Source: Escherichia phage REP4. From it: a stretch of DNA of 64,000 nt. The translations under genes and the position numbers were made by a program. The notes under the pieces were generated by a model. The model did not search any database, had not been told where the DNA came from, and worked only from the letters and a program-made list of their open reading frames with translations. Every line of letters starts with the position of its first letter. Positions within the stretch are counted from its first letter, which is position 1. Shown here in pieces: positions 1 through 64,000 of the stretch. The stretch is taken from the sequence record OQ174503.1; one strand, 5' to 3'.

Positions 1-626
1 ATAATAGGAGTTGGCAATGAAATCTGTCGAGTAGATACTGCTTCATAAAAACGAATAACATGTTTTAATCTATCAACAGGTTCATCTTGATGCAATGCCA
101 TTCCAATAGTCATAAATGCAAACTGTGGAGTTTCATAAATTTGACCAGTGGTTTTATCTTTAACGAGATATTTTTCTTTTAATTGCATCGCCCCGGAATA
201 AGTAAATTCCATATCCCGCTCGTGCTTAATTTTTGATTCTAAAAATGTAATTTCTTCTGCAGAATATTTTGACAACAATTCAGGGTCATATTTACCTTCA
301 TTTACACAGTAAGAAATATGGTCAATAAATGAACGTGGTTCATATTGCCCGTAAACATGCTTACGAAGAGCGAACATTAAACAGCGTGCAGCTACATATT
401 GATAATCAGGCTCTTCAACTGAAATAGAATTCGCAGCAGCCTTAATGACAATGGTTTGAATGTCATCAGTTGTCATTCCATCACGGAGATATGATTTAAT
501 ATTTTCATATAATTCATAAGGATCTACAGATGTTCCTTCAGCTGCCCAAGATAAAACTTTAATAATTTTTTGCGGGTCAAAGCTCTGAGAAACACCACTA
601 CTTTTGATAACATTAATTAATTGCAT
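1..626 (-). CDS. nrdA: Ribonucleotide reductase large subunit NrdA, N-terminal part (ATP-cone); 3-prime end lies beyond window start
   Basis: Minus-strand frame open from ATG at 624-626 to position 1; translation [31 protein letters not shown] matches T4 NrdA N-terminus; RBS GAGGA upstream. Confidence 0.9.
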   Translation of the reverse strand, partial: MQLINVIKSSGVSQSFDPQKIIKVLSWAAEGTSVDPYELYENIKSYLRDGMTTDDIQTIVIKAAANSISVEEPDYQYVAARCLMFALRKHVYGQYEPRSFIDHISYCVNEGKYDPELLSKYSAEEITFLESKIKHERDMEFTYSGAMQLKEKYLVKDKTTGQIYETPQFAFMTIGMALHQDEPVDRLKHVIRFYEAVSTRQISLPTPI

Positions 627-943
627 AAGTCCTCAACTTGAAAATCGTCTTTAAACAATCGGTTAACTATATGGGCTATTATATCACCATGACACGGCTT
701 TGGTTTACATGTGCATCCTAGCCTCATTCCACGTAAAGGCTCTAAATGTGCTTTAGTTATTTCTCCGGATTTAATTCGACGTATAAAATCTTTTTTGAAT
801 AATTCAATGGCAGCCTCCCGGCTGCCAGCATCTTTACCGACGTAATTTCCCCAAAATGTACCACGGTGAATATTAACATCAAAGTCGGATTTATATTTAT
901 TCACTACCCGGCATAGACGGCCCGCGCGGTAATAGTTCGTCAT
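617..943 (-). CDS. Hypothetical 108-aa protein with C-x-C-x4-C-H-x-D motif (nrdA.1 position)
   Basis: ORF track; stop overlaps nrdA start; Cys/His cluster [11 protein letters not shown]. Confidence 0.6.
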
Positions 944-1160
944 ATTGTTTTTCCGTTAAAACAGTAATATCATAATAACAATCTGAAGAAGTTTTAACTG
1001 TAGAAATTTTATTATCAAAATACTCACGAGTCATTTTATGAGTATAATATTTTTTGCCATAAATGATAATAGGCTGTTCTGGCCCTGGAACTTCCAGTTC
1101 ACTTGGATTAGGAAGTGTAAAAAGAACAACACCAGAAGTATCCTTAAATCGTAAAATCAT
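897..1160 (-). CDS. Hypothetical 87-aa protein (nrdA.2 position)
   Basis: ORF track 897..1172 begins with TTG; first ATG (MILRFKD) at 1160 preceded by GAGAGGA RBS. Confidence 0.5.
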
Positions 1161-1183
1161 ATATCCTCTCAATTAAATTAAAA

Positions 1184-2043
1184 TTACACCGCCATCTTTC
1201 CTTTCAAGACACCATGGGACTGATAATCTTTGAGAACGAAATCTCGTGCTGTCATATATTCAGTTAACCAATACATTTGAGTTTCAGTATCGCATTGACT
1301 GAATCCATTAGGCCAATTAATACTAAGTTTGCATAGATCCATAGGAGTTCTATTTAATATCTCTTTGCATTGCTCAATATGGTTAGAATAAATGTGTGTA
1401 TTACCACCCGAGAATACCAAATCGCCCGGAACTAGTTCACACATGTCAGCAACAATATGTAAAAGAGCAGCATAACTCGCGATGTTAAATGGAAGACCGA
1501 GGAAAACATCTACCGAACGTTGATACCATTGTAGGTCAAGGTATCCGTTACGCACATTAAACTGATAGAACATATGACAAGGTGGTAATGCCATCTGCTT
1601 GAGTTCAGCTGGATTCCATGCCGACACAATTTGACGTCTATCATTGGGAAATGTTTTAATACGATTAACAACTTCTACAATTTGATCTACACCACCAAAA
1701 TCACGCCACTGTTTTCCGTAAATTGGACCAAGTTCACCGCTATGATAACCTAAGTCTTTGGCCTGGTTTTCGTAGTTTTCATCCCAAATTGTTTTTCCTG
1801 CAATTAAAGATCCATGAGTACGTTGACGTAAATCATTTACGTTAGTACTTCCTGATAAGAACCACAATAACTCAGAAATACATGCATTCCAGGCGAGCTT
1901 CTTAGTCGTTACTGCAGGAAAACCTTTAGTTAAATCCCAGCGTAATTTAGTACCGAACAAAGCAATTGTTCCTGTGCCTGTTCGGTCATCGGTTTCATAG
2001 CCATTTTCCAGAATATCTTTAATTAAAAATTGGTATTGTTTCA

Positions 2044-2044
<1 letters not shown>
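1184..2044 (-). CDS. td: Thymidylate synthase, intron-less, 286 aa
   Basis: ORF track; ATG at M5 (MKQYQF) gives T4 Td length; conserved TS core (PPCH, DLQWYQRSVD, LGLPFNIASYA); uninterrupted reading frame. Confidence 0.95.
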
Positions 2045-3073
<1,029 letters not shown>

Positions 3074-3081
3074 ATTATCTC

Positions 3082-3417
3082 CTAATATAAAGGATCGGGA
3101 ACATATCCACTGGCTTTAATCATTTTGATTAACGTTAGCAGTCCTTTATTAACTGCTTGTGAGATTTCATTAAAAACTTCATCACTAAAAAGTTCTAACA
3201 CTCCCTTCTGAACTTTTAATTTACAACCAACAATTTCGTCATCGCCTATAGTAAATTCGTTTCCGCCAATTCCACCGAAAAACTTAATTACACCAGTTAA
3301 CTGTGTTCCACGAGAATATGGGTCGTGTGATAAAGTAATATGAGTCACCCCAGGTACAGTTTTAAATTGGCAGCGAATGTTTACTTGGGAAATTCCAGTT
3401 ACATGAATGTCAGACAT
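3082..3417 (-). CDS. Hypothetical 111-aa protein
   Basis: ORF track; ATG start with RBS GAGGAAAAT. Confidence 0.6.
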   Translation of the reverse strand: MSDIHVTGISQVNIRCQFKTVPGVTHITLSHDPYSRGTQLTGVIKFFGGIGGNEFTIGDDEIVGCKLKVQKGVLELFSDEVFNEISQAVNKGLLTLIKMIKASGYVPDPLY

Positions 3418-3427
3418 AATATTTTCC

Positions 3428-3670
3428 TCAGACAGACTTTTTCACAATTTTCCAATCAGCTTTAAACTGTTCAACGTCAGAATGATAAATCCAAAATCCT
3501 GCGCTTTCTCCATCCTCATAAAGAGGGCATCCATCACATTCATCTTCCCATCCCATATCACGTAAAAGATGTTCAGCTTTTTCAACAAGTTCAGAATCTT
3601 TACCGATGATATTAAAATACCATTTACCTCTAACTTCTGAATCTTTGATGCTCTGGCGTTGTAATCTCAT
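3428..3670 (-). CDS. Hypothetical 80-aa protein
   Basis: ORF track; preceded by early promoter 3696-3725. Confidence 0.6.
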   Translation of the reverse strand: MRLQRQSIKDSEVRGKWYFNIIGKDSELVEKAEHLLRDMGWEDECDGCPLYEDGESAGFWIYHSDVEQFKADWKIVKKSV

Positions 3671-3695
3671 TTTATTCTCCTTAGTTGATAGGGTA

Positions 3696-3725
3696 ATAGT
3701 ATCACACTACTACCCTTCTGTAAAC
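3696..3725 (-). promoter_or_regulatory. Early promoter (GTTTAC, 18 nt, TACTAT)
   Basis: Minus-strand GTTTAC at 3720-3725, upstream of ORF 3428..3670. Confidence 0.6.
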
Positions 3726-4105
3726 TACTTTTTGAAAGTTTTTCGCAAAAGTTCAATGATTTCATCTACATTGTTTTCGTCTACAATGCAGTGAATTTTT
3801 GTTACGCCAGAAACCTTATCTTCGATTTCATCTTCTTCAGAAGTCGGTTCTTTATACTCACGAAAACAATGAAATTCGTCTTCGCAAATTTCTAAAAGTC
3901 TATCTTTGAGATAAAAATGCTTTCCATTTGCACATTCAATGTGTTTTACTGCTTTGTATCCATTGGCGACGGAAACTTCTTTAACTTCAAACCATCCGCC
4001 ATTATCTCGAATAGCTTTAACTATTGATGAATTAGAACGTGGACTATAATTAATAAATGTATCAATAAGTCTTGGAACAAGTTCATACTTTCTACCAGTA
4101 TACAT
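3725..4105 (-). CDS. Hypothetical 126-aa protein with C-x5-H and C-x5-H-C pairs
   Basis: ORF track; ATG with RBS GAGGAAAAC. Confidence 0.6.
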   Translation of the reverse strand: MYTGRKYELVPRLIDTFINYSPRSNSSIVKAIRDNGGWFEVKEVSVANGYKAVKHIECANGKHFYLKDRLLEICEDEFHCFREYKEPTSEEDEIEDKVSGVTKIHCIVDENNVDEIIELLRKTFKK

Positions 4106-4149
4106 TGCGTTTTCCTCATTTTAATAGGGGCTTGATAGCCCCTTGATAA

Positions 4150-4377
4150 TTACTGCTCAATAAATCCTGTGTAAAATTCTACATCTTCAGCATCCATACC
4201 GTCACAATATTCATTAACCATAAATTGTTTAAGACGATTTAAAGGACCTTCAATAACAACTGAAACATTGCAATTAGGATCATTTAGTGCGCTTATGATA
4301 CGGAGTTCAGGATAACGATTACGAATAATTTCTTCAATATATTCAAAATCAACAACATCAATATCAATTTTAGCCAT
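4150..4377 (-). CDS. Hypothetical 75-aa acidic protein (MAKIDIDVV...)
   Basis: ORF track 4150..4503 shortened to internal ATG with RBS; upstream part is read-through of promoter/terminator DNA. Confidence 0.6.
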
Positions 4378-4420
4378 GTTATTTTCCTCTTTAATCATCA
4401 GCAGTATTGCCGATAGTTGT

Positions 4421-4450
4421 ATAGTACCATAAAGCTTTATGCTTGTAAAC
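4421..4450 (-). promoter_or_regulatory. Early promoter (GTTTAC, 18 nt, TACTAT)
   Basis: Minus-strand GTTTAC at 4445-4450 with A-rich upstream block; directly after the gene 32 terminator. Confidence 0.7.
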
Positions 4451-4474
4451 CGTTTTGTGAAAAAAATTTTTGAA

Positions 4475-4501
4475 ATAAAAAAGGGGACCTCTAGGGTCCC
4501 C
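4475..4501 (-). terminator. Gene 32 terminator GGGGACC-CTAG-AGGTCCCC plus U-run
   Basis: 7-bp perfect stem followed by a T-run on the minus strand, 22 nt after gene 32 stop. Confidence 0.8.
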
Positions 4502-4523
4502 AATTAATTAATAATATAATCTA

Positions 4524-5432
4524 TTAAAGATCATTCAAAAGGTCATCCAGGTCCGTGTCATCAGCACTAGATGAACTGCCAGAGCTTGAGCTCATAAAAT
4601 CATCTTCAGTTTTTGTTTTGAAGTCATCAACATTGAATGCATCCAAATCATCAGCAACTTTATCAGCTTTCTTAGCGGCAGTTGCTGCGGCACCACCCAT
4701 AGCAGCAGTTCCCATAACTTGACTGAACTTAGTGCTCAGTTCTTCAAACGATTTGAATTTATCTTTAGAAGTCATTTCAGAAAGGTCAACCATTTGTTCG
4801 AACAGTTCTTTCTGGAAAGATTCATCATCAATGTTTGGAATCGCAGATTGATTCAGGAATTTAGATTCGTCGTAGTTACTAAAACCAGAAACTTGTTTAA
4901 CTTTCAGTACAAAGTTAGCACCTTCCCACGGACAAGTTACATCAACCGGAGTTTCACCCATTTCAACATCAACTGCAATCATTGCATTGATTTTATCCCA
5001 GATTTTCTTACCGAAACGGTATTTAAATACTTTACCTTCATTTTCTGGAGCAGCTGGGTCTTTTACTACAAGAATGTTAGCCCAGTAAGAAGTTTTACGT
5101 TTAACAAGACCGTACTCTTTATTGTCAGTGTTATACAAATCATTTTTACTGATGTACTGACATACTGGACAAGAATCGTAATCACCGTGGGTAGATGAAC
5201 AGTTTTCAATATACCATTTACCATTTTTCTTGAAACCGTGATTTACAAGAATTGCGAATGGTGCTTGTTCATCATTTTTAGACGGAAGAAAACGAATTAC
5301 TGCTTGACCGTTACCCGCATTGTCGAGTTTCAGTTTCCACTCGCCTTTATCTTCAGAAGAAAAACCACCTTTATTTCCAGCCAGTTTAGCCATTTGTGCA
5401 GCGAGTTCAGCAGTAGATTTACGTTTAAACAT
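4524..5432 (-). CDS. 32: Single-stranded DNA-binding protein gp32
   Basis: ORF track; near-identical to T4 gp32 ([17 protein letters not shown]..., zinc site, acidic C-terminus [12 protein letters not shown]). Confidence 0.97.
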
Positions 5433-5515
5433 TTTTATTTCCTTTTTAATTTAATTAACAGTTGGTGCTATGACGATGTATGACCTCATAGCTGGTCAGT
5501 GAGATAATTATAATC
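5433..5515 (-). promoter_or_regulatory. Gene 32 mRNA leader with autoregulatory translational operator (pseudoknot region)
   Basis: Minus-strand leader contains GUGAGAUAAUUAUCUCACUGACCAGCUAUGAGGUCAUACAUCGUCAUAGCACC, matching the known T4 gene 32 pseudoknot/operator. Confidence 0.7.
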
Positions 5516-5523
5516 TATTTATA
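5516..5523 (-). promoter_or_regulatory. Late promoter box TATAAATA upstream of gene 32
   Basis: Exact TATAAATA on minus strand, about 84 nt upstream of the gene 32 ATG. Confidence 0.6.
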
Positions 5524-5531
5524 ATAAGCAA

Positions 5532-6185
5532 TTAATACTTACAAGATTTCACAGTTTCAATGAAAACACTTTTGGCTTTCTGTGAATCAATATTTAAAAT
5601 TTTTCTATAAGCTTTTAACTTTATAGAATAATTATTCCAGACTAAATTATCAGTCTGTTCATCATGTTTATCAATTATATTTAAAAACGAATCAAGCAAG
5701 ATAAACGTCTCAAACGAAATTATATTCGATTGAAGTAGTTTAAAAATATAACTTGATTGAACTTTTGGATTATATTCAAAAATTTCTTTAAAAGCAGAAA
5801 CTTCAACTTTTTTACTAAAATAATAAATGTTGCGAATATCTTCTTCAAACTTAAATTTAATTTGCTTTAAGCGTCCGATATATTCACGATAAAACACAAG
5901 TGCATCAGCGTCAGAGATGTCACCAATCCAAGCATCTTGGTTAGCAACAAGATTGCTTATAAAGATTAAAGCAAGTTCCTTTAATTTATATTTTTCTGAT
6001 AACTTCTGGAAAAAATACTTATCCCTTCGCTTTTGATAAGCGGCATCAGACACCCGCATGCACCAATTATACTTAATTACATCATACTTTCCATTCATAT
6101 GTTGTTTTATCATTAAGTATAATTTATAAACTGATTTACCATCAATGTATCTTTCACCACCAGCAGGCATGCGGAGTTTAATCAT
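5532..6185 (-). CDS. 59: Helicase loading protein gp59
   Basis: ORF track; 217 aa, matches T4 gp59 (MIKLRMPAGGERYIDGKSVYKLYLMIKQHMNGKYDVIKYNW). Confidence 0.93.
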   Translation of the reverse strand: MIKLRMPAGGERYIDGKSVYKLYLMIKQHMNGKYDVIKYNWCMRVSDAAYQKRRDKYFFQKLSEKYKLKELALIFISNLVANQDAWIGDISDADALVFYREYIGRLKQIKFKFEEDIRNIYYFSKKVEVSAFKEIFEYNPKVQSSYIFKLLQSNIISFETFILLDSFLNIIDKHDEQTDNLVWNNYSIKLKAYRKILNIDSQKAKSVFIETVKSCKY

Positions 6186-6520
6186 AGTAGAAAATCTAAT
6201 GTATTAGTTTTTTCACAACGAACAACAGAAGGACGTAAAAGATTTTCGTCAATAGCTTCTGACTGAATTTTTTCAATTATACCTGAAGGAATAAATTTAG
6301 CAAATTGAGTTTCAGGAATAGAATTTTCTTCTAAGAATGCTGTTGTAGCTTCAAGATAACTCATTCCAAACTCTTCTACCATTTTTTCAATAATAAATCC
6401 ATTTTCTTGGCGGTCAAGAAGTTTTGCTATTTCATCCTTTTCTTTCTTAATTGAAAGTTCTTTTTCTGAAAGACCGGTCTCATCGACCGGACGAATATCA
6501 TTTAGAGAAAACTGTGTCAT
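6182..6520 (-). CDS. 33: Late transcription co-activator gp33, 112 aa
   Basis: ORF track start is TTG; ATG at MTQFSLNDIRPVDETG; overlaps 59 start. Confidence 0.9.
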   Translation of the reverse strand: MTQFSLNDIRPVDETGLSEKELSIKKEKDEIAKLLDRQENGFIIEKMVEEFGMSYLEATTAFLEENSIPETQFAKFIPSGIIEKIQSEAIDENLLRPSVVRCEKTNTLDFLL

Positions 6521-6767
6521 AAAGTTCAACTACCTCTTCAGTTTCAGCTTCAAACACATCACGGTTATCTTTATGATACAAAGCTAACAAACGATTAAAC
6601 ATCTTGCCATCAACACCAAGTTCATCTTTGGCACGAATTCGAATATCTTTAATCAATTCATTATAACCAGAAATTTTCAGTTTATGGTCAGATGCTTCTT
6701 TAATAAATTTAGCTAAATCTTCGCCGTGGATAGCTTCATCAAATTCAACCATTTCTTTTTTAGCCAT
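6498..6767 (-). CDS. dsbA: Double-stranded DNA-binding protein DsbA, 89 aa
   Basis: ORF track; position between 33 and rnh; sequence MAKKEMVEFDEAIHGEDLAKFIKEASDHKLKISGYNELIKDI. Confidence 0.88.
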   Translation of the reverse strand: MAKKEMVEFDEAIHGEDLAKFIKEASDHKLKISGYNELIKDIRIRAKDELGVDGKMFNRLLALYHKDNRDVFEAETEEVVELYDTVFSK

Positions 6768-6775
6768 TATTCACC

Positions 6776-7693
6776 TCAAAATTCGTTAATGCTATTAGTT
6801 AATTTAGAAAGACCCGCTTTTACAAAATATGAATAAATTTTGCCACGCGGTGGTAATTTATATGAATTATAGTAATTCACAATGTTTGAAGCAATATTAT
6901 CAGGAATATAATCAAAATCAATTAGAACTAAATTTTCTTTATATCGATTATATTCAGATTCAGTGAGAAGCACCTTAGCTTGCTCGCGGTCATTAGCAAT
7001 AGCTTCAACAATAGAGGTTTTCATTGAAGGAGTTCGTTCACCTTCAACTCTGGTAAACCAAAAGTCAGATCGTACTTTAACTGAAGCAACGTTATCCTTT
7101 TTGTCGCCTTTAAGGATTTTAGTCATACAGTCAATTTCAGCAGAACCGCTTTTAATTTTAACCCATTTCTTGTGCATCGGTGACCATTGCTTAACATTTG
7201 GATATTTGTGAAGTTGAGTAAAGTCACCATCCGATGAAATGATTAAAATTTTATGTCCTTCTAAGGAGAACTTTTTAACAAGCACGGCAATATGGTCATC
7301 TGCTTCATACTTATCAATATCCATAACAATGTATGGCATATAAGCTTTCAATTCATCTATAACTTTATGACTGGATTCAAAATAACCTTCCCAGTCCCAA
7401 GTAGATTCTTCTCGTGCTTTTCCACGGTTTTTCTTATAATAATAAGCGAAATCACGACGCCAGTATCCAGATTTCGCGTTATCAATACACAATACAATCT
7501 TAGTGTATCCAAGAGTTTTTGCTTTTTTGACATTAAACTTAATTGAGTTCAATATCAAATGACGAACCATTGATAAATTAATTTTTTCTTTATCTGGGAA
7601 GTTTACTAGAGCAGTTGAAAGCGCAATTTGACTAAAGTCAATTAAGCAGATTCCTTCTTTGTAATCTTCATCCAGCATCATTTCTAAATCCAT
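6776..7693 (-). CDS. rnh: RNase H (5-prime to 3-prime exonuclease/flap endonuclease), 305 aa
   Basis: ORF track start is TTG; ATG at MDLEMMLDEDYKEG; FEN-family acidic motifs. Confidence 0.93.
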   Translation of the reverse strand: MDLEMMLDEDYKEGICLIDFSQIALSTALVNFPDKEKINLSMVRHLILNSIKFNVKKAKTLGYTKIVLCIDNAKSGYWRRDFAYYYKKNRGKAREESTWDWEGYFESSHKVIDELKAYMPYIVMDIDKYEADDHIAVLVKKFSLEGHKILIISSDGDFTQLHKYPNVKQWSPMHKKWVKIKSGSAEIDCMTKILKGDKKDNVASVKVRSDFWFTRVEGERTPSMKTSIVEAIANDREQAKVLLTESEYNRYKENLVLIDFDYIPDNIASNIVNYYNSYKLPPRGKIYSYFVKAGLSKLTNSINEF

Positions 7694-7722
7694 ATGAACC
7701 TCGTTCAATTAGTGAGATTTCT

Positions 7723-7752
7723 ATTATATACTATCCAAATCTTAAAGTAAAC
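7723..7752 (-). promoter_or_regulatory. Early promoter for rnh (GTTTAC, 18 nt, TATAAT)
   Basis: Minus-strand GTTTAC at 7747-7752 and TATAAT at 7723-7728; abuts the plus-strand late promoter of gene 34. Confidence 0.6.
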
Positions 7753-7755
7753 AAG

Positions 7756-7763
7756 TATAAATA
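7756..7763 (+). promoter_or_regulatory. Late promoter box TATAAATA for gene 34
   Basis: Exact TATAAATA about 35 nt upstream of gene 34 ATG; RBS AGGAG. Confidence 0.8.
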
Positions 7764-7797
7764 CTTATTATTGAAAACACAATAGGAGCCCGGGAGA

Positions 7798-10700
7798 ATG
7801 GCCGAGATTAAAAGAAAGTTCAGAGCAGAAGACGGTCTGGACGCAGGTGGCGATAAAATAATCAACGTAGCTTTAGCTGATCGTACCGTAGGAACTGACG
7901 GTGTTAACGTTGATTACCTAATTCAAGAAAACACAGTTCAGCAATATGATCCAACTCGTGGATATTTAAAAGATTTTGTAATCATTTATGATAACCGCTT
8001 TTGGGCTGCTATAAATGATATTCCAAAACCGGCAGGAACTTTTAACAGTGGACGCTGGAGAGCATTGCGTACTGATGCTAACTGGATCACAGTCTCATCT
8101 GGTTCATATCAATTAAAATCCGGTGAAGCTATTTCGGTTAACACTGCAGCTGGTAATGATATTACGTTTACTTTACCATCTACTCCAATTGACGGTGATA
8201 CTATCGTTCTCCAAGACATTGGAGGAAAACCTGGGGTTAACCAAGTTTTAATTGTAGCTCCAGTGCAAAGTATTGTAAACTTCAGAGGTGAACAAGTACG
8301 TTCAGTACTAATGACTCATCCAAAGTCACAGTTAGTTTTAATTTTTAGTAATCGCCTGTGGCAAATGTATGTGGCTGATTATAGTAGAGAAGCTGTAGTT
8401 GTAACACCAGCGAATACTTATCAAGCGCAATCCAACGATTTTATCGTACGTAGATTTACTTCTGCTGCACCGATTAATATTAAACTTCCGAGATTTGCTA
8501 ATCACGGCGATATTATTAATTTCGTCGATTTGGATAAATTAAATCCACTTTATCATACAATTGTTACTACATACGATGAAACTACATCAGTACAAGAAGA
8601 TGGAACTCATTCTATTGAAGGCCGTACATCTATTGACGGTTTCTTGATGTATGATGATAATGAAAAATTGTGGAGATTGTTTGACGGAGACAACAAAGCA
8701 CGTTTACGTATCATAACGACTAATTCAAACATTCGTCCAAATGAAGAAGTTATGGTATTTGGTGCGAATAATGGAATAACTCAAACAATTGAACTCCAGC
8801 TTCCAACTAATATTTCTGTTGGTGATACTGTTAAAATTTCCATGAATTACATGAGAAAAGGACAAACAGTTAAAATCAAAGCTGCCGGTGAAGATAAAAT
8901 TGCTTCTTCAGTTCAATTGCTGCAGTTCCCAAAACGTTCAGAATATCCGCCTGAAGCTGAATGGGTAACTGTTCAAGAATTAGTTTTTAACGGTGAAACT
9001 AATTATGTTCCAGTTTTACAACTTGCTTATATAGAAGATTCTGACGGAAAATACTGGGTTGTACAGCAAAACGTTCCAACTGTAGAAAGAGTTGATTCTT
9101 TAAATGATTCTACTAGAGCAAGATTAGGCGTAATTGCTTTAGCTACACAAGCTCAAGCTAATGCTGATTTAGAAAATTCTCCACAAAAAGAATTAGCAAT
9201 TACTCCAGAAACATTAGCTAACCGTACTGCTACAGAAACTCGTAGAGGTATCGCAAGAATAGCAACTACTGCTCAAGTGAATCAGAACACTACATTCTCT
9301 TTTGCTGACGATATTATCATCACTCCTAAAAAGCTGAATGAAAGAACTGCTACAGAAACTCGTAGAGGTGTTGCTGAAATTGCTACGCAGCAGGAAACTA
9401 ATGCAGGTACTGATGATACTACAATCATCACTCCTAAAAAGCTTCAAGCTCGACAAGGTTCTGAGTCATTATCTGGTATTGTAACTTTTGTATCTACTAC
9501 AGGAGCTACTCCAGCTTCTAGTCGTGAATTAAATGGTACAAACGTTTATAATAAAAACACTAATAATTTAGTCGTTTCGCCTAAAGCTTTGGATCAGTAT
9601 AAAGCTACTCCAACGCAACAAGGTGCAGTAATTTTAGCAGTTGAAAGTGAAGTAATTGCTGGACAGAGTCAAGAAGGATGGGCAAATGCTGTTGTAACGC
9701 CAGAAACGTTACATAAAAAGACATCAACTGATGCAAGAATTGGTTTAATTGAAATTGCTACACAAAGTGAAGTTAATACAGGAACTGATTATACTCGTGC
9801 AGTCACTCCTAAAACTTTAAATGACCGTATAGCAACTGAAAGTTTAAGTGGTATAGCTGAAATTGCTACACAAGTTGAATTCGACGCAGGCGTCGACGAT
9901 ACTCGTATCTCTACACCATTAAAAATTAAAACCAGATTTAATAGTACTGATCGTACTTCTGTTGTTGCTCTATCTGGATTAGTTGAATCAGGAACTCTCT
10001 GGGACCATTATACCCTTAATATTCTTGAAGCAAATGAGACACAGCGTGGTACACTTCGTGTAGCTACACAAGTTGAAGCTGCTGCAGGAACATTGGATAA
10101 TGTTTTAATAACTCCTAAAAAGCTTTTAGGTACTAAATCTACTGAAGCACAGGAAGGTGTTATTAAAGTTGCGACTCAGTCTGAAACTGTGGCTGGAACG
10201 TCAGCAAATACTGCTGTATCTCCAAAAAATTTAAAATGGATTGTGCAGAGTGAACCTACTTGGGCAGCTACTACTGCAATAAGAGGCTTTGTTAAAACTT
10301 CATCTGGTTCAATTACATTCGTTGGTAATGATACAGTTGGTTCTACACAGAGCTTAGAGCTATACGAGAAAAATAGCTATGCAGTATCACCATATGAATT
10401 AAACCGTGTATTAGCAAATTATTTGCCGTTAAAAGCAAAAGCTGCTGACGCGAATTTATTAGATGGTCTAGATTCATCTCAGTTCATTCGTAGGGATATT
10501 GCACAGACGGTTAATGGTTCACTAACCTTAACCCAACAAACGAATCTGAATGCCCCTCTTGTATCATCTAGTACTGCTACGTTTGGTGGCTCGTTGGCTG
10601 CTAACTCCACATTTACTATACGTAACACAGGAACTCCGACCCGCATCGTTTTCGAAAAAGGTCCTGCATCCGGTGCAAACCCGGTTCAGTCAATGAGCAT

Positions 10701-11667
10701 CCGTGTATGGGGTAACCAGTATGGTGGCGGTTCAGATACAACACGTTCTACTGTATTTGAAGTTGGCGATGAAACATCTCATCACTTTTATTCTCAGCGT
10801 AATAAAAACGGTACTATAGCGTTTATCATTAATGGTACTGTAATGCCAATAAACATTAATGCTTCCGGTTTGATGAATGTGAATGGCACTGCAACATTTG
10901 GTAGTTCAGTTACAGCCAATGGTGAATTCATCAGCAAGTCTGCAAATGCTTTTAGAGCAATAAGTGGTAATTATGGATTCTTTATTCGCAATGATGCTAC
11001 TAACACCTATTTTATGCTTACTGCATCGGGTGATCAGACTGGCGGATTTAATGGATTACGTCCTTTAGCTATTAACAATGCATCTGGTCAAGTAACGATT
11101 GGTGAAAGCTTAATCATTGCCAAAGGTGCTACTATAAATTCAGGTGGTTTAACTGTTAACTCGAGAATTCGTTCTCAGGGCACTAAAACATCTGACTTAT
11201 ATACCCGTGCACCGACATCTGATACTGTAGGATTCTGGTCAATCGATATTAACGATTCAGCCACTTATAACCAGTTCCCAGGTTATTTTAAAATGGTTGA
11301 AAAAACTAATGAAGTGACTGGACTTCCATACTTAGAACGTGGTGAAGAAGTTAAATCTCCTGGTACATTGACTCAGTTTGGTAACACACTTGATTCACTT
11401 TACCAAGATTGGATTACTTATCCAACAACTCCAGAAGCACGTACAACCCGTTGGACACGTACATGGCAGAAAACTAAAAATTCTTGGTCGAGTTTTGTTC
11501 AGGTATTTGATGGTGGAAACCCTCCTCAACCGTCTGATATCGGTGCTTTACCATCTGATAATGCTACAATGGGGAATCTTACTATTCGTGATTTCTTACG
11601 AATTGGTAATGTTCGCATTATTCCTGACCCAGTGAATAAAACGGTTAAATTTGAATGGGTTGAATAA
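7798..11667 (+). CDS. 34: Long tail fibre proximal subunit gp34, 1289 aa
   Basis: ORF track; size identical to T4 gp34; N-terminus MAEIKRKFRAEDGLDAGGDKIINVALADRTVGTDGVNVDYL; late promoter upstream. Confidence 0.95.
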   Translation: MAEIKRKFRAEDGLDAGGDKIINVALADRTVGTDGVNVDYLIQENTVQQYDPTRGYLKDFVIIYDNRFWAAINDIPKPAGTFNSGRWRALRTDANWITVSSGSYQLKSGEAISVNTAAGNDITFTLPSTPIDGDTIVLQDIGGKPGVNQVLIVAPVQSIVNFRGEQVRSVLMTHPKSQLVLIFSNRLWQMYVADYSREAVVVTPANTYQAQSNDFIVRRFTSAAPINIKLPRFANHGDIINFVDLDKLNPLYHTIVTTYDETTSVQEDGTHSIEGRTSIDGFLMYDDNEKLWRLFDGDNKARLRIITTNSNIRPNEEVMVFGANNGITQTIELQLPTNISVGDTVKISMNYMRKGQTVKIKAAGEDKIASSVQLLQFPKRSEYPPEAEWVTVQELVFNGETNYVPVLQLAYIEDSDGKYWVVQQNVPTVERVDSLNDSTRARLGVIALATQAQANADLENSPQKELAITPETLANRTATETRRGIARIATTAQVNQNTTFSFADDIIITPKKLNERTATETRRGVAEIATQQETNAGTDDTTIITPKKLQARQGSESLSGIVTFVSTTGATPASSRELNGTNVYNKNTNNLVVSPKALDQYKATPTQQGAVILAVESEVIAGQSQEGWANAVVTPETLHKKTSTDARIGLIEIATQSEVNTGTDYTRAVTPKTLNDRIATESLSGIAEIATQVEFDAGVDDTRISTPLKIKTRFNSTDRTSVVALSGLVESGTLWDHYTLNILEANETQRGTLRVATQVEAAAGTLDNVLITPKKLLGTKSTEAQEGVIKVATQSETVAGTSANTAVSPKNLKWIVQSEPTWAATTAIRGFVKTSSGSITFVGNDTVGSTQSLELYEKNSYAVSPYELNRVLANYLPLKAKAADANLLDGLDSSQFIRRDIAQTVNGSLTLTQQTNLNAPLVSSSTATFGGSLAANSTFTIRNTGTPTRIVFEKGPASGANPVQSMSIRVWGNQYGGGSDTTRSTVFEVGDETSHHFYSQRNKNGTIAFIINGTVMPININASGLMNVNGTATFGSSVTANGEFISKSANAFRAISGNYGFFIRNDATNTYFMLTASGDQTGGFNGLRPLAINNASGQVTIGESLIIAKGATINSGGLTVNSRIRSQGTKTSDLYTRAPTSDTVGFWSIDINDSATYNQFPGYFKMVEKTNEVTGLPYLERGEEVKSPGTLTQFGNTLDSLYQDWITYPTTPEARTTRWTRTWQKTKNSWSSFVQVFDGGNPPQPSDIGALPSDNATMGNLTIRDFLRIGNVRIIPDPVNKTVKFEWVE
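9229..10230 (+). repeat. Internal tandem repeat units within gene 34
   Basis: Repeated peptide units (RTATETRRG..IATQ..N.GTDDT.ITPKKL) and exact DNA repeats, e.g. actgctacagaaactcgtagaggt at 9229 and 9349. Confidence 0.75.
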
Positions 11668-11675
11668 GAGGTATT

Positions 11676-12791
11676 ATGGAAAAATTTATGGCAGAGTTTG
11701 GACAAGGATATGTCCAAACGCCATTTTTATCGGAAAGTAATTCAGTAAGATATAAAATAAGCATAGCGGGTTCTTGCCCGCTTTCTACTGCAGGACCATA
11801 CGTTAAATTTCAGGATAATCCTGTTGGAAGTCAAACATTTAGCGCAGGACTTCATTTAAGAGTTTTTGACCCTTCTACAGGAGCATTAGTTGATAGTAAG
11901 TCATATGCTTTTTCTACTTCAAATGATACTACATCAGCGGCTTTTGTTAGTTTCATGAATTCTTTGACGAATAATAGACTTGTTGCTATATTAACTAGTG
12001 GAAAGGTTAATTTTCCTCCTGAAGTGGTGTCTTGGTTAAGAACCGCAGGAACGTCTGCTTTTCCATCTGATTCTATATTGTCAAGATTCGACGTATCATA
12101 TGCTGCTTTTTACACTTCTTCTAAAAGAGCTATTGCATTAGAGCATGTTAAACTAAGTAATAGAAAAAGCACAGATGATTATCAAACTATTTTAGATGTT
12201 GTATTTGACAGTTTAGAAGACGTTGGAGCTACCGGATTTCCAAGAAGAACGTATGAAAGCGTTGATCAATTTATGTCGGCAGTTGGCGGAACTAATAATG
12301 AAATTGCGCGATTGCCAACTTCAGCTGCCATAAGTAAATTATCTGACTATAATTTAATTCCTGGCGATGTTCTTTATCTTAAAGCTCAGTTATATGCTGA
12401 TGCCGATTTACTTGCGCTTGGAACTACAAATATATCTATCCGTTTTTATAATTCATCAAATGGATATATTTCTTCAACACAAGCTGAGTTCACCGGACAA
12501 GCTGGGTCTTGGGAATTAAAGGAAGATTATGTAGTTGTTCCAGAAAACGCTGTGGGATTTACGATATACGCGCAAAGAACTGCACAAGTCGGTCAAGGTG
12601 GCATGAGAAATTTAAGCTTTTCTGAAGTGTCAAGAAATGGAGGTATTTCGAAACCCACTGAATTTGGCGTCAATGGCATTCGTGTTAATTATATCTGTGA
12701 ATCTGCTTCACCTCCGGATATAATGGTACTTCCTACACAAGCATCGTCTAAAACTGGTAAAGTGTTTGGGCAAGAATTTAGAGAAGTATAA
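11676..12791 (+). CDS. 35: Long tail fibre hinge connector gp35, 371 aa
   Basis: ORF track; matches T4 gp35 N-terminus MEKFMAEFGQGYVQTPFLSESNSVRYKISIAGSCPLS. Confidence 0.93.
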   Translation: MEKFMAEFGQGYVQTPFLSESNSVRYKISIAGSCPLSTAGPYVKFQDNPVGSQTFSAGLHLRVFDPSTGALVDSKSYAFSTSNDTTSAAFVSFMNSLTNNRLVAILTSGKVNFPPEVVSWLRTAGTSAFPSDSILSRFDVSYAAFYTSSKRAIALEHVKLSNRKSTDDYQTILDVVFDSLEDVGATGFPRRTYESVDQFMSAVGGTNNEIARLPTSAAISKLSDYNLIPGDVLYLKAQLYADADLLALGTTNISIRFYNSSNGYISSTQAEFTGQAGSWELKEDYVVVPENAVGFTIYAQRTAQVGQGGMRNLSFSEVSRNGGISKPTEFGVNGIRVNYICESASPPDIMVLPTQASSKTGKVFGQEFREV

Positions 12792-12796
12792 ATTGA

Positions 12797-12822
12797 GGGA
12801 GCCTTCGGGTTCCCTTTTTCTT
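12797..12822 (+). terminator. Hairpin GGGAGCC-TTCG-GGTTCCC plus T-run after gene 35
   Basis: GC stem with UUCG tetraloop followed by TTTTTCTTT; immediately precedes the gene 36 late promoter. Confidence 0.7.
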
Positions 12823-12830
12823 TATAAATA
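12823..12830 (+). promoter_or_regulatory. Late promoter box TATAAATA for gene 36
   Basis: Exact TATAAATA 24 nt upstream of gene 36 ATG. Confidence 0.8.
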
Positions 12831-12853
12831 CTATTAAAATAAAGGGGCATACA

Positions 12854-13519
12854 ATGGCTGATTTAAAAGTAGGTTCAACAACTGGAGGCTCTGTCATTTG
12901 GCATCAAGGAAATTTTCCATTGAATCCAGCCGGTGACGATGTACTCTATAAATCATTTAAAATATATTCAGAATACAATAAACCACAAGCTGCTGATAAC
13001 GATTTCGTTTCTAAAGCTAATGGTGGTACTTATGCGTCAAAGGTAACATTTAACAGTGGCGTGCAAATACCATATGCTATAAACAATACAAACCAAAGCG
13101 GTATTTATCCTGGCAATGGTGATGCAGCTACTTTTGCTACAGCAAATATTGATATTGTTTCATGGTATGGTATTGGTTTTAAATCATCACAGGGTTCAGC
13201 AGCCAGAACTGTTGTAATTAATACGCGTAATGGTGATATTAGTACAAAAGGTGTCGTGTCGGCAACTGGTCAAGTAAGAAGTGATGCGACTGCTCCTATA
13301 GCAGCGAATGACCTTACTAGAAAAGACTATGTTGACGGAGCAATAAATACTGTTACGGCAAATGCAGATTCTAGAGTTTTCCGTAAAGGAGACACTATGA
13401 CTGGAAACTTAACCGCACCAAACTTTTTCTCGCAGAATCCTGCATCTCAACCTTCACATGTTCCACGATTTGACCAAATCGTAATTAAGGATTCTGTTCA
13501 AGATTTCGGCTATTATTAA
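12854..13519 (+). CDS. 36: Long tail fibre distal half, small proximal subunit gp36, 221 aa
   Basis: ORF track; size and position as T4 gp36. Confidence 0.92.
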   Translation: MADLKVGSTTGGSVIWHQGNFPLNPAGDDVLYKSFKIYSEYNKPQAADNDFVSKANGGTYASKVTFNSGVQIPYAINNTNQSGIYPGNGDAATFATANIDIVSWYGIGFKSSQGSAARTVVINTRNGDISTKGVVSATGQVRSDATAPIAANDLTRKDYVDGAINTVTANADSRVFRKGDTMTGNLTAPNFFSQNPASQPSHVPRFDQIVIKDSVQDFGYY

Positions 13520-13527
13520 GAGGACTT

Positions 13528-16500
13528 ATGGCTACTTTAAAACAAATACAATTTAAAAGAAGCAAAACCGCAGGTGCACGTCCTGCTGCTTCAGTATTAG
13601 CCGAAGGTGAATTGGCTATAAACTTAAAAGATAGAACAATTTTTACTAAAGACGATTCAGGAAATATCATTGACTTAAGCATTTCTGCTGGCGGTAGTAT
13701 CAGTGGAAATATCACTCAAACTGGCGATTATTTACAAAATGGAACATATAATCTTAATGGAAACCAGTTTGTTTATGCAGGAAAATATATTGAATTTTTA
13801 CCTAAAACTGCTGGTAATGGTGCTTGGGCAAATCAACATAAAAATAAAGCTCCTATCTTTACCGATTTGAGTTCAACGACTTCTACTTCAGAATACCATC
13901 CGCTAATTAAACAACGCTATAAAGATGGAACTTTTTCTGTTGGTACGTTAGTAAACGAAGGTAGTTTTAAAATTCAATATATCAATGAATCTGGTGATTC
14001 AAAATATTGGACTTTTAATCGTAACGGTAGTTTTATTGTAGATAATGGCAGTATTGAAGTCCGTGCAGGTAATATTTCTGCATCAGGCAATATTAACTCG
14101 GCAACTGGATTTGTTTCTGCACCGCGCGTCAATACAAAAAATATTAACCTGAGTTCTAAAACCTTTATACCGAATAATGACACGGGTTATGACATTGTTT
14201 CTTTACCTACTTGGATTTATAATCCACCAGCAGATGGTTCTGACCGTGATACAAACGGATTGAACTACATGCGTAAAATGCGGGCTTCAAATACTTCTAG
14301 CATTTTCCATGAAATAGTTGACTGTCGTTCAGGAAAGCCACAAGAAATTTCTTGGTGGACCGGCGTAGGACCTTCGTCTTTCCAGTGGGCATTTGATACC
14401 TCTGGACGTATTACCGCAGGTAAATCTATTTCAGTAGGTCTTCCTGATAGTGGTACAAATGGCCGTTATCCACTTGATTCTGCAATTTCTATTGGTATTG
14501 CGATTGGCGATAACGATACCGGTATTAAATGGGTCCGCGATGGCGTTTATGACCTGATGGCTAACGGTATTTCATCCGCTACCATTTTGAACAACGGTAT
14601 TAATAGTACTAAAAAATTGATGGTTGGTTATAGCCGTGATTCCGGCTCTACTTGGGATTTCCCAAATAACAACCAAGCAATGTTTACTGCGCGTACCGAT
14701 ATTGATGGTAATAATAACGGCGATGGTCAGACTCATATTGGTTATAGCAGCAATTCTAAAATGTATCACTATTTCCGTGGCACGGGTCGTATGGCTGTCG
14801 GAATGGCTGAAGGTTTAATTGTTGAGCCGGGTATTTTAGATATTAAAACTGGGTCCAATAGAGTTGCTATTAGAGCAGATGGTACATTTGACTCAACCCA
14901 ACGTATTTCAATGCGTACTGGATTATTTTTATCAGGTGATGATAATACCAATGCTTTGTCATTTAAAGCGCCTACAGGTGTTGACGGGACAAAAACCATT
15001 AACTGGGATGCAGGCACTCGTAATGGTCAGAATAAAAATACTGTAACCATTAAAGCGTGGGGTAACTCATTTAACTCAACTCCAGGTAATAGAGAAACTG
15101 TATTCGAAGTTTCAGATTCACAAGGTTATTATTTCTACGCTCAACGTACTAATCCTGCGTCAGGTCAAACAGTAGGTCCTATTAATTTTAAATTTAATGG
15201 TACTGTAGAAACTGGACATATTGTTGGGCTCGGAAATATAAGTGCCTCTGGTACAGGTTCTTTTGGTGGCAATGTTACCATGTCTAATGGTTTGTTTGTC
15301 CAAGGTGGTTCTTCTATTACTGGGCAAGTTAAAATCGGCGGAACATCAGATGCATTAAGAATTTGGAATGCTGAATATGGCGCAATTTTCCGTCGTTCTG
15401 AAGATAAGTTTTATATTATTCCAACTCCGCAGAATGCCGGTGAATCAGGTGGTATTTCTAATTTACGTCCGTTCTATATTACATTAAGTAATGGTAAAGT
15501 TTCCATGGATCATGATGTAGATATCGGCGGCGGTAGATTTAAAGTAGAAGTGGCTGGAACTACGGCTGGTCAACGTATTACAGTTAATGCAAGTAGCGAT
15601 GCTATTAGAATAAATGCTCCAACACAAGAGTCTTCTAACTTCATTCAAGGACGTAAGGCTGATGTGCCTAAATGGTATTTGGGTATTGGTGATGGCGGCA
15701 ATGTCGTTCGTATGCACAGCTACACACATTCACATGGTATTGCATTAAATTCTGATTCTGTCGATATTACTAAGCCTCTTAAAGTCGGCAATGCCCAACT
15801 AGGAACTGACGGTAATATTACCAATGGTTCAGGAAACTTTGCCAACTTAAATACCACGTTAAATCGTAAAGTTAATTCTGGATTTATTACTTATGGAGCA
15901 ACCTCTGGATGGTATAAGTTTGCAACTGTAACAATGCCACAATCCACTTCAACAGTCTTCTTTAAAATAGTTGGAGGTTCTGGATTTAATAGCGGATTAT
16001 TCACCCAATGTAATATTGCTGAAATTGTTTTACGTACTGGTAATGAAAGACCTTCTGACTTAAATGCTGTATTATACACAAGAACAACTGGAATGTATAG
16101 CGCAGCATTTAGAAATATTGCAGTTAACAATGTCTCTGGAAATACATATGACATTTATGTTTATGCTGGAACATATTGTAATCAACTAGTTTGTGAATGG
16201 TCATGTACCGAAAATGCTACTGTTAGCGTTATTGGTATTAACTCATCTACCCAATCACCTGTGGATGCTCTTCCAGATACAGCAGTTGATGGGCAAGTTG
16301 CTAATGTTCTTAATAACTTGGTTGATCGCGGTAAAGTTAAGCGTTATGAAGCCGATTCTGAAATAGCTATTAATAGCCCAACCGGTATTCGTATCAGAAG
16401 CAATGGCGATAAAACTGGTTCTGTTGCTACAATGCTACGAAATGATGGCGGCAGTTTTTATATTCTGTTTACAGATAAAAATGCCACCGATGGCGCAGCA

Positions 16501-17316
16501 ACTGTTAATGGTGATTGGAATAGTAAACGTCCTTTCGCAATTAACTTAACAACCGGCGAAGTGATGATGAATAATGGCATAGCTGTTCGCAGCGCTGCTT
16601 TATTCTATAATAGCATAAACGTCAAAGATAATGGTTCTATTAACTTTGATAAATCAGGTGCTAACCCGAGAAATATGAGAATATTTCATGCTGGCGATGC
16701 TTCTCGCGGTAACCGCATTGAAATTGCAGATGAAACTAACTATATTGCTTACTTTGAAAAGACTCCAGGTGGAGCTAACCGCTTTGTAGTAAATAATGCT
16801 ACTGTAGCTGGTGTTAACCAAATGAATTCATTTGGTATTAATATCAATAACGCACTTGGTGGAAATAGTATAGCATTTGGTGATAATGACACTGGAATTA
16901 AACAATCCGGTGACGGACTTCTTGATATTATTACTAACGCCGCACGCCGAATGAGATTCCAGACAGGTGACACCTATTCTGACATGAATATAAACGCTCC
17001 AAACGTTTATATTCGTTCTGATATTCGTTTGAAATCTAATTTCAGACCTATTGAAAATGCTCTTGAAAAGGTTGAACAGCTTGATGGTTTAATCTATGAT
17101 AAAGCTGACTATATAGGTGGTGAAATTGTTCAGACTGAAGCGGGTATTGTGGCTCAAACACTGCAAGATGTTTTACCAGAAGCAGTTCGTGAAGTTGAAG
17201 ATATTAAAGGTAATAAAATACTCACTGTTTCTTCTCAATCCCAGATTGCTCTTCTAGTTGAAGCTGTGAAAACACTTTCTGCTCGTGTAAAAGAACTTGA
17301 ATCTAAACTTATGTAA
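13528..17316 (+). CDS. 37: Long tail fibre distal subunit gp37 with C-terminal intramolecular chaperone domain, 1262 aa
   Basis: ORF track; N-terminus MATLKQIQFKRSKTAGARPAASVLAEGELAINLKDR typical of gp37; C-terminal SDIRLK...AQTLQDVLPEAV resembles S74-type autoproteolytic chaperone domains. Confidence 0.92.
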   Translation: MATLKQIQFKRSKTAGARPAASVLAEGELAINLKDRTIFTKDDSGNIIDLSISAGGSISGNITQTGDYLQNGTYNLNGNQFVYAGKYIEFLPKTAGNGAWANQHKNKAPIFTDLSSTTSTSEYHPLIKQRYKDGTFSVGTLVNEGSFKIQYINESGDSKYWTFNRNGSFIVDNGSIEVRAGNISASGNINSATGFVSAPRVNTKNINLSSKTFIPNNDTGYDIVSLPTWIYNPPADGSDRDTNGLNYMRKMRASNTSSIFHEIVDCRSGKPQEISWWTGVGPSSFQWAFDTSGRITAGKSISVGLPDSGTNGRYPLDSAISIGIAIGDNDTGIKWVRDGVYDLMANGISSATILNNGINSTKKLMVGYSRDSGSTWDFPNNNQAMFTARTDIDGNNNGDGQTHIGYSSNSKMYHYFRGTGRMAVGMAEGLIVEPGILDIKTGSNRVAIRADGTFDSTQRISMRTGLFLSGDDNTNALSFKAPTGVDGTKTINWDAGTRNGQNKNTVTIKAWGNSFNSTPGNRETVFEVSDSQGYYFYAQRTNPASGQTVGPINFKFNGTVETGHIVGLGNISASGTGSFGGNVTMSNGLFVQGGSSITGQVKIGGTSDALRIWNAEYGAIFRRSEDKFYIIPTPQNAGESGGISNLRPFYITLSNGKVSMDHDVDIGGGRFKVEVAGTTAGQRITVNASSDAIRINAPTQESSNFIQGRKADVPKWYLGIGDGGNVVRMHSYTHSHGIALNSDSVDITKPLKVGNAQLGTDGNITNGSGNFANLNTTLNRKVNSGFITYGATSGWYKFATVTMPQSTSTVFFKIVGGSGFNSGLFTQCNIAEIVLRTGNERPSDLNAVLYTRTTGMYSAAFRNIAVNNVSGNTYDIYVYAGTYCNQLVCEWSCTENATVSVIGINSSTQSPVDALPDTAVDGQVANVLNNLVDRGKVKRYEADSEIAINSPTGIRIRSNGDKTGSVATMLRNDGGSFYILFTDKNATDGAATVNGDWNSKRPFAINLTTGEVMMNNGIAVRSAALFYNSINVKDNGSINFDKSGANPRNMRIFHAGDASRGNRIEIADETNYIAYFEKTPGGANRFVVNNATVAGVNQMNSFGININNALGGNSIAFGDNDTGIKQSGDGLLDIITNAARRMRFQTGDTYSDMNINAPNVYIRSDIRLKSNFRPIENALEKVEQLDGLIYDKADYIGGEIVQTEAGIVAQTLQDVLPEAVREVEDIKGNKILTVSSQSQIALLVEAVKTLSARVKELESKLM
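17017..17313 (+). other. Putative intramolecular chaperone / autoproteolysis domain at gp37 C-terminus
   Basis: Motif S-D-I-R-L-K followed by about 95 helical residues, as in tail-fibre and endosialidase chaperone domains. Confidence 0.6.
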
Positions 17317-17317
17317 A

Positions 17318-17335
17318 AGAGGGCTTCGGCCCTCT
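17318..17335 (+). other. Intergenic RNA hairpin AGAGGGC-TTCG-GCCCTCT between 37 and 38
   Basis: Perfect 7-bp GC stem with UUCG loop directly upstream of the gene 38 SD (AAGGA); no clean U-run, so more likely an attenuator or stability element than a full terminator. Confidence 0.5.
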
Positions 17336-17346
17336 AAGGATTTTTA

Positions 17347-18138
17347 ATGGCAATTGTAGGTGTTCCTGGCTGGATTGGTGAATCTGCCGTGAATGAAACT
17401 GGACAACGTTGGATGGATGCTGCAATGAAAGCAGTTCGTGTTTCAGTTCCTGGTTGGATGAGCTCAATGGCTGGACAATCTAAAGAAGTATATTACAGCA
17501 TTGGTGCTAGCAATTCTTATAATAAAGATACGCTAATAAATTGGATAAAAGCCCAAGGAAGTACTCCTGTTGTTATTACTATTACAGGAAATATTGTTTC
17601 TCAATCTACTGGTGTTCCATGCTTAGATTTTCCTAGCTCATTAACTAATGCATATGTTACCTTAAATATTAATAGTGGGGTTCATGTATTAGGTCGGGGA
17701 GGAAATGGCGGAAGTAACTCTGCTGGTGGAGCAGGAGGAACTGCAATAAATAACGGAATTGGAACTCGTTTAAGAATAAACAATAATGGTATTATTGGTG
17801 GCGGCGGCGGTGGCGGCGCAGGTGCTAGATACAATCCTTTCCCTCAAATGGATATGAAATTTGGTGGCGGCGGAGGTCGTCCATTTGGCGCAGCTGGCGC
17901 AGCAGGAGGTGGCGCAGCTGCAGCATCTGCTGGTACAATTTCTGCTCCCGGTAAAGGCACTGTTTCTGGGGTTCACCATGGAGGAGATGGTGGAGATTTA
18001 GGAGCTGCTGGCAAATCTTCATATATTCAAGGTGGTACTGGAGGAACTATTCACTCGGGTGGCGCAGCAGGTAAAGCTGTTACTGGTAATGCTCCAACTT
18101 GGACTAAAGTTGGTACAATATATGGTGCAAGAGTATAA
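17347..18138 (+). CDS. 38: Tail-fibre adhesin gp38 (T2/T6 type) with glycine-rich motifs, 263 aa
   Basis: ORF track; conserved N-terminal gp37-binding region followed by poly-Gly islands (GGGGGGGAGA, GGGGGRPFGAAGAAGGGAAA, GGDGGDLGAAG, GGTGGTIHSGGAAG) separated by variable segments. Confidence 0.92.
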   Translation: MAIVGVPGWIGESAVNETGQRWMDAAMKAVRVSVPGWMSSMAGQSKEVYYSIGASNSYNKDTLINWIKAQGSTPVVITITGNIVSQSTGVPCLDFPSSLTNAYVTLNINSGVHVLGRGGNGGSNSAGGAGGTAINNGIGTRLRINNNGIIGGGGGGGAGARYNPFPQMDMKFGGGGGRPFGAAGAAGGGAAAASAGTISAPGKGTVSGVHHGGDGGDLGAAGKSSYIQGGTGGTIHSGGAAGKAVTGNAPTWTKVGTIYGARV

Positions 18139-18169
18139 TTTTGAATAAATATCCTTAAAAGGAGGGTCT

Positions 18170-18826
18170 ATGGCAGCACCTAGAATATCATTTTCGCCCT
18201 CTGATATTCTGTTGGGTGTTCTAGATCGCTTGTTCAAAGATAACGCTACCGGGAAGGTTCTTGCTTCCCGGGTAGCTGTCGTAATTCTTTTGTTTATAAT
18301 GGCGATTGTTTGGTATAGGGGAGATAGTTTCTTTGAGTACTATAAGCAATCAAAGTATGAAACATACAGTGAAATTATTGAAAAGGAAAGAAATGCACGC
18401 TTTGAATCTGTCGCCCTGGAACAACTCCAGATAGTTCATATATCATCTGAGGCAGACTTTAGTGCGGTGTATTCTTTCCGCCCTAAAAACTTAAACTATT
18501 TTGTTGATATTATAGCATATGAAGGAAGATTACCTTCAACAATAACCGAAAAATCACTTGGAGGATATCCTGTTGATAAAACTATGGATGAATATACAGT
18601 TCATTTAAATGGACGTCATTATTATTCCAACTCAAAATTTGCTTTTTTACCGACTAAAAAGCCTACTCCCGAAATAAATTACATGTACAGTTGTCCATAT
18701 TTTAATTTGGATAATATCTATGCTGGAACAATAACCATGTACTGGTATAGAAATGATCATATAAGTAATGACCGCCTTGAATCAATATGTTCTCAGGCGG
18801 CCAGAATATTAGGAAGGGCTAAATAA
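18170..18826 (+). CDS. t: Holin, 218 aa
   Basis: ORF track; near-identical to T4 holin T (MAAPRISFSPSDIL...VAVVILLFIMAIVWYRGDSFFEYYKQ). Confidence 0.96.
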   Translation: MAAPRISFSPSDILLGVLDRLFKDNATGKVLASRVAVVILLFIMAIVWYRGDSFFEYYKQSKYETYSEIIEKERNARFESVALEQLQIVHISSEADFSAVYSFRPKNLNYFVDIIAYEGRLPSTITEKSLGGYPVDKTMDEYTVHLNGRHYYSNSKFAFLPTKKPTPEINYMYSCPYFNLDNIYAGTITMYWYRNDHISNDRLESICSQAARILGRAK

Positions 18827-19099
18827 TTATTTGTTTGTATACATCTCTAGATATCGATATACACCCTCAAAACCCTCGTTGAATTCGTCGATGAGGGTTT
18901 TCTTATCTTCTTGGGTTAATTCAGAAACAATTTTACGGAATGAATTCTGATTCAACTTTCTACCTTCATGCGTTACTCCAATCTCATTCAGAAATGCAAT
19001 AAAATTAGCACGATTCTCAACAATATCTTCTCTGGAAAATTTAATCAAAATAGACGCAACAGTAATAATTTCACGAACTGTATCAATGTTTTTATTCAT
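18827..19099 (-). CDS. asiA: Anti-sigma70 factor AsiA, 90 aa
   Basis: ORF track; matches T4 AsiA (MNKNIDTVREIITVASILIKFSREDIVENRANFIAFLNEIGV); convergent with t, stop codons adjacent. Confidence 0.96.
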   Translation of the reverse strand: MNKNIDTVREIITVASILIKFSREDIVENRANFIAFLNEIGVTHEGRKLNQNSFRKIVSELTQEDKKTLIDEFNEGFEGVYRYLEMYTNK

Positions 19100-19111
19100 T
19101 AACTATACCAC

Positions 19112-19264
19112 TCAATTAGTTGACTTTATTATAATATCATCAGACGTTTGATTTGTAAACTGGTCTGTGTTATTTTCTTCAAAAATTTTTTCTACGAATT
19201 CCTTGAACGACTCACGTTCCTGAGCTACATTATGCTCGATTACCTTTTCAAGATTATGACTCAT
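19112..19264 (-). CDS. Hypothetical 50-aa acidic protein between arn and asiA (not in ORF track)
   Basis: Manual translation MSHNLEKVIEHNVAQERESFKEFVEKIFEENNTDQFTNQTSDDIIIKSTN; ATG overlaps arn stop (ATGA). Confidence 0.45.
   Translation of the reverse strand: MSHNLEKVIEHNVAQERESFKEFVEKIFEENNTDQFTNQTSDDIIIKSTN
19128..19160 (-). promoter_or_regulatory. Early promoter for asiA
   Basis: Minus-strand GTTTAC at 19155-19160 with TATTAT/TATAAT about 18-21 nt downstream; lies inside the 50-aa ORF. Confidence 0.5.
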
Positions 19265-19539
19265 TCGAAATAATCTTCAATTTCATAATCATGGACATAA
19301 ATCATTATAGTTTTTAATACATCATCAATATTTTTTCCTGGAGCTGGAATTACGTAAAAATATCCCGCCTTTGAGTTATCTTTATAAGTTCCAACCAAGA
19401 AATCATTATTCTCGAGATGCAGTTCTTCAACTAATTCATTGACAATTGAGTTGTATAAATTTGGTAGAAACTTATATAGCTTTTCTAAAATATCAATTTT
19501 GATTGTATATTGAACCACAGACTGAGAATCAATAATCAT
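19261..19539 (-). CDS. arn: Anti-restriction nuclease (McrBC inhibitor) Arn, 92 aa
   Basis: ORF track; size and position as T4 Arn; acidic protein. Confidence 0.75.
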   Translation of the reverse strand: MIIDSQSVVQYTIKIDILEKLYKFLPNLYNSIVNELVEELHLENNDFLVGTYKDNSKAGYFYVIPAPGKNIDDVLKTIMIYVHDYEIEDYFE

Positions 19540-19622
19540 AGACCTTCCCCTTATGTTTCTGTTTGCGATTAGATTCTTTAAACGCTTTCTTCTTATCTTT
19601 ATGAACAGAAGCTTTATTAAAA

Positions 19623-19841
19623 TTATGTTTTGCGACTAAATTGTTCATAGTGCTGAATTACCTCTCTTAAACATTTGCATGTGAATGAAAACTTTTTAGC
19701 TACACCACATTCAAATATATGTTCTCTTAAATCACGTGTGTCAGTATATCCCATCTCAACGATAAAATGCCGTATTAGATTTTTATCTTTATCATTGAGA
19801 GAATTAAAATAATCAGATTTTGAATTAATTTCCCTGGCCAA
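19623..19841 (-). CDS. Hypothetical 72-aa protein with C-x13-C-x-C (arn.x region); apparent TTG start
   Basis: ORF track; first codon TTG with AAGGTG RBS; no in-frame ATG near. Confidence 0.5.
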   Translation of the reverse strand: MAREINSKSDYFNSLNDKDKNLIRHFIVEMGYTDTRDLREHIFECGVAKKFSFTCKCLREVIQHYEQFSRKT

Positions 19842-20121
19842 ATTGAATCACCTTCAGTTGACGTTTTAGCTCTTTTATCATCTCTTCGTTCATCGCAATA
19901 TAAAGATCGCGTAAAGCAGGCTTTAGCATTCCATTTATTGGGGAACTAAATGGACATACATAATCTTTTCCTACGAGCTTTTTAGTGAATTCCATATTAC
20001 AGAACTGAAATGCCGGTTCATTGGCATAAATTCCCCATTTGGTTGACATCATTTTATTGGCATATTCTAATGCCTGGATTTGATTCATAATTCCATCAAT
20101 TTGAAACTTTTTAATATTCAT
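19825..20121 (-). CDS. Hypothetical 98-aa protein (arn.x region)
   Basis: ORF track; ATG start; stop/start overlaps with neighbours. Confidence 0.6.
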   Translation of the reverse strand: MNIKKFQIDGIMNQIQALEYANKMMSTKWGIYANEPAFQFCNMEFTKKLVGKDYVCPFSSPINGMLKPALRDLYIAMNEEMIKELKRQLKVIQFGQGN

Positions 20122-20582
20122 TAGTAAAGGTCCTCAGAGTAAAGTTCTTTTTCACTACCACCACGTTCAATACGCACTTGTCCAGCATAAGTTGCAATAA
20201 TCATTGCTTCTTCACGTGTCCAATAATTACTATATTGGTCAATAAACCCTTGGTCATCATCACAAACTTGCTGAGTAACTAATTGGGGTTTAACTACATC
20301 TAAAACTGCTGCCATATCTTTAGAATAATGACGAGCACCCGGAATAATAAGAGTTCGTCCATCTTTTAATCTAAAACGGTTGGCTGCGCAAACAATCCGT
20401 CGTTGGTATTTTTGGTTTTCATCCCAGTATGCAGACTGCCAACAGATTTCCGGAACTTCTTTCAGAATATCTTCTTCTGTACATTTATAACCATGTGCTT
20501 TAAATTTTTGAACAAGACTTTCTGGAGTTTCACGAGATAAAGGAACATTCAGCATTTTTAAACGATTAATAAATGGATTCAT
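20121..20582 (-). CDS. Hypothetical 153-aa protein (arn.x region)
   Basis: ORF track; ATG start; ATGA overlap with upstream ORF. Confidence 0.6.
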
Positions 20583-20908
20583 TTAAACCATCCTTTAATA
20601 CGTTGCCACAAAGTTTTCTGTTGAGCTTTGTTAACACCAATTGAGCGAATAACTGGTTGAGATTCCTGGAATTCTTTATAATCAGCAAGGTAAATTTCGT
20701 AAGCTGAATCTGTAAAGGAACTTATCGCTGCCATGAAATTATTGCGAATACCTACTGGAGCATCTTTACTTTCACGAATAATCATGTATTTGCCAGTCTT
20801 AATCTTTACAATAGTTCCAAGATAAGCCCCATGGTACCAGATGTCCCATCCCTCTTGAGTAGGTTCTGCGCAACGACGAAGTTCATTGATAATTTCTAAC
20901 TTGTTCAT
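20579..20908 (-). CDS. Hypothetical 109-aa protein
   Basis: ORF track; ATG start. Confidence 0.6.
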
Positions 20909-20918
20909 TATTTATTCC

Positions 20919-21554
20919 TCACAGTTCAGATGCTACGGTGATTACTGCTTCAATGTTTTCTGCCGAGCGTTTAATGTCAAGATACACATTACCATTTTTA
21001 GCGATTTTACATGACATTCCGATATCAGTAAATTTCTGAATATGATGTTCCATCATTTTGTATCCAAAAATTCGCATATTTCCATTGTTGTTAATTTCAA
21101 AATTACGAATTCCGTGAGTGCGTTTTTCTAAAATAGCGAGATAGTTACTACGATAAGTTTCAACTTTTTTAAGAACAAATCCATTTTCATCTAAAAGTTT
21201 TAGCATGAGGTCTTTATCTTCTTCCATATCGGAAGTAATCTCACGAGCTTTACGAGTTGCTCGTTTTTTCAGTAGTTCAGGAGCATTTTCCTGCGCATAT
21301 AAAGTTGCTGCATTTGAAATAATATCCTGAGCTTCACCAGTAATGATTAATCCATCGCCAGATTTCTCCACCAGGCCTTTTTTAATCAATACACCAATAT
21401 TACTATTAACTACTGCATTACCTAAATCTGGATGCACCTCACGAACTTCTGCAGCTGTAATGAAATCTTTCTTAGCAATGGTAATTAAAATCGCAGCAGT
21501 TTTTTCATTCAGAACATCGTTAGAAGCTTTGATGATGTAAGTTACTTTAGACAT
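20919..21554 (-). CDS. motA: Middle-promoter transcription activator MotA, 211 aa
   Basis: ORF track; near-identical to T4 MotA (MSKVTYIIKASNDVLNEKTAAILITIAKKDFITAAEVREVHPDLGNAVVNSNIGVLIKKGL). Confidence 0.96.
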   Translation of the reverse strand: MSKVTYIIKASNDVLNEKTAAILITIAKKDFITAAEVREVHPDLGNAVVNSNIGVLIKKGLVEKSGDGLIITGEAQDIISNAATLYAQENAPELLKKRATRKAREITSDMEEDKDLMLKLLDENGFVLKKVETYRSNYLAILEKRTHGIRNFEINNNGNMRIFGYKMMEHHIQKFTDIGMSCKIAKNGNVYLDIKRSAENIEAVITVASEL

Positions 21555-21595
21555 TTTCTAATCTCCGTAATTCTGTATCAGTAGTTGATAGTTGT

Positions 21596-21625
21596 ATAGT
21601 ACCACAGTATGCTTTGGTTGTAAAC
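21596..21625 (-). promoter_or_regulatory. Early promoter for motA
   Basis: Minus-strand GTTTAC at 21620-21625, 18-nt spacer, TACTAT; A-rich upstream block TTTTTCACAAAACG. Confidence 0.7.
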
Positions 21626-21647
21626 CGTTTTGTGAAAAAATTTTGAA

Positions 21648-21675
21648 ATAAAAAAGGGAGAGCCTCGGCTCTCCC
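21648..21675 (-). terminator. Rho-independent terminator GGGAGAGCC-GAGG-CTCTCCC plus U-run
   Basis: Perfect GC hairpin followed by a T-run on the minus strand, just downstream of the 49-aa ORF. Confidence 0.75.
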
Positions 21676-21680
21676 TAAAA

Positions 21681-21830
21681 TTACTGCATGACTGTGATAA
21701 CTGTCATGATAACACGTTGAATGCCGAACGCAAGAAGACCTCCTGCTACGGCTGGAACAACACCTAAACCCGCCAGTAAAATGCTACCAGATACTAATGC
21801 TGCGCTTGTAATACCAATGAATGGACTCAT
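21681..21830 (-). CDS. Hypothetical 49-aa hydrophobic peptide translationally coupled to gene 52 (not in ORF track)
   Basis: Manual translation MSPFIGITSAALVSGSILLAGLGVVPAVAGGLLAFGIQRVIMTVITVMQ; ATG overlaps gene 52 stop (ATGA). Confidence 0.5.
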   Translation of the reverse strand: MSPFIGITSAALVSGSILLAGLGVVPAVAGGLLAFGIQRVIMTVITVMQ

Positions 21831-23155
21831 TTGATTTCCTCTAAATCTTTAGTGTATTCTGTAACTACATCAGTAGTTTTCCAATATTCGTTTTCTTCTT
21901 TCTTAGCTTTAGCTTCTTCAGCAAGTTTCTTTGCTTCGTCGGAAGTCATATGAAAAATATTCATTCCGACTAGTTTATCAACATAAGAAGAATACATCTC
22001 AATTTTAGAAAGTTCTTCGGTCAGTTCTTTGCGAGTTTTACCCTGTACAACGATTTCACCTGAAATTACTTTCTTAATGAAATGTGCCTTGGCAAAGGCT
22101 AAACGAAATGCTGATTCAGTTTCTTTGATTTTGTTATCAATTCGTTTTTGGACATAAGTTTTACGAACTTCAACGAAGTCTTTAATTAAATCAACTACGT
22201 TATCGTAAACTTGTAACTTTCCTTTCTCGTTGATGACTGTAATATTTTGGGAACGACGCTCAATCAACCCGAAGTCTTTCATGATTTTTGCATGGCGTTC
22301 TTCTTCGTTATCGCTCAAAGAATATTCTTTGCGAAATTTAACTTTAAAGCCAAAACCATGCTCACCACAAGCATCATCCCATGTAATGAAGCCCTTATCT
22401 TCAAGCGGGTCTAAGATTTTACTCACATAAGTTTCACGATCATACTTATACGGAATCTCAGTGATATTCATTTGAGTTCGTGAAGTAAACTTGTACGTTC
22501 CACGAATTTCATATTGACCGTCAATTTCAACGACTTCACCACGAAATTCTGGGAATTCTACCTTCGGTTTAGTTACTTTCTTTCCTTGAAGAACTTGTAA
22601 TACAGCTTTCTTAACAGAAGAAACGCTATGAGGAAGAATGTAAGTTGCATAACCAGTTGCAATACCGGAAACACCATTAAGAAGAACAGTAGGAATAATA
22701 GGCAAATAGAAAGCAGGAGGAATGTGTTCTTTATCTTGATGTACCGGAGCATATTCAGTATCTTTATACACGCTATAGAAATTTTTACTTACACGAGCAA
22801 AAATATAACGACTTGCCGCTGCTTTTTGAACAGTACGAGAACCAAAGTTTCCTTGACCATCTAACAAAGGAAAGTTATTATTCCATGTGTTAGCCATCAA
22901 AGCCCCCGCATCTTGTGCAGAGTTTTCGCCATGATGATACCCAAGGTCAGCTACACCACCTGCAATAGAAGCAAGTTTGTGAAACTTATCTTTATTTCCC
23001 CGTGCCAAATCAAGAGCTCGAGCGATAACAAATCGTTGAACTGGCTTAAATCCATCAATCATATTTGGAATAGCACGATTTTCAACCGTGTACATAGCAT
23101 AAGCCAATGCTTCATTATCAATGATACTTTTTAAATCGCGATTATTCAGTTGCAT
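21827..23155 (-). CDS. 52: DNA topoisomerase II medium subunit gp52 (GyrA-like cleavage core), 442 aa
   Basis: ORF track; size identical to T4 gp52; N-terminus MQLNNRDLKSIIDNEALAYAMYTVENRAIPNMIDGFKPVQR. Confidence 0.95.
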   Translation of the reverse strand: MQLNNRDLKSIIDNEALAYAMYTVENRAIPNMIDGFKPVQRFVIARALDLARGNKDKFHKLASIAGGVADLGYHHGENSAQDAGALMANTWNNNFPLLDGQGNFGSRTVQKAAASRYIFARVSKNFYSVYKDTEYAPVHQDKEHIPPAFYLPIIPTVLLNGVSGIATGYATYILPHSVSSVKKAVLQVLQGKKVTKPKVEFPEFRGEVVEIDGQYEIRGTYKFTSRTQMNITEIPYKYDRETYVSKILDPLEDKGFITWDDACGEHGFGFKVKFRKEYSLSDNEEERHAKIMKDFGLIERRSQNITVINEKGKLQVYDNVVDLIKDFVEVRKTYVQKRIDNKIKETESAFRLAFAKAHFIKKVISGEIVVQGKTRKELTEELSKIEMYSSYVDKLVGMNIFHMTSDEAKKLAEEAKAKKEENEYWKTTDVVTEYTKDLEEIK

Positions 23156-23158
23156 AAA

Positions 23159-23299
23159 TTTACCATACTAGTGAATGTAGTGCCATAATAACATCAGAAA
23201 TGAAAAGCACGACTTGAATTAATCCGAACATTACTCCATAATATAGTGCTACCAATAAAGCAGCAAGGGCTAACGAGTAGCCCAAGATTTTCTTAATCA
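23159..23299 (-). CDS. Hypothetical 46-aa membrane peptide (MIKKILGYSLALAALLVALYYGVMFG...)
   Basis: Manual translation; one predicted TM helix; ATG embedded in stop region of the next small ORF. Confidence 0.45.
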
Positions 23300-23444
23300 T
23301 TTTTATCCAATAATTTAAATAGTGATAAAACTGCTACCATGCCTTGGGCTAAAGATTGTGAAAACACCGAAGTTTCTCCGGTTACTAATGTTCCGACAAA
23401 TACAAATGACCAGCAGAAAAAAGCTATACTATAAACAAATTTCA
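23292..23444 (-). CDS. Hypothetical 50-aa membrane peptide (MKFVYSIAFFCWSFVFVGTLVTG...LLDKND)
   Basis: Manual translation; RBS GAGGAAATT; TM helix. Confidence 0.45.
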
Positions 23445-23473
23445 TAATTTCCTCATTATTAAATATAGGATTT

Positions 23474-23635
23474 CTTAATCATTTTTAATCATCTTAAGTA
23501 AACCGACAAAAGTAGAAAGAACCCAGCCAATAAACAGAAAACTTAAGAATATCGGACCAGGGGTCCATACGCCTAAAAAGAAGCAAACCGAACAGACTAT
23601 AGCCATAATAAGTTCAATAAAAATTAGGATAATCA
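23474..23635 (-). CDS. Hypothetical 53-aa membrane peptide (MIILIFIELIMAIVCSVCFFLGVWTPG...MIKND)
   Basis: Manual translation; RBS GAGGAAAAT; two hydrophobic segments. Confidence 0.45.
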
Positions 23636-23646
23636 TATTTTCCTCA

Positions 23647-23724
23647 TTAGCGTCCGAAGACGCCTTTAGTTTTAAGATTGTTACGATAGAACTGCATTAC
23701 ATGTTCGTTATGGAAATTACTCAT
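23647..23724 (-). CDS. stp: Stp peptide (suppressor of three-prime phosphatase; restriction alleviation and PrrC activator), 25 aa
   Basis: Manual translation [25 protein letters not shown] matches T4 Stp; ATG overlaps ndd stop (TAATG). Confidence 0.75.
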
Positions 23725-24179
23725 TAGTATGCCTGCAAAACAAATTTAAAGTTATCAGCCAACATACGGTTCATTTCTTCAAGTGTTTGATACTCAGAAT
23801 GATGATTACGAGTAAACGCTAAAGCTAACTGACCTTTTCCAAATCCCGTCGTCAGAGGTTTCATCTTAGAAGCAGGTAGATAAAATACTGTGTATGGAAC
23901 ATTGTTATTTGCAATAGTACGCGCAAGCTGAGACCGACGCTGACGAATATGACTTAGAACTGCACTGAACCCTTGCTTAGAACGCTGATTACCTACATAA
24001 AATCGTGCAGATACACACGGACTATCAAATGGACCACCAAATTTGCTCACTAAAAAGTAAAATCCAGGGTTAGACAAAATGTCTTTATGCGGAGTTCCAA
24101 AAACCCATTCACCGCCCTTGATTGTACCAATAACAGTTGCGCCTGCATTATTCAGATCAGTAACAGTCATATATTTCAT
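23724..24179 (-). CDS. ndd: Nucleoid disruption protein Ndd, 151 aa
   Basis: ORF track 23724..24227 shortened to ATG at [25 protein letters not shown], matching T4 Ndd. Confidence 0.92.
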
Positions 24180-24239
24180 TTTAATTTCCTCTAAATTATT
24201 TTCTACTCCAAGGCCGCATGAATACATACGGCCGATAAA

Positions 24240-24455
24240 TTAATCGTCGCAATCGACGCTTAATTCCCAGAACTCTTCTACGGTATAAGTTTCAGTATCA
24301 TTTTCAATACAGAAACGTTCATTACTGTTATTTGCTAAAGTAGCGTTAACTGTCATTTTCTCGCTAGTGCTCTTAAGAGGTGAAATACGAATTAACTGAT
24401 CACCATTATCTAAACAGAAAATTTCACCAACTTTTACATCTTTAAAAATTTTCAT
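24240..24455 (-). CDS. Hypothetical 71-aa protein (ndd.x region)
   Basis: ORF track; ATG with RBS GAGGTGA. Confidence 0.6.
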   Translation of the reverse strand: MKIFKDVKVGEIFCLDNGDQLIRISPLKSTSEKMTVNATLANNSNERFCIENDTETYTVEEFWELSVDCDD

Positions 24456-24463
24456 AATTCACC

Positions 24464-24571
24464 TCAGGGAGTATAAAATCCAAATGCAGTTGTTGACCAT
24501 CCCATCCAATATGGGATATTTGCGCCAATGTAAAATACAAGAATATAAAACCAAATGCTTAGTAAATTCAT
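24464..24571 (-). CDS. Hypothetical 35-aa hydrophobic peptide (not in ORF track)
   Basis: Manual translation MNLLSIWFYILVFYIGANIPYWMGWSTTAFGFYTP; start overlaps upstream stop. Confidence 0.35.
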   Translation of the reverse strand: MNLLSIWFYILVFYIGANIPYWMGWSTTAFGFYTP

Positions 24572-24768
24572 TATTTTACACCATTCCAAATTGTTTCAAC
24601 CACAGATTTCAAACCATTTTGGTGAATATCCATTCCGACAACTGCCATCAAATAAATTCCAACTACAACTGAACCCAAGGCGAAAATCAGCATGAAAATG
24701 AATAAAGCTGGAAAAATATTATCGAAAAACCATTCCATAAATGTAAAAGCACTGCGTTTACGCTTCAT
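24571..24768 (-). CDS. Hypothetical 65-aa membrane protein
   Basis: ORF track 24571..24789 shortened to first ATG (MKRKRSAFTFMEW) with RBS GAGGAAAAT; one TM helix. Confidence 0.55.
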   Translation of the reverse strand: MKRKRSAFTFMEWFFDNIFPALFIFMLIFALGSVVVGIYLMAVVGMDIHQNGLKSVVETIWNGVK

Positions 24769-24775
24769 ATTTTCC

Positions 24776-24889
24776 TCACATAAATCCAAAGTAAGCGTTT
24801 AATACATCAATCATTAAAACGATTGGGAATATACTCAAAACTACTAGTATTATAACTACATTCCATATAGCTTTAACAATCTTTTTCAT
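24776..24889 (-). CDS. Hypothetical 37-aa membrane peptide (MKKIVKAIWNVVIILVVLSIFPIV...)
   Basis: ORF track 24776..25024 shortened; upstream part is translation of the early promoter repeat. Confidence 0.45.
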   Translation of the reverse strand: MKKIVKAIWNVVIILVVLSIFPIVLMIDVLNAYFGFM

Positions 24890-24917
24890 TTTCTGTTCCT
24901 CCGTAGTTGATAGAGTA

Positions 24918-24947
24918 ATAATACCACAGAGGAACAGTCTTGTAAAC
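24918..24947 (-). promoter_or_regulatory. Early promoter (GTTTAC, 18 nt, TATTAT)
   Basis: Minus-strand GTTTAC at 24942-24947. Confidence 0.6.
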
Positions 24948-25132
24948 AACTTTTTTAAAAATATTCGTAATAAATGTGAATACCAACTACTACTGCTGAA
25001 ACTTGCGCAACCCACCATGCACAAGCAATAAGTACAGAATTCAAAATTTTCATAATAACCTCATCACAAAAGTAAATGTTAAACAAATTAATGGAATACT
25101 AATTAACCAAACAAAACACCACCATAATGAAC

Positions 25133-25396
25133 TCATAGTTCAATCTCAGCGATTTTCATTTCATTACTATTAATAGCCGCTTTAAGACTATCTGAAAGAA
25201 TTACATTCCAGTGGTCATTCATATGACCATTAACTAAGCGTGTAATTTCTTCGGGAGTTGAAAAATAAGGCGTATCAGACTCCCAATGCGATAGTCCCAA
25301 GCGAGTATAAATCATACCTTCATCATCGCTAGAATATTCAACTGACACAAACTCATCAGTTATTTTATGTTTAGCGTAATAAAATTTAAATTTCAT
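25133..25396 (-). CDS. Hypothetical 87-aa protein
   Basis: ORF track start is TTG; ATG three codons downstream (MKFKFYYAKHK). Confidence 0.55.
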   Translation of the reverse strand: MKFKFYYAKHKITDEFVSVEYSSDDEGMIYTRLGLSHWESDTPYFSTPEEITRLVNGHMNDHWNVILSDSLKAAINSNEMKIAEIEL

Positions 25397-25401
25397 TTTA
25401 C

Positions 25402-25608
25402 TCAATAATCCGCTAAAAGATCGACGATTGCATCACGAAGACACTTATTCGCAATACGTTTAAGAGCAATTTCAGTTTCTGGAGCATTTTGAATAATCAT
25501 CGAATTCAATTCAACCTCAGCAAACTGAAGTTCTTTAACTAATTCAGCTTTATATTTTCCTTGCCCTTTCTTAGCTTTTGCTCGTTTTAATTCAGCCGTA
25601 GTAAACAT
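25402..25608 (-). CDS. Hypothetical 68-aa protein (MFTTAELKRAKAKKGQGKYKAEL...)
   Basis: ORF track 25402..25707 shortened to ATG with RBS; N-terminal extension is promoter read-through. Confidence 0.55.
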   Translation of the reverse strand: MFTTAELKRAKAKKGQGKYKAELVKELQFAEVELNSMIIQNAPETEIALKRIANKCLRDAIVDLLADY

Positions 25609-25642
25609 TTTATTCTCCAAATCCGTATCAGTTGATAGTTGT

Positions 25643-25672
25643 ATAGTACCACAGTCCTTGTGGTATGTAAAC
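25643..25672 (-). promoter_or_regulatory. Early promoter (GTTTAC, 18 nt, TACTAT)
   Basis: Minus-strand GTTTAC at 25667-25672; conserved flank CCGTATCAGTTGATAGTTGTATAGTACC. Confidence 0.7.
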
Positions 25673-25688
25673 CGTTTTGTGAAAATTT

Positions 25689-26246
25689 TTAAATGGAAAG
25701 ATACCATCCGCTGTAGTTGCTTTTTCTTACAACCTTACGAAGGTCTTCTCTATCACCGATGAACTTCGGAGTGTACTGGATGACACCTGGGTGAATTTCT
25801 TTAGTGTTGAATATAATTATACAGTCAGCGACCTGATGATTCAGAATGGGCCCTAGATTTATTCCAGAACCGTATGGATACTCTCCGCTGCATCCTGTTG
25901 TTACAGAAATCCAACGTGAGTCAGTTTGATGTGTCTTAACTTCTACACGAAGCCCGCAGTATCTTGGATGCGCCAATACATCCCATGCGTATGTATACGG
26001 GTCATTAACATCCTCTTGGCCTTTGTTAACATACCCGCTTAACCAATCTGCTACAAAAAACTCTGCATACACAGCGATACGGCATCTTTCGATGACTTCT
26101 GCTTTATCCTGATTAGGATTTTGCTTTAAAGAGTATCTTGCTGTATCAGCAATTTTGACCTTCATTTCACTAGTCAAGTCATTGTTCGACATGGTAAATG
26201 CCGGAATCTGAAATAGTCTCTGTAAACCCGGATTCGTTTTCTGCAT
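25689..26246 (-). CDS. denB: Endonuclease IV DenB, 185 aa
   Basis: ORF track; size and position as T4 DenB, between ndd cluster and rIIB. Confidence 0.85.
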   Translation of the reverse strand: MQKTNPGLQRLFQIPAFTMSNNDLTSEMKVKIADTARYSLKQNPNQDKAEVIERCRIAVYAEFFVADWLSGYVNKGQEDVNDPYTYAWDVLAHPRYCGLRVEVKTHQTDSRWISVTTGCSGEYPYGSGINLGPILNHQVADCIIIFNTKEIHPGVIQYTPKFIGDREDLRKVVRKSNYSGWYLSI

Positions 26247-26306
26247 TAAACTTTCCTTTTACGTCGGAATCACTGATATTCATACAATAAATCATAACTT
26301 CCCTTA

Positions 26307-26329
26307 AAACAAAAGGGCCGAAGCCCCTT
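26307..26329 (-). terminator. Hairpin AAGGGGC-TTCG-GCCCTT plus U-run
   Basis: GC stem with tetraloop then TTTTGTTTT on the minus strand, immediately after the 64-aa ORF. Confidence 0.7.
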
Positions 26330-26332
26330 ATT

Positions 26333-26527
26333 TTATTTGAATTGTGCAATTCTTTTTTCTAAACAATCTGCGTAAGATTTCATTGAGATGAACTGTGAAA
26401 GCAGTAATTCTTGCTCAACTGCATTAACCGTTGAAAACTTTTCACTTTCTAAAAATTTGCTCAGCGCATTAATTTTGAGCATTAATTGATCGTATTCTTC
26501 TTTTACTCGTGCTTGATAACCTAACAT
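26333..26527 (-). CDS. Hypothetical 64-aa helical protein (denB.1 position)
   Basis: ORF track; ATG with RBS AAGGA; flanked by two GC hairpins. Confidence 0.6.
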   Translation of the reverse strand: MLGYQARVKEEYDQLMLKINALSKFLESEKFSTVNAVEQELLLSQFISMKSYADCLEKRIAQFK

Positions 26528-26540
26528 AATTTTCCTTAGT

Positions 26541-26558
26541 TAAGGGCCGAAGCCCTTA
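26541..26558 (-). other. RNA hairpin AAGGGC-TTCG-GCCCTT overlapping rIIB stop
   Basis: Perfect stem directly upstream of the SD of the next gene; no U-run, so likely a processing or stability element rather than a terminator. Confidence 0.45.
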
Positions 26559-27494
26559 TTTGAATTGTTCAGTAACGTCTTCAACTACTTCGTATTGGCA
26601 AGTACGCATTTTAGCATCGTTGTAATCAATCGGAATTGATACTACATCGCGAGGATGCACTTTAACTTTTACAACTCGACTGGTTGAACTACCAAAGTGA
26701 CGAATATAAGATTTAGAACACACATGCAGACCACGAGAACAAGTTTGTGTATCATCGTCATTCACACGAGTACGTGGCATTTTAACTACTTTACCAGGAC
26801 TGTTATCAAAAGTATTTGAATGGCAGTCAAAGTAATTACTGCGAACTACTTTCCAAGCATAGAAGTAACCGTCTTCTGTAATTTCAATATCGTTTGCTAC
26901 CAAGAAATCAAAGAGTCGAGATACCGCTTTTTGGCTTGGGTTTTCCAGCAGATTTTCCAAGAACGGAAAATAAAATTCAAAGTTTTCGCCTTTTTCCATC
27001 GAATCGAGAATACGATCAACTAAACCAGACCGCAATTCAATGTTTTGATAGAACAAGCTTCCACCTTCAATTCGAACATCACCGGAAATATATTTTTCAA
27101 CAGCGCGACGAACGTTAATTTTTTGTGCTGCTTCTTCCAATTTATCTGCAACAAGCAGGTTAAGAATTTCCTGGAAGTTTGAATGAGTATTAGGAGTTGC
27201 GTTATAAGTTACGCCGTCAACAGTAATTGAAATGAATTTTTTAGATGCATTCCAAATAATGTCAGATTTAGCAACTGGAGCAATAGCTACATCACTCTTA
27301 ACTTCAACTGTAATGTCACCGCTAATAGTAACTTTGGAGCGTTCAGCTTCTTCAGCATTTTTCAAAACACGACGGATGGTGTCAACCGATACATCTTTCC
27401 AATAAGCCAATTCCTGTTGGGTATAATTACCGCTTGAATACAGTTTAACAATTTCAGCTTGTTCGTTTTTGGTCAGGCATTTAATATTGTACAT
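26556..27494 (-). CDS. rIIB: rIIB protein (lysis inhibition / Rex exclusion), 312 aa
   Basis: ORF track; size identical to T4 rIIB; immediately downstream of rIIA. Confidence 0.93.
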   Translation of the reverse strand: MYNIKCLTKNEQAEIVKLYSSGNYTQQELAYWKDVSVDTIRRVLKNAEEAERSKVTISGDITVEVKSDVAIAPVAKSDIIWNASKKFISITVDGVTYNATPNTHSNFQEILNLLVADKLEEAAQKINVRRAVEKYISGDVRIEGGSLFYQNIELRSGLVDRILDSMEKGENFEFYFPFLENLLENPSQKAVSRLFDFLVANDIEITEDGYFYAWKVVRSNYFDCHSNTFDNSPGKVVKMPRTRVNDDDTQTCSRGLHVCSKSYIRHFGSSTSRVVKVKVHPRDVVSIPIDYNDAKMRTCQYEVVEDVTEQFK

Positions 27495-27505
27495 AATTTT
27501 CCTTA

Positions 27506-29683
27506 TTAGGCCGCAAGGGCCTTCATAGTTTTAGCGATTTGGGAAACTTCATCATCACTTAAAGAGTTGCGATAACCGATGAAGTCGGAAACAATACGGA
27601 ATTTCTTGGTAAACTCAGCAACCATTTTATCACTGTTTTTTGAAGCATTATTTGATAATACATCAAAAAGATTAGTTACTGTCCAGATGTCATGACCAAT
27701 GGTATCTTTTCCACCATTAAAATATACACCCTGTAATGAACTAACCATATTAGCGAGTCGTGTATATTCTTCAGAAACTTCATCTACACTGAAGTACTTC
27801 ATCATAAAATCTAACTCAGGATACTTGATAATTTTATCAATATATCGTTTAGCTGAACTTGAATAACCTACATACTTATCATAATCTACATCATCAAAAG
27901 CATCTACATATAAATCACGCAGAGTTTCAAAAATACATTGGCACTGACCAAGTTCTTTTACCTTTTTCTGCAAAAGCGGACGAATAACATAAAATTCATT
28001 AATGCCAATAAGATTAGCCATACGAGTCAAAATACTCGTAGATGGATGACAAAGCGATGTAGTACCATCCATAGAGAAAATATCAGAACGATGCATGTAT
28101 GCTACATAACCAGTAATTTCATCTGCTTCTGACGTAAGTGTAAATAGTTCCTCTTTTTCCCAGCGTCCGTCTTTAATTTCAAACTTAAATGCAGTAGCAG
28201 CTTTAGGACGAGGAGCTTTACTTTTAACTGCCTTCGGAATATAACTTTTAACTAAAGCTTCAATTTCTGACAAATAATGAATGTTAACTTCATCACTTTC
28301 AAACATTGCCATAATATCAGGAAGCAAATCAATCTGCGATTCTACTTCCGGATTAATAAACAAAAGGCGTTCATTGTGATGAATATTCAAAGTGTTATTA
28401 AATTCGCTATCATCTAATGCACGTGCTAATCCACGGACAATATTAACACGATTTTTAATATTATCAATAATGATATTAATTTTTGTTGTGTTAATACCAA
28501 ACAGACGATAACTTGATGCAACGGCTGAAGTTTCATGGCTTTGCTTAATGCGTTTCAGTCGAGGGTCAAGATTTACTTCATACACAACTCCTGCATTGCA
28601 TAACTTACTGTCAGGTTCAAACATGCTTTGCATCTTCTTATATGACAGATTTTTAGTCGTGAATTTGACCGAATTACTAATCATATAATCTCGAGCAGAA
28701 TATCCCATCTTCATTAATTCACGGTATGTATGACGAGGAGATGTAGATTCTTTAAATCGTTTTACATCTTCATTGAATGCCTTTTCACTAAGCTCTTTAA
28801 CACGCTCAATAATATTTTTACGAGTACGATCATCTAATGAAAGAGCTTCGCGTGATGGAGCAATATCAAGTGAACCCATTGGAAACTTAATGTAATTCAC
28901 TTCATTGCGGATGCTTAACCAGTTACGATCTCTAATAACACCTTCGATAGGATAAACAATGCCGCCATAGATAGCATACAATCCACCGCGATCTGGCCAG
29001 TATCTTTCTGGATTTACGCCGTAATAATCATCAAAATCCGGAAAATAATCAATTTCGCGGTCAAGACCGTTAATGATAGCTAAATCTTTGAATGGTCGCA
29101 TGATATAAGAAACTTCATAAGCAAAGTTTCTAAAATCTTTTTCTTCAACTGGAACTACGATTTCAATACCAGTTTTATCATTTGGACCCATTTCTTTTAC
29201 GAATGTAGGTTTAATTTGCGGACCGTCACCATCCATGTAAGCTACATAACCGCGAATTTCGCCTTTATGATATGAAGTAATACTGAATGTATCAGTATAA
29301 CTAAACGGGGATTTAGAACCTAAACCAAATCCGCCAATGAAATCGTTAGATTCAGCCTTAGATGAACTAAAGTATGAATTATACAACCCAGGAGAATTAT
29401 CATCACCCTGAATATCAAAATCGCTCATACCCGGACCAAAATCTCGACAAACAAATCGCGGATCTAATCGTCCTGGAACTTGAATGATAAATTTTTCAGG
29501 ATTTCCATTGAGAGCATGGGCATCAATCATGTTGGTAATCAATTCACGGACTACTGCACGAATCTTGTTTGTATACAAATCAGATGATAGAATTTTAAAT
29601 ACTTTAGGATTTGCTGCGATGCTAAATGCTTTTGATTTAGAACCATTACCAAGAATTGTTTCTTTTTCAGTGGTGATAATCAT
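27506..29683 (-). CDS. rIIA: rIIA protein, 725 aa
   Basis: ORF track; size identical to T4 rIIA; N-terminus [60 protein letters not shown]. Confidence 0.95.
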
Positions 29684-29693
29684 AATTTCCTCA

Positions 29694-29897
29694 TTAATTC
29701 ATATTGCGTTTAATAACTTCAGCAACTTCTAGTAGTTCATCTTTAGTTGCAGTGTCGGATTGAATTTTATCTCTAATGTCCTTAAAGCGGTTTTTAAACT
29801 CTTCGGCTTCTCCCATATCGAAAAAGCGTTGAATGATTCTATATTCTCGATGAACTGCTTTATCAAAAAGTTCTAAATTTACTCTATATGATTTCAT
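29694..29897 (-). CDS. rIIA.1: Hypothetical 67-aa protein upstream of rIIA
   Basis: ORF track; position and size as T4 rIIA.1. Confidence 0.6.
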
Positions 29898-29922
29898 TTC
29901 AATATCCTCATTTACCCAATTA

Positions 29923-29952
29923 ATTATACCACATCCTTGTGGTAAAGTAAAC
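29923..29952 (-). promoter_or_regulatory. Early promoter (GTTTAC, 18 nt, TATAAT)
   Basis: Minus-strand GTTTAC at 29947-29952 and TATAAT at 29923-29928. Confidence 0.65.
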
Positions 29953-31769
29953 TACTGGCTCATCCATTCTTTACGAAGGTCAGCATTATCTCCCATGAGC
30001 ATTTCAAAAAGCTCTTTCCAATTCTCAGGAAGTTTAACAACATCATATACTGGATTTTGAATCATCTCACGATATTCAGATTTTTCCAAAGAGCCAAGTC
30101 CTTTAATATAACGGATGCTATGTTTAGGTAGAGCATCTTTGGCACTCTCATATTCAGCGACTGTATAAAACCATTCTTGTTTTTTACCGACCTGAGCGAT
30201 GATTACAGGAGTTTTGACAAAGCGAATTCTTCCTTGTTCAAACAATTCTGGCCAATTACTAAAAAATCCGAGCAGAGAAGGATAAATGCTTCCTAGACCA
30301 TCATGGTCAGCATCAGTCATAATAGCAATATTATGATAATTCAAGTTTTCGGCTTTTTCACCAAGAACTAATCCAGTGATTGCGCAAATATCAAACAGTT
30401 CTTTGTTTTTAAGCATATCAGCATATGACATACCCCAACTGTTGAGAACTTTACCACGCAATGGATAACCGCCATGAAGTTCTTTATCACGAACATCAAT
30501 AAGATATCCGATAGCAGAATCACCCTCAGTCAAGAAAAGAGTAGTGTCAGCATCTTTACCACAAAGATTCGCTTTAATATGTTTATGAACCTTAGCTTTA
30601 GAGGCCTTTTTAGCTGCTTTAGTTTCAGCTGCTTTTTCTGCCGCCAATTTACGAGCCAAGGCAGCTTCAATAATTGGCATTAAAATTGCTTCATTATTCA
30701 AAATAGCACGTGAAATCTTTTTAGCATCAAGCTGAATATGACTACGGATTTCACCAAATGGAGAAGTCAAACGCTCTTTAGTTTGAGAATCAAATCGCAT
30801 GTTTTTCATATCACGAACAAACATAACGATAGTCAAGCATTCTTTAACACGTGCTTTAGTTACATCAATTTTGAATTTACGTTTGATTTGTGGAATAAGG
30901 TCTTCACAAATATCATCCATAACACAGTCAATATGATGGCCACCATTCTTAGTATGAATGTTATTGACGTATGTTAATTGACGAAAACCATCAGGTGAAC
31001 GACCGACCGCAATAGAACAATTTTCTTGTTCTTGAACAATAGCATGTTCATCATATTGGCGTGCATATTTCTTAAAATTACCCTGAACCTTTTTACCATT
31101 AAATGTAAATTGAATATCAGGATAAACTACTGCAAGTGTCTGGAGACGATCCAGTGTAATGTCAAGATAAACTTGAGATAGCTCATTAGTTTCAAATGAC
31201 ATAAAATCAGGAATGAAAGTAACGCGAGTTCCTTTCCATTTTCCAGGAATATCTTCCCACGATTTATTTTCCATGCCGTTTGAACAACGAACTACAATAT
31301 TATTTTGACCATCACCAGTTTCACCGACAAACATCACAGAAAAAATGTTAGTTAAACTAGAACCAACACCGTTCATACCACCAGTGACGCGTTCTTTATC
31401 ATCACCGAAGTTACCACCTGCTTTTGGAATAGTCCATGCAGCAACTGGACCAGGAATTTCTTCACCAGTAGGTGTTTTAACCATCGCCTGCGGAATACCA
31501 CGACCGTTATCTTCAACTGTTACTTGATTGTTTTTAATAGTAACATTAATTTTATTTGCGAATTTAAACTTAGTACGAATACCTTCATCTACTGAGTTAT
31601 CGATAATTTCATCAATAAGCTTAACAAGACCAGGTACATACTGAACACTTTCCCATTTACCAAACAGAAAGCGCTCATGCATTTCATTAGCAGAAGAACC
31701 AATGTACATGCCGCTACGCTTTTTGATATGTTCAATATCGCTCAGAATTTTAATTTCATTCTTAATCAT
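29952..31769 (-). CDS. 39: DNA topoisomerase II large subunit gp39 (GyrB-like ATPase plus TOPRIM), unsplit, 605 aa
   Basis: ORF track start is GTG; ATG one codon downstream (MIKNEIKILSDIEHIKKRSGMYIGSS); single reading frame covers both T4 gp39 and gp60 equivalents. Confidence 0.95.
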   Translation of the reverse strand: MIKNEIKILSDIEHIKKRSGMYIGSSANEMHERFLFGKWESVQYVPGLVKLIDEIIDNSVDEGIRTKFKFANKINVTIKNNQVTVEDNGRGIPQAMVKTPTGEEIPGPVAAWTIPKAGGNFGDDKERVTGGMNGVGSSLTNIFSVMFVGETGDGQNNIVVRCSNGMENKSWEDIPGKWKGTRVTFIPDFMSFETNELSQVYLDITLDRLQTLAVVYPDIQFTFNGKKVQGNFKKYARQYDEHAIVQEQENCSIAVGRSPDGFRQLTYVNNIHTKNGGHHIDCVMDDICEDLIPQIKRKFKIDVTKARVKECLTIVMFVRDMKNMRFDSQTKERLTSPFGEIRSHIQLDAKKISRAILNNEAILMPIIEAALARKLAAEKAAETKAAKKASKAKVHKHIKANLCGKDADTTLFLTEGDSAIGYLIDVRDKELHGGYPLRGKVLNSWGMSYADMLKNKELFDICAITGLVLGEKAENLNYHNIAIMTDADHDGLGSIYPSLLGFFSNWPELFEQGRIRFVKTPVIIAQVGKKQEWFYTVAEYESAKDALPKHSIRYIKGLGSLEKSEYREMIQNPVYDVVKLPENWKELFEMLMGDNADLRKEWMSQ

Positions 31770-31810
31770 CACTTATCCTCGTTTGGTTTCGGGAATATTA
31801 TACTCCGGTA

Positions 31811-31838
31811 ATCATAAAGCTAAAGGCCCGAAGGCCTT
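31811..31838 (-). terminator. Hairpin AAGGCC-TTCG-GGCCTT plus U-rich tail
   Basis: GC stem immediately after the lipoprotein stop codon. Confidence 0.65.
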
Positions 31839-32099
31839 TTATTTAAAACGGATAGTCGAATCCTTGAAGAAAAGACCAGAACATACTGTTCCTTCTACTT
31901 TCTGCCCGGTAGGTCCAATAGCACGAAATCCAGTATGTTGGAAATCATTTTCAGAGCAACCGAACCAATTATATCCAGTGATTTCAATATTAGTAAAACC
32001 ACTTGAAGACAGAACTTTGGTTGCATTATCAGCATCAGTACATCCTACTAAAGATACTGCTAATACTATTGCCGCGATAGAACGATTAACATATTTCAT
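31839..32099 (-). CDS. Putative lipoprotein, 86 aa (39.1 position)
   Basis: ORF track start is TTG; ATG at MKYVNRSIAAIVLAVSLVGC with lipobox L-V-G-C; mature part has two further Cys. Confidence 0.65.
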   Translation of the reverse strand: MKYVNRSIAAIVLAVSLVGCTDADNATKVLSSSGFTNIEITGYNWFGCSENDFQHTGFRAIGPTGQKVEGTVCSGLFFKDSTIRFK

Positions 32100-32103
32100 A
32101 ATT

Positions 32104-32475
32104 TCACTCAAATTTAATGGCTTGAAGAAGACTAATAATTCTCAAGCGACTTCTTTCATCTTTAACTGTAAAAGAAAGAGGGTCGCCAGATTTCATAGTG
32201 ATAGTGCATTCAAAATCAAAATCTTCGGAAACTTCTTTGAAGAAGTCAAATTCTTCATCATAAATTAGAACACTACTCCGCAGACTATGAAGAACTTTTC
32301 CATCATTTCCAGATGCTGTACTAATCATTGTAACATTATGACCTTTCATATCTTCAACGATAAATTCACTAGTCAATATTACAGCATTAATAGAACTATT
32401 CCTATTACTAGCAGAAAGTAGATATTTCTGTTCTTCACCTTCACGAATGCGATATTTCTTACCAATTTTAAACAT
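32104..32475 (-). CDS. Hypothetical 123-aa protein
   Basis: ORF track; ATG start. Confidence 0.6.
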   Translation of the reverse strand: MFKIGKKYRIREGEEQKYLLSASNRNSSINAVILTSEFIVEDMKGHNVTMISTASGNDGKVLHSLRSSVLIYDEEFDFFKEVSEDFDFECTITMKSGDPLSFTVKDERSRLRIISLLQAIKFE

Positions 32476-32477
32476 AA

Positions 32478-32654
32478 TTACCCTTTAAGTAAGTCGTAAA
32501 AACCACCATTCACATGCTTAGGAGCAGAAGGCCGACGAGTAGACAAACGATGACATTTAGGGCAAACATCATTTTCTCGTTCAGAAATTTTTTTAATTTT
32601 TTCATATTCATGCCCGCAATCTTCAGATTGGCATTTATAATCATACATTGGCAT
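32478..32654 (-). CDS. Putative zinc-ribbon mini-protein, 58 aa (not in ORF track)
   Basis: Manual translation MPMYDYKCQSEDCGHEYEKIKKISERENDVCPKCHRLSTRRPSAPKHVNGGFYDLLKG; C-x4-C ... C-x2-C; fits exactly between flanking ORFs. Confidence 0.55.
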   Translation of the reverse strand: MPMYDYKCQSEDCGHEYEKIKKISERENDVCPKCHRLSTRRPSAPKHVNGGFYDLLKG

Positions 32655-32656
32655 AA

Positions 32657-33076
32657 TTATTCCTTAAAGTGTGCTTTCAACATCTGATACAAGGACCATG
32701 CCTGCTCATTATTTTCAATAATAACTTTCATGACAGGAAATTCGGTGAAATCTTCTATTTGTTCTTGCTCTTCCTGCTCTTGCTCTTCAGCTGCCTGATA
32801 TGGATTTTCCACTTCATCAAAGAACCCAGCTTCACTTTTTGAAAGCCAAATAAAGTCTTCATCCAAAACATCTTTGCCAGAAGATAGTACTAAATTTCCA
32901 GTAGATGACAAAATTTTAATAGGACGCCCAAGAGCGTCCACATCTAAAATTTTAAAAGGATACATACCTAAACGTCGCGCATAAATTCCGTTATCAGTAT
33001 GGTCTTTAATAAAATTTTCTTGAGCTTGTTTATTTTTAAATTGATACCATTTATTAACTTCAAATTTAATAGCCAT
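32657..33076 (-). CDS. Hypothetical 139-aa protein with acidic [10 protein letters not shown] tract (goF position by size)
   Basis: ORF track; ATG start. Confidence 0.6.
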
Positions 33077-33291
33077 TAATAAATTTCCTTCCAGTAAGTT
33101 GTGCCATCCTCAGTAATTTCACGAAATACACCGTAAATTGGTTGTTTATCACCAACCTTTTCATACACATAAACCGAAGTCAAGTGAGTAAACTTAACGG
33201 TATGTTCCTTTTGAACCACTACCAAATCTGGATCGAATAATACATCTTCAAATTCGTCATTAGTGCAGTTCTGAACAATTTTACGTTTCAT
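33076..33291 (-). CDS. Hypothetical 71-aa protein (cef position by size)
   Basis: ORF track; ATG overlaps downstream gene. Confidence 0.55.
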
Positions 33292-33304
33292 TACAATTTC
33301 CTCA

Positions 33305-33574
33305 TTAATTGAACAGTGGAGCGATGCGTTTCAGAAGAGTAGCAGCACCTTTGGCAAATTTTACATCATGAAAAACAGTTTCTTCTTCCGTTACAACACG
33401 AACTTTAATATTTTCACAATCCCAATTTTTACGAACAATCTTCAAAAGCTGCAGTAAATCTTTACATTCAGCAATATCGATAACACATCCACGAGAATCT
33501 TCCATTATCGCACGATAACCGTAAGCCAGACCATAATCGTTGAAAGATTGCTCGATGATAATTAAGTTTTCCAT
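33305..33574 (-). CDS. Hypothetical 89-aa protein
   Basis: ORF track start is TTG; ATG at MENLIIIEQSF. Confidence 0.55.
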   Translation of the reverse strand: MENLIIIEQSFNDYGLAYGYRAIMEDSRGCVIDIAECKDLLQLLKIVRKNWDCENIKVRVVTEEETVFHDVKFAKGAATLLKRIAPLFN

Positions 33575-33671
33575 TTTATTCTCCAAGTTGTTTTCTGTAT
33601 CAGTAGTTGATATTGATATAGTACCATAATCAACTACTGATGTATATAGTTTTATGAAAAAATTTTAAACT

Positions 33672-34169
33672 TTATGCACAGCGAGCTTTGCTATAGTGTT
33701 TAATCCAACTTTCAGGAATGACTTTGTATGTTCCTAAAAATACCGCGTTGTACAACTTAACGCCATCTTCTACCCATTGATCGGTAATGTATGCACACAT
33801 AGCACGAGTACGATGTTTTTGAACAATCCCTTCCTCATCTTCGGTAAATTCGAATTCATAAGGAGCAACGAACTTAATAGCCTGACCGAGTTTCCACTTA
33901 AAGTCTACACCTACATGCGAAGTATCAATCGTTTCAATTCCTTTAGCAGGAACAGCTTTCAAAAACGCAGACTCAAGAAATTTCGCACGAACATAGCCAA
34001 ACTGAGGTTTAGACTTTCCATCTTTAGGAATGATACGCACTTTTACTTCAGAATCTTCATCTTTAACGCCATGTTTAAGCTGAATGCTTACAATTTCGAC
34101 CAATTTTCCTGCTGCTTTAGAACGGGATTTATCAGATACACGAGCTAATTCACCAATATTAATAATCAT
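33672..34169 (-). CDS. Hypothetical 165-aa protein (motB position); paralog of 34246..34788
   Basis: ORF track; own early promoter; C-terminal motif AYITDQWVEDGVKLYNAVFLGTYKVIPES shared with neighbour. Confidence 0.65.
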   Translation of the reverse strand: MIINIGELARVSDKSRSKAAGKLVEIVSIQLKHGVKDEDSEVKVRIIPKDGKSKPQFGYVRAKFLESAFLKAVPAKGIETIDTSHVGVDFKWKLGQAIKFVAPYEFEFTEDEEGIVQKHRTRAMCAYITDQWVEDGVKLYNAVFLGTYKVIPESWIKHYSKARCA

Positions 34170-34213
34170 AGTTATCTCTCACTTGTTAAAAAGATTTTAT
34201 ACTCCACAGGACC

Positions 34214-34243
34214 ATTATACTCTGGTCCCAAGAGTTTGTAAAC
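34214..34243 (-). promoter_or_regulatory. Early promoter (GTTTAC, 18 nt, TATAAT)
   Basis: Minus-strand GTTTAC at 34238-34243 and TATAAT at 34214-34219. Confidence 0.65.
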
Positions 34244-34245
34244 TA

Positions 34246-34788
34246 TTAATTTAAAATAGCTACCACCGCACTACGAGGTACTACACTAAAATCACCTGCA
34301 TGAACAACGTTCAGAAGTTCAACACCATCTTCAATCCACTGGTCTGTTACCCAACCACAGACCGAAATAAATGGAGTCTTGATAGCTACAGCACGAGTTA
34401 GAAGGTCTGTAGGGTCTTGTTCTTCAACTTCTTGGAACAGGATGAACTCTGCCTCATAAACCAGGATTTTCTCTATTTTGTTATTGTCTAAACGACGACC
34501 GTGGACAATATAAGATTTAGTAAACCATTTACTTTTTTCAAAGTCTTCAACAGTAAATTCGCCTTCACCAAAAACATCAGTCAGAGTTTTATGGCCGGAA
34601 ATCAAGGCATTAGTTTTAATTTCAGGTTCAACCAGTTTGTAGGTTTTGCCGATTTCAATAGCGGTAGTCATAGTAGGTTCCTTAATTTCCAATGGTTTAA
34701 CAGGGCATACATAAGTGCTTACAACATCAAAATCAATCAGTTTAGCTACTGGATTTGGTGTGTATTCAGGATTATAATTAAATTTCAT
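34246..34788 (-). CDS. Hypothetical 180-aa protein; paralog of 33672..34169
   Basis: ORF track; C-terminal motif CGWVTDQWIEDGVELLNVVHAGDFSVVPRS. Confidence 0.65.
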   Translation of the reverse strand: MKFNYNPEYTPNPVAKLIDFDVVSTYVCPVKPLEIKEPTMTTAIEIGKTYKLVEPEIKTNALISGHKTLTDVFGEGEFTVEDFEKSKWFTKSYIVHGRRLDNNKIEKILVYEAEFILFQEVEEQDPTDLLTRAVAIKTPFISVCGWVTDQWIEDGVELLNVVHAGDFSVVPRSAVVAILN

Positions 34789-34790
34789 AA

Positions 34791-35291
34791 TTATCTCATT
34801 TCAATAAAATCTATGAGTTCAGCATGTGATTTGCGGAACATTACTTGGTGCACGCCAATGATAACTTCATCTTCAGGAACTTCGTATACAGCGAGATAAA
34901 ATCCTTTAGAAGATAATTCTTCCCGCTCTTCTCGTGTGAACCATCTCATCATATCATATTCACTAGCGAAAGCAAAATGATAAAGAGCTATAAACCATCC
35001 GGGAATATGATATTCTACTCCAACATAATCTTTCTTGAACTTAGTATTAATTACTATATTAGCGTTTTTAACTAATAGTTTATCTTCATGTGGTAAAGGA
35101 ATTCTTTTATTATTATCGCTATGATGCATAAAATTAGGTCTGTCATAACCTACGTGTAATAGCCACTCTTCGCTCCATGAATCGATTATACTCCTGTACG
35201 GCGTTATTTGAACACAAAGATTTCGACGTATTGTTATAGCATCTTCACAATCAAGAATACTAAACGATGATTCAACACGATAAATTTTCAT
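34791..35291 (-). CDS. Hypothetical 166-aa protein
   Basis: ORF track start is TTG inside promoter; ATG at MKIYRVESSF with RBS GAGGATAAT. Confidence 0.6.
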   Translation of the reverse strand: MKIYRVESSFSILDCEDAITIRRNLCVQITPYRSIIDSWSEEWLLHVGYDRPNFMHHSDNNKRIPLPHEDKLLVKNANIVINTKFKKDYVGVEYHIPGWFIALYHFAFASEYDMMRWFTREEREELSSKGFYLAVYEVPEDEVIIGVHQVMFRKSHAELIDFIEMR

Positions 35292-35318
35292 TTTATTATC
35301 CTCAGTAGCTATAGTGTT

Positions 35319-35348
35319 ATAATACCACAACTAACCGAGGAAGTAAAC
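35319..35348 (-). promoter_or_regulatory. Early promoter (GTTTAC, 18 nt, TATTAT)
   Basis: Minus-strand GTTTAC at 35343-35348. Confidence 0.6.
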
Positions 35349-35354
35349 AACTTT

Positions 35355-36038
35355 TTATCGTTTTGTTGGAAGAGACAGAGGATCGCACTCTTCCTCTGAC
35401 GGAGCATCTTCAAGACCCATAGCATATCGCAAAGCATACTTCATCATCAGGATGTCTTTCGCACAGTCATGAATAGAATCATGTGCAACGAATCCATCTA
35501 AAGTTCCCTTTGGAAGAGGACACGTGGTCATATCACGAACAAGAAGAAGTGCTTCAATTCTGGTACGAATATCACGCTGATTCCAGAATTTACATGGTTC
35601 TAACTTAAATGTGTCAAGTTCATTCTCAGAAACGCCATTAAGACGTTGAATATCGCGAATGAGATCGACTAAAATTGGAAAATCAAACGACATTCCACGG
35701 CACCAGCCTTGAGATTTCCAAGGATCGATGTTATGTGCATTGATGTAATCATTAAATTTTGCAATACCATCGATAGTGCTCACATCTTCATCTGATGGTG
35801 CAATATTTTTTCGAGCTTCGGGAGACTGATTTTTCCACCATTCGATAGTGCTTTTAGTAAAAAGACGATGTCCTTTTTGGCTTTTTAAATCAAACTTGAT
35901 TTTAATGCCGCGTGAAACTAATTCATCAAATGTTTCAACTACTTCTGGATTAGGGTCAAAGGCAATAACAGCCAAATCAATAACAGCTGCCTTTTCACCG
36001 CTTCCCATTGTTTCAAAATCTATAATAAAATCAAACAT
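35355..36038 (-). CDS. dexA: Exonuclease A (DnaQ-like 3-prime to 5-prime exonuclease) DexA, 227 aa
   Basis: ORF track; size as T4 DexA; DEDDh-type motifs (FDFETMG, DGFVAHDSIHDC). Confidence 0.88.
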   Translation of the reverse strand: MFDFIIDFETMGSGEKAAVIDLAVIAFDPNPEVVETFDELVSRGIKIKFDLKSQKGHRLFTKSTIEWWKNQSPEARKNIAPSDEDVSTIDGIAKFNDYINAHNIDPWKSQGWCRGMSFDFPILVDLIRDIQRLNGVSENELDTFKLEPCKFWNQRDIRTRIEALLLVRDMTTCPLPKGTLDGFVAHDSIHDCAKDILMMKYALRYAMGLEDAPSEEECDPLSLPTKR

Positions 36039-36280
36039 TAAATTTTCCTCGCTAAATCGCGAATTTGACCTACAGTATAATCTTGGATATAAACTTTATT
36101 AATGGGCTCATCAATAAATTTTGCCATAGATTCAATATCTTTTTGTATCTCTTCAAGACTGTATACTATCTTTAAAGCTTTTTCGCGAATAGTAACATTA
36201 TCAGGTCCTGGATTTTCTTGAATGACAGCTTTAACATTTGCCATAAGAGATTTAAACTGATGCAAACTTAATTCAATCAT
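36038..36280 (-). CDS. Hypothetical 80-aa protein; tandem paralog of 36273..36518
   Basis: ORF track start is GTG; ATG at MIELSLHQFKSLM; shared motif LEEI..D......V.I.DY..G.I..L. Confidence 0.5.
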   Translation of the reverse strand: MIELSLHQFKSLMANVKAVIQENPGPDNVTIREKALKIVYSLEEIQKDIESMAKFIDEPINKVYIQDYTVGQIRDLARKI

Positions 36281-36518
36281 TAATAACCGCCTTATAAAGA
36301 TGGCTAATTTCACCTAAAACATAATCACTGATTATAACAGTTTTCACTTCACCGCAAAAGAATTCTAATGCAATCAAATCTCGTTCAATTTCTTCCAATT
36401 GAAGCATTAACTTTCCCGATTCAATTTTCACGTTTTTGCGATTTTTACTATAAGCTATTTCATAAATTTCACTCACTTTATCTTGAAGCAGATAAAACTG
36501 GTCTTTAGTTATTTCCAC
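36273..36518 (-). CDS. Hypothetical 81-aa protein; tandem paralog; apparent GTG start
   Basis: ORF track; no ATG near 5-prime end; GTG preceded by GAGGAAG RBS. Confidence 0.45.
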   Translation of the reverse strand: MEITKDQFYLLQDKVSEIYEIAYSKNRKNVKIESGKLMLQLEEIERDLIALEFFCGEVKTVIISDYVLGEISHLYKAVIND

Positions 36519-36765
36519 AAATAGCTTCCTCAAATTTAATCAGCAGCTTACAGACACTTTCATCTAGCGTAATTACCGTATCTGTATTACTGTGATATGA
36601 TTGTTTTTCAATTCGTTTAATTGCTAGTATAGTATCACTTATAAGATTAAGCTTATAAAGGAGCTCAGCTCCTGTTACCATAACACTGAGATTATCTTGC
36701 TTATCAGTATGCTTCTTTATACCATCTATTAGACGATTTAAATATTTTGAATTGATGTTAATCAT
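36505..36765 (-). CDS. Hypothetical 86-aa protein
   Basis: ORF track; ATG with RBS GAGGATATAT. Confidence 0.6.
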   Translation of the reverse strand: MININSKYLNRLIDGIKKHTDKQDNLSVMVTGAELLYKLNLISDTILAIKRIEKQSYHSNTDTVITLDESVCKLLIKFEEAICGNN

Positions 36766-36771
36766 ATATCC

Positions 36772-38091
36772 TCACACATAAAACACATCATAACGACCAC
36801 GAGTGACACCAACATAAAGAAGCTGCTGAGCTAGTTCAGCATCTGCATAATGAATGCAAGGTGTATAGATAAAAGCACGGTCTACAGACATACCCTGAGC
36901 TTTATGGAATGTTGATGCGGGAAGTGCTTTCACTTTACTAAACTGTGATTTAGCATCCCAAAAATCGCTCCACGGAGCTTTTCCACCTTTATTCCAATTT
37001 TTATAAGTTTCTGCCGTTTTACCTAAAAATAAGTTAAACTTATACAGCTCTTCATCAGATGAAATTATTTTAATCTTTTCACGATAATATTCATCATCGC
37101 CGTAAGTTTCTACTGTTAAATCCCAATGACGAATTAGATATTCCCCAGAAACACCACGAGCTTTAACAAACGTCGATGTATATTCTGCTTCTATAATACG
37201 AACTAATTGTCCGTTATTAAAAATAATTTCTGACACAGGCTTTCCATCAATTTTATATGTTTTAATTAATGGTTCCTGCATTACAATAATTTCACCGACA
37301 ATAAAATCTTTATCAGTTTCAAAAATCTTTTTACGAATAATGCTATTTAACTTGTCAACAGATTTATTCGTAAATGCCATTACACGATTTTCAAACAAAT
37401 CATCTAGTGATTTGACGATTGAAAAATAATTTACCATAAAATCGCGTAAAGCGGTATCACCAGTAAATCCACGTACTCCATGTCCGTCAACAATTTTATC
37501 ATAAATCCACTTACCGTTACGAACATCAGTAGCTACATCAATAATAGGAGCATTACTGCGTTTAACTTCAGTGAGTTCACACTGATAAAAATCTTTATGT
37601 GTAAAGAATGGACTGATATAAGCAGTGTTTTCTCCTGGGTCAACGGGTCTAATTTGCTTATTATCGCCTATTCCAATTATAGTACACCACGGCGGGATAG
37701 TTGAAAGCAAAATTTTAAATAGCTTTCTATCATACATTGACACTTCGTCGCAGATTAATACCCTGCATTTAGCCAAATCTGGTACTTCTTTTTGTTCAAA
37801 AAGAACGTTTTCTTCGTATGTTACTGGGTTAATTTTAAGAATACTGTGAATAGTACTCGCTTCTTTCCCTGACAGTTTTGAAAGAATCTTTTTAGCTGCA
37901 TGAGTAGGAGCTGCTAAAATAATGCCAGTTTCGCCCGTAGATATTAAGGCTTCAATGATGAACTTAGTAAGAGTAGTCTTACCAGTACCAGCAGGTCCAT
38001 TAATAGTTACATGATGTTTCTTTTCTTTAATAGCCCTCATAACGATGTTAAAGGCATTTTTCTGGCCTTCGGTCAAATCATCAAATGTCAT
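36772..38091 (-). CDS. dda: Dda DNA helicase (SF1B), 439 aa
   Basis: ORF track; size identical to T4 Dda; Walker A GPAGTGKTT; N-terminus MTFDDLTEGQKNAFNIVMRAIKEKKHHVTINGPAGTGKTT. Confidence 0.95.
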   Translation of the reverse strand: MTFDDLTEGQKNAFNIVMRAIKEKKHHVTINGPAGTGKTTLTKFIIEALISTGETGIILAAPTHAAKKILSKLSGKEASTIHSILKINPVTYEENVLFEQKEVPDLAKCRVLICDEVSMYDRKLFKILLSTIPPWCTIIGIGDNKQIRPVDPGENTAYISPFFTHKDFYQCELTEVKRSNAPIIDVATDVRNGKWIYDKIVDGHGVRGFTGDTALRDFMVNYFSIVKSLDDLFENRVMAFTNKSVDKLNSIIRKKIFETDKDFIVGEIIVMQEPLIKTYKIDGKPVSEIIFNNGQLVRIIEAEYTSTFVKARGVSGEYLIRHWDLTVETYGDDEYYREKIKIISSDEELYKFNLFLGKTAETYKNWNKGGKAPWSDFWDAKSQFSKVKALPASTFHKAQGMSVDRAFIYTPCIHYADAELAQQLLYVGVTRGRYDVFYV

Positions 38092-38399
38092 CGTAAATTC
38101 CCTGCAATTGGTATACTAACAATACGCCCAGTATCTAAAATTCGCCGATATAATCTTTGTGTGTCTACATCAGGCTTAACATGTTTAACTTCTATTTTAT
38201 TAAACCAAAACTTGCGTGGAGTCTCAACTAATCTCGGAATTCCCATACCTAAAGCTAGTCGATACTGCTCTTTAAGAGTTGTAAAAACTTTATCGGCAAT
38301 CTCCCTTTCAAAAAATACAGCAGGACGATGTTCATCAAGAGGAACAGGCACCGCAAATCCATCTTTATCTCTATACACTATCGCATATACATAAAACAT
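38088..38399 (-). CDS. Hypothetical 103-aa protein (dda.1 position)
   Basis: ORF track; ATGA overlap with dda. Confidence 0.6.
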   Translation of the reverse strand: MFYVYAIVYRDKDGFAVPVPLDEHRPAVFFEREIADKVFTTLKEQYRLALGMGIPRLVETPRKFWFNKIEVKHVKPDVDTQRLYRRILDTGRIVSIPIAGNLR

Positions 38400-38400
38400 A

Positions 38401-39147
38401 TTATCCTCGGATAAGTTTAAAAATTGAACAATTTAGCGGGTATCCTCTTTTCAGTTTAAGTTTATCAATAAAAGACAAGTTTTGATACCGCTCTACACCT
38501 TGAATAATTTTATCACACATATCATATTGCATTTCTGCTTCTGACAACTTTTTCACAGTTTTCCAATCCGAGCCTTTAAGAAGAACGTTCAATTTAACAA
38601 CTTCAGCGCCTTCTGCTATACGAGAACCATCAATACGAGCTTTGAGTGCTACAATCGTTAGCTTAATGTCAGAGGTTTGTTTTGATTTAGAAAGCTGAGA
38701 AATGTGTTCAATTCGGTTTTCACGTTTTTTCTGTATAGCTTTAATTTGATTATAAGTCTTTTTGATTTTAGCCCATTTCTTTTCATCTAAATTTAGTTTA
38801 TGAACTTTTTTCGCAGATGAACGACCAATTCGTAAAGCAAATAAATCACGCTTTTCAATCAACTCTTCTAAAGTATAATCAGAACGAAATGTATTATACT
38901 TTTTCTTTACTGCAATAACATTCCCTTTAATGTATCCAACGTTATTATCAAAACGTTCTAATGATAATTTCTCTCCTTCAATACGATTATCAAAAGGTTC
39001 TCCCGAGTAAGCGCAAACTTTCTGATCTAAAATGTTCTTAATGTAATTGAAGTCTAAGTTAAAATCTTTAGAACGTCTTTTAGCAGATGCCTGAGTATGC
39101 TCTAAACGACGTGTAATTTTACGAATTTGATTTTTAGACAGTTTCAT
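38401..39147 (-). CDS. srd: Srd-like protein (sigma decoy region), 248 aa
   Basis: ORF track; size and position (between dda.1 and modA) as T4 Srd; very basic; own early promoter. Confidence 0.7.
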   Translation of the reverse strand: MKLSKNQIRKITRRLEHTQASAKRRSKDFNLDFNYIKNILDQKVCAYSGEPFDNRIEGEKLSLERFDNNVGYIKGNVIAVKKKYNTFRSDYTLEELIEKRDLFALRIGRSSAKKVHKLNLDEKKWAKIKKTYNQIKAIQKKRENRIEHISQLSKSKQTSDIKLTIVALKARIDGSRIAEGAEVVKLNVLLKGSDWKTVKKLSEAEMQYDMCDKIIQGVERYQNLSFIDKLKLKRGYPLNCSIFKLIRG

Positions 39148-39177
39148 ATTTTTCTCACGGACGGGTTAACTACTTAT

Positions 39178-39207
39178 ACTATAACATTTTTACTTCAGCT
39201 TGTAAAC
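39178..39207 (-). promoter_or_regulatory. Early promoter for srd (GTTTAC, 18 nt, TATAGT)
   Basis: Minus-strand GTTTAC at 39202-39207. Confidence 0.65.
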
Positions 39208-39263
39208 AACTTTATGAAAAATGCTTTAAAACTTTCATGGTATAATGAATCTAAGTCCTTCCA

Positions 39264-39866
39264 TTATAGATTAAATCCTTCAAAATCAAGAGTATAGATA
39301 GTGTATGTTGAATGCTTTTTATACTCATATCTATCTGCAATTCTAAATACACTTCCAGCTGGTATCATTACTTCCTGTTCATCTGAAACTAATTCCATAT
39401 TACGATAACGATGGCTATCCGGAAACTTAAAACTCGGACTATATTCTTTACAACGTAGAGCTTTTATAGCATACTCCTGAAAATTAAATACCATAGGAGC
39501 TTTGAATTCAAAAATAACTTGCGTGTTGTATTCTAATCCAGAAGCAAAATGCAGAGCTATATTTTTATCATATGAAGCTGATACTACTTTATCAAATGTA
39601 ATAATATCAATTCCTTGATTTAACACCTGCTTAGTTTCAACTGGAACACCTCTCCAAAGAGGTTTATCGTTTGGAACCAAACGAGATTTGATTATTTCAT
39701 TTAACCAAGAATGATCGTCTGGCTTATTAGTAATACAATGAATTAAAAGTTCAATTTCAGATAAATTAAATCCTTCGGAAAGTAATTCTTCACGAATAGA
39801 AGCACGCACCGATGCATCCATTGATTTGATTTTAAAATCTTTTAATTGCATTGCTGAATATTTCAT
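39264..39866 (-). CDS. modA: ADP-ribosyltransferase ModA, 200 aa
   Basis: ORF track; size as T4 ModA; R-S-E triad context (PLWRG, VSASYD, EQEVMIP). Confidence 0.88.
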   Translation of the reverse strand: MKYSAMQLKDFKIKSMDASVRASIREELLSEGFNLSEIELLIHCITNKPDDHSWLNEIIKSRLVPNDKPLWRGVPVETKQVLNQGIDIITFDKVVSASYDKNIALHFASGLEYNTQVIFEFKAPMVFNFQEYAIKALRCKEYSPSFKFPDSHRYRNMELVSDEQEVMIPAGSVFRIADRYEYKKHSTYTIYTLDFEGFNL

Positions 39867-40486
39867 TCAACTACCTCAATATCATACACTTTAAATGTTC
39901 CAAACGAATCGTGTAATTTTTCTTTTGAAATAGAAGTTATTTTATACTTTCCAATTGGAATCATCCATTCTTGTTCATGTACAATCATCATTAAGTTATC
40001 AGTACGTTCTGAATCTAATCCATCAGTATCTTCATATGTATACTTAAACTCAGTATTAGGAGAAGAAAGTATAATATCGCTGATATGGTCAGAGTAATTA
40101 AAAGCTTTATCAGTTTTTAAGCGAAGTACTATTTCAGTGAAATATTCAGCATAAGAAAAAGAACACGCTGTATGCAAACTAGTAGTAAATGAATCTACTC
40201 TGTTCGTTGAAAACACTTCTCCAACTTGTAAATCTTTAATGAGTTCTTTTGTCGATTTTGATATACCACGATATAACTGATAAGGTGATTCAGTTAAATG
40301 CTTTTTAACGATTTTATTCAACTGCCGATGAAGAGCTTCATTCTTTTTGGCTTCCATACATTGCCAAAGAACTGACTGTTCAAAGTCAGTAAATTTTTCA
40401 CAGACCTTTTTATACATATCATATTGAAAATCAACGCTTTCAGCTTTTATAGATAACTGTTCAACATCTGCGGGATTAATAATCAT
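39863..40486 (-). CDS. modB: ADP-ribosyltransferase ModB, 207 aa
   Basis: ORF track 39863..40498 shortened to ATG with GGAGG RBS (MIINPADVEQ); R-S-E context (YQLYRG, STNRVDSF, EQEWMIP). Confidence 0.88.
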   Translation of the reverse strand: MIINPADVEQLSIKAESVDFQYDMYKKVCEKFTDFEQSVLWQCMEAKKNEALHRQLNKIVKKHLTESPYQLYRGISKSTKELIKDLQVGEVFSTNRVDSFTTSLHTACSFSYAEYFTEIVLRLKTDKAFNYSDHISDIILSSPNTEFKYTYEDTDGLDSERTDNLMMIVHEQEWMIPIGKYKITSISKEKLHDSFGTFKVYDIEVVE

Positions 40487-40512
40487 GATAGCCTCCATAT
40501 ACTTCAGAAGCT

Positions 40513-40542
40513 ATCATATCATTGTTAGGAAGGAAAGTAAAC
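40513..40542 (-). promoter_or_regulatory. Early promoter for modB/modA (GTTTAC, 18 nt, TATGAT)
   Basis: Minus-strand GTTTAC at 40537-40542. Confidence 0.6.
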
Positions 40543-40553
40543 AACTTTTTGAA

Positions 40554-40736
40554 TTATTTTGCCCAGGGAGCCCAGGGCGGAGGGTCAAGATGGTATGAAG
40601 CTAGTTCTTCTAGAAGAGCATCTGGGGCTTCAATTCCATAATTCTGTAATACTATACGGTACTCTTTCTTATAATCATTAGAATCATTCTGGATATTCGT
40701 AGAATGATTATCTTCTAACATCTCAAATAAATCCAT
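40554..40736 (-). CDS. Hypothetical 60-aa acidic protein
   Basis: ORF track; ATG start. Confidence 0.5.
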   Translation of the reverse strand: MDLFEMLEDNHSTNIQNDSNDYKKEYRIVLQNYGIEAPDALLEELASYHLDPPPWAPWAK

Positions 40737-40744
40737 ATTAATTC

Positions 40745-41215
40745 CTAGCGATAAAAACCAAAATAACGATTAGTTTCAATAATCTTTCTTTCTTCTTCGG
40801 ACATTCTCCAGCGTAGTCCAACATCAAAATGAGCCCAGACCATCTTAACGAATGCATTTATATCTTTAATATCTTCAATAATGAATGTTTTACTTTTAGA
40901 AGGTTGACTCGCTAATTTAACTTTATCGTCTTCAAACAGGTCAAAAAGACCATATTCATGAGCTCTTTTATAGCCTTTAATAGTTAAAGCTTCAGAAGAA
41001 GAAAATGGTGAATCAGTATTCTGCAAAATATCTTCAGTATGCTTTATAATTAGAATAACATTTTCTGGATATTTTCTTTCTTTTATATCTTTAATTAAAA
41101 TATCCGGATTTTCTGCTAAAGGAATAATTAATGAGCACTTTTTATCAAGTGTATTTACCGATTTACCTTCTTTAGACATAAATTCTATTGAATAATGTTT
41201 TGCTACTTCAATCAT
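40745..41215 (-). CDS. Hypothetical 156-aa protein
   Basis: ORF track; ATG start. Confidence 0.6.
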
Positions 41216-41368
41216 GTGATTTCCTCTTGCCTACTAATGGGCCATCAGGAATTTTGTTTTCCTGAATGTATTTCTCATTTTCTTCCATCATTTTACTGCC
41301 AATTTTAAGAAGCAAATCCATTGCTTCATTTGCTTTAGCTTTAGCCTCTTCTAGCGTCATATCTCTGT

Positions 41369-41572
41369 TCACGATTTATCCCCATAGATGTCTCTCATCA
41401 ATTTAAGCGCTGAGCGTTCTAATTTCTTTTCTTTCTCAACGCTAATCATTGATTTCATCCATTCTTCTGATTCGTTCTGCATTTCTTTATTTGCTTGTTC
41501 AACCCAACCATCATCAATGTACATTGAGTTTGGTCTATTGAACCATTCAAACATTTTCTTCAGAACTTTCAT
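41369..41572 (-). CDS. Hypothetical 67-aa protein
   Basis: ORF track; ATG start. Confidence 0.55.
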
Positions 41573-42032
41573 TTATTTTACCTAAAACAACAGTAGGAGC
41601 ATCATCAAATTTATGAATTTTGAGTAAATTTGGATTTAAATTATTCCATAAAGAGGTAATAAAATATGATAGCGCATTTTCTTCTGTAATTATAAATTTA
41701 TTTCCCTTATCTATTTTCCAGTCATATATTGAATCATATGAATATAATGGCAGCGGTTTATTGTTATAATATGCTTCAGAAACATCAATATAGTTAGATT
41801 TAGTAAATGCTTGAATTGACATAAATGGAGAATTTCGTACAGTTTCAATAATTCCGATCTTTTTAAGTTTTATTTCAACATCTTCTGGAACTGGCATTGA
41901 AATAAAATCTTCTACTAGATACATGTTATTATCATATCTTTTATCAATCATTACTGCTACTGTAATTGGAACATCTTTAGCAAACGACATACTATTACTA
42001 CTAATATACATTTCAAACAAAATCGCTTCCAT
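41547..42032 (-). CDS. Hypothetical 161-aa protein (mrh position by size)
   Basis: ORF track start is TTG; ATG at [12 protein letters not shown] with RBS GAGGAAAATT. Confidence 0.55.
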
Positions 42033-42040
42033 AATTTTCC

Positions 42041-42382
42041 TCAATCACAAGATGTAGATGAACAACTAGAATCACAAGAACTTCCACACGAATCGCCCGT
42101 CCATACATGAACAGGAACATTAGTGTCATATGAATTAGAACTAGACTGTGTATTCTGTGTATTAGATGATGTAGTAGGTGTTGACCAACGCCAAGGATTT
42201 TTATAATATTCTTGGGCTTCTTCATAAGTCATAGTAACTGCTTCTACTGTTCCATCTCCCATATAAACATATTCAACTACAGTTAAAGGAAGGTAGTCAT
42301 TTGAAATAGGAACTACGCCTTCTCCGGGAGTCGTAGAGAAAAAATCCGTAAAGAAGCTTTTAAACCAATTAAAGATAAACAT
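42041..42382 (-). CDS. Hypothetical 113-aa protein with Ser/Thr-rich linker and Cys/Ser-rich C-terminal tail
   Basis: ORF track; hydrophobic N-terminus, [22 protein letters not shown] low-complexity region, C-terminus [18 protein letters not shown]. Confidence 0.55.
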
Positions 42383-42588
42383 TACAAAAAGCCTCTCTTG
42401 AATTCAACTTGCTTCTCGCCATAATCATATCGAATCTCTGCATTAAATTCGACAGAACCATCTGCATACATCATAAATGAATGCACAACAACTTCTGCAG
42501 ACCATGGCTGCAGTTCATATTTCTTCATTACATGCCGTGAAATGATAATATCTAAATCTTCATTTGGTTTAATCCAACGATTTAACAT
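42382..42588 (-). CDS. Hypothetical 68-aa protein
   Basis: ORF track; ATG; early promoter upstream. Confidence 0.55.
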   Translation of the reverse strand: MLNRWIKPNEDLDIIISRHVMKKYELQPWSAEVVVHSFMMYADGSVEFNAEIRYDYGEKQVEFKRGFL

Positions 42589-42614
42589 AGTGCTCTCCTC
42601 TATAAGATAATTCT

Positions 42615-42645
42615 ATTATACCATTCTCATTTTGGAAAGTAAACC
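42615..42645 (-). promoter_or_regulatory. Early promoter (GTTTAC, 19 nt, TATAAT)
   Basis: Minus-strand GTTTAC at 42640-42645 and TATAAT at 42615-42620. Confidence 0.55.
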
Positions 42646-42654
42646 AGTAAAATG

Positions 42655-42679
42655 AAAAAGGACTCCCGGAGGAGTCCTT
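42655..42679 (-). terminator. Terminator AAGGACTCC-TCCG-GGAGTCCTT plus U-run after soc
   Basis: 9-bp perfect stem followed by a T-run on the minus strand, 5 nt after soc stop. Confidence 0.8.
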
Positions 42680-42683
42680 GAAA

Positions 42684-42929
42684 TTATTCACCAGTTACTT
42701 TCCACAAATCTTCGTTTGCAGTAATCCATTTAGTACGTTGATTTTCTTCATATACTGTAGAATATGCTGCTTTTTCTGAAGGGAATGTCTGGTAATGAGC
42801 GCCAGAAATTTTGTGAACGTCAGAATAAAGAGGGAAAGCTACAGAAATTTCCTTTCCTTCAATTTTCTTATTTCCATCTAATTTCTGCTCAAACGTTTTG
42901 ATATTAACATAACCGCGAGTACTAGCCAT
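42684..42929 (-). CDS. soc: Small outer capsid protein Soc, 81 aa
   Basis: ORF track; near-identical to T4 Soc (MASTRGYVNIKTFEQKLDGNKKIEGKEISVAFPLYSDVHKISGAHYQTFPSEKAAYSTVYEENQRTK). Confidence 0.96.
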   Translation of the reverse strand: MASTRGYVNIKTFEQKLDGNKKIEGKEISVAFPLYSDVHKISGAHYQTFPSEKAAYSTVYEENQRTKWITANEDLWKVTGE

Positions 42930-42959
42930 GTAATTCTCCTTTTATTTAAATTACATGAT

Positions 42960-42967
42960 TATTTATA
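42960..42967 (-). promoter_or_regulatory. Late promoter box TATAAATA for soc
   Basis: Exact TATAAATA on minus strand about 30 nt upstream of soc ATG. Confidence 0.8.
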
Positions 42968-43141
42968 TCAGTCTTCAACGAAAACTTGCGCCAGGAATTC
43001 ATGTTCATCTTGAATTTGTTTATATAAAGCCATTACAGCATTTATATTAGAGCTATCTACTTTAAGCTGATAAGCATACAACTCGTATAAATTAATTAAA
43101 GCTTTTTGACGTCTAATAAATTCTTCTTTGGATATTTTCAT
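42968..43141 (-). CDS. Hypothetical 57-aa protein (soc.1 position; not in ORF track)
   Basis: Manual translation MKISKEEFIRRQKALINLYELYAYQLKVDSSNINAVMALYKQIQDEHEFLAQVFVED; ATGA overlap with upstream ORF. Confidence 0.45.
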   Translation of the reverse strand: MKISKEEFIRRQKALINLYELYAYQLKVDSSNINAVMALYKQIQDEHEFLAQVFVED

Positions 43142-43341
43142 TTTGAATGTTCTATAATTAATTTTAAGGCTTCTTCGCTGACAAAAATTTCATCAGGACC
43201 TTCTTCTACAACCCAATCAACCACACGAAGCTGATTAGATAAGAGCTCACATACGAGCTCCTTGTCATAATTTTTAAATAGCTGGTCAATACGTTTCTTG
43301 CGGGCTTTCTTAAGCTGGCGTTTATTTAAACGAGCCATCAA
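43138..43341 (-). CDS. Hypothetical 67-aa basic protein (soc.2 position)
   Basis: ORF track; ATG overlaps gene 56 stop. Confidence 0.55.
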   Translation of the reverse strand: MMARLNKRQLKKARKKRIDQLFKNYDKELVCELLSNQLRVVDWVVEEGPDEIFVSEEALKLIIEHSK

Positions 43342-43856
43342 TAACCTCGGTCTTGACGAGCGAAGTTTTCAGCATTTTTCAGATAATAAAGTTTAAAGAT
43401 TTCTTCAGCCGTAAGACCGAGACCTTGGAACATGTTCAGAACGAAATGAAGAATATCAATCATTTCAAATTTAATTTCCAACTGGTCTTGCGGAGACAAA
43501 TCAGTAATTAGAGTTTCACGACGTTCACCATGCTGTGACTTCCAAGGTTTCCATACAGCAGATGCATCTTTTTCGCCATTGCTCATACCGCCAAGAGATG
43601 TCAGAAGTTCACGGAATTCATCGTCAATATAATCTTTCTGATTACGCAGCCAATCAACAACTTCACCAGCAGTAGCCAAATCATCAGGATGACGGTTATA
43701 TTCAGGTTTATCTTTAGCTAAACGAACCTGCAAAGATTTCTGCATATCAAGCATAACCTGCAGCGGGTCTTTTTCATCACCGAGAATATCCCAGTATTCG
43801 TTTTGAGCTTTATCAGCGCCTTCGATCAGTTGTGAACATTCATTAAAGTATGCCAT
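43338..43856 (-). CDS. 56: dCTP/dUTP pyrophosphatase gp56 (MazG-like), 172 aa
   Basis: ORF track 43338..43949 shortened to ATG at MAYFNECSQLIEG; size and position as T4 gp56; N-terminal extension in track runs through intergenic DNA. Confidence 0.85.
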   Translation of the reverse strand: MAYFNECSQLIEGADKAQNEYWDILGDEKDPLQVMLDMQKSLQVRLAKDKPEYNRHPDDLATAGEVVDWLRNQKDYIDDEFRELLTSLGGMSNGEKDASAVWKPWKSQHGERRETLITDLSPQDQLEIKFEMIDILHFVLNMFQGLGLTAEEIFKLYYLKNAENFARQDRGY

Positions 43857-43927
43857 TATTTTTCCTTTCAATTCATGGATTAGTAGATTAATTATACAAT
43901 AAATATATAAAGCAATAAGGAGGACAT

Positions 43928-44128
43928 ATGGTACAAAAATTAATGGCACTTGTTAATGCCATAAAAGGTAATAAAAAACGTATAGCTTTTACTATTTCTG
44001 CTATGATAGGAATTTTACTTTGGAATTTTGTTTTATCGCCAGTAGCTATTGCTCATGGCGTTAGTATTCCAGTAATTACTCTTGATACATTCGTAGATTT
44101 AGCATTTGCTTTAGTTGGGTTAATTTAA
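43928..44128 (+). CDS. Hypothetical 66-aa two-helix membrane protein on the opposite strand
   Basis: ORF track; strong SD AAGGAGG 4 nt before ATG; hydrophobic segments; only plus-strand ORF with a good RBS inside the minus-strand early region. Confidence 0.5.
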   Translation: MVQKLMALVNAIKGNKKRIAFTISAMIGILLWNFVLSPVAIAHGVSIPVITLDTFVDLAFALVGLI

Positions 44129-45153
44129 ATCTTAGCATATTTAGATAGCCGCATTTTAGCCATCAGCCCTTGAGCAATATTATTTTTCATATATTCCATA
44201 ATTTGTTCAGGGGTTGCACCTTCCTTTCTAATCATATCATTAACATCTTTTGATTTCCAGGGAGATTTATCCCAAAACATAACCCTTTCTCCTGCATCAA
44301 CCAATTTAGTCATTCGTTTAATAGTGTCAGGATGACGAGGTTCATTATCTAAAACCCATACACGTCTATCTTTAAATGGAACAATTTCTAGGTCTAATTG
44401 ACCACCTGTAATAGCTATACCATTTTCAATAAAAAGTGAATCTATAGGTCCTTCTAGAACATATACATCACCATCTTTAACCCGTTCAACACCATAGATT
44501 TTTGTTGCCTCAGGATAAGCTTTGATGGTGATATATTTTTGAGGAGCATCTTTCTTTAATGCGCGTCCTTGAAAAGACTCAGCTTTTCCATTAGCATTAT
44601 AAATTGGAATAACAAGACGAGGCTCAGATATTTCCTTTTTATATGTTCCTGGTGCTATACTATTAACTAATTTAGGCCATTCAGTTGTAAACCAAAGATA
44701 TTTCCATTTATCCTTTGGAATACAGCGAGCTTTTACGTATTTTATAATTGGATGGTCTTCCGCCAGTTTATCTAATCTAATGCATGACGGAAGAGATTTA
44801 ATTATTTTCTTCTCAGGTTGTTTAGGAAGTTCTTTAGGTTTTTCTACTGGACGACTTTTACCTTTTTCTTTTCTTATTTCAAAGATATACTCACGATATA
44901 AATCAGGTTCAAACTCCTTTAAATATATTCCGATTGGTGCATGATAGTTACAGTTATAGCAATGAATATTTCCTTCATTATTATCACCATAATACCATCC
45001 ACGGGCTTTATTTTGGTCGGTTTTTGAATCTCCACAAACAGGGCATCTAAACCGTAATTTAAAAGTTGAACTATTATTTACTTGTGTGAATTTAGGTAAA
45101 TGAGCTAATGCACGGTATGCAAACTCATTATCAATCCAAGGTATTGATGGCAT
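44125..45153 (-). CDS. 61: DNA primase gp61, 342 aa
   Basis: ORF track; near-identical to T4 gp61 (zinc ribbon CPVCGDSKTDQNKARGWYYGDNNEGNIHCYNCNYH, TOPRIM core). Confidence 0.96.
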   Translation of the reverse strand: MPSIPWIDNEFAYRALAHLPKFTQVNNSSTFKLRFRCPVCGDSKTDQNKARGWYYGDNNEGNIHCYNCNYHAPIGIYLKEFEPDLYREYIFEIRKEKGKSRPVEKPKELPKQPEKKIIKSLPSCIRLDKLAEDHPIIKYVKARCIPKDKWKYLWFTTEWPKLVNSIAPGTYKKEISEPRLVIPIYNANGKAESFQGRALKKDAPQKYITIKAYPEATKIYGVERVKDGDVYVLEGPIDSLFIENGIAITGGQLDLEIVPFKDRRVWVLDNEPRHPDTIKRMTKLVDAGERVMFWDKSPWKSKDVNDMIRKEGATPEQIMEYMKNNIAQGLMAKMRLSKYAKI

Positions 45154-45155
45154 TT

Positions 45156-45320
45156 TTACTCTTCTTTTTCTTTAGATTCCTCTTTTTTCTTTTTAGGAAT
45201 CTGTTCAGGACCTTTATTTACTACAGCGCCTGACGTTGTTCCAGTAGAGATATTTTCAGGATTACCACCTGAATCGCCAGCTACCATATCTTCTTTAATA
45301 AATTCTTTATATGTTTTCAT
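45156..45320 (-). CDS. 61.1: Hypothetical 54-aa Gly/Lys/Glu-rich protein (not in ORF track)
   Basis: Manual translation MKTYKEFIKEDMVAGDSGGNPENISTGTTSGAVVNKGPEQIPKKKKEESKEKEE; position and size of T4 61.1. Confidence 0.5.
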   Translation of the reverse strand: MKTYKEFIKEDMVAGDSGGNPENISTGTTSGAVVNKGPEQIPKKKKEESKEKEE

Positions 45321-45321
45321 A

Positions 45322-45948
45322 TTAACCTCTATTCATAAAAGCATTAAAAATTTGGTCATCAATAGAAACATTCACTTTAGACTGTTTTTCTGATGGTAAT
45401 TCATATCCACATATTACAATTTTATGATCAATATCAAAATACACAGAAGCAATATGATTAATGATGTTTTCAGTAAAGTCTAAATCAACATCAATATCTT
45501 TTTGACCACAGCCCAAAGGATAAATAATGCGAGTAATTCGATTATCTTTAACAAAGATTCCACCGATATACTCTGTGCTGCGTTCAAAGTCTACACGCCG
45601 ACGAAATGAAAAATATTCAGGCTCTTTATGAGCTCGGCTCATAGGACACAACGAGTAACTAGAATAAGAGATGTCAAATCCTACGCCTTCAATATGAGCC
45701 AAATTATCATGATTAAACCAATTATAATCGTACGCCAAGTCCATTAGATTATAATATGTGAAAGGCACCGGATTAACATCATTAGTCACAAGCATGTAAT
45801 TAGCAACTGCTATAATTTCATTATTTTTAACGAATACAAACCGTGATTGATGTGAATGACCTGGACCTGCGTTTTCACGATTAATGATATAACACTGGGC
45901 ACCTTTATATTTGTACGTGTCTTTGCACTTGTGCATTTGATAAAGCAT
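45322..45948 (-). CDS. Hypothetical 208-aa protein at the T4 61.2 position (the gene reported as anti-DarT factor AdfA in T4)
   Basis: ORF track; position between 61.1 and sp and length match T4 61.2; assignment is by synteny and size only. Confidence 0.6.
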   Translation of the reverse strand: MLYQMHKCKDTYKYKGAQCYIINRENAGPGHSHQSRFVFVKNNEIIAVANYMLVTNDVNPVPFTYYNLMDLAYDYNWFNHDNLAHIEGVGFDISYSSYSLCPMSRAHKEPEYFSFRRRVDFERSTEYIGGIFVKDNRITRIIYPLGCGQKDIDVDLDFTENIINHIASVYFDIDHKIVICGYELPSEKQSKVNVSIDDQIFNAFMNRG

Positions 45949-46241
45949 TATTCACCTACCACTTCAGCGATGATATTTTTATTATTGAAGTTTTTATCAC
46001 AATACAGAACGTAATTATACTGCATTACACCACCAGACTTAAGCTGTTTTTGTACTTCAGCTTTCATTTCAGGGCGATCACGCTCAACGATATTCATAAT
46101 ATCCGCTTCAATTTGAGTTTCAACTTCAGTCTGATCTGCAGTCATAGACCATTCACACAAATCTTTGTCATAACCCGCCATAGCAGGCTGAGCAGCGCAA
46201 GAAGATAAAGCAAAAATTGCAGCAAAGATAAATTTTTTCAT
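45948..46241 (-). CDS. sp: Spackle periplasmic protein (superinfection exclusion; inhibitor of gp5 lysozyme), 97 aa
   Basis: ORF track; 22-aa signal peptide MKKFIFAAIFALSSCAAQPAMA then 75-aa mature part with two Cys; size and position of T4 sp (61.3). Confidence 0.85.
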   Translation of the reverse strand: MKKFIFAAIFALSSCAAQPAMAGYDKDLCEWSMTADQTEVETQIEADIMNIVERDRPEMKAEVQKQLKSGGVMQYNYVLYCDKNFNNKNIIAEVVGE

Positions 46242-46269
46242 GATAATCTCCTCAGTAGTTTATGTTTAT

Positions 46270-46299
46270 ATAGTATCTCAATTTTCAACAAAAGTAAAC
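46270..46299 (-). promoter_or_regulatory. Early promoter for sp (GTTTAC, 18 nt, TACTAT)
   Basis: Minus-strand GTTTAC at 46294-46299. Confidence 0.6.
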
Positions 46300-46346
46300 A
46301 CTAGTAGAAGCAAACAGACAAATTGCAATAATTGGTGATTTCAGTT

Positions 46347-46541
46347 TCATTCTTCTCCTCCTTCATGTTGATGAACATATTCTTTTTCAAGTCTAGAGCA
46401 CAAGTTTTCATATTCAACTAATAAAAGTGAATCAAGTGCGTTATTTCTATGCTGACACCGTTCTTGTAAAGAATCCATCTCTGAACGTTGTTCTTGTGTT
46501 AATAATTGATAACCTGATACTTTAGACATTTTGTTCTCCAT
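46347..46541 (-). CDS. Hypothetical 64-aa acidic helical protein
   Basis: ORF track; ATG; no counterpart I can place in the T4 61-41 interval. Confidence 0.55.
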   Translation of the reverse strand: MENKMSKVSGYQLLTQEQRSEMDSLQERCQHRNNALDSLLLVEYENLCSRLEKEYVHQHEGGEE

Positions 46542-46593
46542 TTACTCGTTTGTTTTGATAGGTCTATAATAACATGTTTAAAACAAAAGTAAA

Positions 46594-46848
46594 CTATTTT
46601 ATTTCCTCAAGTTCGTTAATCAATAAAAGTTCTCTGACGCTAAAAACAAAGAAAAATGTGTTCCCATCAACCAGAGCATGACCGCTAATAGAACACCCTC
46701 TGCGGAATTTAGAAACTTCACAATCTAGAACTGTAAAAGGTTTTAATCCTATGACTTTAGCTGTGCGTCTATTCAGTTCACAACCACTCGCGAATTTTTC
46801 CAAATCTTCTTCTGATTTAAACTGATATTCTCTATTAACTAGCATCAT
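46594..46848 (-). CDS. Hypothetical 84-aa protein with three Cys
   Basis: ORF track; preceded by its own early promoter. Confidence 0.55.
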   Translation of the reverse strand: MMLVNREYQFKSEEDLEKFASGCELNRRTAKVIGLKPFTVLDCEVSKFRRGCSISGHALVDGNTFFFVFSVRELLLINELEEIK

Positions 46849-46879
46849 TTTCTTTTCTCCGCGATTAGCTGATAGAATT

Positions 46880-46909
46880 ACTATAACACAACTCTATCAG
46901 CTTGTAAAC
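46880..46909 (-). promoter_or_regulatory. Early promoter (GTTTAC, 18 nt, TATAGT)
   Basis: Minus-strand GTTTAC at 46904-46909. Confidence 0.65.
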
Positions 46910-46911
46910 TA

Positions 46912-47154
46912 CTATTTTACTAGCATCAATAGCTGTTTCTCTAACTTGACGATTTTACGAAAGTATCTTTTGCATTGGCGAATCTGTCGCTTCGTAGGGC
47001 GCACAGCAAACTTAATAAATTCCACTCGACCAAATGGAGGGCTTTCTTCTGCTGGAATATCTAACACCAATTCCCACGTATCTGCAACAAGTGCTTTGAA
47101 TTGAGTATTTTTCCTGACATTATATGGAGTAGGTTTAAATAAAACAATATGCAT
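46912..47154 (-). CDS. Hypothetical 80-aa basic protein at the T4 61.4 position (the gene reported as toxIN inhibitor TifA in T4)
   Basis: ORF track 46912..47196 shortened to ATG at MHIVLFKPTPY with RBS GAGGATAAT; Lys/Arg-rich C-terminus; assignment by position only. Confidence 0.5.
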   Translation of the reverse strand: MHIVLFKPTPYNVRKNTQFKALVADTWELVLDIPAEESPPFGRVEFIKFAVRPTKRQIRQCKRYFRKIVKLEKQLLMLVK

Positions 47155-47155
47155 A

Positions 47156-47338
47156 TTATCCTCGGCAATCCACTTCACATACTTTCTTGTCATCAATGAA
47201 AGCTTTAACTAATGCTTTATTAACTTCAGCATATTGAGTAGTAGCCCATTGAACGTCATCTTTCATCATTGTGATTTCTTTAGTAAACATGCTTTCATTC
47301 TTAAACCACCCCATAAAAACTACCTTTACCAATTCCAT
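47156..47338 (-). CDS. dmd: Dmd-like antitoxin (inhibitor of RnlA/LsoA toxins), 60 aa
   Basis: ORF track; 60 aa, directly downstream of helicase 41 with its own early promoter, as T4 dmd (61.5). Confidence 0.6.
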   Translation of the reverse strand: MELVKVVFMGWFKNESMFTKEITMMKDDVQWATTQYAEVNKALVKAFIDDKKVCEVDCRG

Positions 47339-47367
47339 AACAATCTCCTCATTTAACCAACAAGACT

Positions 47368-47397
47368 ACTATACCATAGTCTTGTCGGCTTGTAAAC
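47368..47397 (-). promoter_or_regulatory. Early promoter for dmd (GTTTAC, 18 nt, TATAGT)
   Basis: Minus-strand GTTTAC at 47392-47397. Confidence 0.65.
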
Positions 47398-48824
47398 TAA
47401 AATTTTAATTCATTTGCCAAAGCATCTAACTGAGCTCGAGCGGATTCGTTTCTTTGATAGCGGTTCTGTTCAGCTTGTATCTGTTGTGAACCTGCTACTT
47501 CGTTCACTTCAGTTGGAGTAGAATCTTGTTCAATTTCTACCCATTTCTGATTTCCTTTTTGAACACCCATCAAAAACTTATTCCATTTATTCTTATCACC
47601 ATATCGTGATTTGATTTGCTTAATGAGTTGCTGTTCAGCCGCTGCTAACTCCTCGGTTTCAATGACCGCAAGCATAAAATCGGCTGTTGCTGGAAGACCG
47701 GCAGATTCTGCAATATCGCTCATGTTAACATCAGAAGAATCCCAAGCTTGCTTACCAACCTGTGCTGCAGTCCAAAGAACAGTTTCGGTTTCAACAGCCA
47801 GAGCACGCAATTCCTCTGCAATAGCTTTAACAGTTGTATAACTATTTTCTGAATAAACTCTGATGCGGCAAGATTTACAAATACCTAGATAGTCAACAAT
47901 AATGATTGTTGGAACAAAATTCTTCTTGAGCTTTAATTCGTTTAAAAGAGAACGAAATGTATTAGCGTCTGCTCCACCAGTAGGATACTGTTTAACGATT
48001 AAACGACCGAGAGTAGATTTCTCACGCCATTTTTCCATTTTTCCTTTATACTCAGCATAAGAAATATGCCCATCATCAATGTCATCAAGAGAAACATCGA
48101 GCATATTAGCGTCAATACGTTTAGCACAGACTTCTTCTGCCATTTCCATGGAAATGTAAAGAACATTATGACCGAGCTGTAAATAATCTGCTGCCAATGA
48201 ACATAGACCTAATGACTTACCAACGTTAACACCAGCCATTAAAACGTTCAGTGTTCCAGTCTCAGCTCCGCCTTTAGTAATTTTATTTAGAATTTTGAGT
48301 TTAAATGGAACCTTACGAGCTTTATTCATATAAGATAGCCAACGTGCTTCGTAGTCATCCATCCAATCATGGCCAACATAGCTATCAAATGAAATTGATA
48401 ATGCTTGACGCATGATGTCAGGAATAGCACCAACATCCGGCATTTTCTTATTTCGTTTTTCCGGAGGAAGTTCAGCATTAGTTTGAATTTCAATTATTTT
48501 AGACGTAGCATTAAACATCGCCCTTTGCTGAACATATTTTTCCGTTTCTTTTACTAACCAGCTGTGGTCTTCCGGAGAATCGGTTAGTTTTGAAATAAGT
48601 GTTTTTACACCAGAATATTCTGTTTCAGTAAATGAACTATTTTCTAATGCAACATTTAACGCATTAATAGATGGAACGCTATGGTACTCATTAACATGAG
48701 ATTTAATTAATTTGAATGTATTTTTAGCTGGACCACTTTCAAAATATTCTGAATCCATATATGGCCAAACTTTTGAAAAATAAGCTTGATCAAATATGAG
48801 ATGAGAAAGAATAATTTCTACCAC
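47397..48824 (-). CDS. 41: Replicative DNA helicase gp41 (DnaB family), 475 aa; apparent GTG start
   Basis: ORF track; near-identical to T4 gp41; first codon GTG with AAGGAG RBS 5 nt upstream. Confidence 0.95.
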   Translation of the reverse strand: MVEIILSHLIFDQAYFSKVWPYMDSEYFESGPAKNTFKLIKSHVNEYHSVPSINALNVALENSSFTETEYSGVKTLISKLTDSPEDHSWLVKETEKYVQQRAMFNATSKIIEIQTNAELPPEKRNKKMPDVGAIPDIMRQALSISFDSYVGHDWMDDYEARWLSYMNKARKVPFKLKILNKITKGGAETGTLNVLMAGVNVGKSLGLCSLAADYLQLGHNVLYISMEMAEEVCAKRIDANMLDVSLDDIDDGHISYAEYKGKMEKWREKSTLGRLIVKQYPTGGADANTFRSLLNELKLKKNFVPTIIIVDYLGICKSCRIRVYSENSYTTVKAIAEELRALAVETETVLWTAAQVGKQAWDSSDVNMSDIAESAGLPATADFMLAVIETEELAAAEQQLIKQIKSRYGDKNKWNKFLMGVQKGNQKWVEIEQDSTPTEVNEVAGSQQIQAEQNRYQRNESARAQLDALANELKF

Positions 48825-48833
48825 ACTTACTCC

Positions 48834-49178
48834 TTAAAAGAATTTAAATTTTTTCTTTGACCTTTTATTAAATGCATCTTGCAGTTGCATTGTAATACAT
48901 TTTTCTACATGAGGAGCTAACTCAGCTTTTCTTTCTTGGTCAAGAACAGCAAAGTCCATTACGACTTTTCCATCAACCCAATCTAATTTTGTCACATACA
49001 CAATGTGTGTAGAACCATCTTCTAGTTTAATGACAATCTCCTGGATAACATTTTCCATGGCAGATTTAATTATCTTAAGAGATTCATTAAAAAGACGTTC
49101 TTTTCTTTCTTCTTCCCCCTCCGAAGAGGGGGATTCGTCGATAATTTCTAGATCTAAATCTAAATCATCTTTATTCAT
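48834..49178 (-). CDS. 40: Head vertex assembly chaperone gp40, 114 aa
   Basis: ORF track 48834..49196 shortened to ATG at MNKDDLDLDLEIIDESPSSEGEE, overlapping the uvsX stop. Confidence 0.8.
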   Translation of the reverse strand: MNKDDLDLDLEIIDESPSSEGEEERKERLFNESLKIIKSAMENVIQEIVIKLEDGSTHIVYVTKLDWVDGKVVMDFAVLDQERKAELAPHVEKCITMQLQDAFNKRSKKKFKFF

Positions 49179-50352
49179 TAAATTCTTCCATATCACTTAA
49201 CTGATCTAGGTCAGTTTCTAAATCAGCTGCTGATTTGTTTTTACTTTCTGGAGATTTAAATTTTTCAACCTTTGAGTTAATCAATTCATCAACTTCAGCT
49301 TCAACAATTTCATTACTATCAATAGCACCTAACTGATAAGCACGTTTAATAGCATCTCGGAATGGCTGATGCTTAAATAAAGGACCCCAGAATGTAGTGC
49401 AATTGGTATCTTTTGCACGCCAAGATTTTTCTTCGCGAATCATCTCGCCGGTTTCTTCATCAAGAAATTCACGAGCATACCAACCATTTTTAGGTTTTAC
49501 CACAAATCCTAATTCAAGAGCCATATCTAACAATCCAGAATAAGGATCGATACCACCGTCAAATTTAACATCAATAAAAAATTTACTTTTTTCTTTAACG
49601 GTACGAGATTTTTCTACATTTAGAACAAATTGATACCCCTGAAGATCAGAACCATCTTTAATCTGGCGCTTACCGATAATGAATACAGTATCAGCCGAAT
49701 ACATTACGCCTGTACCACCTGTCATCACGGTTTTACTAAACATTTCAATTGTTTCAATTGTATGGTTAACCGCAACACATGGAATGTTTTTAATACTAAA
49801 ATAAGGAGTAACAATACGGAATAATGACTTCAGCGATTTAGCACGAGTCATATCTGCCACAGATTTTTCATTCAAGGCATCTTCCGTTTCTTTCTTAGAA
49901 GCCATATTACCGATTGAGTCGATAAATACAATAACTTTTTCACCGCGCTCAATAGCTTCAAGCTGATTCACCATATCAATTTTCAGCTGTTCAACTGACT
50001 GAATTGGCGTATGAATTACTCGTTCCGGGTCAACTCCCATGGATCGCAAATAAGCTGGAGTAATACCAAATTCGCTATCATAAAATAGACAAACCGCATC
50101 AGGATATTTGTTCAAATACGCCGCAACCATAGTCAAAGACATATTTGATTTAAAGTGTTTAGAAGGACCTGCAAAAATAGTTAAACCAGACTGCATACCA
50201 CCATCAATCGCGCCAGAAATAGCGATATTGAGCATTGGAATTTTTGTACGGATTACATCCTTTTCATTAAAGAATTTAGATGTAGTCAGTTCAGCAGTCA
50301 TTTTAGAAGTGGAAGCTTTAATCAAACGGGATTTTAAATCTGCAATAGACAT
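49171..50352 (-). CDS. uvsX: UvsX recombinase (RecA family), 393 aa
   Basis: ORF track; near-identical to T4 UvsX (Walker A GPSKHFKS; C-terminal acidic tail). Confidence 0.96.
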   Translation of the reverse strand: MSIADLKSRLIKASTSKMTAELTTSKFFNEKDVIRTKIPMLNIAISGAIDGGMQSGLTIFAGPSKHFKSNMSLTMVAAYLNKYPDAVCLFYDSEFGITPAYLRSMGVDPERVIHTPIQSVEQLKIDMVNQLEAIERGEKVIVFIDSIGNMASKKETEDALNEKSVADMTRAKSLKSLFRIVTPYFSIKNIPCVAVNHTIETIEMFSKTVMTGGTGVMYSADTVFIIGKRQIKDGSDLQGYQFVLNVEKSRTVKEKSKFFIDVKFDGGIDPYSGLLDMALELGFVVKPKNGWYAREFLDEETGEMIREEKSWRAKDTNCTTFWGPLFKHQPFRDAIKRAYQLGAIDSNEIVEAEVDELINSKVEKFKSPESKNKSAADLETDLDQLSDMEEFNE

Positions 50353-50429
50353 TCATTTTTTCCATAGGCATCATTATATTTTCCTCACTGGTTAAAGATA
50401 GAATAATTATAACACAATAAATTTAGGCA

Positions 50430-51272
50430 TTAATCGACTGCTATTGGATGAATAGCATTAAACTTATGAAACGCTTCTGATTTTTCTTTGCGCGAAACAC
50501 ACATGCGAAGAACCTTTAATGGCTCGTCTTCTTCACCTAATGATTTTCGTTTTTCAATATTAGAAGTTTTCCAACGAGCTTGCTCTGGAAACTCTTTATT
50601 GATTTGCTCAAGAGCTCTATTATGTTTTGAATTACTACGAATTGAACTACATCCGCCTGGAGCTTGTGCTTTTCCAGACACAACCAGATATTTGAACAAA
50701 GCCAAATGCGGATAACCCTGATTAATTAAATTGAGAAATGCATACATATCTTCGCATAAATCAATTTTTCCATACCCAATTTGTTCTGTAGTAAGTTTTC
50801 CGAGGTCATACCATGTATTCGTGAATCCATATGAATTTTCACGATAATTACCCCAAGATGAAGTAATTTTAAAAATAGGTAGACGAGCATGACCGTGATA
50901 ATACCCGCAATCCATGGCATCTTCAACGTATTGAATCAATTCATAGAACTGTTCACGAGTTAATTGATTAATTTTATCTACGCAGCGACGATCATCTTTC
51001 TTTCGCATTGAACTCATACGAATAGTAGTATCATCATCAATCATCCAAATTCGTTGACCTGCATACATATCAGTAATTGCTTTACGAGTTCCAGCAATTC
51101 CATTAACATCATCAGGAATAGTTATAATTTTAGCCCTAGACCCGTAAGCGTCATAATAAGCTTTTTCTTCATGTTCACGTACTACAATATGAGGTTCATA
51201 ATCAGTCGGAAACATATCAAGGGCAGAAACTGCCCCTACGCGTTGATAGCTTGGAATTACGAATTGAATCAT
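50430..51272 (-). CDS. ba-gt: GT-A fold glucosyltransferase, 280 aa, at the position where T4 encodes b-gt; probable beta-alpha-glucosyltransferase of T2/T6 type
   Basis: ORF track start is GTG; ATG at MIQFVIPSYQR overlapping gene 42 stop (ATGA); DxD-type motif WMIDDDTT; 280 aa versus 351 aa for T4 b-gt. Confidence 0.65.
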   Translation of the reverse strand: MIQFVIPSYQRVGAVSALDMFPTDYEPHIVVREHEEKAYYDAYGSRAKIITIPDDVNGIAGTRKAITDMYAGQRIWMIDDDTTIRMSSMRKKDDRRCVDKINQLTREQFYELIQYVEDAMDCGYYHGHARLPIFKITSSWGNYRENSYGFTNTWYDLGKLTTEQIGYGKIDLCEDMYAFLNLINQGYPHLALFKYLVVSGKAQAPGGCSSIRSNSKHNRALEQINKEFPEQARWKTSNIEKRKSLGEEDEPLKVLRMCVSRKEKSEAFHKFNAIHPIAVD

Positions 51273-52009
51273 TTCCACTCACCGTTATAATCTTTTTTCG
51301 CAATATGAGTTTCGCCAGTTTTCCACCAATGGTCAACCAAATAAAAATGACGGGAATACACATGAAGGCTACCGACATTCCATATAATGGAACCTGCTTT
51401 ATACTGACGAGTTGAATCACCTGCATTCAAATCAGATACTAATTTATCTAGTACATATTTTTGCCATGCATAATCATTACGGAATCCGAAGACCACGTCA
51501 TTTGAACGCATGTTAACCACTGCATTAATTTTCTTATCACGAATCAGGTACTGTACTGTATTAGTACACATGAAATCCGACATGCCATCTTTATTGTAGT
51601 CAAACTGCATGGATGGACGAGTATAAATCATGATACCGCGTCGAGAATCAGGATTTTGACCAAGTTCAGCTAAACACATATCATACTGGGCATAGTTATC
51701 TTCTGACCAGATGGCCCAACCATAATTCGAGTTAATTTCGCCTTTAGAAGATGCTACCTGCTGCCAAATCTTCGGCGTTTCACCTGGAATATCTTTAACA
51801 AACAAACTTTGAGACTTATACCATTCAAGTTCACGCTGAATGTATTCATCATTAAGAGCGCCAAAAATAAAAGGTTCATCTGCTACAAATGATGCACCAA
51901 TAATTTCAATAGTTTTAACACCGGTTTTATCAATTACGAAATCTTTTTCCTTTAATGCAAGACCCAAATCAAGACGGATTTCTTCAACTGTCATATAATC
52001 GTTAATCAT
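51269..52009 (-). CDS. 42: dCMP hydroxymethylase gp42, 246 aa
   Basis: ORF track; size identical to T4 gp42; thymidylate-synthase-like fold motifs. Confidence 0.93.
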   Translation of the reverse strand: MINDYMTVEEIRLDLGLALKEKDFVIDKTGVKTIEIIGASFVADEPFIFGALNDEYIQRELEWYKSQSLFVKDIPGETPKIWQQVASSKGEINSNYGWAIWSEDNYAQYDMCLAELGQNPDSRRGIMIYTRPSMQFDYNKDGMSDFMCTNTVQYLIRDKKINAVVNMRSNDVVFGFRNDYAWQKYVLDKLVSDLNAGDSTRQYKAGSIIWNVGSLHVYSRHFYLVDHWWKTGETHIAKKDYNGEWK

Positions 52010-52016
52010 TTAAACC

Positions 52017-52166
52017 TCAATTGATGCATTCATATTTAATTTGTAACAGTAATAAACTCCAACCTATAATAAGTGGCGGAATCATAAGAGGAACTGTTAC
52101 GCTATAGTATATACTTATTATAATCATCAAGATTAAAAGCAATACTGCTAAAATTTTGCTTTTCAT
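52017..52166 (-). CDS. Hypothetical 49-aa membrane peptide translationally coupled to imm (not in ORF track)
   Basis: Manual translation MKSKILAVLLLILMIIISIYYSVTVPLMIPPLIIGWSLLLLQIKYECIN; ATG overlaps imm stop (ATGA). Confidence 0.45.
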   Translation of the reverse strand: MKSKILAVLLLILMIIISIYYSVTVPLMIPPLIIGWSLLLLQIKYECIN

Positions 52167-52414
52167 TCCTTCTCTCTGATGATAATTACTTGATTTTGCT
52201 GTACAGATTTTTTAGTTTCACCCGCAATTGACCAAATAAATGTAATAAACCAACCAATGATTGACCAGTTAAACAGTAAAGATGTGAAAAAGATTCCTAC
52301 TGTCGATTTTGACCCACGCATCAAGGCGATGAACCATGGAAGCATGTATATAATAATAGCCAACACGCCTGAAACTAAAACCATAAAAATTGAACCTGCT
52401 ACTAAAGTTTCCAT
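52163..52414 (-). CDS. imm: Superinfection immunity membrane protein Imm, 83 aa
   Basis: ORF track; 83 aa with two TM helices, located between 42 and 43 as in T4. Confidence 0.8.
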   Translation of the reverse strand: METLVAGSIFMVLVSGVLAIIIYMLPWFIALMRGSKSTVGIFFTSLLFNWSIIGWFITFIWSIAGETKKSVQQNQVIIIREKE

Positions 52415-52421
52415 ATTTTCC

Positions 52422-52802
52422 TCACTTAGTCAAATTTTTTACGCATGAATTATAAGAATTCACTACATACTCCATCGGAGCATTTTTACCTGTACGCCAT
52501 TGGTAATTATTAGCCCAATTAGCCCAAAGCTCAGCGCAGTAGTTTTCAATTTTTTCTTCGCGTGTAATTACATCTGAATTACGATATGCTTGAGCAGATT
52601 CATCTGGGCGAATAGCTTCGTCAAAATTCGCCTGCATCTGTTCTACTGTCTGTTTTGGAGCTTCTTTATAACACTTGACGTTAGGATTATAAAATTTGCT
52701 TGAACAGTTTACAATTTTTCCTACATCAGACTGATTTACTACCGGTCCTTGAGCTACACATCCAGTAAGACCCAATACAATAACCAAAATAGCGATTTTC
52801 AT
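52422..52802 (-). CDS. Putative lipoprotein, 126 aa
   Basis: ORF track; signal peptide MKIAILVIVLGLTGC with lipobox L-T-G-C; four further Cys in mature part. Confidence 0.65.
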   Translation of the reverse strand: MKIAILVIVLGLTGCVAQGPVVNQSDVGKIVNCSSKFYNPNVKCYKEAPKQTVEQMQANFDEAIRPDESAQAYRNSDVITREEKIENYCAELWANWANNYQWRTGKNAPMEYVVNSYNSCVKNLTK

Positions 52803-52812
52803 AATAATTTCC

Positions 52813-53049
52813 TCAAATACAAGTAGTAATTACTCCAGTAGTGCTTACACAGGTATTACCTAATTGAACACCCAACGTTCCATTAGTATTCATATGAAGA
52901 TTATCATCAATTTTTGTTGATACTTTACCATTCATGTGAATAATAGTATTAGATTCAATCACATTCTGAGTGTCATTTTCAATATCAATAAATGGAACAG
53001 TTGCTAATGCAACTAAACACGCTGCTAAACAACCATAAACAATTTTCAT
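52813..53049 (-). CDS. Putative secreted 78-aa protein
   Basis: ORF track 52813..53160 shortened to ATG at MKIVYGCLAACLVALATVPF (signal peptide, A-L-A cleavage motif); upstream part is promoter read-through. Confidence 0.55.
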   Translation of the reverse strand: MKIVYGCLAACLVALATVPFIDIENDTQNVIESNTIIHMNGKVSTKIDDNLHMNTNGTLGVQLGNTCVSTTGVITTCI

Positions 53050-53083
53050 TTTATTCTCCAAATCCGTATCAGTTGATAGTTGT

Positions 53084-53113
53084 ATAGTACCATGGAAGAA
53101 CGGGAATGTAAAC
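53084..53113 (-). promoter_or_regulatory. Early promoter (GTTTAC, 18 nt, TACTAT)
   Basis: Minus-strand GTTTAC at 53108-53113; conserved flank as in other copies. Confidence 0.7.
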
Positions 53114-53196
53114 AGTTTTGTGAAAAAAATTTTTAATGAATTTACAGGACCTAGAATCATCTATTTTTCCTAAGTATAGATTTATATTACTTGTAT

Positions 53197-53219
53197 GAAA
53201 AAGGGACCCGGAGGTCCCT
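53197..53219 (-). terminator. Terminator AGGGACC-TCCG-GGTCCCT plus U-run after gene 43
   Basis: 7-bp perfect stem and T-run on the minus strand, 12 nt after gene 43 stop. Confidence 0.8.
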
Positions 53220-53231
53220 AGATTTATTCTA

Positions 53232-55928
53232 TCAGCCAAACAGGAAGTCTAACGAAGCTTTTTCTTCATAGTCCATACCCGCCGATTCACACATACCCGC
53301 AAGCGGTTTAACAAACGATTTTTGGAACAAAGTTGAGTAGTCAATCCAAGATAGTACGTCAGAACGAATTTCTTTTGGAAGTTCCGTACCCGATGGCCAA
53401 GCAATGCACTTGTCACCAAATGGATTTCCTTCACGTAATGGAAGAACCATTACCTTATTTCCATCCAAAATTGGAGCTACACCTAAACCACTAACAGCTC
53501 GACGATAAGTTAACACACCACGAATATGGAACGGGCATTTAAATCCTGGCCAACCTTTATCGTCATATTTCGCTATATCGTTCGCGGTTTTTACTTCAGC
53601 AATAACTTTATAGTCAAGTTGACGATATTCTTTCTCAAAGTTCTTGTAGTATTCTTGGACAGACTCTTCGCCTTCCTGAAGAATACGACGAATACTTTCT
53701 TCGAGAGCTTCTTGTACTGCTTTTGGTGTTGAACTCTGCTGAGTTTCCATACCCATGATTTTTAGATGTGGTTCAGCAAATCGCTTATCTTCCATATCAT
53801 AAACGTTCAGAGCATAACGTTTTTTCGCTTTCCAAAATCCACCAACACCCTTTGAACCAAGTGGAGGGCAAGAAATAGCTTCACGGTCCATATGCATCAG
53901 ATGCTCGCGATTATTCATATAATCACATAACTCACGATATGCAACATCAATCATAGGTTCCATCTTTTTCTTACCAAACTGATTCATGAATTCAACTAAA
54001 TCATTTTGTTCTTTAAAGCGGTCAAGACCTACTTTTTCAATTACTTTATCTACACAAACATATACCGAATCAGTATCACCTGCTGCGATGAAATCTTCAC
54101 CATTAGTTCCACACACTTTATTTAGATACTCATTAATTTTACGAGCAATCCACTGAATACCAACTTGACCGAAAATTGTGATAGCAGTAGCATTTCGCAA
54201 ATCATAGTAACGGAAATGAATATTACCAAGAGCACCATAAAGACTGTTAATAAGAATTTTACGGTTCAGCTGATTTGTGTTAGCAAGTGTAGCTGCTTTT
54301 TCACATTCTTCGATCAGACTATTGAGAACAGATTCGGTGTAATTTGATAGTTCATTTAAGAAATCATCACTGAACTTAACATATCGTTCAACTTCTGGTT
54401 TAGTTGAGCAAGACCCTGCACCTTTCATAATAATCTTTTTAATAGCTTCGGCATTCATTTCTTCAGCGAACATTTTCTTTTTCCAATCTTTACGCTGGAA
54501 AAATACTTTAGCGATTTCCTTTGGAATGATACCTTCTTGGTGCTTATCATACATCCATCCATTCGGAGAGCAAGAATATTCATCACTTGGCTTAGGAGCT
54601 GTTCCTGCGATATATTCATGAATTGGATGAACTTTAAACTGCCCACGAATAGTCTCAGGACTAATGTTAACCTGACGAATAATGCTAGGATACAGAGACG
54701 TCAAGTCAAAACTCATAATGTATCGACGAGCAATCGGTTTAGGTTCAAACACAAATGCACCTGGAAAACTCTGTTTAACGTGCGAACCTTGTTGAGGAAT
54801 AACCTTATGTTCACCTTTCAGTGAGTTAAAAATAATAGCATCCCAAGTTTTAATAGGACTCATTACACCAGAAAAAGGCATTTTAGCATAATAAGACATA
54901 CTTAAAACTAGATCGATAAACCCACGAATTTTATCAATTGCTTGAACTGATTCTACGTCAATGATGTTATAACTAATGTATCGTTGATGATTAGTCTCAC
55001 GAAGTTTATTAATAGGACCATCGTACGGCAATTTACCTTTTTTGGTTTCGTGCTGAGCAACTGATTCCAAAGAGAATGATGGCAAATTAGTAAATGCGAA
55101 TTTTTTGTACAAATCTAAATAATCAAGAATAGATACGCCATCAATCGAATAAATTTCTTTGCTACCGTACATATTTTGAATTAGTTTAGATTTTACTCGA
55201 CCGATTGGAGAGAAGCGTTTCATACTACGTTCACCGAGAACCATTTTAACACGGTTCATGATATACGGAACGTCAAATCCCTCAATATTCCAACCGGTAA
55301 AAATAGCAGGTCGTTTCTGTTCCCAGAGATTAATATATTCCATGAGCATATCACGCTCATTATCAAATGGCATATAAATTACTCGGTCAAGAATTTCTTG
55401 AGGAACTTCATCACCACCTTCACAGTCAAGTTTAGCAGCTAACTTTGCATCCCATTTTGATACTGAACCGTACATTGAATTCAACAAATCAAAGACGTAA
55501 AAACGGTCGTCAATTGAATCATAATGAGTGATAGCATCAATTTCATATTCTGCTTTCATTGGGTCAGGAAATTTATCACCAGTAACCTCAATGTCACAGT
55601 TAGCTACACGAACAAATTTTCGGTCATAAACAATTTCTGAACCATATGTATCACTGATATAAGCGAGTTTAAAATCGTTCATACCGAGAGCTTCGAGACC
55701 GATGTCTTCCATTCGTTTCATCCAATCTCGTGCATCTTTCATTGATGGAAATTTTTGAGGAGCACAGTTTTTACCATAAATGTCTTTGTATTTTGACTCT
55801 TCCTTACAGTGCCTAAACATAGTCGGAAGATATTCTACTTCACGGGTACGTTCCTTTCCGTTTTCATCAATGTAACGCTCAACAATGTTATTTCCGACTG
55901 TTTCGATAGAGATATAAAATTCTTTCAT
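53232..55928 (-). CDS. 43: DNA polymerase gp43 (family B), 898 aa
   Basis: ORF track; size identical to T4 gp43; exonuclease and polymerase motifs (DIEVTG, YGDTDS, KILINSLYG). Confidence 0.97.
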   Translation of the reverse strand: MKEFYISIETVGNNIVERYIDENGKERTREVEYLPTMFRHCKEESKYKDIYGKNCAPQKFPSMKDARDWMKRMEDIGLEALGMNDFKLAYISDTYGSEIVYDRKFVRVANCDIEVTGDKFPDPMKAEYEIDAITHYDSIDDRFYVFDLLNSMYGSVSKWDAKLAAKLDCEGGDEVPQEILDRVIYMPFDNERDMLMEYINLWEQKRPAIFTGWNIEGFDVPYIMNRVKMVLGERSMKRFSPIGRVKSKLIQNMYGSKEIYSIDGVSILDYLDLYKKFAFTNLPSFSLESVAQHETKKGKLPYDGPINKLRETNHQRYISYNIIDVESVQAIDKIRGFIDLVLSMSYYAKMPFSGVMSPIKTWDAIIFNSLKGEHKVIPQQGSHVKQSFPGAFVFEPKPIARRYIMSFDLTSLYPSIIRQVNISPETIRGQFKVHPIHEYIAGTAPKPSDEYSCSPNGWMYDKHQEGIIPKEIAKVFFQRKDWKKKMFAEEMNAEAIKKIIMKGAGSCSTKPEVERYVKFSDDFLNELSNYTESVLNSLIEECEKAATLANTNQLNRKILINSLYGALGNIHFRYYDLRNATAITIFGQVGIQWIARKINEYLNKVCGTNGEDFIAAGDTDSVYVCVDKVIEKVGLDRFKEQNDLVEFMNQFGKKKMEPMIDVAYRELCDYMNNREHLMHMDREAISCPPLGSKGVGGFWKAKKRYALNVYDMEDKRFAEPHLKIMGMETQQSSTPKAVQEALEESIRRILQEGEESVQEYYKNFEKEYRQLDYKVIAEVKTANDIAKYDDKGWPGFKCPFHIRGVLTYRRAVSGLGVAPILDGNKVMVLPLREGNPFGDKCIAWPSGTELPKEIRSDVLSWIDYSTLFQKSFVKPLAGMCESAGMDYEEKASLDFLFG

Positions 55929-55967
55929 AGATATTCCTTAGTTTATAGCCCGAGTTATTAGGCTCTT
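55929..55967 (-). promoter_or_regulatory. Gene 43 translational operator hairpin (autoregulation site)
   Basis: mRNA leader GAGCCUAAUAACUCGGGCUAUAAACUAAGGAAUAUCUAUG contains the hairpin just upstream of the SD, as described for T4 gp43 autoregulation. Confidence 0.6.
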
Positions 55968-55986
55968 GATATATTATACTCCAAAT

Positions 55987-56004
55987 AAGGGGCCGAAGCC
56001 CCTT
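55987..56004 (-). terminator. Hairpin AAGGGGC-TTCG-GCCCCTT between the 78-aa ORF and the gene 43 promoter
   Basis: Perfect 7-bp stem; a -10 TATAAT for gene 43 follows 9 nt downstream. Confidence 0.6.
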
Positions 56005-56008
56005 TGCT

Positions 56009-56245
56009 TTAAATTTCTATTGTACGACGCGATATAACGGACTTGCCATCTTTATTTGTGGTTTTGATAATCGCATGAAATGCGAGCTGGTGCGGGTAAA
56101 CTAATCGTTGGAATTCTTTTTGGAATTCTATTTGTTTATCTTCCGGGAGGTCAAAAACCAGTTGGGTAGAAGACAGACCATATGTATGTTTTAGATTTTC
56201 GAATATTAGAAAAGCTTCGGTAAACTGAATCTCTGATTGCGTCAT
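56009..56245 (-). CDS. Hypothetical 78-aa protein between regA and 43
   Basis: ORF track 56009..56266 shortened to ATG at MTQSEIQFTEAF with RBS AAGG just after regA stop. Confidence 0.55.
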   Translation of the reverse strand: MTQSEIQFTEAFLIFENLKHTYGLSSTQLVFDLPEDKQIEFQKEFQRLVYPHQLAFHAIIKTTNKDGKSVISRRTIEI

Positions 56246-56255
56246 ATAATTTGCC

Positions 56256-56624
56256 TTAATTACCAATCGTATATTTAGGAACGAGTTTCCATTCGTGTTT
56301 TTGTTTAAAAGAAATAACTCGGAAGTTATTGGTTAAATCTTTCATAAAAGTTCTTTGACCAGGAACGATTTCAATCAGCCCCCAATCTTCTAACAGCCAC
56401 GCAATCGAATCACGACGAACTTCATCTTCTTCTGTCATTTCAACCTGACGGCCATCCATACGAAGCATTTCTTTAAAATGAACGATATAGTATAGTCCTT
56501 TTTTCTGGAGAATGTGGCAGGACTGATACAGAACTTTATCTTTATTATTAGCAATTCCCATACGAGTCAAAGTTTCTTTTACTTTCAGAAAATCTTCAGG
56601 TTTTTTAAGAGTAATTTCAATCAT
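56256..56624 (-). CDS. regA: Translational repressor RegA, 122 aa
   Basis: ORF track; size and position (downstream of 62) as T4 RegA. Confidence 0.88.
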   Translation of the reverse strand: MIEITLKKPEDFLKVKETLTRMGIANNKDKVLYQSCHILQKKGLYYIVHFKEMLRMDGRQVEMTEEDEVRRDSIAWLLEDWGLIEIVPGQRTFMKDLTNNFRVISFKQKHEWKLVPKYTIGN

Positions 56625-56625
56625 T

Positions 56626-57189
56626 TTACCATTCCAATGCTAGTTTTTTGAGTTGTTTCTGTTCTTTTACATTCTTAGTCACTTCTTTTAAAAAATCATC
56701 CGTGACTAAACCTTTTAGTTCTTTTAATACTAAAGGAAGTTTTCCATTTTTAGTAAGAATTGATTTATAGTTAATTGCATCATTTGTATTAACTTGATAC
56801 CGCTTAGCAAGTAACTTAATAATCAATACTTCAGTAGAATCTTCGACCAGTTTTGCCCATTTACCATATCTTTTACCCCGAGGAACAGCAGCCATCAGGT
56901 AATTAAAATGGGCTTCATCGCTTAAACCTGATCCAATTAAATTCATAGCATATACAGCTGGCATGCATTCAGGAAATTGTGATAATGCATTCTCAACCAT
57001 GTATTTTGAATAATCTTTTTGAGCAATAGAACATTTAGTTTTATTATTAATAGCTCCAATTATTTCAAAAAACTCATTTTCAGCTTTTTCTTTAAAAGAA
57101 TCAGCAGCAGATTGGACAGCTGTCCAATCTTTTGAATACCAAGCAACTTGATGCTCGTTTAATTGAATATCATCTTCAAATAAGCTCAT
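56626..57189 (-). CDS. 62: Clamp loader small subunit gp62, 187 aa
   Basis: ORF track 56626..57210 shortened to ATG at [22 protein letters not shown]; overlaps gene 44 stop. Confidence 0.92.
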
Positions 57190-57190
57190 A

Positions 57191-58150
57191 TCACTTCCAC
57201 TGCATTTCACATGCCAATTGAATGAAAAGATATGCTAAATGTAATTCAGTATTAGCCGCAATTCCATGATACTGGTTATTTTCACCAACAATTTCATACA
57301 TACGAATAATACTTTGCGGAGTTACGCGTGTATAGATTTCTTCAGCAAGTTTACCAACGAACCACGAATAATCAGCCGCATATTTTGGTGCTAAAGCTCT
57401 GAGTTGTTTAACATCTTTATTTTTGAGAGACTCAAGAACATCATCAATAGCACCACGATCGTTAGTAACCAGTGATAAAATACCAGCATCCAAAACACCT
57501 TTAGATGAATAACTATCGAGCTCACCAATAGTTTTACGAAAATCAGGAAAATTCTTTTTAACCAAAGCTGCTACAACTTTCATATCAGCTATAGCAATTC
57601 CTTCATGCTTACAGATTTCAGTCAATCGACGAATCATCTGCTTCATCATTTCAATTTTATCTTCATCGGTCGGTTGACCGAACGTAATAACTCGACAGCG
57701 TGACTGAAGTGGTTTAATAATACCATCAATATTGTTAGCAGTAATAATAATACTACAGTTTGAACTATAAGCTTCCATAAAGGAACGAAGATGTCGCTGA
57801 GACTCTGCTAATCCTGAACGGTCAAATTCATCAATAACGATTACTTTTTGACGACCATCAAATGAAGCTGCACTGGCAAAATTAGTCAAAGGACCACGAA
57901 CGAAATCAATTTTACAATCTGATCCATTCACAAACATCATATCAGCATTTACATCATGACACAATGCTTTTGCTACAGTTGTTTTACCTGTTCCTGGAGA
58001 AGGAGAATGAAGAATAATATGTGGAATCTTACCTTTACTTGTAATAGATTTAAAGGTTTCTTTATCAAAGGCGGGAAGAATACATTCATCGATAGTAGAT
58101 GGACGATATTTCTGTTCAAGAATGTGTTCTTTTTCATTTACAGTAATCAT
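57191..58150 (-). CDS. 44: Clamp loader large subunit gp44 (AAA+ ATPase), 319 aa
   Basis: ORF track 57191..58165 shortened to ATG at [17 protein letters not shown]; Walker [11 protein letters not shown]. Confidence 0.94.
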
Positions 58151-58184
58151 AATTTCCTCATTCAAGTTTTAGTGTAAATTATAA

Positions 58185-58198
58185 AGGGCCGAAGCCCT
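58185..58198 (-). terminator. Hairpin AGGGC-TTCG-GCCCT between 45 and 44
   Basis: GC stem with tetraloop and U-rich tail on the minus strand, 4 nt after gene 45 stop; probably partial, since 44 follows. Confidence 0.55.
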
Positions 58199-58201
58199 CT
58201 A

Positions 58202-58888
58202 TTAAAAGTCGTGGGTAGAATCAGCTTCAAGAGCTACTACATAATTCGCGTGTTCACCTTCAAATTTAGCAGCGCCTTGTTTACCTTTTGCCCAGAGCAG
58301 AAGTTTATAATTTCCTGGTTGCATTTTCATATTTGCCATATTGATAATGAAATTAAATGTATTTTCACCATCATAATCACCAAGAGTCAAAGAATATTTA
58401 ACACGAGTCAAAGCAGAATCTTCTACTTTATTAAAACCGTTAATTACGATTTTACCTTCTTTTACTGTGATAGCAATTGTATCAATCTGCAGACCGCGAG
58501 ATACACGCAACAGCTGTTGAAGGTCTTCAGCTTTAATTTCGGTAACAACAGATGCTACCGGGAATGGAATTGGTTTATTAGGAGCAACTACTGTACTCGG
58601 ATCGGCTGCTGGCCAAAAAATTGTTGAACGAGCATCAGCAATTTTAATATTTCCATCTTCTGACTGGGAAATTTCTGCATCGTCATTAACTAGGGACAGA
58701 ATACCGAGAAAACCGTTCAAATCGTAAATTGCTACATCAAAATCAATAGTGTCAGAAATATTTGCTTCCGCATAAGTTGTACCATTAACTGCGCGAGTCA
58801 TAATAAATTGACCGGATTTAAGCATAATACCAGAGTTAATAGTAGCGAAATTTTTAAGCAGAGCAGTAGTATCTTTAGACAGTTTCAT
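58202..58888 (-). CDS. 45: Sliding clamp gp45, 228 aa
   Basis: ORF track; size identical to T4 gp45; N-terminus MKLSKDTTALLKNFATINSGIMLKSGQFIMTRAVNGTTYAEANISD. Confidence 0.96.
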   Translation of the reverse strand: MKLSKDTTALLKNFATINSGIMLKSGQFIMTRAVNGTTYAEANISDTIDFDVAIYDLNGFLGILSLVNDDAEISQSEDGNIKIADARSTIFWPAADPSTVVAPNKPIPFPVASVVTEIKAEDLQQLLRVSRGLQIDTIAITVKEGKIVINGFNKVEDSALTRVKYSLTLGDYDGENTFNFIINMANMKMQPGNYKLLLWAKGKQGAAKFEGEHANYVVALEADSTHDF

Positions 58889-58943
58889 GTAATTTCCTTC
58901 AATTCAAATGAGATTTAATTTTATAACTAATTTAATAAAGCAA

Positions 58944-59333
58944 TTAACGATTAAAATCAGCAGCAATTGTTTCCGCAACAATTTGAGCAGCAACAATTAG
59001 ACGTTCATCTGCATTACCGCAATAACCATCTTCAAGGCGTTCACCACATGAAGTCATAATAAATTTAGCGCCAGCATTTAGAGATTCTGCCGTATGTTTG
59101 CGCATCAGTTCAATCCATTTATCACTCACTTCACGATCGATAGCTTCATAATACGCATGACGAGCAGGTGCAGATTTAATTTTGTTCTGAATAACTTCCA
59201 TTGCGTTATCAGAAAGAGACAAAACCCATGCTCGACGAATTTTATTTTGGTTTTGCGGATTTGATTCAGAACGCACGTGTTTTGGCTGAATATCTTTTAC
59301 ATCAACAGTATAATTCACAGTAATTTTAGTCAT
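58944..59333 (-). CDS. rpbA: RNA polymerase binding protein RpbA, 129 aa
   Basis: ORF track; size and position (between 45 and 46) as T4 RpbA. Confidence 0.8.
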
Positions 59334-59342
59334 AATACACCT

Positions 59343-59531
59343 TTAGTCATAATAATCAGTAACAGTCCAAGCTTCATTTCTGTTGGACATTATTTTCGTA
59401 TATTCTGATTTAAATGCATTCTTAAGCATAGATTCAGTAACTATATGCTCTTCATTAGAAAAATTATTTCTCAGAATATATCGTTTTATTTCAGGAATAG
59501 TTAATAGATGCTGTCCAGTTGAATATTCCAT
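59343..59531 (-). CDS. 45.2: Hypothetical 62-aa protein
   Basis: ORF track; position and size of T4 45.2. Confidence 0.55.
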   Translation of the reverse strand: MEYSTGQHLLTIPEIKRYILRNNFSNEEHIVTESMLKNAFKSEYTKIMSNRNEAWTVTDYYD

Positions 59532-59586
59532 GTTTTTCCTCCATAGAGATTATACTCTAATAAATTAAAGCATAATCTCTTATAAA

Positions 59587-61269
59587 TTAAACCATTACAG
59601 TAAATCGACCAACTTTCTTCATTTGAAGATGCTGACCATATGCTTGTGGGTCATGGTCTCTATGTGAAATAACAAAAACATTAGTATTTTTTAAACTATC
59701 TAAAATAGTTGAAATAGCTTTTACACCTTCAACATCGGTTGCTGAATCAAAAACTTCATCAAGAATTAGTGTGTTTATTTTAACACCTGAAACTTTTTCA
59801 GCAATATCACGCCAAGTAAATAAAAGAGCAATATCAATTCGTGCTTTTTCACCTTGACTAAATGAAGCATAACTAAAATCTTCACGACCACGGGATTTAA
59901 TTGTCTCATTAAATTCTTCATCTAATGTAAACACATAATCCGCTTCCATTATTTTAAGATAATGGTTAATCTGCTTATTAAATAATGGAATGTACTTTTT
60001 AATAATAGCACCTTTAATACCAGAATCTTTGAGCATATCAGTCAAAATTCCTCTATGGTATTTTTCCATTACTAAATTAGTTTTTGTCTTAACAATTTTA
60101 TCAAGTTCTTCTTGAAGCAGTGCTATTTCATCAGCATGGTCAATAAACTCGGATGATGCTTTTTCTATAGCTGCTTTAACTTTTTTAGCTTTATCTACCG
60201 TCGTGATTAGAGATTGCTTTTTATTGCGAATATCATTTGCCAACGTCTGCTGGGTTTTAATATTATCTCGGTATTCATCAACAAGAACTTTTAAATTATC
60301 ACGATGTGTTGAAAGCTGTTCAAATGAATGCGTGCATTCAGAAACTTTATCTTTAATTTTAGAAACAACTTTATCACCGGAACTTAATTGTGACAAACAG
60401 GTTGGACATAATCCACCTTCGTGATACATATTAATAACTTTATTATACGAGTCAATTTTTGATTTAATTAAAAATGCTTCTTGACCGATTTTATTAAATG
60501 CATCAGTCGGGTCTTCATCCAAAACAATATTAACTAATCTTTCATTAGCTTCTTCTATTTCCGATTTTAGCGTTCTAGCTTCTTTTGCTAAATCATCATA
60601 CATATTCTGTAGACGAGTAAGGTTATCACCAGTTAATTTTTTCTGGCGTTCAACGTTATCATTATATATTTTAATTTGCTGGATAATACTATCTTTTTTA
60701 ACATCAAGCACTTGGTTTTGTGAATTTAATTCACGTATTAGTGCTTTATTAAGCTTATCCATTTCAGCTAATGTTCCTACCTCAAGCAGGTCTTCCACAA
60801 GCTTTCTTCGCGCAGGGGTCGACAAACCCATGAAAGGGGTATACCCTGCTGTACCAAGGACAACAATCTGCTTGAAACTGGCATATGACATTCCGATAAG
60901 CTGTTCAAATTCTGCTTGGAAATCTTTACTGCTGGCAGATTCATTAAGACGTGTACCGTTAACGGTGATTTCAAAAACATTCGGTTTTTGTCCTCTTTTG
61001 ATATAGTACTTTTTCTCGTCATATTCCATCCACAGTTCAACTAAAAGTTCTTTCTTATTTGTACTGTTTATTAATTGGCCTTTCTTTACATCACGGAATG
61101 GCTTGCCAAAAAGCCCAAATGTGATGGCTTCTAACATAGTAGACTTACCACCACCATTTCGTCCAGTAATAAGAGTTTTTTGAACCTTATCTAATTGAAT
61201 GTCAATAGGATTTCCACCTACTGACATTATATTTTGATACCTAACTCGGTTTAGTTTAAAATTCTTCAC
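59587..61269 (-). CDS. 46: Recombination endonuclease subunit gp46 (Rad50/SbcC-like ATPase), 560 aa
   Basis: ORF track; size identical to T4 gp46; Walker A GRNGGGKST, CPTC zinc hook, signature SQGE, Walker B LILDE. Confidence 0.96.
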   Translation of the reverse strand: MKNFKLNRVRYQNIMSVGGNPIDIQLDKVQKTLITGRNGGGKSTMLEAITFGLFGKPFRDVKKGQLINSTNKKELLVELWMEYDEKKYYIKRGQKPNVFEITVNGTRLNESASSKDFQAEFEQLIGMSYASFKQIVVLGTAGYTPFMGLSTPARRKLVEDLLEVGTLAEMDKLNKALIRELNSQNQVLDVKKDSIIQQIKIYNDNVERQKKLTGDNLTRLQNMYDDLAKEARTLKSEIEEANERLVNIVLDEDPTDAFNKIGQEAFLIKSKIDSYNKVINMYHEGGLCPTCLSQLSSGDKVVSKIKDKVSECTHSFEQLSTHRDNLKVLVDEYRDNIKTQQTLANDIRNKKQSLITTVDKAKKVKAAIEKASSEFIDHADEIALLQEELDKIVKTKTNLVMEKYHRGILTDMLKDSGIKGAIIKKYIPLFNKQINHYLKIMEADYVFTLDEEFNETIKSRGREDFSYASFSQGEKARIDIALLFTWRDIAEKVSGVKINTLILDEVFDSATDVEGVKAISTILDSLKNTNVFVISHRDHDPQAYGQHLQMKKVGRFTVMV

Positions 61270-61529
61270 AAAAGATTCCTTTTAATGTATCTTTTAGACC
61301 ATTCTATCATATCATCATAATCTAAAAAGTATTCATCAAATTCAGCCATGCAAACAACACCTTGTGCTGCTTTTGATGTGATATAAATTATTCCAACATA
61401 TCTAGAATCTTCTTCGGTGTAATCAATATTTGCTATGAATTCATCGTTAATGTCAAATGTCGAAAACTTCACAGTATGCATCCTTAATACAAGATACAGC
61501 CATATCTTGTAATGATTTAGGTGTGTCAT
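61266..61529 (-). CDS. Hypothetical 87-aa protein (46.1 position); start uncertain
   Basis: ORF track; overlaps the next ORF by up to 77 nt, an internal ATG (MHTVKF) would shorten it. Confidence 0.45.
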   Translation of the reverse strand: MTHLNHYKIWLYLVLRMHTVKFSTFDINDEFIANIDYTEEDSRYVGIIYITSKAAQGVVCMAEFDEYFLDYDDMIEWSKRYIKRNLL

Positions 61530-61716
61530 TATCTAAAATGTTGAAGTTAAAAGATACAGCCCAGTCAGTGCAGACCGTAACCTTTTTAATACAATTATCT
61601 TCAACCTCTAGCGGTTCAAACCAATATTCAATAATTTCTTTATGCCCAATATCATCTTTTACTTCGCATTCAAAATGCTGACTCATCATAACATTTTTAA
61701 ATTCATCAAAAGTCAT
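61453..61716 (-). CDS. Hypothetical 87-aa protein (46.2 position)
   Basis: ORF track; ATGA overlap with gene 47 stop. Confidence 0.55.
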   Translation of the reverse strand: MTFDEFKNVMMSQHFECEVKDDIGHKEIIEYWFEPLEVEDNCIKKVTVCTDWAVSFNFNILDNDTPKSLQDMAVSCIKDAYCEVFDI

Positions 61717-62732
61717 TGTGTTGCCTCTACATATAACTGATTTGCATATTGAATAAGTGCTTCGCGGTCAGAATCAGTGATGTCTGGAATTGCATTAATA
61801 TATTCTTCCATCAACGTTTGAAGAGATTGAACTTCAACTTCTTCACTATCATCTGACTCGACAGAGTTATCAATCTTTGACACAACTCGTAATGAATGCA
61901 CAACTTTTTCTAGTTCAGATTCGAACTTCGTTAGATTTTTGTCTACTTCAGTTACTATAACACGCACTGATAGATTTGTAAAATCTTTATAGTCAATTTT
62001 TCCCTTAAATGGATATTGAATTCGACGATGCCAGGTGGTGTTGTTTGGAATAAATTCCATTCGTTCTGTTTCTGTATCAAACATCCAGAACCCGCGAGGG
62101 TCATTCTCGTCACCTGCAGTTAGTGTCCATGGTGTCCCAATATATCTGACGTTAGCAGCCTCAGAGATAGTATGGAAGTGACCAGACCACACCTCTTTAT
62201 AAGTCTTAAGGAAATCAGGTTCAAGACCGTGAGATTTCATTCCTTTATAAAAATAAAATCCATTCAGTTCCCAGTGACCAACACAAAAAGAAGCAGATGA
62301 AGTTTTGATGTGTTCAAGAATTTCACCAGTATTTTCTTCGCACATCCAAGGAATTAAATCAATCAAACATCCGTCAAAATCTACTGTAGTAGGCTTATCA
62401 TATACTTTAACATTAGGATATTTAGCCAAAAGCTCAGTAGAAGCATTTGGAGTTAAAGTATTTTTAAAGTGCATATCATGGTTTCCTACAACAGTATGTA
62501 GGGTAATACCAGCATCATCAAGCATTTGAACTATTTCACGTGCGAACTCCATAGTTTTATGCGTGATTGCTTTTCGCACATCAAAAATATCACCGTATTG
62601 AATCCATGTAGTAATTCCATTTTTCTTAGAATATTCTATCGCCTGCTTAATTCCATCCAACTGGATTGATTGAACCCACTCATCATCGGCTTTAACACCT
62701 AAATGCCAATCACCTAAATTTAAAATTTTCAT
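61713..62732 (-). CDS. 47: Recombination endonuclease subunit gp47 (Mre11/SbcD-like nuclease), 339 aa
   Basis: ORF track; size identical to T4 gp47; phosphoesterase motifs (GDWHLG, GDIFD, GNHD). Confidence 0.96.
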   Translation of the reverse strand: MKILNLGDWHLGVKADDEWVQSIQLDGIKQAIEYSKKNGITTWIQYGDIFDVRKAITHKTMEFAREIVQMLDDAGITLHTVVGNHDMHFKNTLTPNASTELLAKYPNVKVYDKPTTVDFDGCLIDLIPWMCEENTGEILEHIKTSSASFCVGHWELNGFYFYKGMKSHGLEPDFLKTYKEVWSGHFHTISEAANVRYIGTPWTLTAGDENDPRGFWMFDTETERMEFIPNNTTWHRRIQYPFKGKIDYKDFTNLSVRVIVTEVDKNLTKFESELEKVVHSLRVVSKIDNSVESDDSEEVEVQSLQTLMEEYINAIPDITDSDREALIQYANQLYVEATQ

Positions 62733-62869
62733 ATATCAAGAACCGTCATTGAAATGCAAAATAAAATTATTGAAATAAATCCATCTGGAGTGCTAAAGAA
62801 CCCAATCCAACATGCTCTAGTGAATAGATAAAACGCCAGAAAAAGTATCACATATCCAAGAAATATCAT
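62729..62869 (-). CDS. Hypothetical 46-aa membrane peptide translationally coupled to gene 47 (not in ORF track)
   Basis: Manual translation MIFLGYVILFLAFYLFTRACWIGFFSTPDGFISIILFCISMTVLDI; its stop overlaps gene 47 ATG (ATGA). Confidence 0.4.
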   Translation of the reverse strand: MIFLGYVILFLAFYLFTRACWIGFFSTPDGFISIILFCISMTVLDI

Positions 62870-62892
62870 TATATCAAACTCCGTATAAAGCT

Positions 62893-62910
62893 AAAGGGCC
62901 GAAGCCCTTT
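62893..62910 (-). terminator. Hairpin AAAGGGC-TTCG-GCCCTTT overlapping a-gt stop
   Basis: Perfect 7-bp stem with tetraloop and U-rich tail on the minus strand. Confidence 0.6.
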
Positions 62911-64000
62911 ATTTTGTAATAATGTCAAACTGTTCTTTAAAGCAGAAGCTTGAATCTTGATGCTGATACAAAAATTCATAAGCTTTTTCGCGTTCACGGT
63001 CATAAAGAGCTCGGTCAGATGACAGTTCTTTAATACGCTCAAATGTTGATTCCATGTCATTTTCATCAAACCAAACGATACCGCTATCATGAGAAATTAA
63101 CGGAGTATTATCAACACGGAATTTTAAATTTTCGCCAGTAGATTTCCAAAATACTGGAATTGTTCCACATGCACCAAGCTCGAGATGAGTATATTCTAAA
63201 GAACGTTGTAGATATTTTTTATCCAACTTACTCAACTGATAACCAAATCCGGATTTACTCATGCGTTCAAGCATTTCGCTATTTACATAACGGTCAAGAA
63301 TTTGCGTTGGCAAATTAGGAGCAATTTTAATTTGGTCTACTTGATGAAGACGATAATACTCGTATGGAATTCCTTTTTCTTTAATAGGAATGAACGCTGG
63401 AGAACGTTCCAGACCTTCCATAATAGTGCTTAGTCCTGCAGGTTTAAGATGTTTTTCATGAAAATCAAACATCTGATAAAAGCCTTTCCATGTAGTAGTA
63501 CGACCAATCCAACGGTTGATATTCATGTTAATTTCAGAAACATCTTTCCAGTAGGTTGATCGAACTTTCGCAATATCCATAGGAGGCTGAAAGTTATATA
63601 CGGTCGGTGCTTCTTCAATATCATCAAACAGAGAAACAGTTTCCGGATACCATTCTTTCATCAAAACTTTATTAAAATCACCATTATCAGAATGGCTAAA
63701 AATAACATCAGCTCGACGAACAGTTTCTTCTAATCCCAAATTTCGGCGCAAAGAAAGAGAAGAATGGTCATGTTGATAAACTACAACACGAACCGAAGGT
63801 TTAATGTTATCAATAATTTTTTTATAGTTATTAATCGTGTCTTCTTCAACTGAAGTAGCAGGAACTGAATTGATAATTAGAATATCACAATCATTTACCA
63901 ACTTAAGTGTTTTATCGTATTCTTTTGCCAATAAAACCGGAATTGAAAATGACTTATAATCATGTGCGCAATTACGAGTAAATGATTTATCTTTAGCATA
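62909..64000 (-). CDS. a-gt: DNA alpha-glucosyltransferase, C-terminal about 363 codons; 5-prime end lies beyond window end
   Basis: ORF track entry begins at a TTG, but the frame stays open to position 64000; translation ...YAKDKSFTRNCAHDYKSFSIPVLLAKEYDKTLKLVNDCDILIINSVPATSV matches T4 a-gt. Confidence 0.9.
   Translation of the reverse strand, partial: YAKDKSFTRNCAHDYKSFSIPVLLAKEYDKTLKLVNDCDILIINSVPATSVEEDTINNYKKIIDNIKPSVRVVVYQHDHSSLSLRRNLGLEETVRRADVIFSHSDNGDFNKVLMKEWYPETVSLFDDIEEAPTVYNFQPPMDIAKVRSTYWKDVSEINMNINRWIGRTTTWKGFYQMFDFHEKHLKPAGLSTIMEGLERSPAFIPIKEKGIPYEYYRLHQVDQIKIAPNLPTQILDRYVNSEMLERMSKSGFGYQLSKLDKKYLQRSLEYTHLELGACGTIPVFWKSTGENLKFRVDNTPLISHDSGIVWFDENDMESTFERIKELSSDRALYDREREKAYEFLYQHQDSSFCFKEQFDIITK

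Follow-up and report, generated by a model that had tools for sequence, protein, structure and literature searches.

What occupies the interval between gene 52 and ndd in Escherichia phage REP4, and how did several small membrane-protein genes come to stand there in a row? An earlier note on this DNA had reported three hydrophobic ORFs of 46 to 53 amino acids and the 25-aa Stp peptide in this interval, and had taken the ORFs for tandem copies of one small membrane-protein gene in decay. We analysed the locus in a 64-kb window (64,000 nt of sequence record OQ174503.1, to which all positions refer). The window belongs to a Tequatrovirus, with about 94-96% identity to several sequenced T4-like coliphages across 17 kb. 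The four small reading frames were all seen in the ORF list, and the gene order on the minus strand is ndd-stp-53-aa ORF-50-aa ORF-52.1-gene 52. The locus is the 52/ac/stp/ndd interval of T4, as had been supposed, with the same place, strand and order as the T4 genes. Its features are as follows.

21827-23155, minus strand: gene 52, topoisomerase II medium subunit, 442 aa; the downstream anchor, from the ORF list and the annotation of T4 and relatives.
23160-23300, minus strand: gene 52.1, 46 aa, hydrophobic; assigned by DUF7396/phrog_3595 and identity to T4 gp52.1.
23293-23445, minus strand: Ac homologue, 50 aa, C-terminus KND; assigned by phrog_2501 and BLASTP against T4 Ac.
23475-23636, minus strand: 53-aa ORF, C-terminus KND; phrog_9347.
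23647-23724, minus strand: stp, 25 aa; PF08133 and phrog_6763.
23724-24179, minus strand: ndd, nucleoid disruption protein, 151 aa; the upstream anchor.

The ndd stop overlaps the stp start (TAATG). The ndd gene showed 95-98% nucleotide identity to Tequatrovirus ndd, and the first 350 nt of gene 52 showed 96% nucleotide identity to T4. The 53-, 50- and 46-aa ORFs are all strongly hydrophobic (GRAVY 0.9-1.8). In a contig identical to this locus, automatic gene calls also lacked stp and the 53-aa ORF.

The two outer small genes were readily assigned. The identification of Stp made earlier was borne out by a match to PF08133 (E = 2e-20, 72.1 bits against a cut-off of 25) and by its family, phrog_6763. 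Its 25 residues are identical to those of T4 Stp (25/25), including the N-proximal 18 residues needed for activity. REP4 Stp lacks the terminal Gln of T4 Stp, codon 26 being TAA, and this TAA variant also accompanies the 53-aa cassette in a Dhakavirus-like locus (L011) and in the second module of JS98. A deletion of eight C-terminal codons lowers Stp activity only moderately (PMC3014915), so the protein should withstand the absence of its last residue. By inhibiting type Ic restriction enzymes, Stp unmasks the PrrC anticodon nuclease (PMC1484252; PMC3014915). The 46-aa ORF has 100% amino-acid identity to T4 gp52.1. It matched DUF7396 (PF24129) over residues 1-46 of 46 (E = 6.2e-23, 81.1 bits against a cut-off of 27) and belongs to phrog_3595; a search for related loci with an alignment of this protein gave only 16. 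Its start, ATGATTAAG, shares 8 nt with the last codons of the gene upstream of it.

Ac is a non-essential membrane protein whose presence renders T-even infections sensitive to acridines. The 50-aa ORF matched the Ac family phrog_2501 (E = 1.2e-22, residues 1-48), and PF26944 (Phage_T4_Ac) is precomputed for a product identical to it; a search of the local Pfam copy gave no match. BLASTP against T4 Ac gave 46% identity (E = 2e-11), with the motif SVFSQxLAQGM conserved between the two proteins and G35 of the ORF aligned with G38 of T4 Ac in the AQG motif. The ORF lies directly upstream of 52.1 and overlaps its start, and the 53-aa cassette separates it from stp. AlphaFold2 predicted a two-helix hairpin (helices 2-22 and 26-49, pLDDT 81). 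The Ac family is widespread, being detected by tblastn in 607 phage records. On these similarities the 50-aa ORF is assigned as a homologue of T4 Ac, the acridine-sensitivity membrane protein, and by homology it should act on acridine sensitivity as T4 Ac does. The G38R substitution in Ac makes T4 acriflavine-resistant (bioRxiv 10.1101/2025.06.30.662393). According to the same 2025 preprint, expression of Ac sensitises E. coli to acriflavine, for which a block of AcrAB-TolC efflux was proposed (bioRxiv 10.1101/2025.06.30.662393); this mechanism is a proposal of the preprint, and it was repeated as an assumption in a 2026 PNAS paper (PMC13250531).

The 53-aa ORF belongs to a different and much narrower family. 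It matched phrog_9347 (E = 1.3e-26) and nothing in the local Pfam copy. Only seven 90%-identity protein clusters of this family were found among 5.8 billion sequences, tblastn located it in 74 phage records, of which most are Dhakavirus, and the exact 53-aa product had no record anywhere in the gene collection searched. The AlphaFold2 model (helices 2-21 and 28-52, pLDDT 74.5) predicts a two-helix hairpin with a conserved GVWxP turn. A member of the family stands alone in the slot of phage AugustSocin (Bas38) and in L011, and KIT03 is likewise a phage that naturally has only the 53-aa gene. In AugustSocin this protein is annotated as 'acridine resistance protein'. We considered the 53-aa ORF as an Ac homologue and rejected this identity, since BLASTP aligned 6 residues in a different register (E = 0.13), hhalign of the 53-aa and 50-aa families (nine-member alignments) gave 0.7% probability over the tail only, that is, the last 11 columns, and the ORF falls in a separate PHROG family. 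The AugustSocin label seems to have been carried over on position alone. The 53-aa protein and gp52.1 would be further inner-membrane effectors made early in infection.

How the two KND-ending ORFs came to lie side by side is recorded in their boundaries. The earlier note had pointed to a duplicated junction, followed in one case by the start of the next ORF and in the other by a relic of one. The sequence AAAAATGATTAAGAAA is present in exactly two copies in the window, both on the minus strand (23289-23304 and 23471-23486), against an expectation from shuffles of 0.03 occurrences, and two copies appeared in none of 100 shuffles (0/100). The exact repeat around it is 17 nt long with a spacing of 182 nt. 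The 46-aa ORF has its true start (MIKK...) at the first copy. At the second begins a stub of seven codons, MIKKSYI and a stop (23459-23482), followed by TAA TGA, which places three stop codons in a row directly ahead of the GAGG of the Ac homologue. The second copy is thus a relic of the 52.1 start, and the description of the junction holds. A second repeated boundary, absent from the earlier note, is TAATGAGGAAA(A/T)TATGA, found at 23633-23649 and 23442-23458 (16/17 identical, spacing 191). This 5' boundary, TAATGAGGAAAWTATGA, is common to both cassettes and consists of the stp stop, a ribosome-binding site and a start codon. Because the same 5' and 3' boundaries enclose both KND-ending ORFs, each ORF represents a cassette. 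The boundary elements are listed below.

23289-23305, minus strand: 3' cassette boundary, working copy, TAAAAATGATTAAGAAA; end of the Ac homologue and start of 52.1.
23471-23487, minus strand: 3' cassette boundary, relic copy, TAAAAATGATTAAGAAA; end of the 53-aa ORF with codons 1-4 of a 52.1 copy since lost.
23633-23649, minus strand: 5' boundary, copy 1, TAATGAGGAAAATATGA; the real stp stop, Shine-Dalgarno sequence and 53-aa ORF start codon.
23442-23458, minus strand: 5' boundary, copy 2, TAATGAGGAAATTATGA; relic of the stp stop, Shine-Dalgarno GAGG and 50-aa ORF start codon.
23446-23474, minus strand: recombination scar, 29 nt; remainder of the 52.1 start relic (four codons of 52.1), 12-nt filler and relic of the stp stop and Shine-Dalgarno sequence; the seven-codon stub also takes in 23475-23482.
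23459-23470, minus strand: filler within the scar, TCCTATATTTAA, 12 nt.

The duplicated junction is a signature of recombination. The scar sequence is identical in three independent contigs, and the scar with its filler was absent from all single-cassette loci fetched. No source of the filler was found in 52.1, stp or their relatives, and neither exact nor degenerate scar patterns matched in IMG/VR. A megablast search of the full interval against 50,697 phage records returned no record covering at least 80% of it. Tandem Repeats Finder reported only a 10-nt stutter, ATGATTAA(A/G)AA, inside the 53-aa reading frame, in its tail; in the DNA itself there is no genuine tandem array.

Do the repeats then mark copies of one gene? 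If a single membrane-protein gene had been tandemly duplicated in this lineage, with copies of 53, 50 and perhaps 46 aa that diverged and are now decaying, this would account for the similar ORF lengths, the two predicted hairpins, the KND ends of both cassettes and the repeated boundaries. However, the ORFs fall into three different families (phrog_9347, phrog_2501 and phrog_3595/DUF7396). Beyond the tail that the junction imposes, the 53-aa and 50-aa proteins have neither sequence nor profile similarity to each other: BLASTP gave nothing meaningful and the profile comparison described above touched only the tail, and a profile comparison with 52.1 gave no match for either family, with the reservation that profile methods can miss distant homology between 50-aa transmembrane proteins. 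The common tail itself has another origin. Both cassettes end in AAT GAT TAA, overlapping the 52.1 start ATG ATT AAG, and it is this 8-nt overlap that imposes the N-D-stop ending, not common descent; where a cassette lies in another frame relative to the 52.1 ATG, it has another tail (...AKQ in TH40 and ...KGE in locus L022). As a fold, the two-helix hairpin is too unspecific to serve as a sign of homology.

The nearest relatives of the cassettes also lie elsewhere. The 53-aa cassette is nearest to that of JS98 (97% nucleotide identity), followed by that of DCP80 (94%), and the 50-aa cassette is nearest to those of the Gaprivervirus phages DCP80 and TH57 (89%), with 78-81% for RB32 and UFV-AREG1 and 64% for T4. 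Each cassette is closer to a single-copy slot relative in another phage (97% and 89%, respectively) than to its own neighbour, suggesting that two pre-existing alternative alleles were stacked and that one gene was not duplicated in place. A recent tandem gene duplication giving a paralogous array was rejected, the adjacent copies being neither closest relatives nor detectably homologous. A very ancient duplication may lie at the root of both families, but the junction repeat would not be the record of it. We thus regard duplication within this lineage as improbable, and as largely refuted for a recent event.

Nor are the reading frames decaying. Comparison with diverged relatives by the Nei-Gojobori method gave dN/dS values of 0.15-0.35 for the 53-aa ORF in informative comparisons, 0.12-0.24 for the 50-aa ORF and 0.09-0.35 for 52.1. 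The comparison of the 53-aa ORF with JS98, with one synonymous and four non-synonymous changes (dN/dS 1.14), has too few changes to inform. Conservation of the frames among related phages had been set beforehand as the test that could refute the small-gene reading; all three frames were conserved (dN/dS 0.09-0.35), and the substitution pattern indicates that all three are under purifying selection. The earlier idea of tandem copies of one membrane-protein gene in decay thus fails on families, profiles and intact frames alike, and decay applies only to the 52.1'/'stp remnant between the cassettes and to no copy of a membrane-protein gene. Most of the purifying-selection signal is older than the stacking, so one of the cassettes could now be redundant.

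A GAGG lies 5-7 nt upstream of the ATG of both cassettes, and 52.1 is placed for translational coupling through the ATGATTAA overlap. From the conservation of their frames, the 53-aa ORF and 52.1 are probably translated. A search of positions 22800-24600 against Rfam with a permissive E-value gave no match, and therefore no known RNA element explains the repeats; a non-coding regulatory region was considered as the identity of the interval and rejected. We found no promoter-like site on the minus strand within 23290-23650, and the terminator-like hairpins in the same range lie inside coding sequence only, with none at the cassette boundaries. Given these negative searches, the simplest explanation is that the cluster may belong to a single transcription unit running from ndd to gene 52.

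The slot between stp and 52.1 is variable among related phages. The reference proteins were mapped onto 29 related loci, in which the following architectures were found (A, 53-aa family; B, Ac family).

T4, RB32, UFV-AREG1 and many others: stp-B-52.1.
AugustSocin and several Dhakavirus-like genomes (L011 and L012): stp-A-52.1.
Gaprivervirus DCP80, TH40 and EAWsc9: stp-A-(first 14 codons of 52.1 and last 13-16 codons of stp)-B-52.1.
Dhakavirus JS98: stp-B'-(21 codons of 52.1 and 24 codons of stp)-A-52.1.
Aplg8: two B-type genes in tandem.

In addition, two Ac-like places were found in 44 records. The scars are the remainder of two stp-X-52.1 modules that were joined head to tail and trimmed in the middle. 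The longer scars in Gaprivervirus and Dhakavirus point to module recombination followed by deletion and not to duplication in place followed by divergence. Stacking of slot alleles thus has precedents in sequenced Gaprivervirus and Dhakavirus genomes. The scar of REP4 may be a Gaprivervirus-type scar shortened by deletion, or it may have an independent origin.

The locus is mosaic with respect to its surroundings. The backbone genes (ndd, stp, 52.1 and 52) share 95-99% identity with those of Tequatrovirus and T4-like phages, and the REP4 backbone shows only about 70-85% identity to the other genera in which the nearest cassettes reside. The cassette identities given above exceed this backbone identity, suggesting that the cassettes moved between genera. 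None of the phage genome records or IMG/VR contigs searched had the exact arrangement of REP4, including the compact scar with filler. Three contigs, obtained from three samples with two assembly pipelines, do have this arrangement, gap-free and colinear, with 100% identity over 811 nt, 99.6% over 1096 nt and 97.9% over 2969 nt. In the third contig, the segment from ndd to the 50-aa ORF is 100% identical to REP4, and gene 52 differs at 45 nt (3.4%). This divergence beside an identical segment is another recombination footprint, and the pattern argues against an assembly artefact.

Is the 53-aa ORF then of any use to the phage? Only the Ac homologue and 52.1 might be functional, the 53-aa ORF being a recent passenger that plays no role and is heading for deletion. 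As the scar shows, the interval is subject to deletion, most T-even phages carry a single cassette, and automatic gene callers miss the 53-aa ORF, all of which would fit such a passenger. On the other side, the ORF is intact and preceded by a strong GAGG, and the contig with 3.4% divergence in gene 52 keeps it at 100% identity. Moreover, A-then-B stacking has been kept in three diverged Gaprivervirus genomes, in which the A copies show mostly synonymous changes (dN/dS 0.15-0.34). We therefore give little credence to a passenger without a role. Least credible of all is that two co-occurring single-cassette variants were merged through their identical flanks during assembly, for although assemblers can make chimeras where variants have near-identical flanks, the same arrangement with its unique 12-nt filler recurs in three contigs from three samples and two pipelines, merging two single-cassette loci cannot produce a scar that is absent from every such locus fetched, and analogous tandems exist in isolated, sequenced phages.

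The reading that we prefer, with a probability of roughly 0.78, is that two alternative slot alleles were stacked in the ndd-stp-(ac slot)-52.1-52 cluster by module recombination and deletion. The stp-52.1 slot normally carries one small inner-membrane hairpin, either Ac (about 50 aa, phrog_2501/PF26944) or the unrelated 53-aa protein (phrog_9347). Both alleles use the same boundaries, namely the stp stop, Shine-Dalgarno sequence and ATG on the 5' side and the last codons overlapping the 52.1 start on the 3' side. Two stp-X-52.1 modules could have come together in one of two ways, through a tandem duplication with later exchange of alleles or through unequal recombination when phages with different alleles infected the same cell. 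The 52.1'/'stp remnant between the modules would then have been deleted down to the 29-nt scar, from which the downstream gene still receives stop codons and a ribosome-binding site. The four small genes probably share a transcript with ndd and 52, with translation starts of their own or coupled ones. Of their products, Stp would act on type Ic restriction and PrrC. The 50-aa Ac homologue would enter the inner membrane and raise intracellular acridine, proposedly by blocking AcrAB-TolC efflux, and the 53-aa protein and gp52.1 would be the other membrane hairpins.

A more far-reaching possibility, which we hold only tentatively and consider rather doubtful, is that the slot is a dedicated exchange site, in which the 17-nt boundaries serve as portable recombination anchors for unrelated inner-membrane effectors across T-even genera, and that Ac and the 53-aa protein hit different envelope targets. 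Were the slot such an exchange site, the targets might be, for example, AcrAB-TolC and another transporter or defence component, and stacking would widen the range of hosts or conditions that the phage can handle.

The stacking of the two alleles bears on several questions. The retention of ac by T-even phages is a sixty-year-old puzzle, as the gene seems only to confer acridine sensitivity, and it is being reopened by the AcrAB-TolC proposal. A second, unrelated occupant of the slot in about 74 phage records, and the presence of both in some phages, provide natural single- and double-allele genotypes for tests of function. For annotation, the name 'acridine resistance protein' has been moved by position onto a non-homologous protein, and gene callers routinely miss these ORFs. 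The locus also displays the stepwise erosion of a scar following module stacking, and recombination here appears to run via translation signals and not via promoter-terminator cassettes. A search of the literature on ac, gp52.1, Stp/PrrC and modular shuffling turned up no paper on polymorphism of the stp-52.1 slot.

Compared with known systems, the REP4 locus is the known T4 cluster in a new arrangement and an ordinary kind of phage mosaicism. The stp-ac-52.1 cluster of T4 (NC_000866, 165209-165585) has the same position between gene 52 and ndd, the same strand and order, and the same 8-nt stop/start overlap with 52.1. T4 has one gene in the stp-52.1 slot, whereas REP4 has an extra, unrelated 53-aa gene and the 29-nt scar, and T4 Stp is one residue longer than REP4 Stp. 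Closer in architecture are the Gaprivervirus phages DCP80, TH40 and EAWsc9 and the Dhakavirus JS98, in which the same two cassette families are stacked with a relic of the 52.1 5' end after the first cassette. The Gaprivervirus loci share the A-then-B order of REP4, whereas JS98 has the reverse order. The cassettes of DCP80 are the closest or near-closest known relatives of the REP4 cassettes (94% and 89% nucleotide identity). The scars in these phages are, however, about 75-145 nt longer than that of REP4 and keep recognisable 3' codons of stp, and the backbones are those of other genera, with ndd 69-73% identical where fully aligned.

At the level of the proteins, AcrZ-type small membrane proteins, which modulate the AcrB efflux pump, offer a parallel. 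They are inner-membrane proteins of about 50 aa like Ac, which is itself proposed to act on AcrAB-TolC. AcrZ, however, crosses the membrane with one helix, where hairpins are predicted for Ac and the 53-aa protein, and the parallel lies in size, membrane location and proposed target.

At the level of the genome, the nearest known process is PeSL modular shuffling in the hyperplastic regions of T4-type phages, by which small non-essential ORFs are gained, lost, swapped and stacked (Arbiol et al. 2010, PMC2839356; Comeau et al. 2014, PMC4122927). As at the REP4 slot, short conserved sequences flank the exchanged genes and exchange crosses phage lineages. PeSL regulatory cassettes were rejected as the identity of the REP4 cassettes, which have no promoter or terminator at their boundaries. 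PeSLs are cassettes of an early promoter and a terminator stem-loop, whereas the flanks at the REP4 slot are 17-nt translation signals.

Some genomes of Tequatrovirus, Dhakavirus and Gaprivervirus carry a further, optional 57-aa ORF at the junction between ndd and stp. Its product is hydrophobic and cysteine-rich (MKALFVMGYLLV...CFERLCKMCGVYE), and the ORF overlaps the start of stp. Among the related loci fetched for comparison, it was found between the two genes at the following places.

Positions of the 57-aa ORF between ndd and stp (coordinates within each locus)
377-550, locus L002 (UFV-AREG1): 57-aa ORF
62-235, locus L007 (JS98): 57-aa ORF
Loci L005, L012, L016 and L019: 57-aa ORF

No such ORF lies between ndd and stp in the window or in T4. 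Since the ORF is present in some genomes and missing in others, small membrane ORFs have a second point of insertion at the ndd-stp junction.

JS98 also carries a decayed second copy of stp (L007 526-597), which is 96% identical to T4 Stp over residues 2-25, whereas the intact stp of JS98 is only 80% identical to it. This difference makes the module formed by the decayed stp, the 53-aa family ORF and 52.1 look as if it had been imported from a genome of the Tequatrovirus type. A variant with TAA at codon 26 is common to this module and the window.

Within the tail of the 53-aa ORF of the window, the junction motif is stuttered at 23482-23495 (ATGATTAAAAATGATTAAGAAA, 2.2 copies with a period of 10 nt), suggesting that this site underwent slippage or an earlier junction event. 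Escherichia phage vB_EcoM_005 (P0003) has a member of the 53-aa family with 70 aa; a change at the junction with 52.1 lets the ORF continue beyond the usual KND stop. 52.1 may be disrupted in this phage.

The Logan contig L027 (SRR27732517) is the counterpart of window positions 21793-24761. Over the interval that runs from ndd to the end of the 50-aa ORF, contig and window are 100% identical, but gene 52 of the contig differs by 45 substitutions, with three amino-acid changes. This puts a recombination breakpoint at 52.1 or just downstream of it.

In AugustSocin, ndd (L001 1-377) lies directly upstream of stp and is annotated in two parts; it is apparently a frameshifted or split gene. For the window, the ORF listing gives a longer ndd ORF of 167 aa starting at 24227, inside which homology to T4 Ndd starts only at MKYMTV (24179). 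An inverted repeat (GGCCGCATGAATACATACGGCC, approximately 24211-24232 in plus-strand coordinates) lies just upstream of this homology start.

Several further tiny hydrophobic ORFs occur on the minus strand of the window at 24460-25140 and 21681-21830, among them the three listed here.

Further tiny hydrophobic ORFs of the window
24571-24789, minus strand: 72-aa hydrophobic ORF
24776-25024, minus strand: 82-aa hydrophobic ORF
21681-21830, minus strand: 49-aa hydrophobic ORF at the position of T4 motA.1

These ORFs agree with the description of this region in T4, where genes for predicted membrane proteins are said to cluster.

Follow-up and report, generated by a model that had tools for sequence, protein, structure and literature searches.

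The short interval between ndd and denB in Escherichia phage REP4 (OQ174503.1), at positions 24240–25608 of a 64,000-nucleotide stretch of its DNA (the window), raises the question of whether its chain of tiny, partly hydrophobic open reading frames (ORFs) consists of real genes, and if so, how they are expressed and what their products do. The window is Tequatrovirus, with 97–98% DNA identity to SA20RB and UFV-AREG1, and eight packed ORFs of 28–87 aa lie on its minus strand between two minus-strand boundary genes. The downstream boundary is ndd (23724..24179), which encodes the nucleoid disruption protein of 151 aa (95% aa identity to T4 Ndd and 100% to that of SA20RB; annotated in relatives), and the upstream boundary is denB (25689..26246), which encodes endonuclease IV of 185 aa (96–98% aa to Tequatrovirus DenB). 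Six of the ORFs are orthologous to T4 ndd.1, ndd.2, ndd.2a/ndd.3, ndd.4, ndd.5, and ndd.6, and two to ORF268 and ORF269 of Yersinia phage PST; all eight have full-length matches in PHROG families, the products are 89–100% identical in aa to T4 Ndd.x (tblastn, full length), and the order and strand of ndd.1–ndd.6 between ndd and denB are the same as in T4. Comparative sequence evidence shows that these eight minus-strand ORFs, arranged as two blocks, are genuine, conserved small genes. Together with the expression, membrane, and shuffling steps proposed below, it is very probably best explained as the ndd–denB segment of the T-even (Tequatrovirus) hyperplastic early region.

Block 1 is headed by the early promoter P2 (25672–25643), followed by orf68, orf87, ndd.6, and ndd.5, while block 2 is headed by P1 (24947–24918), followed by ndd.4, the 65-aa DUF7248 gene, ndd.2, and ndd.1, and then runs on toward ndd. 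The initial annotation had described the ORFs as linked by TAATG/ATGA overlaps, and these are present: ATGA at the orf87/ndd.6 and ndd.6/ndd.5 junctions and TAATG at the ndd.2a3/ndd.2 junction, so that the genes appear translationally linked. At the remaining junctions, the genes are 5–8 nt apart, and twice the stop TGA falls within the next Shine–Dalgarno sequence. Two minus-strand stem-loops (24258–24245 and 24233–24212, together 24212..24258) lie at the end of ndd.1 and beyond it, with no following U-run. The fold of 24180–24262(-) has −23.6 kcal/mol (z −2.97) and a terminator-like match, and the equivalent site in SA20RB carries a terminator annotation. An Rfam scan of 22500–27600 at E up to 1 returned no RNA family.

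The genes of block 2, all on the minus strand, are described here from the ndd side. The ndd.1 orthologue (24240..24455) encodes a hydrophilic protein of 71 aa with 97% aa identity to T4 Ndd.1 (phrog_2183, E 2.7e-38; pN/pS 0.09). The ndd.2 orthologue (24464..24571) encodes 35 aa, 89% identical to T4 Ndd.2 (phrog_4135, E 1e-22; pN/pS 0.16), and its product is hydrophobic, rich in aromatics, and has zero charged residues, with a Kyte–Doolittle 19-residue mean (KD19) of 1.64. The next gene (24571..24768; ndd.2a/3) encodes a protein of 65 aa, a putative membrane protein by its hydropathy, that belongs to DUF7248 (PF23906; phrog_2401; pN/pS 0.11). It matches the Pfam profile at E 1.4e-20 and 73.4 bits (gathering cut-off 27) over profile positions 3–57 of 58 and has a basic N-terminus (KRKR), one hydrophobic span, and a conserved C-terminal motif, GLKSVxxTIWNG. 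This gene equals T4 "ndd.3" and "ndd.2a" read as a single gene: the T4 reference, in which the two are annotated, lacks one nucleotide in codon 2, whereas T4 strain 147 is free of the deletion and the window has one intact frame; T4 "ndd.3" is probably a frameshift artefact. A word-indexed search gave seven close clusters for the 65-aa protein, and an exhaustive HMMER search gave five representatives, including two implausible large proteins; the family is narrow, and homology searches gave no functional clue. The ndd.4 orthologue (24776..24889) encodes 37 aa with a single hydrophobic span (phrog_3098), 92% identical in aa to T4 Ndd.4, 61% to that of a Dhakavirus, and 55% to that of L017. Its true start is the ATG at 24889, with GGAGGA just before it, while T4 Ndd.4 is annotated with 42 aa, as a C-to-T change there makes an upstream ATG.

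Block 1, also on the minus strand, begins on its ndd side with ndd.5 (24955..25053), which encodes a hydrophobic product of 32 aa identical (100% aa) to T4 Ndd.5 NP_049885 (phrog_5011, E 3.6e-26; pN/pS 0.09), followed by ndd.6 (25050..25136), which encodes a hydrophobic product of 28 aa with 96% aa identity to T4 Ndd.6 NP_049886 (phrog_8851; pN/pS 0.10). Both had been put forward as further candidates found by hand translation; the ORFs exist as given, but they are not additional, being already annotated in T4 GenBank AF158101 as Ndd.5 (AAD42561.1) and Ndd.6 (AAD42560.1) and represented in PHROG 5011 and 8851. A tblastn search with Ndd.6 matched 661 phage records, which span several Tevenvirinae genera; in Mosigvirus, Dhakavirus, L015/L016, and L017, homologues of 28–29 aa are found at the equivalent location. 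The hydrophilic orf87 (25133..25396; PST ORF268; phrog_2390, E 3.8e-46) is found in T6 and PST and missing from T2 and T4, and it has a homologue with 68% aa identity in Mosigvirus; its AlphaFold2 model, made without an alignment, has a pLDDT of 46.9. Similarly, the hydrophilic orf68 (25402..25608; PST ORF269; phrog_4535; pN/pS 0.03) is found in T2 and PST and missing from T6 and T4, with a homologue of 61% aa identity in L015/L016. Its true start is the ATG at 25608, with GGAG just before it. The longer ORFs at 24776..25024 and 25402..25707 had been regarded as inflated by promoter read-through, and this is confirmed: they cross P1 and P2, and their upstream extensions vary in frame or length among relatives, neither the ndd.4 extension nor that of orf68 to 25707 being frame-conserved.

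The early promoters were defined by the pattern GTTTAC-N14-GTGGTAYTAT. P1, GTTTAC-N14-GTGGTATTAT (24918..24947, minus strand), matches the consensus exactly upstream of ndd.4, scores 10/12 with TG in a sigma-70 scan, and has an equivalent in SA20RB annotated as a T4 early promoter. P2, GTTTAC-N14-GTGGTACTAT (25643..25672, minus strand), is likewise an exact match, placed directly after denB and ahead of orf68, and its equivalents in SA20RB and Lutter carry a promoter annotation. The two have a 25-nt repeat in common and A/T-rich tracts upstream, and their transcription starts were placed from the consensus. Two copies of the early promoter repeat had been reported inside the interval; both copies are real, but only P1 lies within 24240–25608, the second being 35–64 nt past its end. 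In the whole window, 11 matches with at most two mismatches were found, 11/11 on the minus strand, against 0.06 expected. Promoter-like matches within coding sequence at 24747–24718 and 24599–24570 were set aside, as they do not fit the T4 early consensus.

P1 and P2 also fit the PST/T4 consensus of promoter-early stem-loop (PeSL) elements, TTTACW-N17-TAYWAT, and in both cases a Shine–Dalgarno sequence and then a start codon come next. Comeau, Arbiol, and Krisch described PeSL elements at the ndd–denB locus in 2014 and proposed shuffling there (PMC4122927). As in PeSL elements, P1 and P2 adjoin insertions and deletions between relatives, and P2 lies at the edge of the orf68/orf87 indels and of the orf87 allele swap. 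In PeSL elements, the stem-loop lies upstream of the promoter, whereas folding gave no convincing stem-loop just upstream of either −35; P1 does have a strong hairpin, but one that overlaps its spacer and the Shine–Dalgarno sequence downstream.

The comparison with T4 showed the same arrangement of one early promoter after ndd.5 and another after denB, together with the same ndd.6/ndd.5 ATGA overlap. The window differs in having orf87 and orf68 in addition, between ndd.6 and the denB-proximal promoter, where T4 has only an 8-codon remnant, MKIAEIEL. The gene content of PST is identical to that of the window, including the homologues of orf87 and orf68. The difference has been described as an "exchange of ndd.4/.5 in T4 for ORF268/269 in PST" (PMC4122927, Fig. 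6A legend); in contrast to this legend, both PST and the window keep intact ndd.5 and ndd.6 ORFs (unannotated in PST), and the T4 difference is therefore an insertion/deletion of two ORFs. Across the window, PST, T6, T2, and T4, all four combinations of orf68 and orf87 presence and absence occur, and the insertion–deletion junctions are short repeats at start codons. In addition, HY03 and Lutter carry a divergent orf87 allele (51–54% aa) inside flanks that are 96–100% identical, a replacement with sharp borders. Individual records also show apparent lesions, namely, the frameshift of the T4 reference, a stop codon interrupting the frame in T2 RefSeq, and, in L013, a 3' frameshift of ndd.6. The genes, promoters, and shuffling at this locus are thus already in databases and the literature, so that the novelty implied for the candidates and for the promoter repeats did not survive, and as a discovery, the interval matters little. 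The annotation of T-even phages, which number hundreds of genomes, is nevertheless inconsistent, with ndd.5 and ndd.6 often absent and ndd.4 and orf68 often over-extended, and a corrected ndd–denB map is useful for mining small phage proteins.

One alternative holds that the tiny ORFs, above all those of 28 and 32 aa, are untranslated chance frames in an AT-rich leader or spacer whose sequence is kept for UP elements or RNA structure. Short hydrophobic peptides are difficult to detect by shotgun proteomics. In T4, the orthologous genes are all transcribed early, ndd.2–ndd.6 being assigned to the early RNA class; mass spectrometry found Ndd and Ndd.1 as early proteins, while the five hydrophobic Ndd.x products are listed as "NA", not detected (PMC9697503, Table S2), as would be expected of chance frames. 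Favoring the same explanation, ndd.5 or ndd.6 is unannotated in many genome records, and the window has mini-ORFs with KD19 of at least 2.1 on both strands (19 minus and 10 plus). Against it, in 500 shuffles of the interval, ATG-ORFs with KD19 of at least 2.1 averaged 0.11 with a maximum of two, and none of the 500 equaled the four of the real interval; the density of hydrophobic ORFs is therefore not due to chance. (The automated count gave three; the fourth, ndd.4 at 3.05, was passed over because a longer ORF begins at the first ATG in its frame.) Within the genus, pN/pS is 0.03–0.16 in the called frames versus approximately 0.6 or more in other frames (for the tiny frames, 0.09–0.10 in the called frame only), and polymorphism in the called frames is skewed to codon position 3, which in ndd.5 holds eight of the nine polymorphic sites. 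By these measures, the small-gene frames are under purifying selection, with pN/pS of approximately 0.1 within the genus. The within-genus data are uninformative for ndd.4, whose four polymorphic sites are all non-synonymous; its cross-genus pN/pS is 0.30–0.35, in the ndd.4 frame only. For ndd.6, one cross-genus pair (the Dhakavirus) has pN/pS above 1. ORF length, start, and position are maintained at 60–68% nucleotide identity; for instance, ndd.6 keeps its 28–29 codons, its position, and its SIP-x-IC core motif in genera whose DNA is 62–68% identical. The conservation of the frames, which the initial annotation had named as a check, was thus found, with Ndd.6, Ndd.4, Ndd.1, and orf87 also carried by genera outside Tequatrovirus, and chance frames are scarcely credible.

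In another explanation, the locus is mainly a recombination and regulatory scaffold of PeSL cassettes, and the small ORFs are transient passengers under little selection for a function of their own. The occurrence of orf68 and orf87 in every combination, the swapped orf87 alleles, the PeSL-mediated shuffling already proposed, and the apparent laboratory-strain lesions (T4 reference, T2 RefSeq, and L013 ndd.6) speak for it, but ndd.1, ndd.2, DUF7248, ndd.4, ndd.5, and ndd.6 are present in 14/14 Tequatrovirus sequences compared and are under purifying selection, and several of these core genes persist across genera, which makes a mere scaffold unlikely. Type I toxins such as Hok, TisB, and the Ibs-like peptides have a comparable size (28–37 aa) and a single hydrophobic span. 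It may accordingly be supposed that the Ndd.x peptides of that size are membrane toxins of this kind, whose early depolarization would aid host shut-off, and in a single BLASTP comparison, Ndd.6 and a Hok sequence were 39% identical (E 0.003 for this one pair), though the 28 aligned columns include nine gap positions. No toxin family was matched in Pfam (E up to 0.1) or NCBIfam, early depolarization should harm a phage that needs an energized cell, and the yield defect of the T4 deletion sa-delta-9 is only mild; toxins are decidedly improbable. Membership of Ndd.6 in Hok/Gef was rejected separately, with no Pfam Hok_Gef match at E up to 0.1 and only four residues after the span in place of a periplasmic C-terminal region.

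The preferred reading, that of conserved small early genes, leaves the role of the hydrophobic products to be considered. The initial annotation had described real small genes, several of them hydrophobic, and this holds: five of the eight products exceed the classical membrane-span cut-off of 1.6 in KD19 (1.64, 2.71, 3.05, 2.17, and 2.31), and they are predicted from hydropathy to span the membrane once. Pfam and NCBIfam profiles run on the interval ORFs gave DUF7248 only, the rest being sub-threshold noise with no function, and the literature search found no functional study of ndd.2–ndd.6 or DUF7248 and no experimental membrane-localization data for Ndd.x products. The T4 deletion sa-delta-9, which removes 52.1 through denB, including ndd.1–ndd.6, still yields approximately 50% and abolishes the T4-induced stimulation of phospholipid synthesis (PMC6071114); the five predicted membrane peptides thus fall in a dispensable region. 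The Ndd.x products (28–65 aa) share one hydrophobic span with Ac, 52.1, the small membrane proteins of E. coli, and type I toxins, and their genes cluster with those of other very small early products, Stp, Ac, and 52.1 being encoded just downstream. No sequence relationship to the characterized small membrane peptides is detectable with Pfam and NCBIfam, and Stp, unlike the proposed Ndd.x, is soluble and targets a restriction enzyme complex (annotation note). Emp of Mosigvirus AV110 (10.64898/2026.09.14.751387) was discarded as a counterpart; it is a 109-aa protein beside motA, at another locus, with ndd and denB unmentioned.

In the proposed course of expression, host sigma-70 RNA polymerase would fire P1 and P2 immediately after infection, and ribosomes would move from cistron to cistron by translational coupling, which would matter most for ndd.6 because its Shine–Dalgarno sequence is weak. 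The products of 35, 65, 37, 32, and 28 aa would enter the inner membrane as single-span peptides and may act on targets in the envelope or membrane as accessory factors that are dispensable and host-specific, akin to Stp and Ac. The promoter modules and the short repeats at start codons could act as recombination points, through which cassettes (orf68, orf87, and its alleles) would be gained, lost, or swapped between phages.

A further level of control is suggested by a 15-bp hairpin upstream of ndd.4 (24893..24937, minus strand), whose 5' arm consists of the P1 spacer and the start of the extended −10, and whose 3' arm contains the ndd.4 Shine–Dalgarno sequence GGAGGA. It folds at −23.2 kcal/mol (z −4.3 to −6.0), while RNA from the presumed P1 start has no structure. 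Across 13 distinct Tequatrovirus sequences, 99% of the cells are paired and changes are one-sided (wobble) only, a level of pairing conservation that does not exceed the shuffle control within the genus. Translational occlusion hairpins with an internal promoter are known from T4 genes e, soc, 49, and I-TevI (PMC3014915). Similarly, on the long RNA started upstream, a stable helix is predicted to sequester the ndd.4 Shine–Dalgarno sequence, and the promoter within the hairpin would give a shorter RNA devoid of the 5' arm, so that ndd.4 would be silenced on P2 read-through RNA and open on P1 RNA. The T4 genes have a late internal promoter and a temporal effect, whereas the upstream and internal promoters of ndd.4 are both early; any hairpin effect is therefore predicted to insulate cassettes rather than set timing. 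Translation of a cassette's first gene may thus depend on RNA from its own promoter, with the gene silent on upstream read-through RNA. The joint reading, in which early-promoter modules have a built-in translational insulator and, separately, Ndd.6 is the best conserved membrane-effector candidate, is possible and offered tentatively; Ndd.6 is singled out because, of the tiny peptides, it alone is retained in the denB–ndd interval of all lineages examined. The predicted pairing of promoter spacer and Shine–Dalgarno sequence would be a small addition to known T4 translational control, and if the insulator were general, it would explain the functional independence of shufflable early-gene cassettes. 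A hairpin occluding the Shine–Dalgarno sequence was dismissed at P2, where the spacer forms a hairpin of just 7 bp (z −1.85). The Dhakavirus ndd.4 has the same hairpin architecture with a different sequence, and the early promoter at 35319–35348 in the window has the same design of spacer/Shine–Dalgarno pairing.

The interval between ndd (23724-24179) and denB (25689-26246), two minus-strand genes whose products are 95–100% identical in amino acid sequence to T-even proteins, carries the run of small ORFs described in the initial annotation. It comprises eight ORFs on the minus strand: ndd.1 (24240-24455, 71 aa), ndd.2 (24464-24571, 35 aa), a 65-aa ORF (24571-24768) that represents T4 ndd.3 and ndd.2a as one gene, ndd.4 (24776-24889, 37 aa), ndd.5 (24955-25053, 32 aa), ndd.6 (25050-25136, 28 aa), orf87 (25133-25396, 87 aa), and orf68 (25402-25608, 68 aa). 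The described linkage of these ORFs is also present, with ATGA at orf87/ndd.6 and ndd.6/ndd.5 and TAATG at the 65-aa ORF/ndd.2; the other intergenic gaps are 5–8 nt long, with the stop TGA located within the next Shine-Dalgarno sequence in two cases. Translation of these tightly packed cistrons may be coupled. The 2.6 kb around the locus matches 547 phage records, nearly all of Tequatrovirus (T4-like), the closest being SA20RB and UFV-AREG1 with 97–98% identity; none of the matches is an identical record.

The run is real but already known. Between ndd and denB, the T4 record (NC_000866) lists ndd.1, ndd.2, ndd.2a, ndd.3, ndd.4, ndd.5 (99 nt), and ndd.6 (87 nt). In Yersinia phage PST, orf87 and orf68 are known as ORF268 and ORF269, respectively. 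All eight ORFs have full-length PHROG family matches, and the 65-aa ORF scores well over the cut-off of Pfam DUF7248. The two peptides of 32 and 28 aa that had been translated by hand and proposed as further candidates were translated correctly, and they are T4 Ndd.5 (100% identical) and Ndd.6 (96%), both annotated before. In the deposited genomes of UFV-AREG1, SA20RB, T6, and PST, ndd.5, ndd.6, or both are unannotated, which is probably why the gene track supplied with the window lacked them. Common gene callers usually apply a minimum of 90 nt, below which ndd.6 falls at 87 nt. In PST (L018), intact homologues of ndd.5 (100% aa identity) and ndd.6 (96%) are located at 2670-2913, unannotated in its record.

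The initial annotation would have given up the frames if they were not conserved in related phages; they are conserved, and pN/pS is low within the genus. Among fourteen Tequatrovirus sequences, pN/pS in the called frame is 0.09 for ndd.1, 0.16 for ndd.2, 0.11 for the 65-aa ORF, 0.09 for ndd.5, 0.10 for ndd.6, and 0.03 for orf68, against about 0.6 or higher in the two uncalled frames. Polymorphic sites are enriched at codon position 3, with 1/0/8 sites at positions 1/2/3 in ndd.5 and 3/5/20 in ndd.1. Within the genus, ndd.4 has only four polymorphic sites, all non-synonymous and too few to inform pN/pS; in comparisons with a Dhakavirus and with L017, a phage further removed, the ratio is 0.30–0.35 in the called frame and >1 in the others. 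Ndd.6 is present in 661 phage records (tblastn). Mosigvirus, Dhakavirus, the L015/L016 lineage, and L017 each have a homologue of 28–29 codons in this position, with the common core W-x(2,3)-W-x(2,3)-IP-x-I. The cross-genus pN/pS of ndd.6 is 0.5–0.7 in three comparisons and >1 in one, a weak signal as expected at 84 nt. In Mosigvirus APCEc01 (L007), a different hydrophobic ORF of 36 aa (MKIALLIVLRTICDTGFYIACSFTGTWLALTYFNVI; 1899-2009, minus strand) starts directly downstream of the ndd.6 stop and fills the slot after ndd.6; it may be related to ndd.5 very distantly or correspond to it in position only. In the IMG/VR UViG 2974742932 (L013), ndd.6 is frameshifted near its 3' end and thereby joined to an 83-codon frame across ndd.5 and the promoter (2369-2620), either as a pseudogene or through a sequencing error.

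The T4 reference departs from the other T-even sequences in the 65-aa gene. Compared with window 24571-24768 (minus strand), it (L001, 3933-4130) is one base short in codon 2 (ATGAAGCGT to ATGAA-CGT). The deletion gives rise to the annotated ndd.3, which is read out of frame, and to an ndd.2a truncated at its N-terminus. Codon 2 is intact in T4 strain 147 (L020) and all other T-even sequences compared, so that T4 ndd.3 probably reflects either an artefact or a lesion specific to that strain. The DUF7248 match belongs to the full-length form. In the T2 RefSeq record, this gene is interrupted by an in-frame stop at codon 33.

The locus is mosaic, and all four presence/absence combinations of orf68 and orf87 occur: both are present in the window, PST, SA20RB, and UFV-AREG1, only orf87 in T6, only orf68 in T2, and neither in T4. 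The indel junctions lie at short repeats around start codons, e.g., GAG(A)ATAAAATG. The T4 and T2 deletions joined two copies of AAATGAAA, one at the start of orf87 and the other at codon 80 of this gene, and therefore left an 8-codon remnant, MKI(A/V)EIEL, in T4 (L001, about 4497-4525) and T2 (L005, about 1609-1637), corresponding to window 25133-25160. In this remnant, the orf87 start codon is fused to its last codons, and the overlap of the stop with the ndd.6 ATG is preserved. In T6, orf68 was lost via a repeat present in both leaders. HY03 (L008) and Lutter (L006) carry an orf87 allele only 51–54% protein-identical to that of the window (compared over 25150-25650), with DNA identity of 50–60% within the gene, recovering to 96–100% in the promoter leader and over the final ~15 nt of orf87. 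With 68% aa identity, the allele of Mosigvirus is nearer to that of the window, though HY03 and Lutter belong to the same genus as the window. The HY03/Lutter orf87 leader is similar to the ndd.4 promoter leader (CTATCAGCTACGGAGGAGTAAAA). The ndd-denB locus was used as an example for the promoter-early stem-loop (PeSL) model of cassette shuffling (PMC4122927), and the orf68/orf87 pattern fits this model. The figure legend of that study describes an "exchange of ndd.4/.5 for ORF268/269" in PST (PMC4122927); however, PST and the window keep ndd.5 and ndd.6 intact, and the difference from T4 is therefore a two-ORF insertion/deletion rather than an exchange.

When both strands of the window were searched with the T4 early-promoter consensus GTTTAC-N14-GTGGTAYTAT, 11 sites matched with two mismatches allowed, where 0.06 would be expected; all of them are on the minus strand. 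Two at the locus are exact: P1 (24918-24947), between ndd.5 and ndd.4, and P2 (25643-25672), between denB and orf68. They have in common a 25-nt repeat (D5) reaching beyond the -10 element, and T4 early promoters are annotated at the equivalent sites in the SA20RB and Lutter records. Both copies had been placed inside the ORF run; P1 is inside, whereas P2 lies 35–64 nt past the end assigned to it. The suggestion that the longer ORFs are inflated by promoter read-through holds, as the extensions of ndd.4 to a TTG at 25024 and of orf68 to an ATG at 25707 cross promoters. In relatives, indels in A/T runs alter the frame and length of this upstream sequence: the open extension of ndd.4 is 22, 32, 50, or 57 codons with differing residues, and that of orf68 falls in two different frames. 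The proposed starts have GGAGGA (ndd.4) and GGAG (orf68) seven or eight nt upstream. GGAG-type Shine-Dalgarno sequences stand before the leading cistron of both promoters (24893-24900 for ndd.4 and 25612-25616 for orf68, minus strand), while internal cistrons have GAGG or weaker sites. GGAG is the motif cut by the T4 RegB nuclease in early mRNAs. RegB cleaves Shine-Dalgarno sequences of T4 early mRNAs (PMC3014915).

A 15-bp hairpin is predicted in RNA from 24937 to 24893 (-23.2 kcal/mol, z -4.3 to -6.0), with the P1 spacer and the start of the extended -10 as its 5' arm and the ndd.4 Shine-Dalgarno sequence in its 3' arm. A transcript begun at the expected P1 start site would not include the 5' arm and is predicted to be unstructured. 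Across 13 distinct Tequatrovirus sequences, the hairpin cells are 99% paired; the five variable pairs all changed on one side only, via G-U wobble, and the shuffle control is therefore not exceeded. In Dhakavirus CLBP2 (L009), the spacer of the promoter before the ndd.4 homologue, about 60 nt upstream of the gene start at 2703 (minus strand), reads CATCTCCATTAG instead, and it too is complementary to the Shine-Dalgarno region that follows, CTAATGGAGATG (predicted hairpin -19.8 kcal/mol, z -5.95). The modeled architecture is retained despite the change in sequence. The same design is predicted at 35285-35348 (minus strand; -21.4 kcal/mol, z -4.8), where an exact early-promoter match (35319-35348) has a spacer complementary to the Shine-Dalgarno sequence of the following ORF (ATG about 35291). 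Weaker spacer/Shine-Dalgarno hairpins are predicted at 42615-42644 and 29923-29952. The predicted ndd.4 hairpin would resemble the occlusion hairpins of T4 genes e, soc, 49, and I-TevI (PMC3014915), except that its internal promoter is an early one, and such a structure could insulate ndd.4 translation.

Several of the small products are hydrophobic, as had been noted. The Kyte-Doolittle maximum over 19 residues (KD19) is 1.64 for ndd.2, 2.71 for the 65-aa ORF, 3.05 for ndd.4, 2.17 for ndd.5, and 2.31 for ndd.6, while ndd.1 (0.48), orf87 (0.44), and orf68 (0.71) are hydrophilic. The interval holds four ATG-ORFs with KD19 of at least 2.1 (three by script plus ndd.4, which the script passed over, its first in-frame ATG opening a longer ORF); 500 shuffles of the interval averaged 0.11, with a maximum of 2. 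The five peptides would be expected to insert in the inner membrane and may have an accessory, envelope-directed role. Family profile and pairwise comparisons did not support membership of the locus peptides in type I toxin families. A literature search for functional studies of ndd.2-ndd.6 found none; the remaining value of the finding lies in the function of the peptides and in the side observations.

Early transcription and dispensability of these genes are taken by analogy from T4. In its time-resolved transcriptome and proteome, ndd and ndd.1 are early as RNA and protein, whereas ndd.2, ndd.2a, ndd.3, ndd.4, ndd.5, and ndd.6 are early as RNA with protein given as "NA", i.e., not detected (PMC9697503, Table S2). 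The T4 deletion sa-delta-9 takes out 52.1, ac, stp, ndd, ndd.1-ndd.6, and denB; the mutant still yields about half as much phage as wild type, but infection with it no longer stimulates phospholipid synthesis, a phenotype that the authors link to no gene. According to them, several genes of the region are predicted membrane proteins, and strains without endonuclease IV, dCTPase, and Alc lose the stimulation of phosphatidylglycerol synthesis (PMC6071114). The window encodes a Stp homologue of 25 aa at 23647-23724 (minus strand), equal to the 26-aa T4 Stp minus its final Gln.

Follow-up and report, generated by a model that had tools for sequence, protein, structure and literature searches.

Two C(UUCG)G hairpins around denB.1 in a T4-type phage: a probable leaky terminator and a putative exonuclease barrier at the rIIB 3′ end

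The REP sequence between malE and malF was reportedly described in 1987, by Newbury, Higgins and colleagues, as an intercistronic stabiliser hairpin. REP sequences, which host proteins bind, are imperfect palindromes of greater length than the hairpins considered here, and such non-terminator intercistronic hairpins are proposed to block 3′-to-5′ exonucleases, so that the RNA of the upstream cistron outlives that of the downstream one. Closer to the present case are the C(UUCG)G hairpins of phage T4 (Tuerk et al. 1988, PNAS 85:1364). According to PMC8948821 (citing Tuerk et al. 1988) and PMC4371310, CUUCGG hairpins are frequent between T4 genes, and the C(UUCG)G motif is unusually stable to heat and blocks reverse transcriptase. 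In PMC8948821 the family is defined by flanks that can pair over 2-8 nt, with G-U pairs permitted, and the mRNA of gene 32 is said, again after Tuerk et al. 1988, to be stabilised by a 5′ CUUCGG hairpin. A further related system is the PeSL (promoter-early stem-loop) of T4-like phages (Arbiol et al. 2010, PMC2839356; Comeau et al. 2014, PMC4122927), in which a stem-loop is followed in PST/T4 by a sigma-70-like early promoter, TTTACW-N17-TAYWAT (PMC4122927).

The locus analysed here belongs to Escherichia phage REP4 (OQ174503.1), of which we studied a stretch of 64,000 nucleotides, called the window below. On its minus strand the order is rIIB, hairpin U, a 64-aa ORF, hairpin D and denB. The ORF is denB.1, a known gene of phage T4, and the region is the rIIB-denB.1-denB part of a T4-type (Tequatrovirus) genome. 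The rIIB CDS (26556..27494, minus strand, 312 aa, from the ORF list), which encodes the RIIB lysis inhibitor in T4-type phages, is 92-97% identical in DNA to that of T4-type phages. Both the denB.1 CDS (26333..26527, minus strand, 64 aa, C-terminus ..IAQFK*) and that of denB, endonuclease IV (25689..26246, minus strand, 185 aa), come from the ORF list and the T4 annotation, where denB.1 has the same place. The denB.1 protein matches Pfam PF21825 (E = 7e-20) and has homologues in 661 phage records (tblastn); T4 DenB.1 (P39251) was detected in published T4 proteomics, as was DenB. The explanation that we favour, and consider fairly likely as a whole, is that D is a leaky terminator, that U is an exonuclease barrier at the 3′ end of rIIB, that denB.1 is co-regulated with rIIB, and that the flanks of the two hairpins are copies of each other.

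Direct reading and folding confirm the two GC hairpins that the initial annotation had placed around the 64-aa ORF. Hairpin U (UAAGGGC-UUCG-GCCCUUA, 26541..26558, minus strand) consists of a C(UUCG)G tetraloop on a stem of 7 bp. It opens with the TAA stop codon of rIIB (26558-26556), its 3′ end lies 13 nt upstream of the denB.1 ATG, and its 3′ tail, ACUAAGGAAAAUUAUG, supplies denB.1 with its SD and start codon, with 3-6 nt between stem and SD and no U-run (ACUAAGG, or ACUAAGGAAAAUU). The overlap with the rIIB stop, the missing U-run and the abutting SD, all pointed out at the outset, can thus be read from the sequence. Hairpin D (AAGGGGC-UUCG-GCCCUUU plus the U-tract UUUUGUUUU, 26306..26329, minus strand) starts 3 nt past the denB.1 stop codon. 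Its stem-loop (26329..26312, 7-bp stem) is continued by UGUUUU, the U-tract UUUUGUUUU lies at 26314..26306, and the next SD follows after about 8-16 nt. U folds at -10.9 kcal/mol (z = -3.8, equalled by 0/200 shuffles) and D at -12.8 kcal/mol (z = -2.3), and in a context of 180-190 nt the loop-closing pair forms with a probability of 0.986 in U and 0.997 in D.

Both hairpins carry GGCTTCGGCC on the minus strand, that is, a CUUCGG loop with its C-G closing pair. This motif, the GGGC-tetraloop-GCCC core already recognised in the initial annotation, occurs 6 times in the window versus 0.03 expected, and CTTCGG 33 times versus 12.4; none of 100 shuffles reached either count. The window, about 93% coding, holds 11 CUUCGG hairpins of at least 6 bp, and nine of them are intergenic and on the sense strand. 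Eight of these nine begin no more than 4 nt from a stop codon, seven are devoid of a U-run, and several directly precede the next SD. Within the T4 intercistronic C(UUCG)G family, whose loop, closing pair and GC-rich 7-bp flanks they share, U and D are ordinary cases. Like that family, the hairpins of the window are intercistronic, on the sense strand and over-represented, a few with a U-tract and most without. The sole extra feature here is that the U and D copies also share flanking coding and SD sequence. The paired hairpins are therefore real but already known, the family having been described in 1988, and they carry little weight as a discovery: D is annotated in the T4 GenBank record (X75802.1, T4D, stem_loop 358-377), and a close relative (NC_054922) has both U and D labelled as putative terminators. 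A hairpin also stands at the rIIA-rIIB junction (27492..27522, minus strand), which reads, from sequence and folding, as a GC hairpin AGGCC-CUUGC-GGCCU (27522..27508), UAA and UAAGGAAAAUUAUG, the rIIB initiation region. The hairpin folds at -8.0 kcal/mol, and we left it out of the family because it is not significant against shuffles (z = -0.44).

Across the whole window the orientation of the CUUCGG hairpins tracks the gene strand. This bias bears on the idea that the two hairpins terminate antisense transcription on the plus strand, which we regard as extremely improbable. There, T-rich tails follow both hairpins and give positive terminator scans (TAAGGGCCGAAGCCCTTA TTTGAATTGT; AAGGGCCGAAGCCCCTT ATTTTATTTG), and the plus-strand version of U folds at -11.9 kcal/mol. 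However, no plus-strand gene lies between 18827 and 36280, and the nearest plus-strand late-promoter motif (12823) is upstream of the plus-strand gene block ending at 18826; with neither a gene nor a late promoter nearby, the idea was rejected. In addition, the special stability of UUCG is limited to the minus-strand RNA, because the plus-strand loop is CGAA.

Hairpin D has the anatomy of an intrinsic terminator. As in the Rho-independent terminators of E. coli and its phages, a GC-rich stem and a 4-nt loop are followed immediately by UUUUGUUUU, here 3 nt after a stop codon; GCCCUUUUGUUUU comes after the loop, a simple terminator scan of the minus strand was positive for D, and annotations of relatives list D as a terminator. 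The anatomy supports the terminator first proposed on seeing the downstream hairpin. D differs from the described terminators in that it must be leaky, because no recognisable denB promoter follows it and DenB is made in T4. Most likely, then, D is a leaky intrinsic (Rho-independent) terminator, and denB, without a promoter of its own after D, would be expressed by read-through.

Searches for sigma-70 promoters, for MotA boxes plus -10 and for late TATAAATA motifs found none from the rIIB start to denB, and a separate denB.1 promoter was rejected on this ground. The sole MotA-box-plus-minus-10 match on the minus strand from 27700 to 25600 is TGCTTCAAAAAACAGTGATAAAAT, found by regex scan at the rIIA 3′ end (27624..27647, minus strand), where the middle promoter of rIIB would be expected; rIIB is under middle promoter control (PMC9697503). 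The three genes rIIB, denB.1 and denB appear to be transcribed as a single unit from promoters upstream of rIIB.

The region 3′ of hairpin D is a hot spot for indels. It contains a 38-codon remnant ORF (26179..26295, minus strand), recognised from the ORF list and by comparison with ime09 and Sf24, which begins like a DUF7418 gene, retaining its SD, its ATG and 13 initial codons, and continues after codon 13 as an out-of-frame fusion across the denB start. The DUF7418 gene is complete (109 aa) in both ime09 and Sf24, and the intact ORF of ime09 matches Pfam PF24193.

Hairpin U, in contrast with described terminators, has no U-tract, and the U-run is absent from every Tequatrovirus and Gaprivervirus copy examined. 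It could still be a partial terminator or attenuator, at which early-mode polymerase stops or pauses after rIIB, denB.1 and denB being reached later. Were this true, the expression of denB.1 and denB would be set apart from that of rIIB, which is near the idea of the initial annotation; we judge it unlikely. By default, featureCounts counts reads without regard to strand. These default settings were used for the T4 omics tables of PMC9697503, where rIIB RNA is classed as early and denB.1 and denB RNA as middle (Table S2), the latter two among only 21 middle-class genes. The class difference across U, apparently obtained by unstranded counting, is thus a weak hint, which attenuation at U or a promoter that has escaped recognition could explain. 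In KAW1E185, with UUAUCAUAUU as the tail, one pipeline also labels U as a putative terminator. The tail in the window, however, has no U-tract and the terminator scan of U was negative; in G2133 (MK327928), whose U has the stem, loop and 3′ tail of the window, the ARNOLD annotation covers only D. Moreover, the rIIB stop lies inside the stem, so a ribosome trailing the polymerase would block formation of the hairpin, and seven of the nine intergenic CUUCGG hairpins are without a U-run, yet the genes that follow them must be expressed.

On the distribution of U, our comparative sample was drawn from INPHARED records (about 30, taken from the ~500 of Tequatrovirus and from more distant T4-like genera), which were used instead of the 8 rIIB loci in IMG/VR. 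A hairpin stands directly after the rIIB stop in Tequatrovirus, Gaprivervirus, Mosigvirus, Mosugukvirus, Kanagawavirus, Marfavirus, a Klebsiella phage and an Acinetobacter Lazarusvirus, and it is kept with compensatory changes in 8/9 of the T4-like lineages sampled, whether denB.1 is present or absent; RB69, ESh27, Klebsiella K65 and Acinetobacter Apostate have it without denB.1. The stems vary (GGGC, GGGGC, GGGGAC, GGAGCC, GAGGAGCC), as do the loops (UUCG, UUUG, UCAG, GUAA). In an alignment of these hairpins, which leans towards structure because it was anchored on the loops by hand, 89% of the cells are paired, 5/7 pairs show compensatory change, and the covariation score is 0.50 versus 0.24 in shuffles, none of 500 shuffles reaching 0.50. 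Within Tequatrovirus the region is 91-97% identical and its conservation there therefore proves little. In Pectobacterium phage PM2 the same bracket is found with other loops, and a U-run stands only downstream of denB.1, none upstream. Two cases lack a strong hairpin: in CF1-like phages it is absent, the stop codon of rIIB and the start codon of denB.1 sharing bases (TAATG), and in T4 itself U is crippled (GGC/GCC, -4.0 kcal/mol), so a strong hairpin is not indispensable.

These comparisons indicate that, across T4-like genera, hairpin U goes with the rIIB 3′ end and does not serve denB.1 as a regulator of its own; the view of U as a denB.1 element is unsupported, since the hairpin follows rIIB in denB.1-less phages and its T4 copy is crippled. 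For RNase III, a stem of 7 bp is too short. The RegB motif GGAG is absent from both intergenic regions, and an Rfam scan of 25500-27800 at E <= 1 returned zero matches. Of the "processing or stability element" suggested initially, the processing half is thus unsupported, whereas a stabilising role is plausible and fits the general proposals made for T4 C(UUCG)G hairpins. Most plausibly, U would act as a barrier to 3′ exonucleases rather than as a processing site. By analogy with the REP stabilisers, it may be a non-terminator intercistronic hairpin on which such exonucleases stall, with the difference that it is a minimal 7-bp tetraloop hairpin.

The same distribution weighs against a role of U on the 5′ side of denB.1, as an SD insulator, a ribosome standby site or a hairpin that protects a 5′ end after an upstream cut. 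This reading, in which U and D would delimit a stable, independently expressed denB.1 mini-message, seems to us quite unlikely. In its favour, the stem of U stops 3 nt upstream of the SD, several other CUUCGG hairpins of the window lie directly before an SD or about 10-30 nt from the next start codon, and the rIIA-rIIB junction has a similar layout of hairpin and then SD; the gene 32 mRNA offers a precedent for stabilisation by a 5′ CUUCGG hairpin, according to PMC8948821. On the other hand, the hairpin follows rIIB also where denB.1 is absent, the denB.1 homologues of CF1-like phages have none, and the rIIA hairpin does not stand out significantly from shuffles. No upstream cleavage motif was identified either, there being no GGAG and a stem too short for RNase III. 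Finally, the mean unpaired probability from SD to AUG is 0.66 in the wild type versus 0.60-0.71 in three in silico variants that destroy hairpin U; SD accessibility is barely altered, and the SD-insulator function is unsupported by the model.

The translation initiation region of denB.1 points to regulation together with rIIB. RegA sites are A/U-rich and unstructured and include the AUG and a 5′ poly(A) run; the operators of rIIB and gene 44 are AAAAUUAUGUAC and AAAUUAUGAUU, respectively (PMC3014915). An exact match search found two copies in the window of the 13-nt region AAGGAAAAUUAUG, one at denB.1 (26525..26537, minus strand) and one at rIIB (27492-27504), so that the denB.1 initiation region, AAGGAAAATTATG, is verbatim that of rIIB. 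It agrees in sequence with the RegA sites described, its mean unpaired probability being the 0.66 given above, and the denB.1 region AAAAUUAUGUUA / GGAAAAUUAUGUUA, a candidate RegA site, matches the rIIB operator at 10/12 positions, RegA sites being low in information (A/U-rich plus AUG). A mention of denB.1 as a RegA target was not found in the literature searched. The gene 44 operator sequence also occurs in ime09, within the initiation region that follows hairpin D. Translation of denB.1 is thus probably regulated together with that of rIIB and not apart from it, and RegA may be the regulator. The initial annotation had proposed that denB.1 expression is set separately from that of rIIB; the identical initiation regions and the lack of an intergenic promoter argue against this, as does the nearly unchanged SD accessibility.

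The similarity of U and D reaches past the hairpins: ACAATTCAAATAA precedes both, and a TAAGG-type SD and an ATG follow both, AAGGAAAAUUAUG after U and AAGGGAAGUUAUG after D containing SD and start codon in each case. Repeat search and alignment gave direct repeats of 16 and 25 nt with a spacing of 223-229 nt. The upstream 16-nt copy, TGAACAATTCAAATAA (26556..26571, minus strand), is the end of the rIIB CDS with its stop, and the downstream copy, TGCACAATTCAAATAA (26333..26348, minus strand), that of denB.1. Both proteins end in QFK* because the direct repeat covers both CDS ends, and this shared ending is found in Tequatrovirus only. In G2133 the denB.1 end is identical to the rIIB end over 30 nt. 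As to orthology, the U-tract, SD and ATGATT.. of hairpin D align with the post-rIIB hairpin of RB69, ESh27 and the Klebsiella phage, and the tail of hairpin U aligns with the Gaprivervirus hairpin upstream of denB.1. Within the Tequatrovirus lineage, the 3′ end of rIIB and its hairpin were thus probably copied onto the denB.1 end; the near-identity of the hairpins and flanks would reflect this historical copying, and the copies probably still exchange sequence.

Such repeats raise the question of a role at the DNA level, in which the stop-hairpin-SD-ATG repeat would be the boundary of a promoter-less cassette and a recombination substrate, PeSL-like, any RNA function being secondary or relict. 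There is some resemblance to PeSLs: in a plastic region, small non-essential ORFs are bordered by a repeated stem-loop with an SD and a start codon at its 3′ end, and G2133, where 30 nt of the D flank have been converted to the U flank, carries signs of recombination between copies. The direct repeats, the QFK* ending peculiar to Tequatrovirus, the presence or absence of denB.1 between genera, which switches exactly at the hairpin, and the hot spot after D point the same way, as does the PeSL precedent (PMC4122927). Nevertheless, we think this role very unlikely. Only 3-20 nt separate the stem-loops from their SDs, with no sigma-70-like promoter, so the feature that defines a PeSL is missing, and the consensus stem of the PST/T4 PeSL (AGNA-loop-TCNT) is unlike U and D; their membership of the class was rejected, as no minus-strand promoter hit was obtained between 26560 and 26246. 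Within Tequatrovirus we found no sign of excision or shuffling of denB.1. Almost every record of the genus has the gene (tblastn gave 496 hits at >=80% identity, versus ~501 DNA hits), so its excision must be infrequent, and the indel breakpoints seen, including the junctions of the Sf24 duplication and of the DUF7418 deletions, are inside ORFs, away from the hairpins. Furthermore, the compensatory changes seen between genera speak for pairing itself, in RNA or DNA, as the object of selection.

Under the leaky-terminator and barrier explanation that we prefer, hairpin D would end part of the rII transcripts after denB.1; these RNAs would gain an exonuclease-resistant 3′ end, and the remaining transcripts would run into denB. 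Hairpin U, lacking a U-tract, would not be an efficient terminator and would mark the rIIB 3′ end throughout the T4-like phages. Exonucleases moving 3′-to-5′ from a downstream end, whether terminated or cleaved, would stall at this very stable hairpin, and the rIIB segment would outlive the distal one, a segmental mRNA stabilisation. As ribosomes ending at the rIIB stop melt U, it can act only on ribosome-free RNA. Meanwhile denB.1 would be translated from a copy of the ribosome-binding, RegA-type region of rIIB.

In conclusion, our analysis clarifies the record of this locus: the 64-aa ORF is denB.1, a real, expressed gene, hairpin U is, by comparison across genera, the 3′-end hairpin of rIIB, and the denB.1 initiation region is a copy of that of rIIB. 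A bolder proposal, which we advance tentatively and consider doubtful although possible, is that the stop codon, the C(UUCG)G hairpin and UAAGGAAAAUUAUG make up a portable promoter-less module for expression and recombination, RegA-type control included, by which denB.1 was recruited into the rII unit. The module would have been laid down at rIIB-denB.1 and denB.1-DUF7418, with a looser version at rIIA-rIIB, and its copies would exchange by gene conversion, as in G2133; denB.1 would have been recruited by copying of the rIIB 3′ end and would be co-regulated with rIIB, and its hairpin-bracketed RNA segment might in addition be kept as a discrete, stable RNA. If this is true, such a recombining, RegA-controlled module would give the PeSL idea of small-gene shuffling in T4-like phages a modest counterpart without a promoter.

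The hairpins lie in a genome segment of the T4 type (Tequatrovirus) whose gene order at this locus is that of T4: rIIA (29683-27506), rIIB (27494-26556), a 64-aa ORF (26527-26333) and denB (26246-25689), all on the minus strand. Over the 551 bases around them, more than 490 records of T4-like phages match with 92-97% identity. The 64-aa ORF is T4 denB.1 (167743-167937 in T4) and a real gene. Its product matches Pfam PF21825 (E = 7e-20), 661 phage records have a tblastn hit (with at least 80% identity in 496), and the intensity of the T4 DenB.1 protein (P39251) climbs over the infection time course (PMC9697503, supplement). In Escherichia phage vB_EcoM_PTE-Eco15, a 13-nt deletion breaks denB.1 and leaves a 17-codon ORF, and the annotators of that record did not call the gene; either it is dispensable there or the sequence contains an error.

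The initial annotation had described both hairpins correctly, in sequence, fold, overlap with the stop codon and adjoining Shine-Dalgarno sequence (SD). The upstream hairpin, U (UAAGGGC-UUCG-GCCCUUA, 26558-26541, minus strand), has the rIIB TAA stop codon as its first three bases and, as claimed, no U-run, its tail ACUAAGGAAAAUUAUG supplying denB.1 with its SD and start codon. The downstream hairpin, D (AAGGGGC-UUCG-GCCCUUU, 26329-26312, minus strand), begins 3 nt past the denB.1 stop codon and continues into UUUUGUUUU. With this U-run, and a consensus scan of the gene strand that finds it terminator-like, its reading as a terminator is sound; the same scan made no call at U on that strand. 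The fold energies are -10.9 kcal/mol for U (z = -3.8) and -12.8 kcal/mol for D (z = -2.3), and in sequence context both have a predicted formation probability of at least 0.986. The T4D record X75802.1 already lists D as a stem_loop, and NC_054922 carries putative terminator annotations on both hairpins. In MK327928 the ARNOLD annotation is on D only, and U there has the stem, loop and 3′ tail of the window.

Both hairpins belong to the C(UUCG)G family first noticed in T4 mRNA, a known class that is commoner than chance: the window has 6 copies of GGCTTCGGCC where 0.03 are expected, and 33 of CTTCGG where 12.4 are. Nine of the 11 CUUCGG hairpins with a stem of at least 6 bp are intergenic and on the sense strand, though coding sequence makes up about 93% of the window. 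Of these nine, eight start no more than 4 nt from a stop codon, seven (17318, 23664, 26558, 31839, 56004, 58202 and 62911) have no U-run, and several of the latter directly precede the next SD. Passages of PMC4371310 and PMC8948821 (citing Tuerk et al. 1988) describe T4 intergenic regions as especially rich in such hairpins and report various roles for them, such as the stabilisation of gene 32 mRNA by a 5′ CUUCGG hairpin. The sole strong CUUCGG hairpin of the window outside intergenic DNA (UCCCCCUC-UUCG-GAGGGGGA, 49114-49133, minus strand, -15.9 kcal/mol) lies within the coding sequence 48834-49178. Three long hairpins on the minus strand (46867-46902, 47355-47390 and 59545-59580; stems of 15-16 bp, -17 to -21 kcal/mol) stand 6-9 nt past a stop codon and 13-18 nt ahead of the next ATG. 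In the first two the loops are alike (GUUAUA, GGUAUA) and a GGAG-containing SD comes after the hairpin. These hairpins could be processing or translational-control sites.

The region downstream of rIIB was compared in about 30 relatives. In the 14 Tequatrovirus phages examined, rIIB is followed by U without a U-run, then denB.1, then D with a U-run. Gaprivervirus (UPEC01, VR20) and Kanagawavirus (PEi20, Kosakonia 305) have GGGGC-UUCG-GCCCC without a U-run, and Klebsiella Kpn BM7 (Marfavirus) has GGGGAC-UUCG-GUCCCC with the U-rich tail UUUCUUAU, each time ahead of a denB.1 with no hairpin behind. Pectobacterium PM2 has GGGC-UCAG-GCCC without a U-run, denB.1, then GGCC-GCAA-GGCC with UUUUUU; this bracket (918-953 and 1153-1190 of its locus, L027), with loops UCAG and GCAA and a U-run downstream only, keeps the layout and not the sequence. 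RB69 and ESh27 (Mosigvirus) and Klebsiella K65, which lack denB.1, carry a hairpin with a U-run and then a DUF7418-type ORF, and in Acinetobacter Apostate a GNRA-loop hairpin without a U-run leads directly into the denB SD. CF1-like phages (IMG/VR contigs L009-L011) have no hairpin, the rIIB stop overlapping the start of the denB.1-like ORF (TAATG). This overlap, taken with denB.1 being the neighbour of rIIB in at least six genera, hints at a functional link between the DenB.1 and rII proteins.

Thirteen distinct rIIB-end hairpins were aligned on their loops, in an alignment that is biased towards structure by being built on hairpins. Of its cells 89% are paired, compensatory changes occur in 5 of 7 pairs, and covariation scores 0.50, versus 0.24 for shuffled alignments (0.50 being reached by 0 of 500). 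In a further alignment (A1), the tail of D (U-tract, SD, ATGATT..) corresponds to the RB69-type terminator after rIIB, and the tail of U to the Gaprivervirus hairpin ahead of denB.1. On these comparative grounds, we conclude that U is tied to the 3′ end of rIIB and not to denB.1. In T4 (2455-2470 of locus L001, minus strand) U is 1 nt shorter (GGC-UUCG-GCC) and folds at -4.0 kcal/mol, versus -9.5 to -11.3 kcal/mol in the other Tequatroviruses examined. Two loci (L006 and L007) have the loop variant UUUG.

In Tequatrovirus, ACAATTCAAATAA stands ahead of both hairpins, so that before the stop codon rIIB ends in ..EQFK and denB.1 in ..AQFK; in the other genera examined, denB.1 ends in ..YFGE, ..ARF, ..QRF or ..SYF. 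This is most simply read as a copying event in the Tequatrovirus lineage, by which denB.1 acquired at its end the 3′ end of rIIB together with the hairpin. In Escherichia phage vB_EcoM_G2133 the denB.1 end equals the phage's own rIIB end over 30 nt (GAACAATTTAAATAAGGGCTTCGGCCCTT, versus the usual GCACAATTCAAATAAAATAAGGGC), apparently the tract of a gene conversion between the two repeats; the copies thus still interact. Such exchange resembles the shuffling mediated by promoter-early stem-loop (PeSL) cassettes of T4-like phages (PMC4122927), which are defined by a promoter, whereas the unit here has none. Because of this, and because denB.1 is nearly universal within Tequatrovirus, we rejected its classification as a PeSL.

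In Shigella phage Sf24 (1840-2200 of locus L002), a tandem duplication runs from the 3′ half of denB.1 through hairpin D into the DUF7418 gene, whose 5′ half it includes, and creates a third CUUCGG hairpin, with the junction inside the ORFs and not at a hairpin. Past hairpin D (26179-26295, minus strand), the window and T4 retain only the SD, ATG and 13 codons of the DUF7418 gene, in the window as an out-of-frame fusion across the denB start. An intact copy (109 aa, PF24193) is present in ime09, Sf24 and G2133 (compare L003, 1201-1530, and L002, 1909-2503). A larger deletion, unlike that of the window and T4, is seen in Sf22, CHD94UKE2 and PYps10T; loss of the gene has therefore happened more than once.

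From the rIIB start to denB, the gene strand has no match to a sigma-70, MotA-type or late promoter, and the only Mot-box promoter match lies upstream of rIIB, at 27647; denB.1 and denB must therefore be reached by transcription through rIIB. Since DenB protein is abundant in T4 (PMC9697503, supplement), D must be leaky. The one experimental hint of unlike expression across U is that T4 rIIB RNA is classed as early, and denB.1 and denB among only 21 'middle' genes, from reads counted by featureCounts with default settings (PMC9697503, Table S2). The difference in class might be explained by antisense late RNA. Unstranded counting is the featureCounts default, and the hint is weakened because the reads were presumably counted in this way.

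The denB.1 initiation region AAGGAAAAUUAUG (26525-26537, minus strand) is an exact copy of that of rIIB (27492-27504, minus strand), an identity of 13 nt (AAGGAAAATTATG). The window holds these two exact copies and, at no more than one mismatch, 4 matches against 0.4 expected. As the region also agrees at 10 of 12 positions with the published rIIB operator of the translational repressor RegA, AAAAUUAUGUAC (PMC3014915), denB.1 may be a RegA target that has gone unrecognised. When U is destroyed in silico, the SD and AUG are predicted to stay about as exposed as before (0.66 versus 0.60-0.71). The proposal that U sets denB.1 expression separately from rIIB is thus not borne out, as there is no promoter between them, the initiation region is that of rIIB and SD exposure barely depends on U.

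The initial interpretation of the hairpins is, as a whole, partly supported. U had been proposed as a processing or stability element; stability is plausible, and processing is not supported, there being no RegB GGAG site in either spacer (rIIB/denB.1 and denB.1/denB) and no match in an Rfam scan of the locus. Most likely, D acts as a leaky intrinsic terminator and 3′-end stabiliser behind denB.1, and U as a very stable, non-terminating hairpin at which 3′-to-5′ exonucleases would stall, so that the rIIB segment would outlive the distal RNA. Bacterial operons have intercistronic stabiliser hairpins, and the proposed working of U is alike. These functions are inferred, while the structures, where they lie, how they are conserved and the lack of other signals are established. 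However, the weakened U of T4, the CF1-like phages devoid of such a hairpin and the necessary melting of U by ribosomes terminating at the rIIB stop all count against a strong role. Translation of denB.1 would probably be governed as that of rIIB, RegA included. The hairpin pair is of a kind already known and is partly annotated already, and for this reason is of minor interest as a finding.

Follow-up and report, generated by a model that had tools for sequence, protein, structure and literature searches.

Gene 39 of Escherichia phage REP4 is uninterrupted and resembles the parental alleles of T-even phages

Gene 39 and its genetic context

The part of the Escherichia phage REP4 genome considered here (sequence record OQ174503.1) is a stretch of 64,000 nucleotides, referred to as the window. 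Gene 39 lies on its minus strand, flanked on one side by rIIB, rIIA and rIIA.1 and on the opposite side by 39.1. On the basis of these flanking genes the window can be assigned to Tequatrovirus (the T-even phages), and at variable loci it is like T2 and T6. The nearest sequenced relatives of REP4, for example vB_EcoM_SYGD1, are 96-98% identical to it. The features that bear on the analysis are collected in Table 1.

Table 1. Features of the REP4 window that bear on gene 39 and on the T4 element loci (positions in the 64,000-nt window)
Feature	Position	Strand	Basis
Gene 39, predicted complete large (GyrB-like) type IIA DNA topoisomerase subunit, 605 aa	29952..31769	-	ORF, Pfam, T6/T2 matches
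64-nt "parental" segment, gene nt 1419-1482, residues A473-I494	30288..30351	-	Sole part of gene 39 not collinear with T4
Position of the 50-nt coding gap of T4 gene 60; REP4 GGT/CTA (G491/L492) unbroken	30294..30299	-	Base-level comparison
Gene 52, GyrA-like cleavage-religation subunit, 442 aa, partner of gp39	21827..23155	-	ORF; collinear with T4 gene 52 (163876-165204), ~96% nt identity
td, thymidylate synthase, uninterrupted 286-codon frame	1184..2044	-	ORF; blastn and tblastn against T4
32/59 empty site; T4 has segG	5495..5531	-	Synteny map; T4 147918-148542 without counterpart
soc-56 interval; T4 has segF; in REP4 two small ORFs (57 and 67 aa), no nuclease domain	42967..43375	-	Synteny map, Pfam
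uvsX-42 interval; T4 has segA and beta-gt; in REP4 a 282-aa TAGT-family glycosyltransferase, like T2	50340..51287	-	Synteny map, Pfam

Where does the gene begin? In the list of open reading frames, the minus-strand frame (29952..31772) opens with GTG, and an ATG follows one codon further on, at 31769. This ATG is the likely start, since a GAGGA Shine-Dalgarno sequence stands 6 nt ahead of it and the product then begins with MIKNEIK, as does T4 gp39. Counted from the ATG, the gene comprises 1818 nt, that is, 605 codons and a stop. A frame of 605 codons in DNA of 36% G+C, whose product shares ~99% identity with an enzyme of solved structure, can be taken not to be due to chance. A scan for promoters and terminators around the gene was set aside, the promoter-like sites being fewer than in shuffled sequence. 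The product of the neighbouring 39.1 homologue (31839-32111, minus strand) is 90 aa long and carries a lipoprotein-like signal (…LAVSLVGC). The T4 reference annotates a shorter product of 65 aa, and the length in REP4 is near the 86 aa of the T2 and RB59 versions.

In its layout, gp39 combines a GHKL ATPase and a transducer with a contiguous TOPRIM domain (E415, D486, D488, D490). Motifs of the N-terminal ATPase and transducer are found at EIIDN54, DNGRG87 and GGMNGVG130, and the metal-binding E...DxD residues stand in one frame: E415 in LTEGDSA, and D486 and D488 in TDADHDG. The roles of these metal-binding residues come from the structures of the T6 enzyme (PMC11461880). Pfam matches to HATPase_c (E=2e-9), DNA_gyraseB (E=1.4e-13) and TOPRIM_C all exceed the curated cut-offs. 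The protein is similar over its full length to a characterised B-type subunit of type IIA enzymes, and the window also carries the gene for an A-type partner, gene 52. As read from its sequence, REP4 gene 39 encodes a complete ATPase/TOPRIM subunit of a type IIA topoisomerase. A single mRNA, translated conventionally, would yield the 605-aa protein, which together with gp52 would make up a type IIA topoisomerase of A2B2 composition, like those of T2 and T6, with a presumed activity to match.

Comparison with T4 genes 39, mobA and 60

T4 encodes the orthologous enzyme at the same genomic position, in the order 39, mobA/60.1 and 60. For the comparison the whole T4 reference genome (NC_000866) was assembled locally and the 64-kb window was mapped onto it. 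Window positions 32101-30352 are collinear with T4 5661-3911, and positions 30287-29600 with T4 2793-2106; between these blocks REP4 has 64 nt (30288-30351), whereas T4 has ~1.1 kb. At the protein level, BLAST aligns residues 1-473 of REP4 gp39 with residues 1-473 of T4 gp39 (98.5% identity) and residues 472-605 with residues 27-160 of T4 gp60 (95.5% identity). The claim of an earlier note on this DNA, that a single 605-codon frame covers what T4 divides between genes 39 and 60, is thus borne out by matches to both T4 halves.

What T4 has in addition is missing. BLAST found no counterpart in the window of T4 2794-3910, the stretch that comprises the C-terminal extension of gp39, mobA/60.1, the N-terminal extension of gp60 and the 50-nt gap. 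T4 gp39 ends in a 43-aa tail (FEEKEDGEW...RKNL*) that is absent from REP4, which reads EKA/ENLNYHN at this point, and the first ~30 residues of T4 gp60 (MKFVKIDSS...) have no equivalent in REP4. There is no split reading frame with element-encoded C- and N-terminal extensions in REP4, where one continuous frame is found. The variant homR copy carried by T4 is also lacking.

At the hop position, REP4 reads GAT GGT CTA GGA AGC, whereas T4 reads GAT GGA UAG...(50 nt)...GGA UUA GGU. This position in REP4 contains no UAG, no matched pair of GGA take-off and landing codons and no gap. Translation of T4 gene 60 needs a 50-nt bypass, whereas that of REP4 gene 39 needs no recoding. The earlier note had stated that there is neither a gene 60 nor a translational bypass, and the straight reading through the hop site and the absence of T4 2794-3910 agree with this. 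It had also proposed an alignment against T4 genes 39, 60 and mobA; the alignment reveals no frame interruption, and the T4 cassette is absent from REP4.

The T4 element sits within the TOPRIM domain, after A473 and between the catalytic residues E415 and D486-x-D488, with the hop after G491. In REP4 the domain is contiguous, and E415, A473, D486, D488 and G491 are all present. Might the assembly have collapsed a real cassette or intron? Nothing was found in favour of such an artefact, which is scarcely credible: the frame runs cleanly across the junctions, and T2 and hundreds of independent genomes show the same arrangement with base-for-base the same length.

The unsplit gene among T-even phages

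Gene 39 of T2 (AP018813, 2447..4264) has the same length of 1818 nt and differs from that of REP4 at 68 nt and 1 aa (96.3% nucleotide identity). T6 gp39 (PDB 8YLU/8YOD), part of a two-subunit Topo II, shares 603 of 605 residues with REP4 gp39 (99.7% identity, E=0) and differs at the other 2. The T2 and T6 genes share with REP4 the domain order, the catalytic residues, the neighbours (rIIA, rIIA.1 and 39.1) and an intact MobA target; only drift dominated by synonymous changes separates them. Biochemical work by Huang and colleagues in the 1980s reportedly found the T6 39-protein to be equivalent to the T4 39 and 60 proteins together. More recently, cryo-EM structures of T6 gp39 have been determined, and the two-subunit Topo II of T6 was found to relax DNA in an ATP-dependent manner (PMC11461880). 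The large subunit has been described as a single open reading frame in T4-related phages except T4 (PMC3014915).

How common is the unsplit gene? A 2.6-kb query across rIIA.1, gene 39 and 39.1 matched 550 phage records. The gene is contiguous in 507 of them (one alignment over at least 80% of the 2.6-kb query), and the T4 cassette (T4 2794-3910) is present in only 43, among them several laboratory stocks of T4. In phage ime09 the gene is annotated as "gp60plus39". The unsplit gene 39 is the usual, parental and ancestral state in T-even phages, as was already known, and the split gene of T4 is the exception. With 507 records for the uninterrupted gene against 43 for the cassette, there is nothing special to REP4 in having the common form. 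The earlier note was right that REP4 gene 39 is uninterrupted, but in measuring REP4 against T4 it inverted the framing of common and parental versus exceptional.

Genomes that lack MobA have been termed parental by Manning and Atkins (bioRxiv 10.1101/2022.08.31.505936). Compared with the parental Topo2L alleles that they describe (for example RB14, or ime09 with its "gp60plus39"), REP4 is another member of the group, with no difference detected. The numbering is shared (insertion window at AA 466-473, D490/G491 at the 3' end of the insertion) and the 64-nt segment is present, so that the residue numbering and this segment of REP4 fit their description of parental genes exactly.

Search for homing endonucleases in the window

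No GIY-YIG or HNH gene was detected in the 64 kb by any of four methods. Sixteen T4 proteins (15 endonucleases and gp60.1) used as tblastn queries gave no significant match in the window; for the T4 MobA fragment, gp60.1 and the intact MobA of RB59, the best window match had E=0.76. No HNH endonuclease frame of 269-279 aa, as in a MobA cassette, lies between topoisomerase reading frames in REP4. Profile HMMs run against all six frames of the 64 kb reached E=0.31 at best (E=0.47 for the best match of the HNH profile). Pfam searches at E<=1 on twenty reading frames (seventeen specific to the window together with the T4-homologous 39.1, rIIA.1 and gp38) revealed no nuclease family; reading frames at least 74% DNA-identical to annotated non-endonuclease genes of T4 took their identity from the T4 annotation. 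The absence of GIY-YIG and HNH reading frames from the window, as asserted in the earlier note, therefore holds for tblastn, profile HMMs and Pfam, none of which gave a significant match.

The HMMs were built from the T4 Seg and Mob proteins. In leave-one-out trials they recovered segF, I-TevI, I-TevII, mobA, mobB, mobC and mobE; segG was recovered weakly (E=0.014) and the truncated I-TevIII was missed, which means that HNH relics could be overlooked if very divergent or fragmentary. Three sets of tblastn matches were rejected as chance, none of them recurring in the profile search: mobC (E=0.02, 62418-62576) lies inside the conserved gene 47, mobE (E=0.037, 52455-52568) is antisense to imm.1, and segB/segC (E about 0.3, 39-238) lies inside nrdA.

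As a positive control, the same probes detect a mob-like HNH gene in T2 between 46 and 46.1. This gene (AP018813, 32898-33750; E=7e-10 by tblastn with T4 MobD) is possibly split into two reading frames; it is absent from T4 and from REP4, where the corresponding junction lies at ~61253-61260. The REP4 window is even emptier of endonucleases than T2 in this region.

td and the other element loci

The td gene likewise has no insertion. T4 thymidylate synthase (residues 1-286) aligns with REP4 td by tblastn in a single piece at 79% identity, and blastn found T4 143547-144563, which holds the ~1-kb td group I intron with I-TevI, to be missing from the window; its position would fall between window positions 1496 and 1495. 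The intron-less td reported in the earlier note is accordingly upheld by alignment to T4 td. The I-TevI homing site of REP4 td departs from that of T4 at 7 of about 39 positions, with the CAACG cleavage motif retained. The gene is a mosaic outlier, with 79% amino acid identity to T4 and 89% nucleotide identity to T2, next to frd, 32 and 59 at 94-99% amino acid identity. A 68-aa reading frame (2044-2250, minus strand) without Pfam match sits exactly between frd and td, where stop and start codons overlap; at this spot the two genes overlap directly in T4, and T2 has a different reading frame (347 nt).

T4 carries five elements in the region that corresponds to the window, and each of them represents a minority state among ~550 related records. 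The mobA cassette is carried by 43 of these, segF by 50, segA by 27, segG by 142 and the td intron by about 200-260. A rough estimate that assumes independence suggests that about a third of such genomes are empty at all five loci. The all-empty state is thus unremarkable and can be expected to be common. An alternative reading is that the total lack of homing endonucleases marks a lineage selected to resist or purge them, for example by means of cleavage-resistant target variants. No element is found in the 64 kb, and both td (79% amino acid identity) and gene 56, the target of SegF (73% protein identity), are strongly diverged from T4, which is what such a reading draws on; with each element in the minority anyway, it is highly improbable.

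In the uvsX-42 interval, the glycosyltransferase gene itself (50430-51278, minus strand; TAGT, or TET-associated, family) is collinear with T2 22282-23124. Because it replaces segA and the beta-glucosyltransferase of T4, its presence implies that glucosylation of hydroxymethylcytosine would be of the T2/T6 type and not of the T4 type. The dam gene is absent at 43896-43917, where almost nothing separates gene 56 from the region upstream of 61; at the equivalent place T4 has dam (16846-17625) and T2 has dam and one more reading frame (15202-16620). A tblastn search with T4 Dam gave no match in the whole window.

The MobA element and its target site

The layout of genes 39, mobA and 60 in T4, with its 50-nt hop, is the outcome of invasion by a MobA homing-endonuclease cassette. 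The element is 1097-1106 nt long (Manning and Atkins, bioRxiv 10.1101/2022.08.31.505936). It enters Topo2L at residues 466-473 and ends directly past D490/G491; the parental gene loses 55-75 nt on insertion (64 nt in the example given), and the lost stretch is swapped for a diverged copy, "homR", and the bypass cassette (bioRxiv 10.1101/2022.08.31.505936). Most cassette-bearing records encode an intact endonuclease. In the T4 reference (NC_000866, 3450-3667) mobA is annotated as a 37-aa pseudogene and ORF 60.1, and it shows 11 scattered single-base insertions when compared with RB59 and other T4 records that have an intact 272-aa MobA. From the sequence, this pattern looks more like legacy sequencing error than like decay.

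Is the REP4 gene a target? In the account given by Manning and Atkins, which cites Bonocora et al. 2011, intact MobA nicks T2 in the equivalent region, the split gene and the bypass pass into T2 in mixed infection, and the bypass insert shields the invaded genome against further nicking (bioRxiv 10.1101/2022.08.31.505936). Between REP4 and T2, gene nt 1420-1532 are 100% identical, and the sole flanking difference is at nt 1419. The identical run takes in the 64-nt nick and insertion segment minus its first base (nt 1419), as well as the bypass position, so that REP4 has the sequence of the T2 substrate across the nick region up to that edge base. Because of this identity over nt 1420-1532, we strongly infer that REP4 is susceptible to MobA. 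That its gene 39 would be a MobA substrate is well supported, the nick site being taken from the secondary description. MobA from a co-infecting phage that bears the cassette would nick REP4 gene 39, and recombinational repair would then convert the nicked gene into the split form.

The earlier note had called the window a naive target for the homing endonucleases of co-infecting phages. For MobA this probably stands, given the T2-identical target and the published nicking of T2; for td and gene 56 it is less certain. At td, susceptibility to I-TevI is less certain than in the MobA case because of the 7 of about 39 homing-site differences and the 79% protein identity to T4, and gene 56 at its 73% identity is likewise a less certain target than the MobA site. 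The idea of a naive target restates published work on MobA and T2 and on marker exclusion; the homing endonucleases of T4 account for the exclusion of T2 markers (PMC2988022).

The site might instead be refractory, if flanking substitutions or DNA modification (T2/T6-type glucosylation, no Dam methylation) blocked the endonucleases. The window lacks beta-gt and dam and has a T2-type glycosyltransferase, one substitution relative to T2 (nt 1419) falls at the edge of the target segment, and the td homing site carries the differences given above. Yet T2 has the same glucosyltransferase locus and, according to the literature cited above, is nicked and converted in vivo; the core of the target, the edge base aside, is 100% identical to that of T2, and many homR polymorphisms alone failed to stop nicking by MobA (bioRxiv 10.1101/2022.08.31.505936). 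A block at this site is therefore very unlikely.

Has gene 39 always been intact? The lineage could once have had the MobA cassette, with the intact gene restored later through recombination with a relative that had escaped invasion. Tequatrovirus genomes are mosaic, the divergence from T4 is far greater in td and gene 56 than in the genes around them, and "hit and run" histories have been described in other clades (bioRxiv 10.1101/2022.08.31.505936). The 113 nt of perfect identity to T2 within a gene of 3.7% divergence would also be compatible with a recent exchange, but the 3' third of gene 39 is generally poor in differences and the identical run needs no special cause. Neither element-derived C- or N-terminal extensions nor a homR variant have left a trace, and the outcome would be functionally indistinguishable from a gene that was never invaded. 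Such a secondary loss seems quite unlikely. We put at roughly 95% the probability that REP4 gene 39 is an ordinary, never-split parental allele without the MobA cassette, whose intact T2-like target should be open to nicking. No observation runs counter to this reading of the gene structure.

Annotation and further loci

The correct label for gene 39 of REP4 is full-length topoisomerase II large subunit (gp39, corresponding to T4 gp39 and gp60 together), and the genome is to be annotated without the MobA/bypass cassette, the td intron, segA, segF and segG. Beyond annotation the importance is small: that uninvaded alleles serve as homing recipients, with marker exclusion as the consequence, was established with T2 and T6. 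REP4 could be used as one more recipient strain in crosses with homing endonucleases, and it raises no new question.

Two other loci of the window deserve mention. The tip of the tail fibre (13528-18138, plus strand) is of the T2 type, with a gp37 of 1262 aa and a gp38 adhesin of 263 aa (Pfam GP38, E=5.5e-69). At the DNA level these genes share only 65-75% identity with T2 and for the most part cannot be aligned to T4, so that the receptor specificity of REP4 probably differs from that of T4. Between the equivalents of T4 sp and 61.4 there is a 633-nt insertion specific to the window (46300-46933, minus strand); it contains two small reading frames (84 and 64 aa) without Pfam match and is only partly shared with T2.
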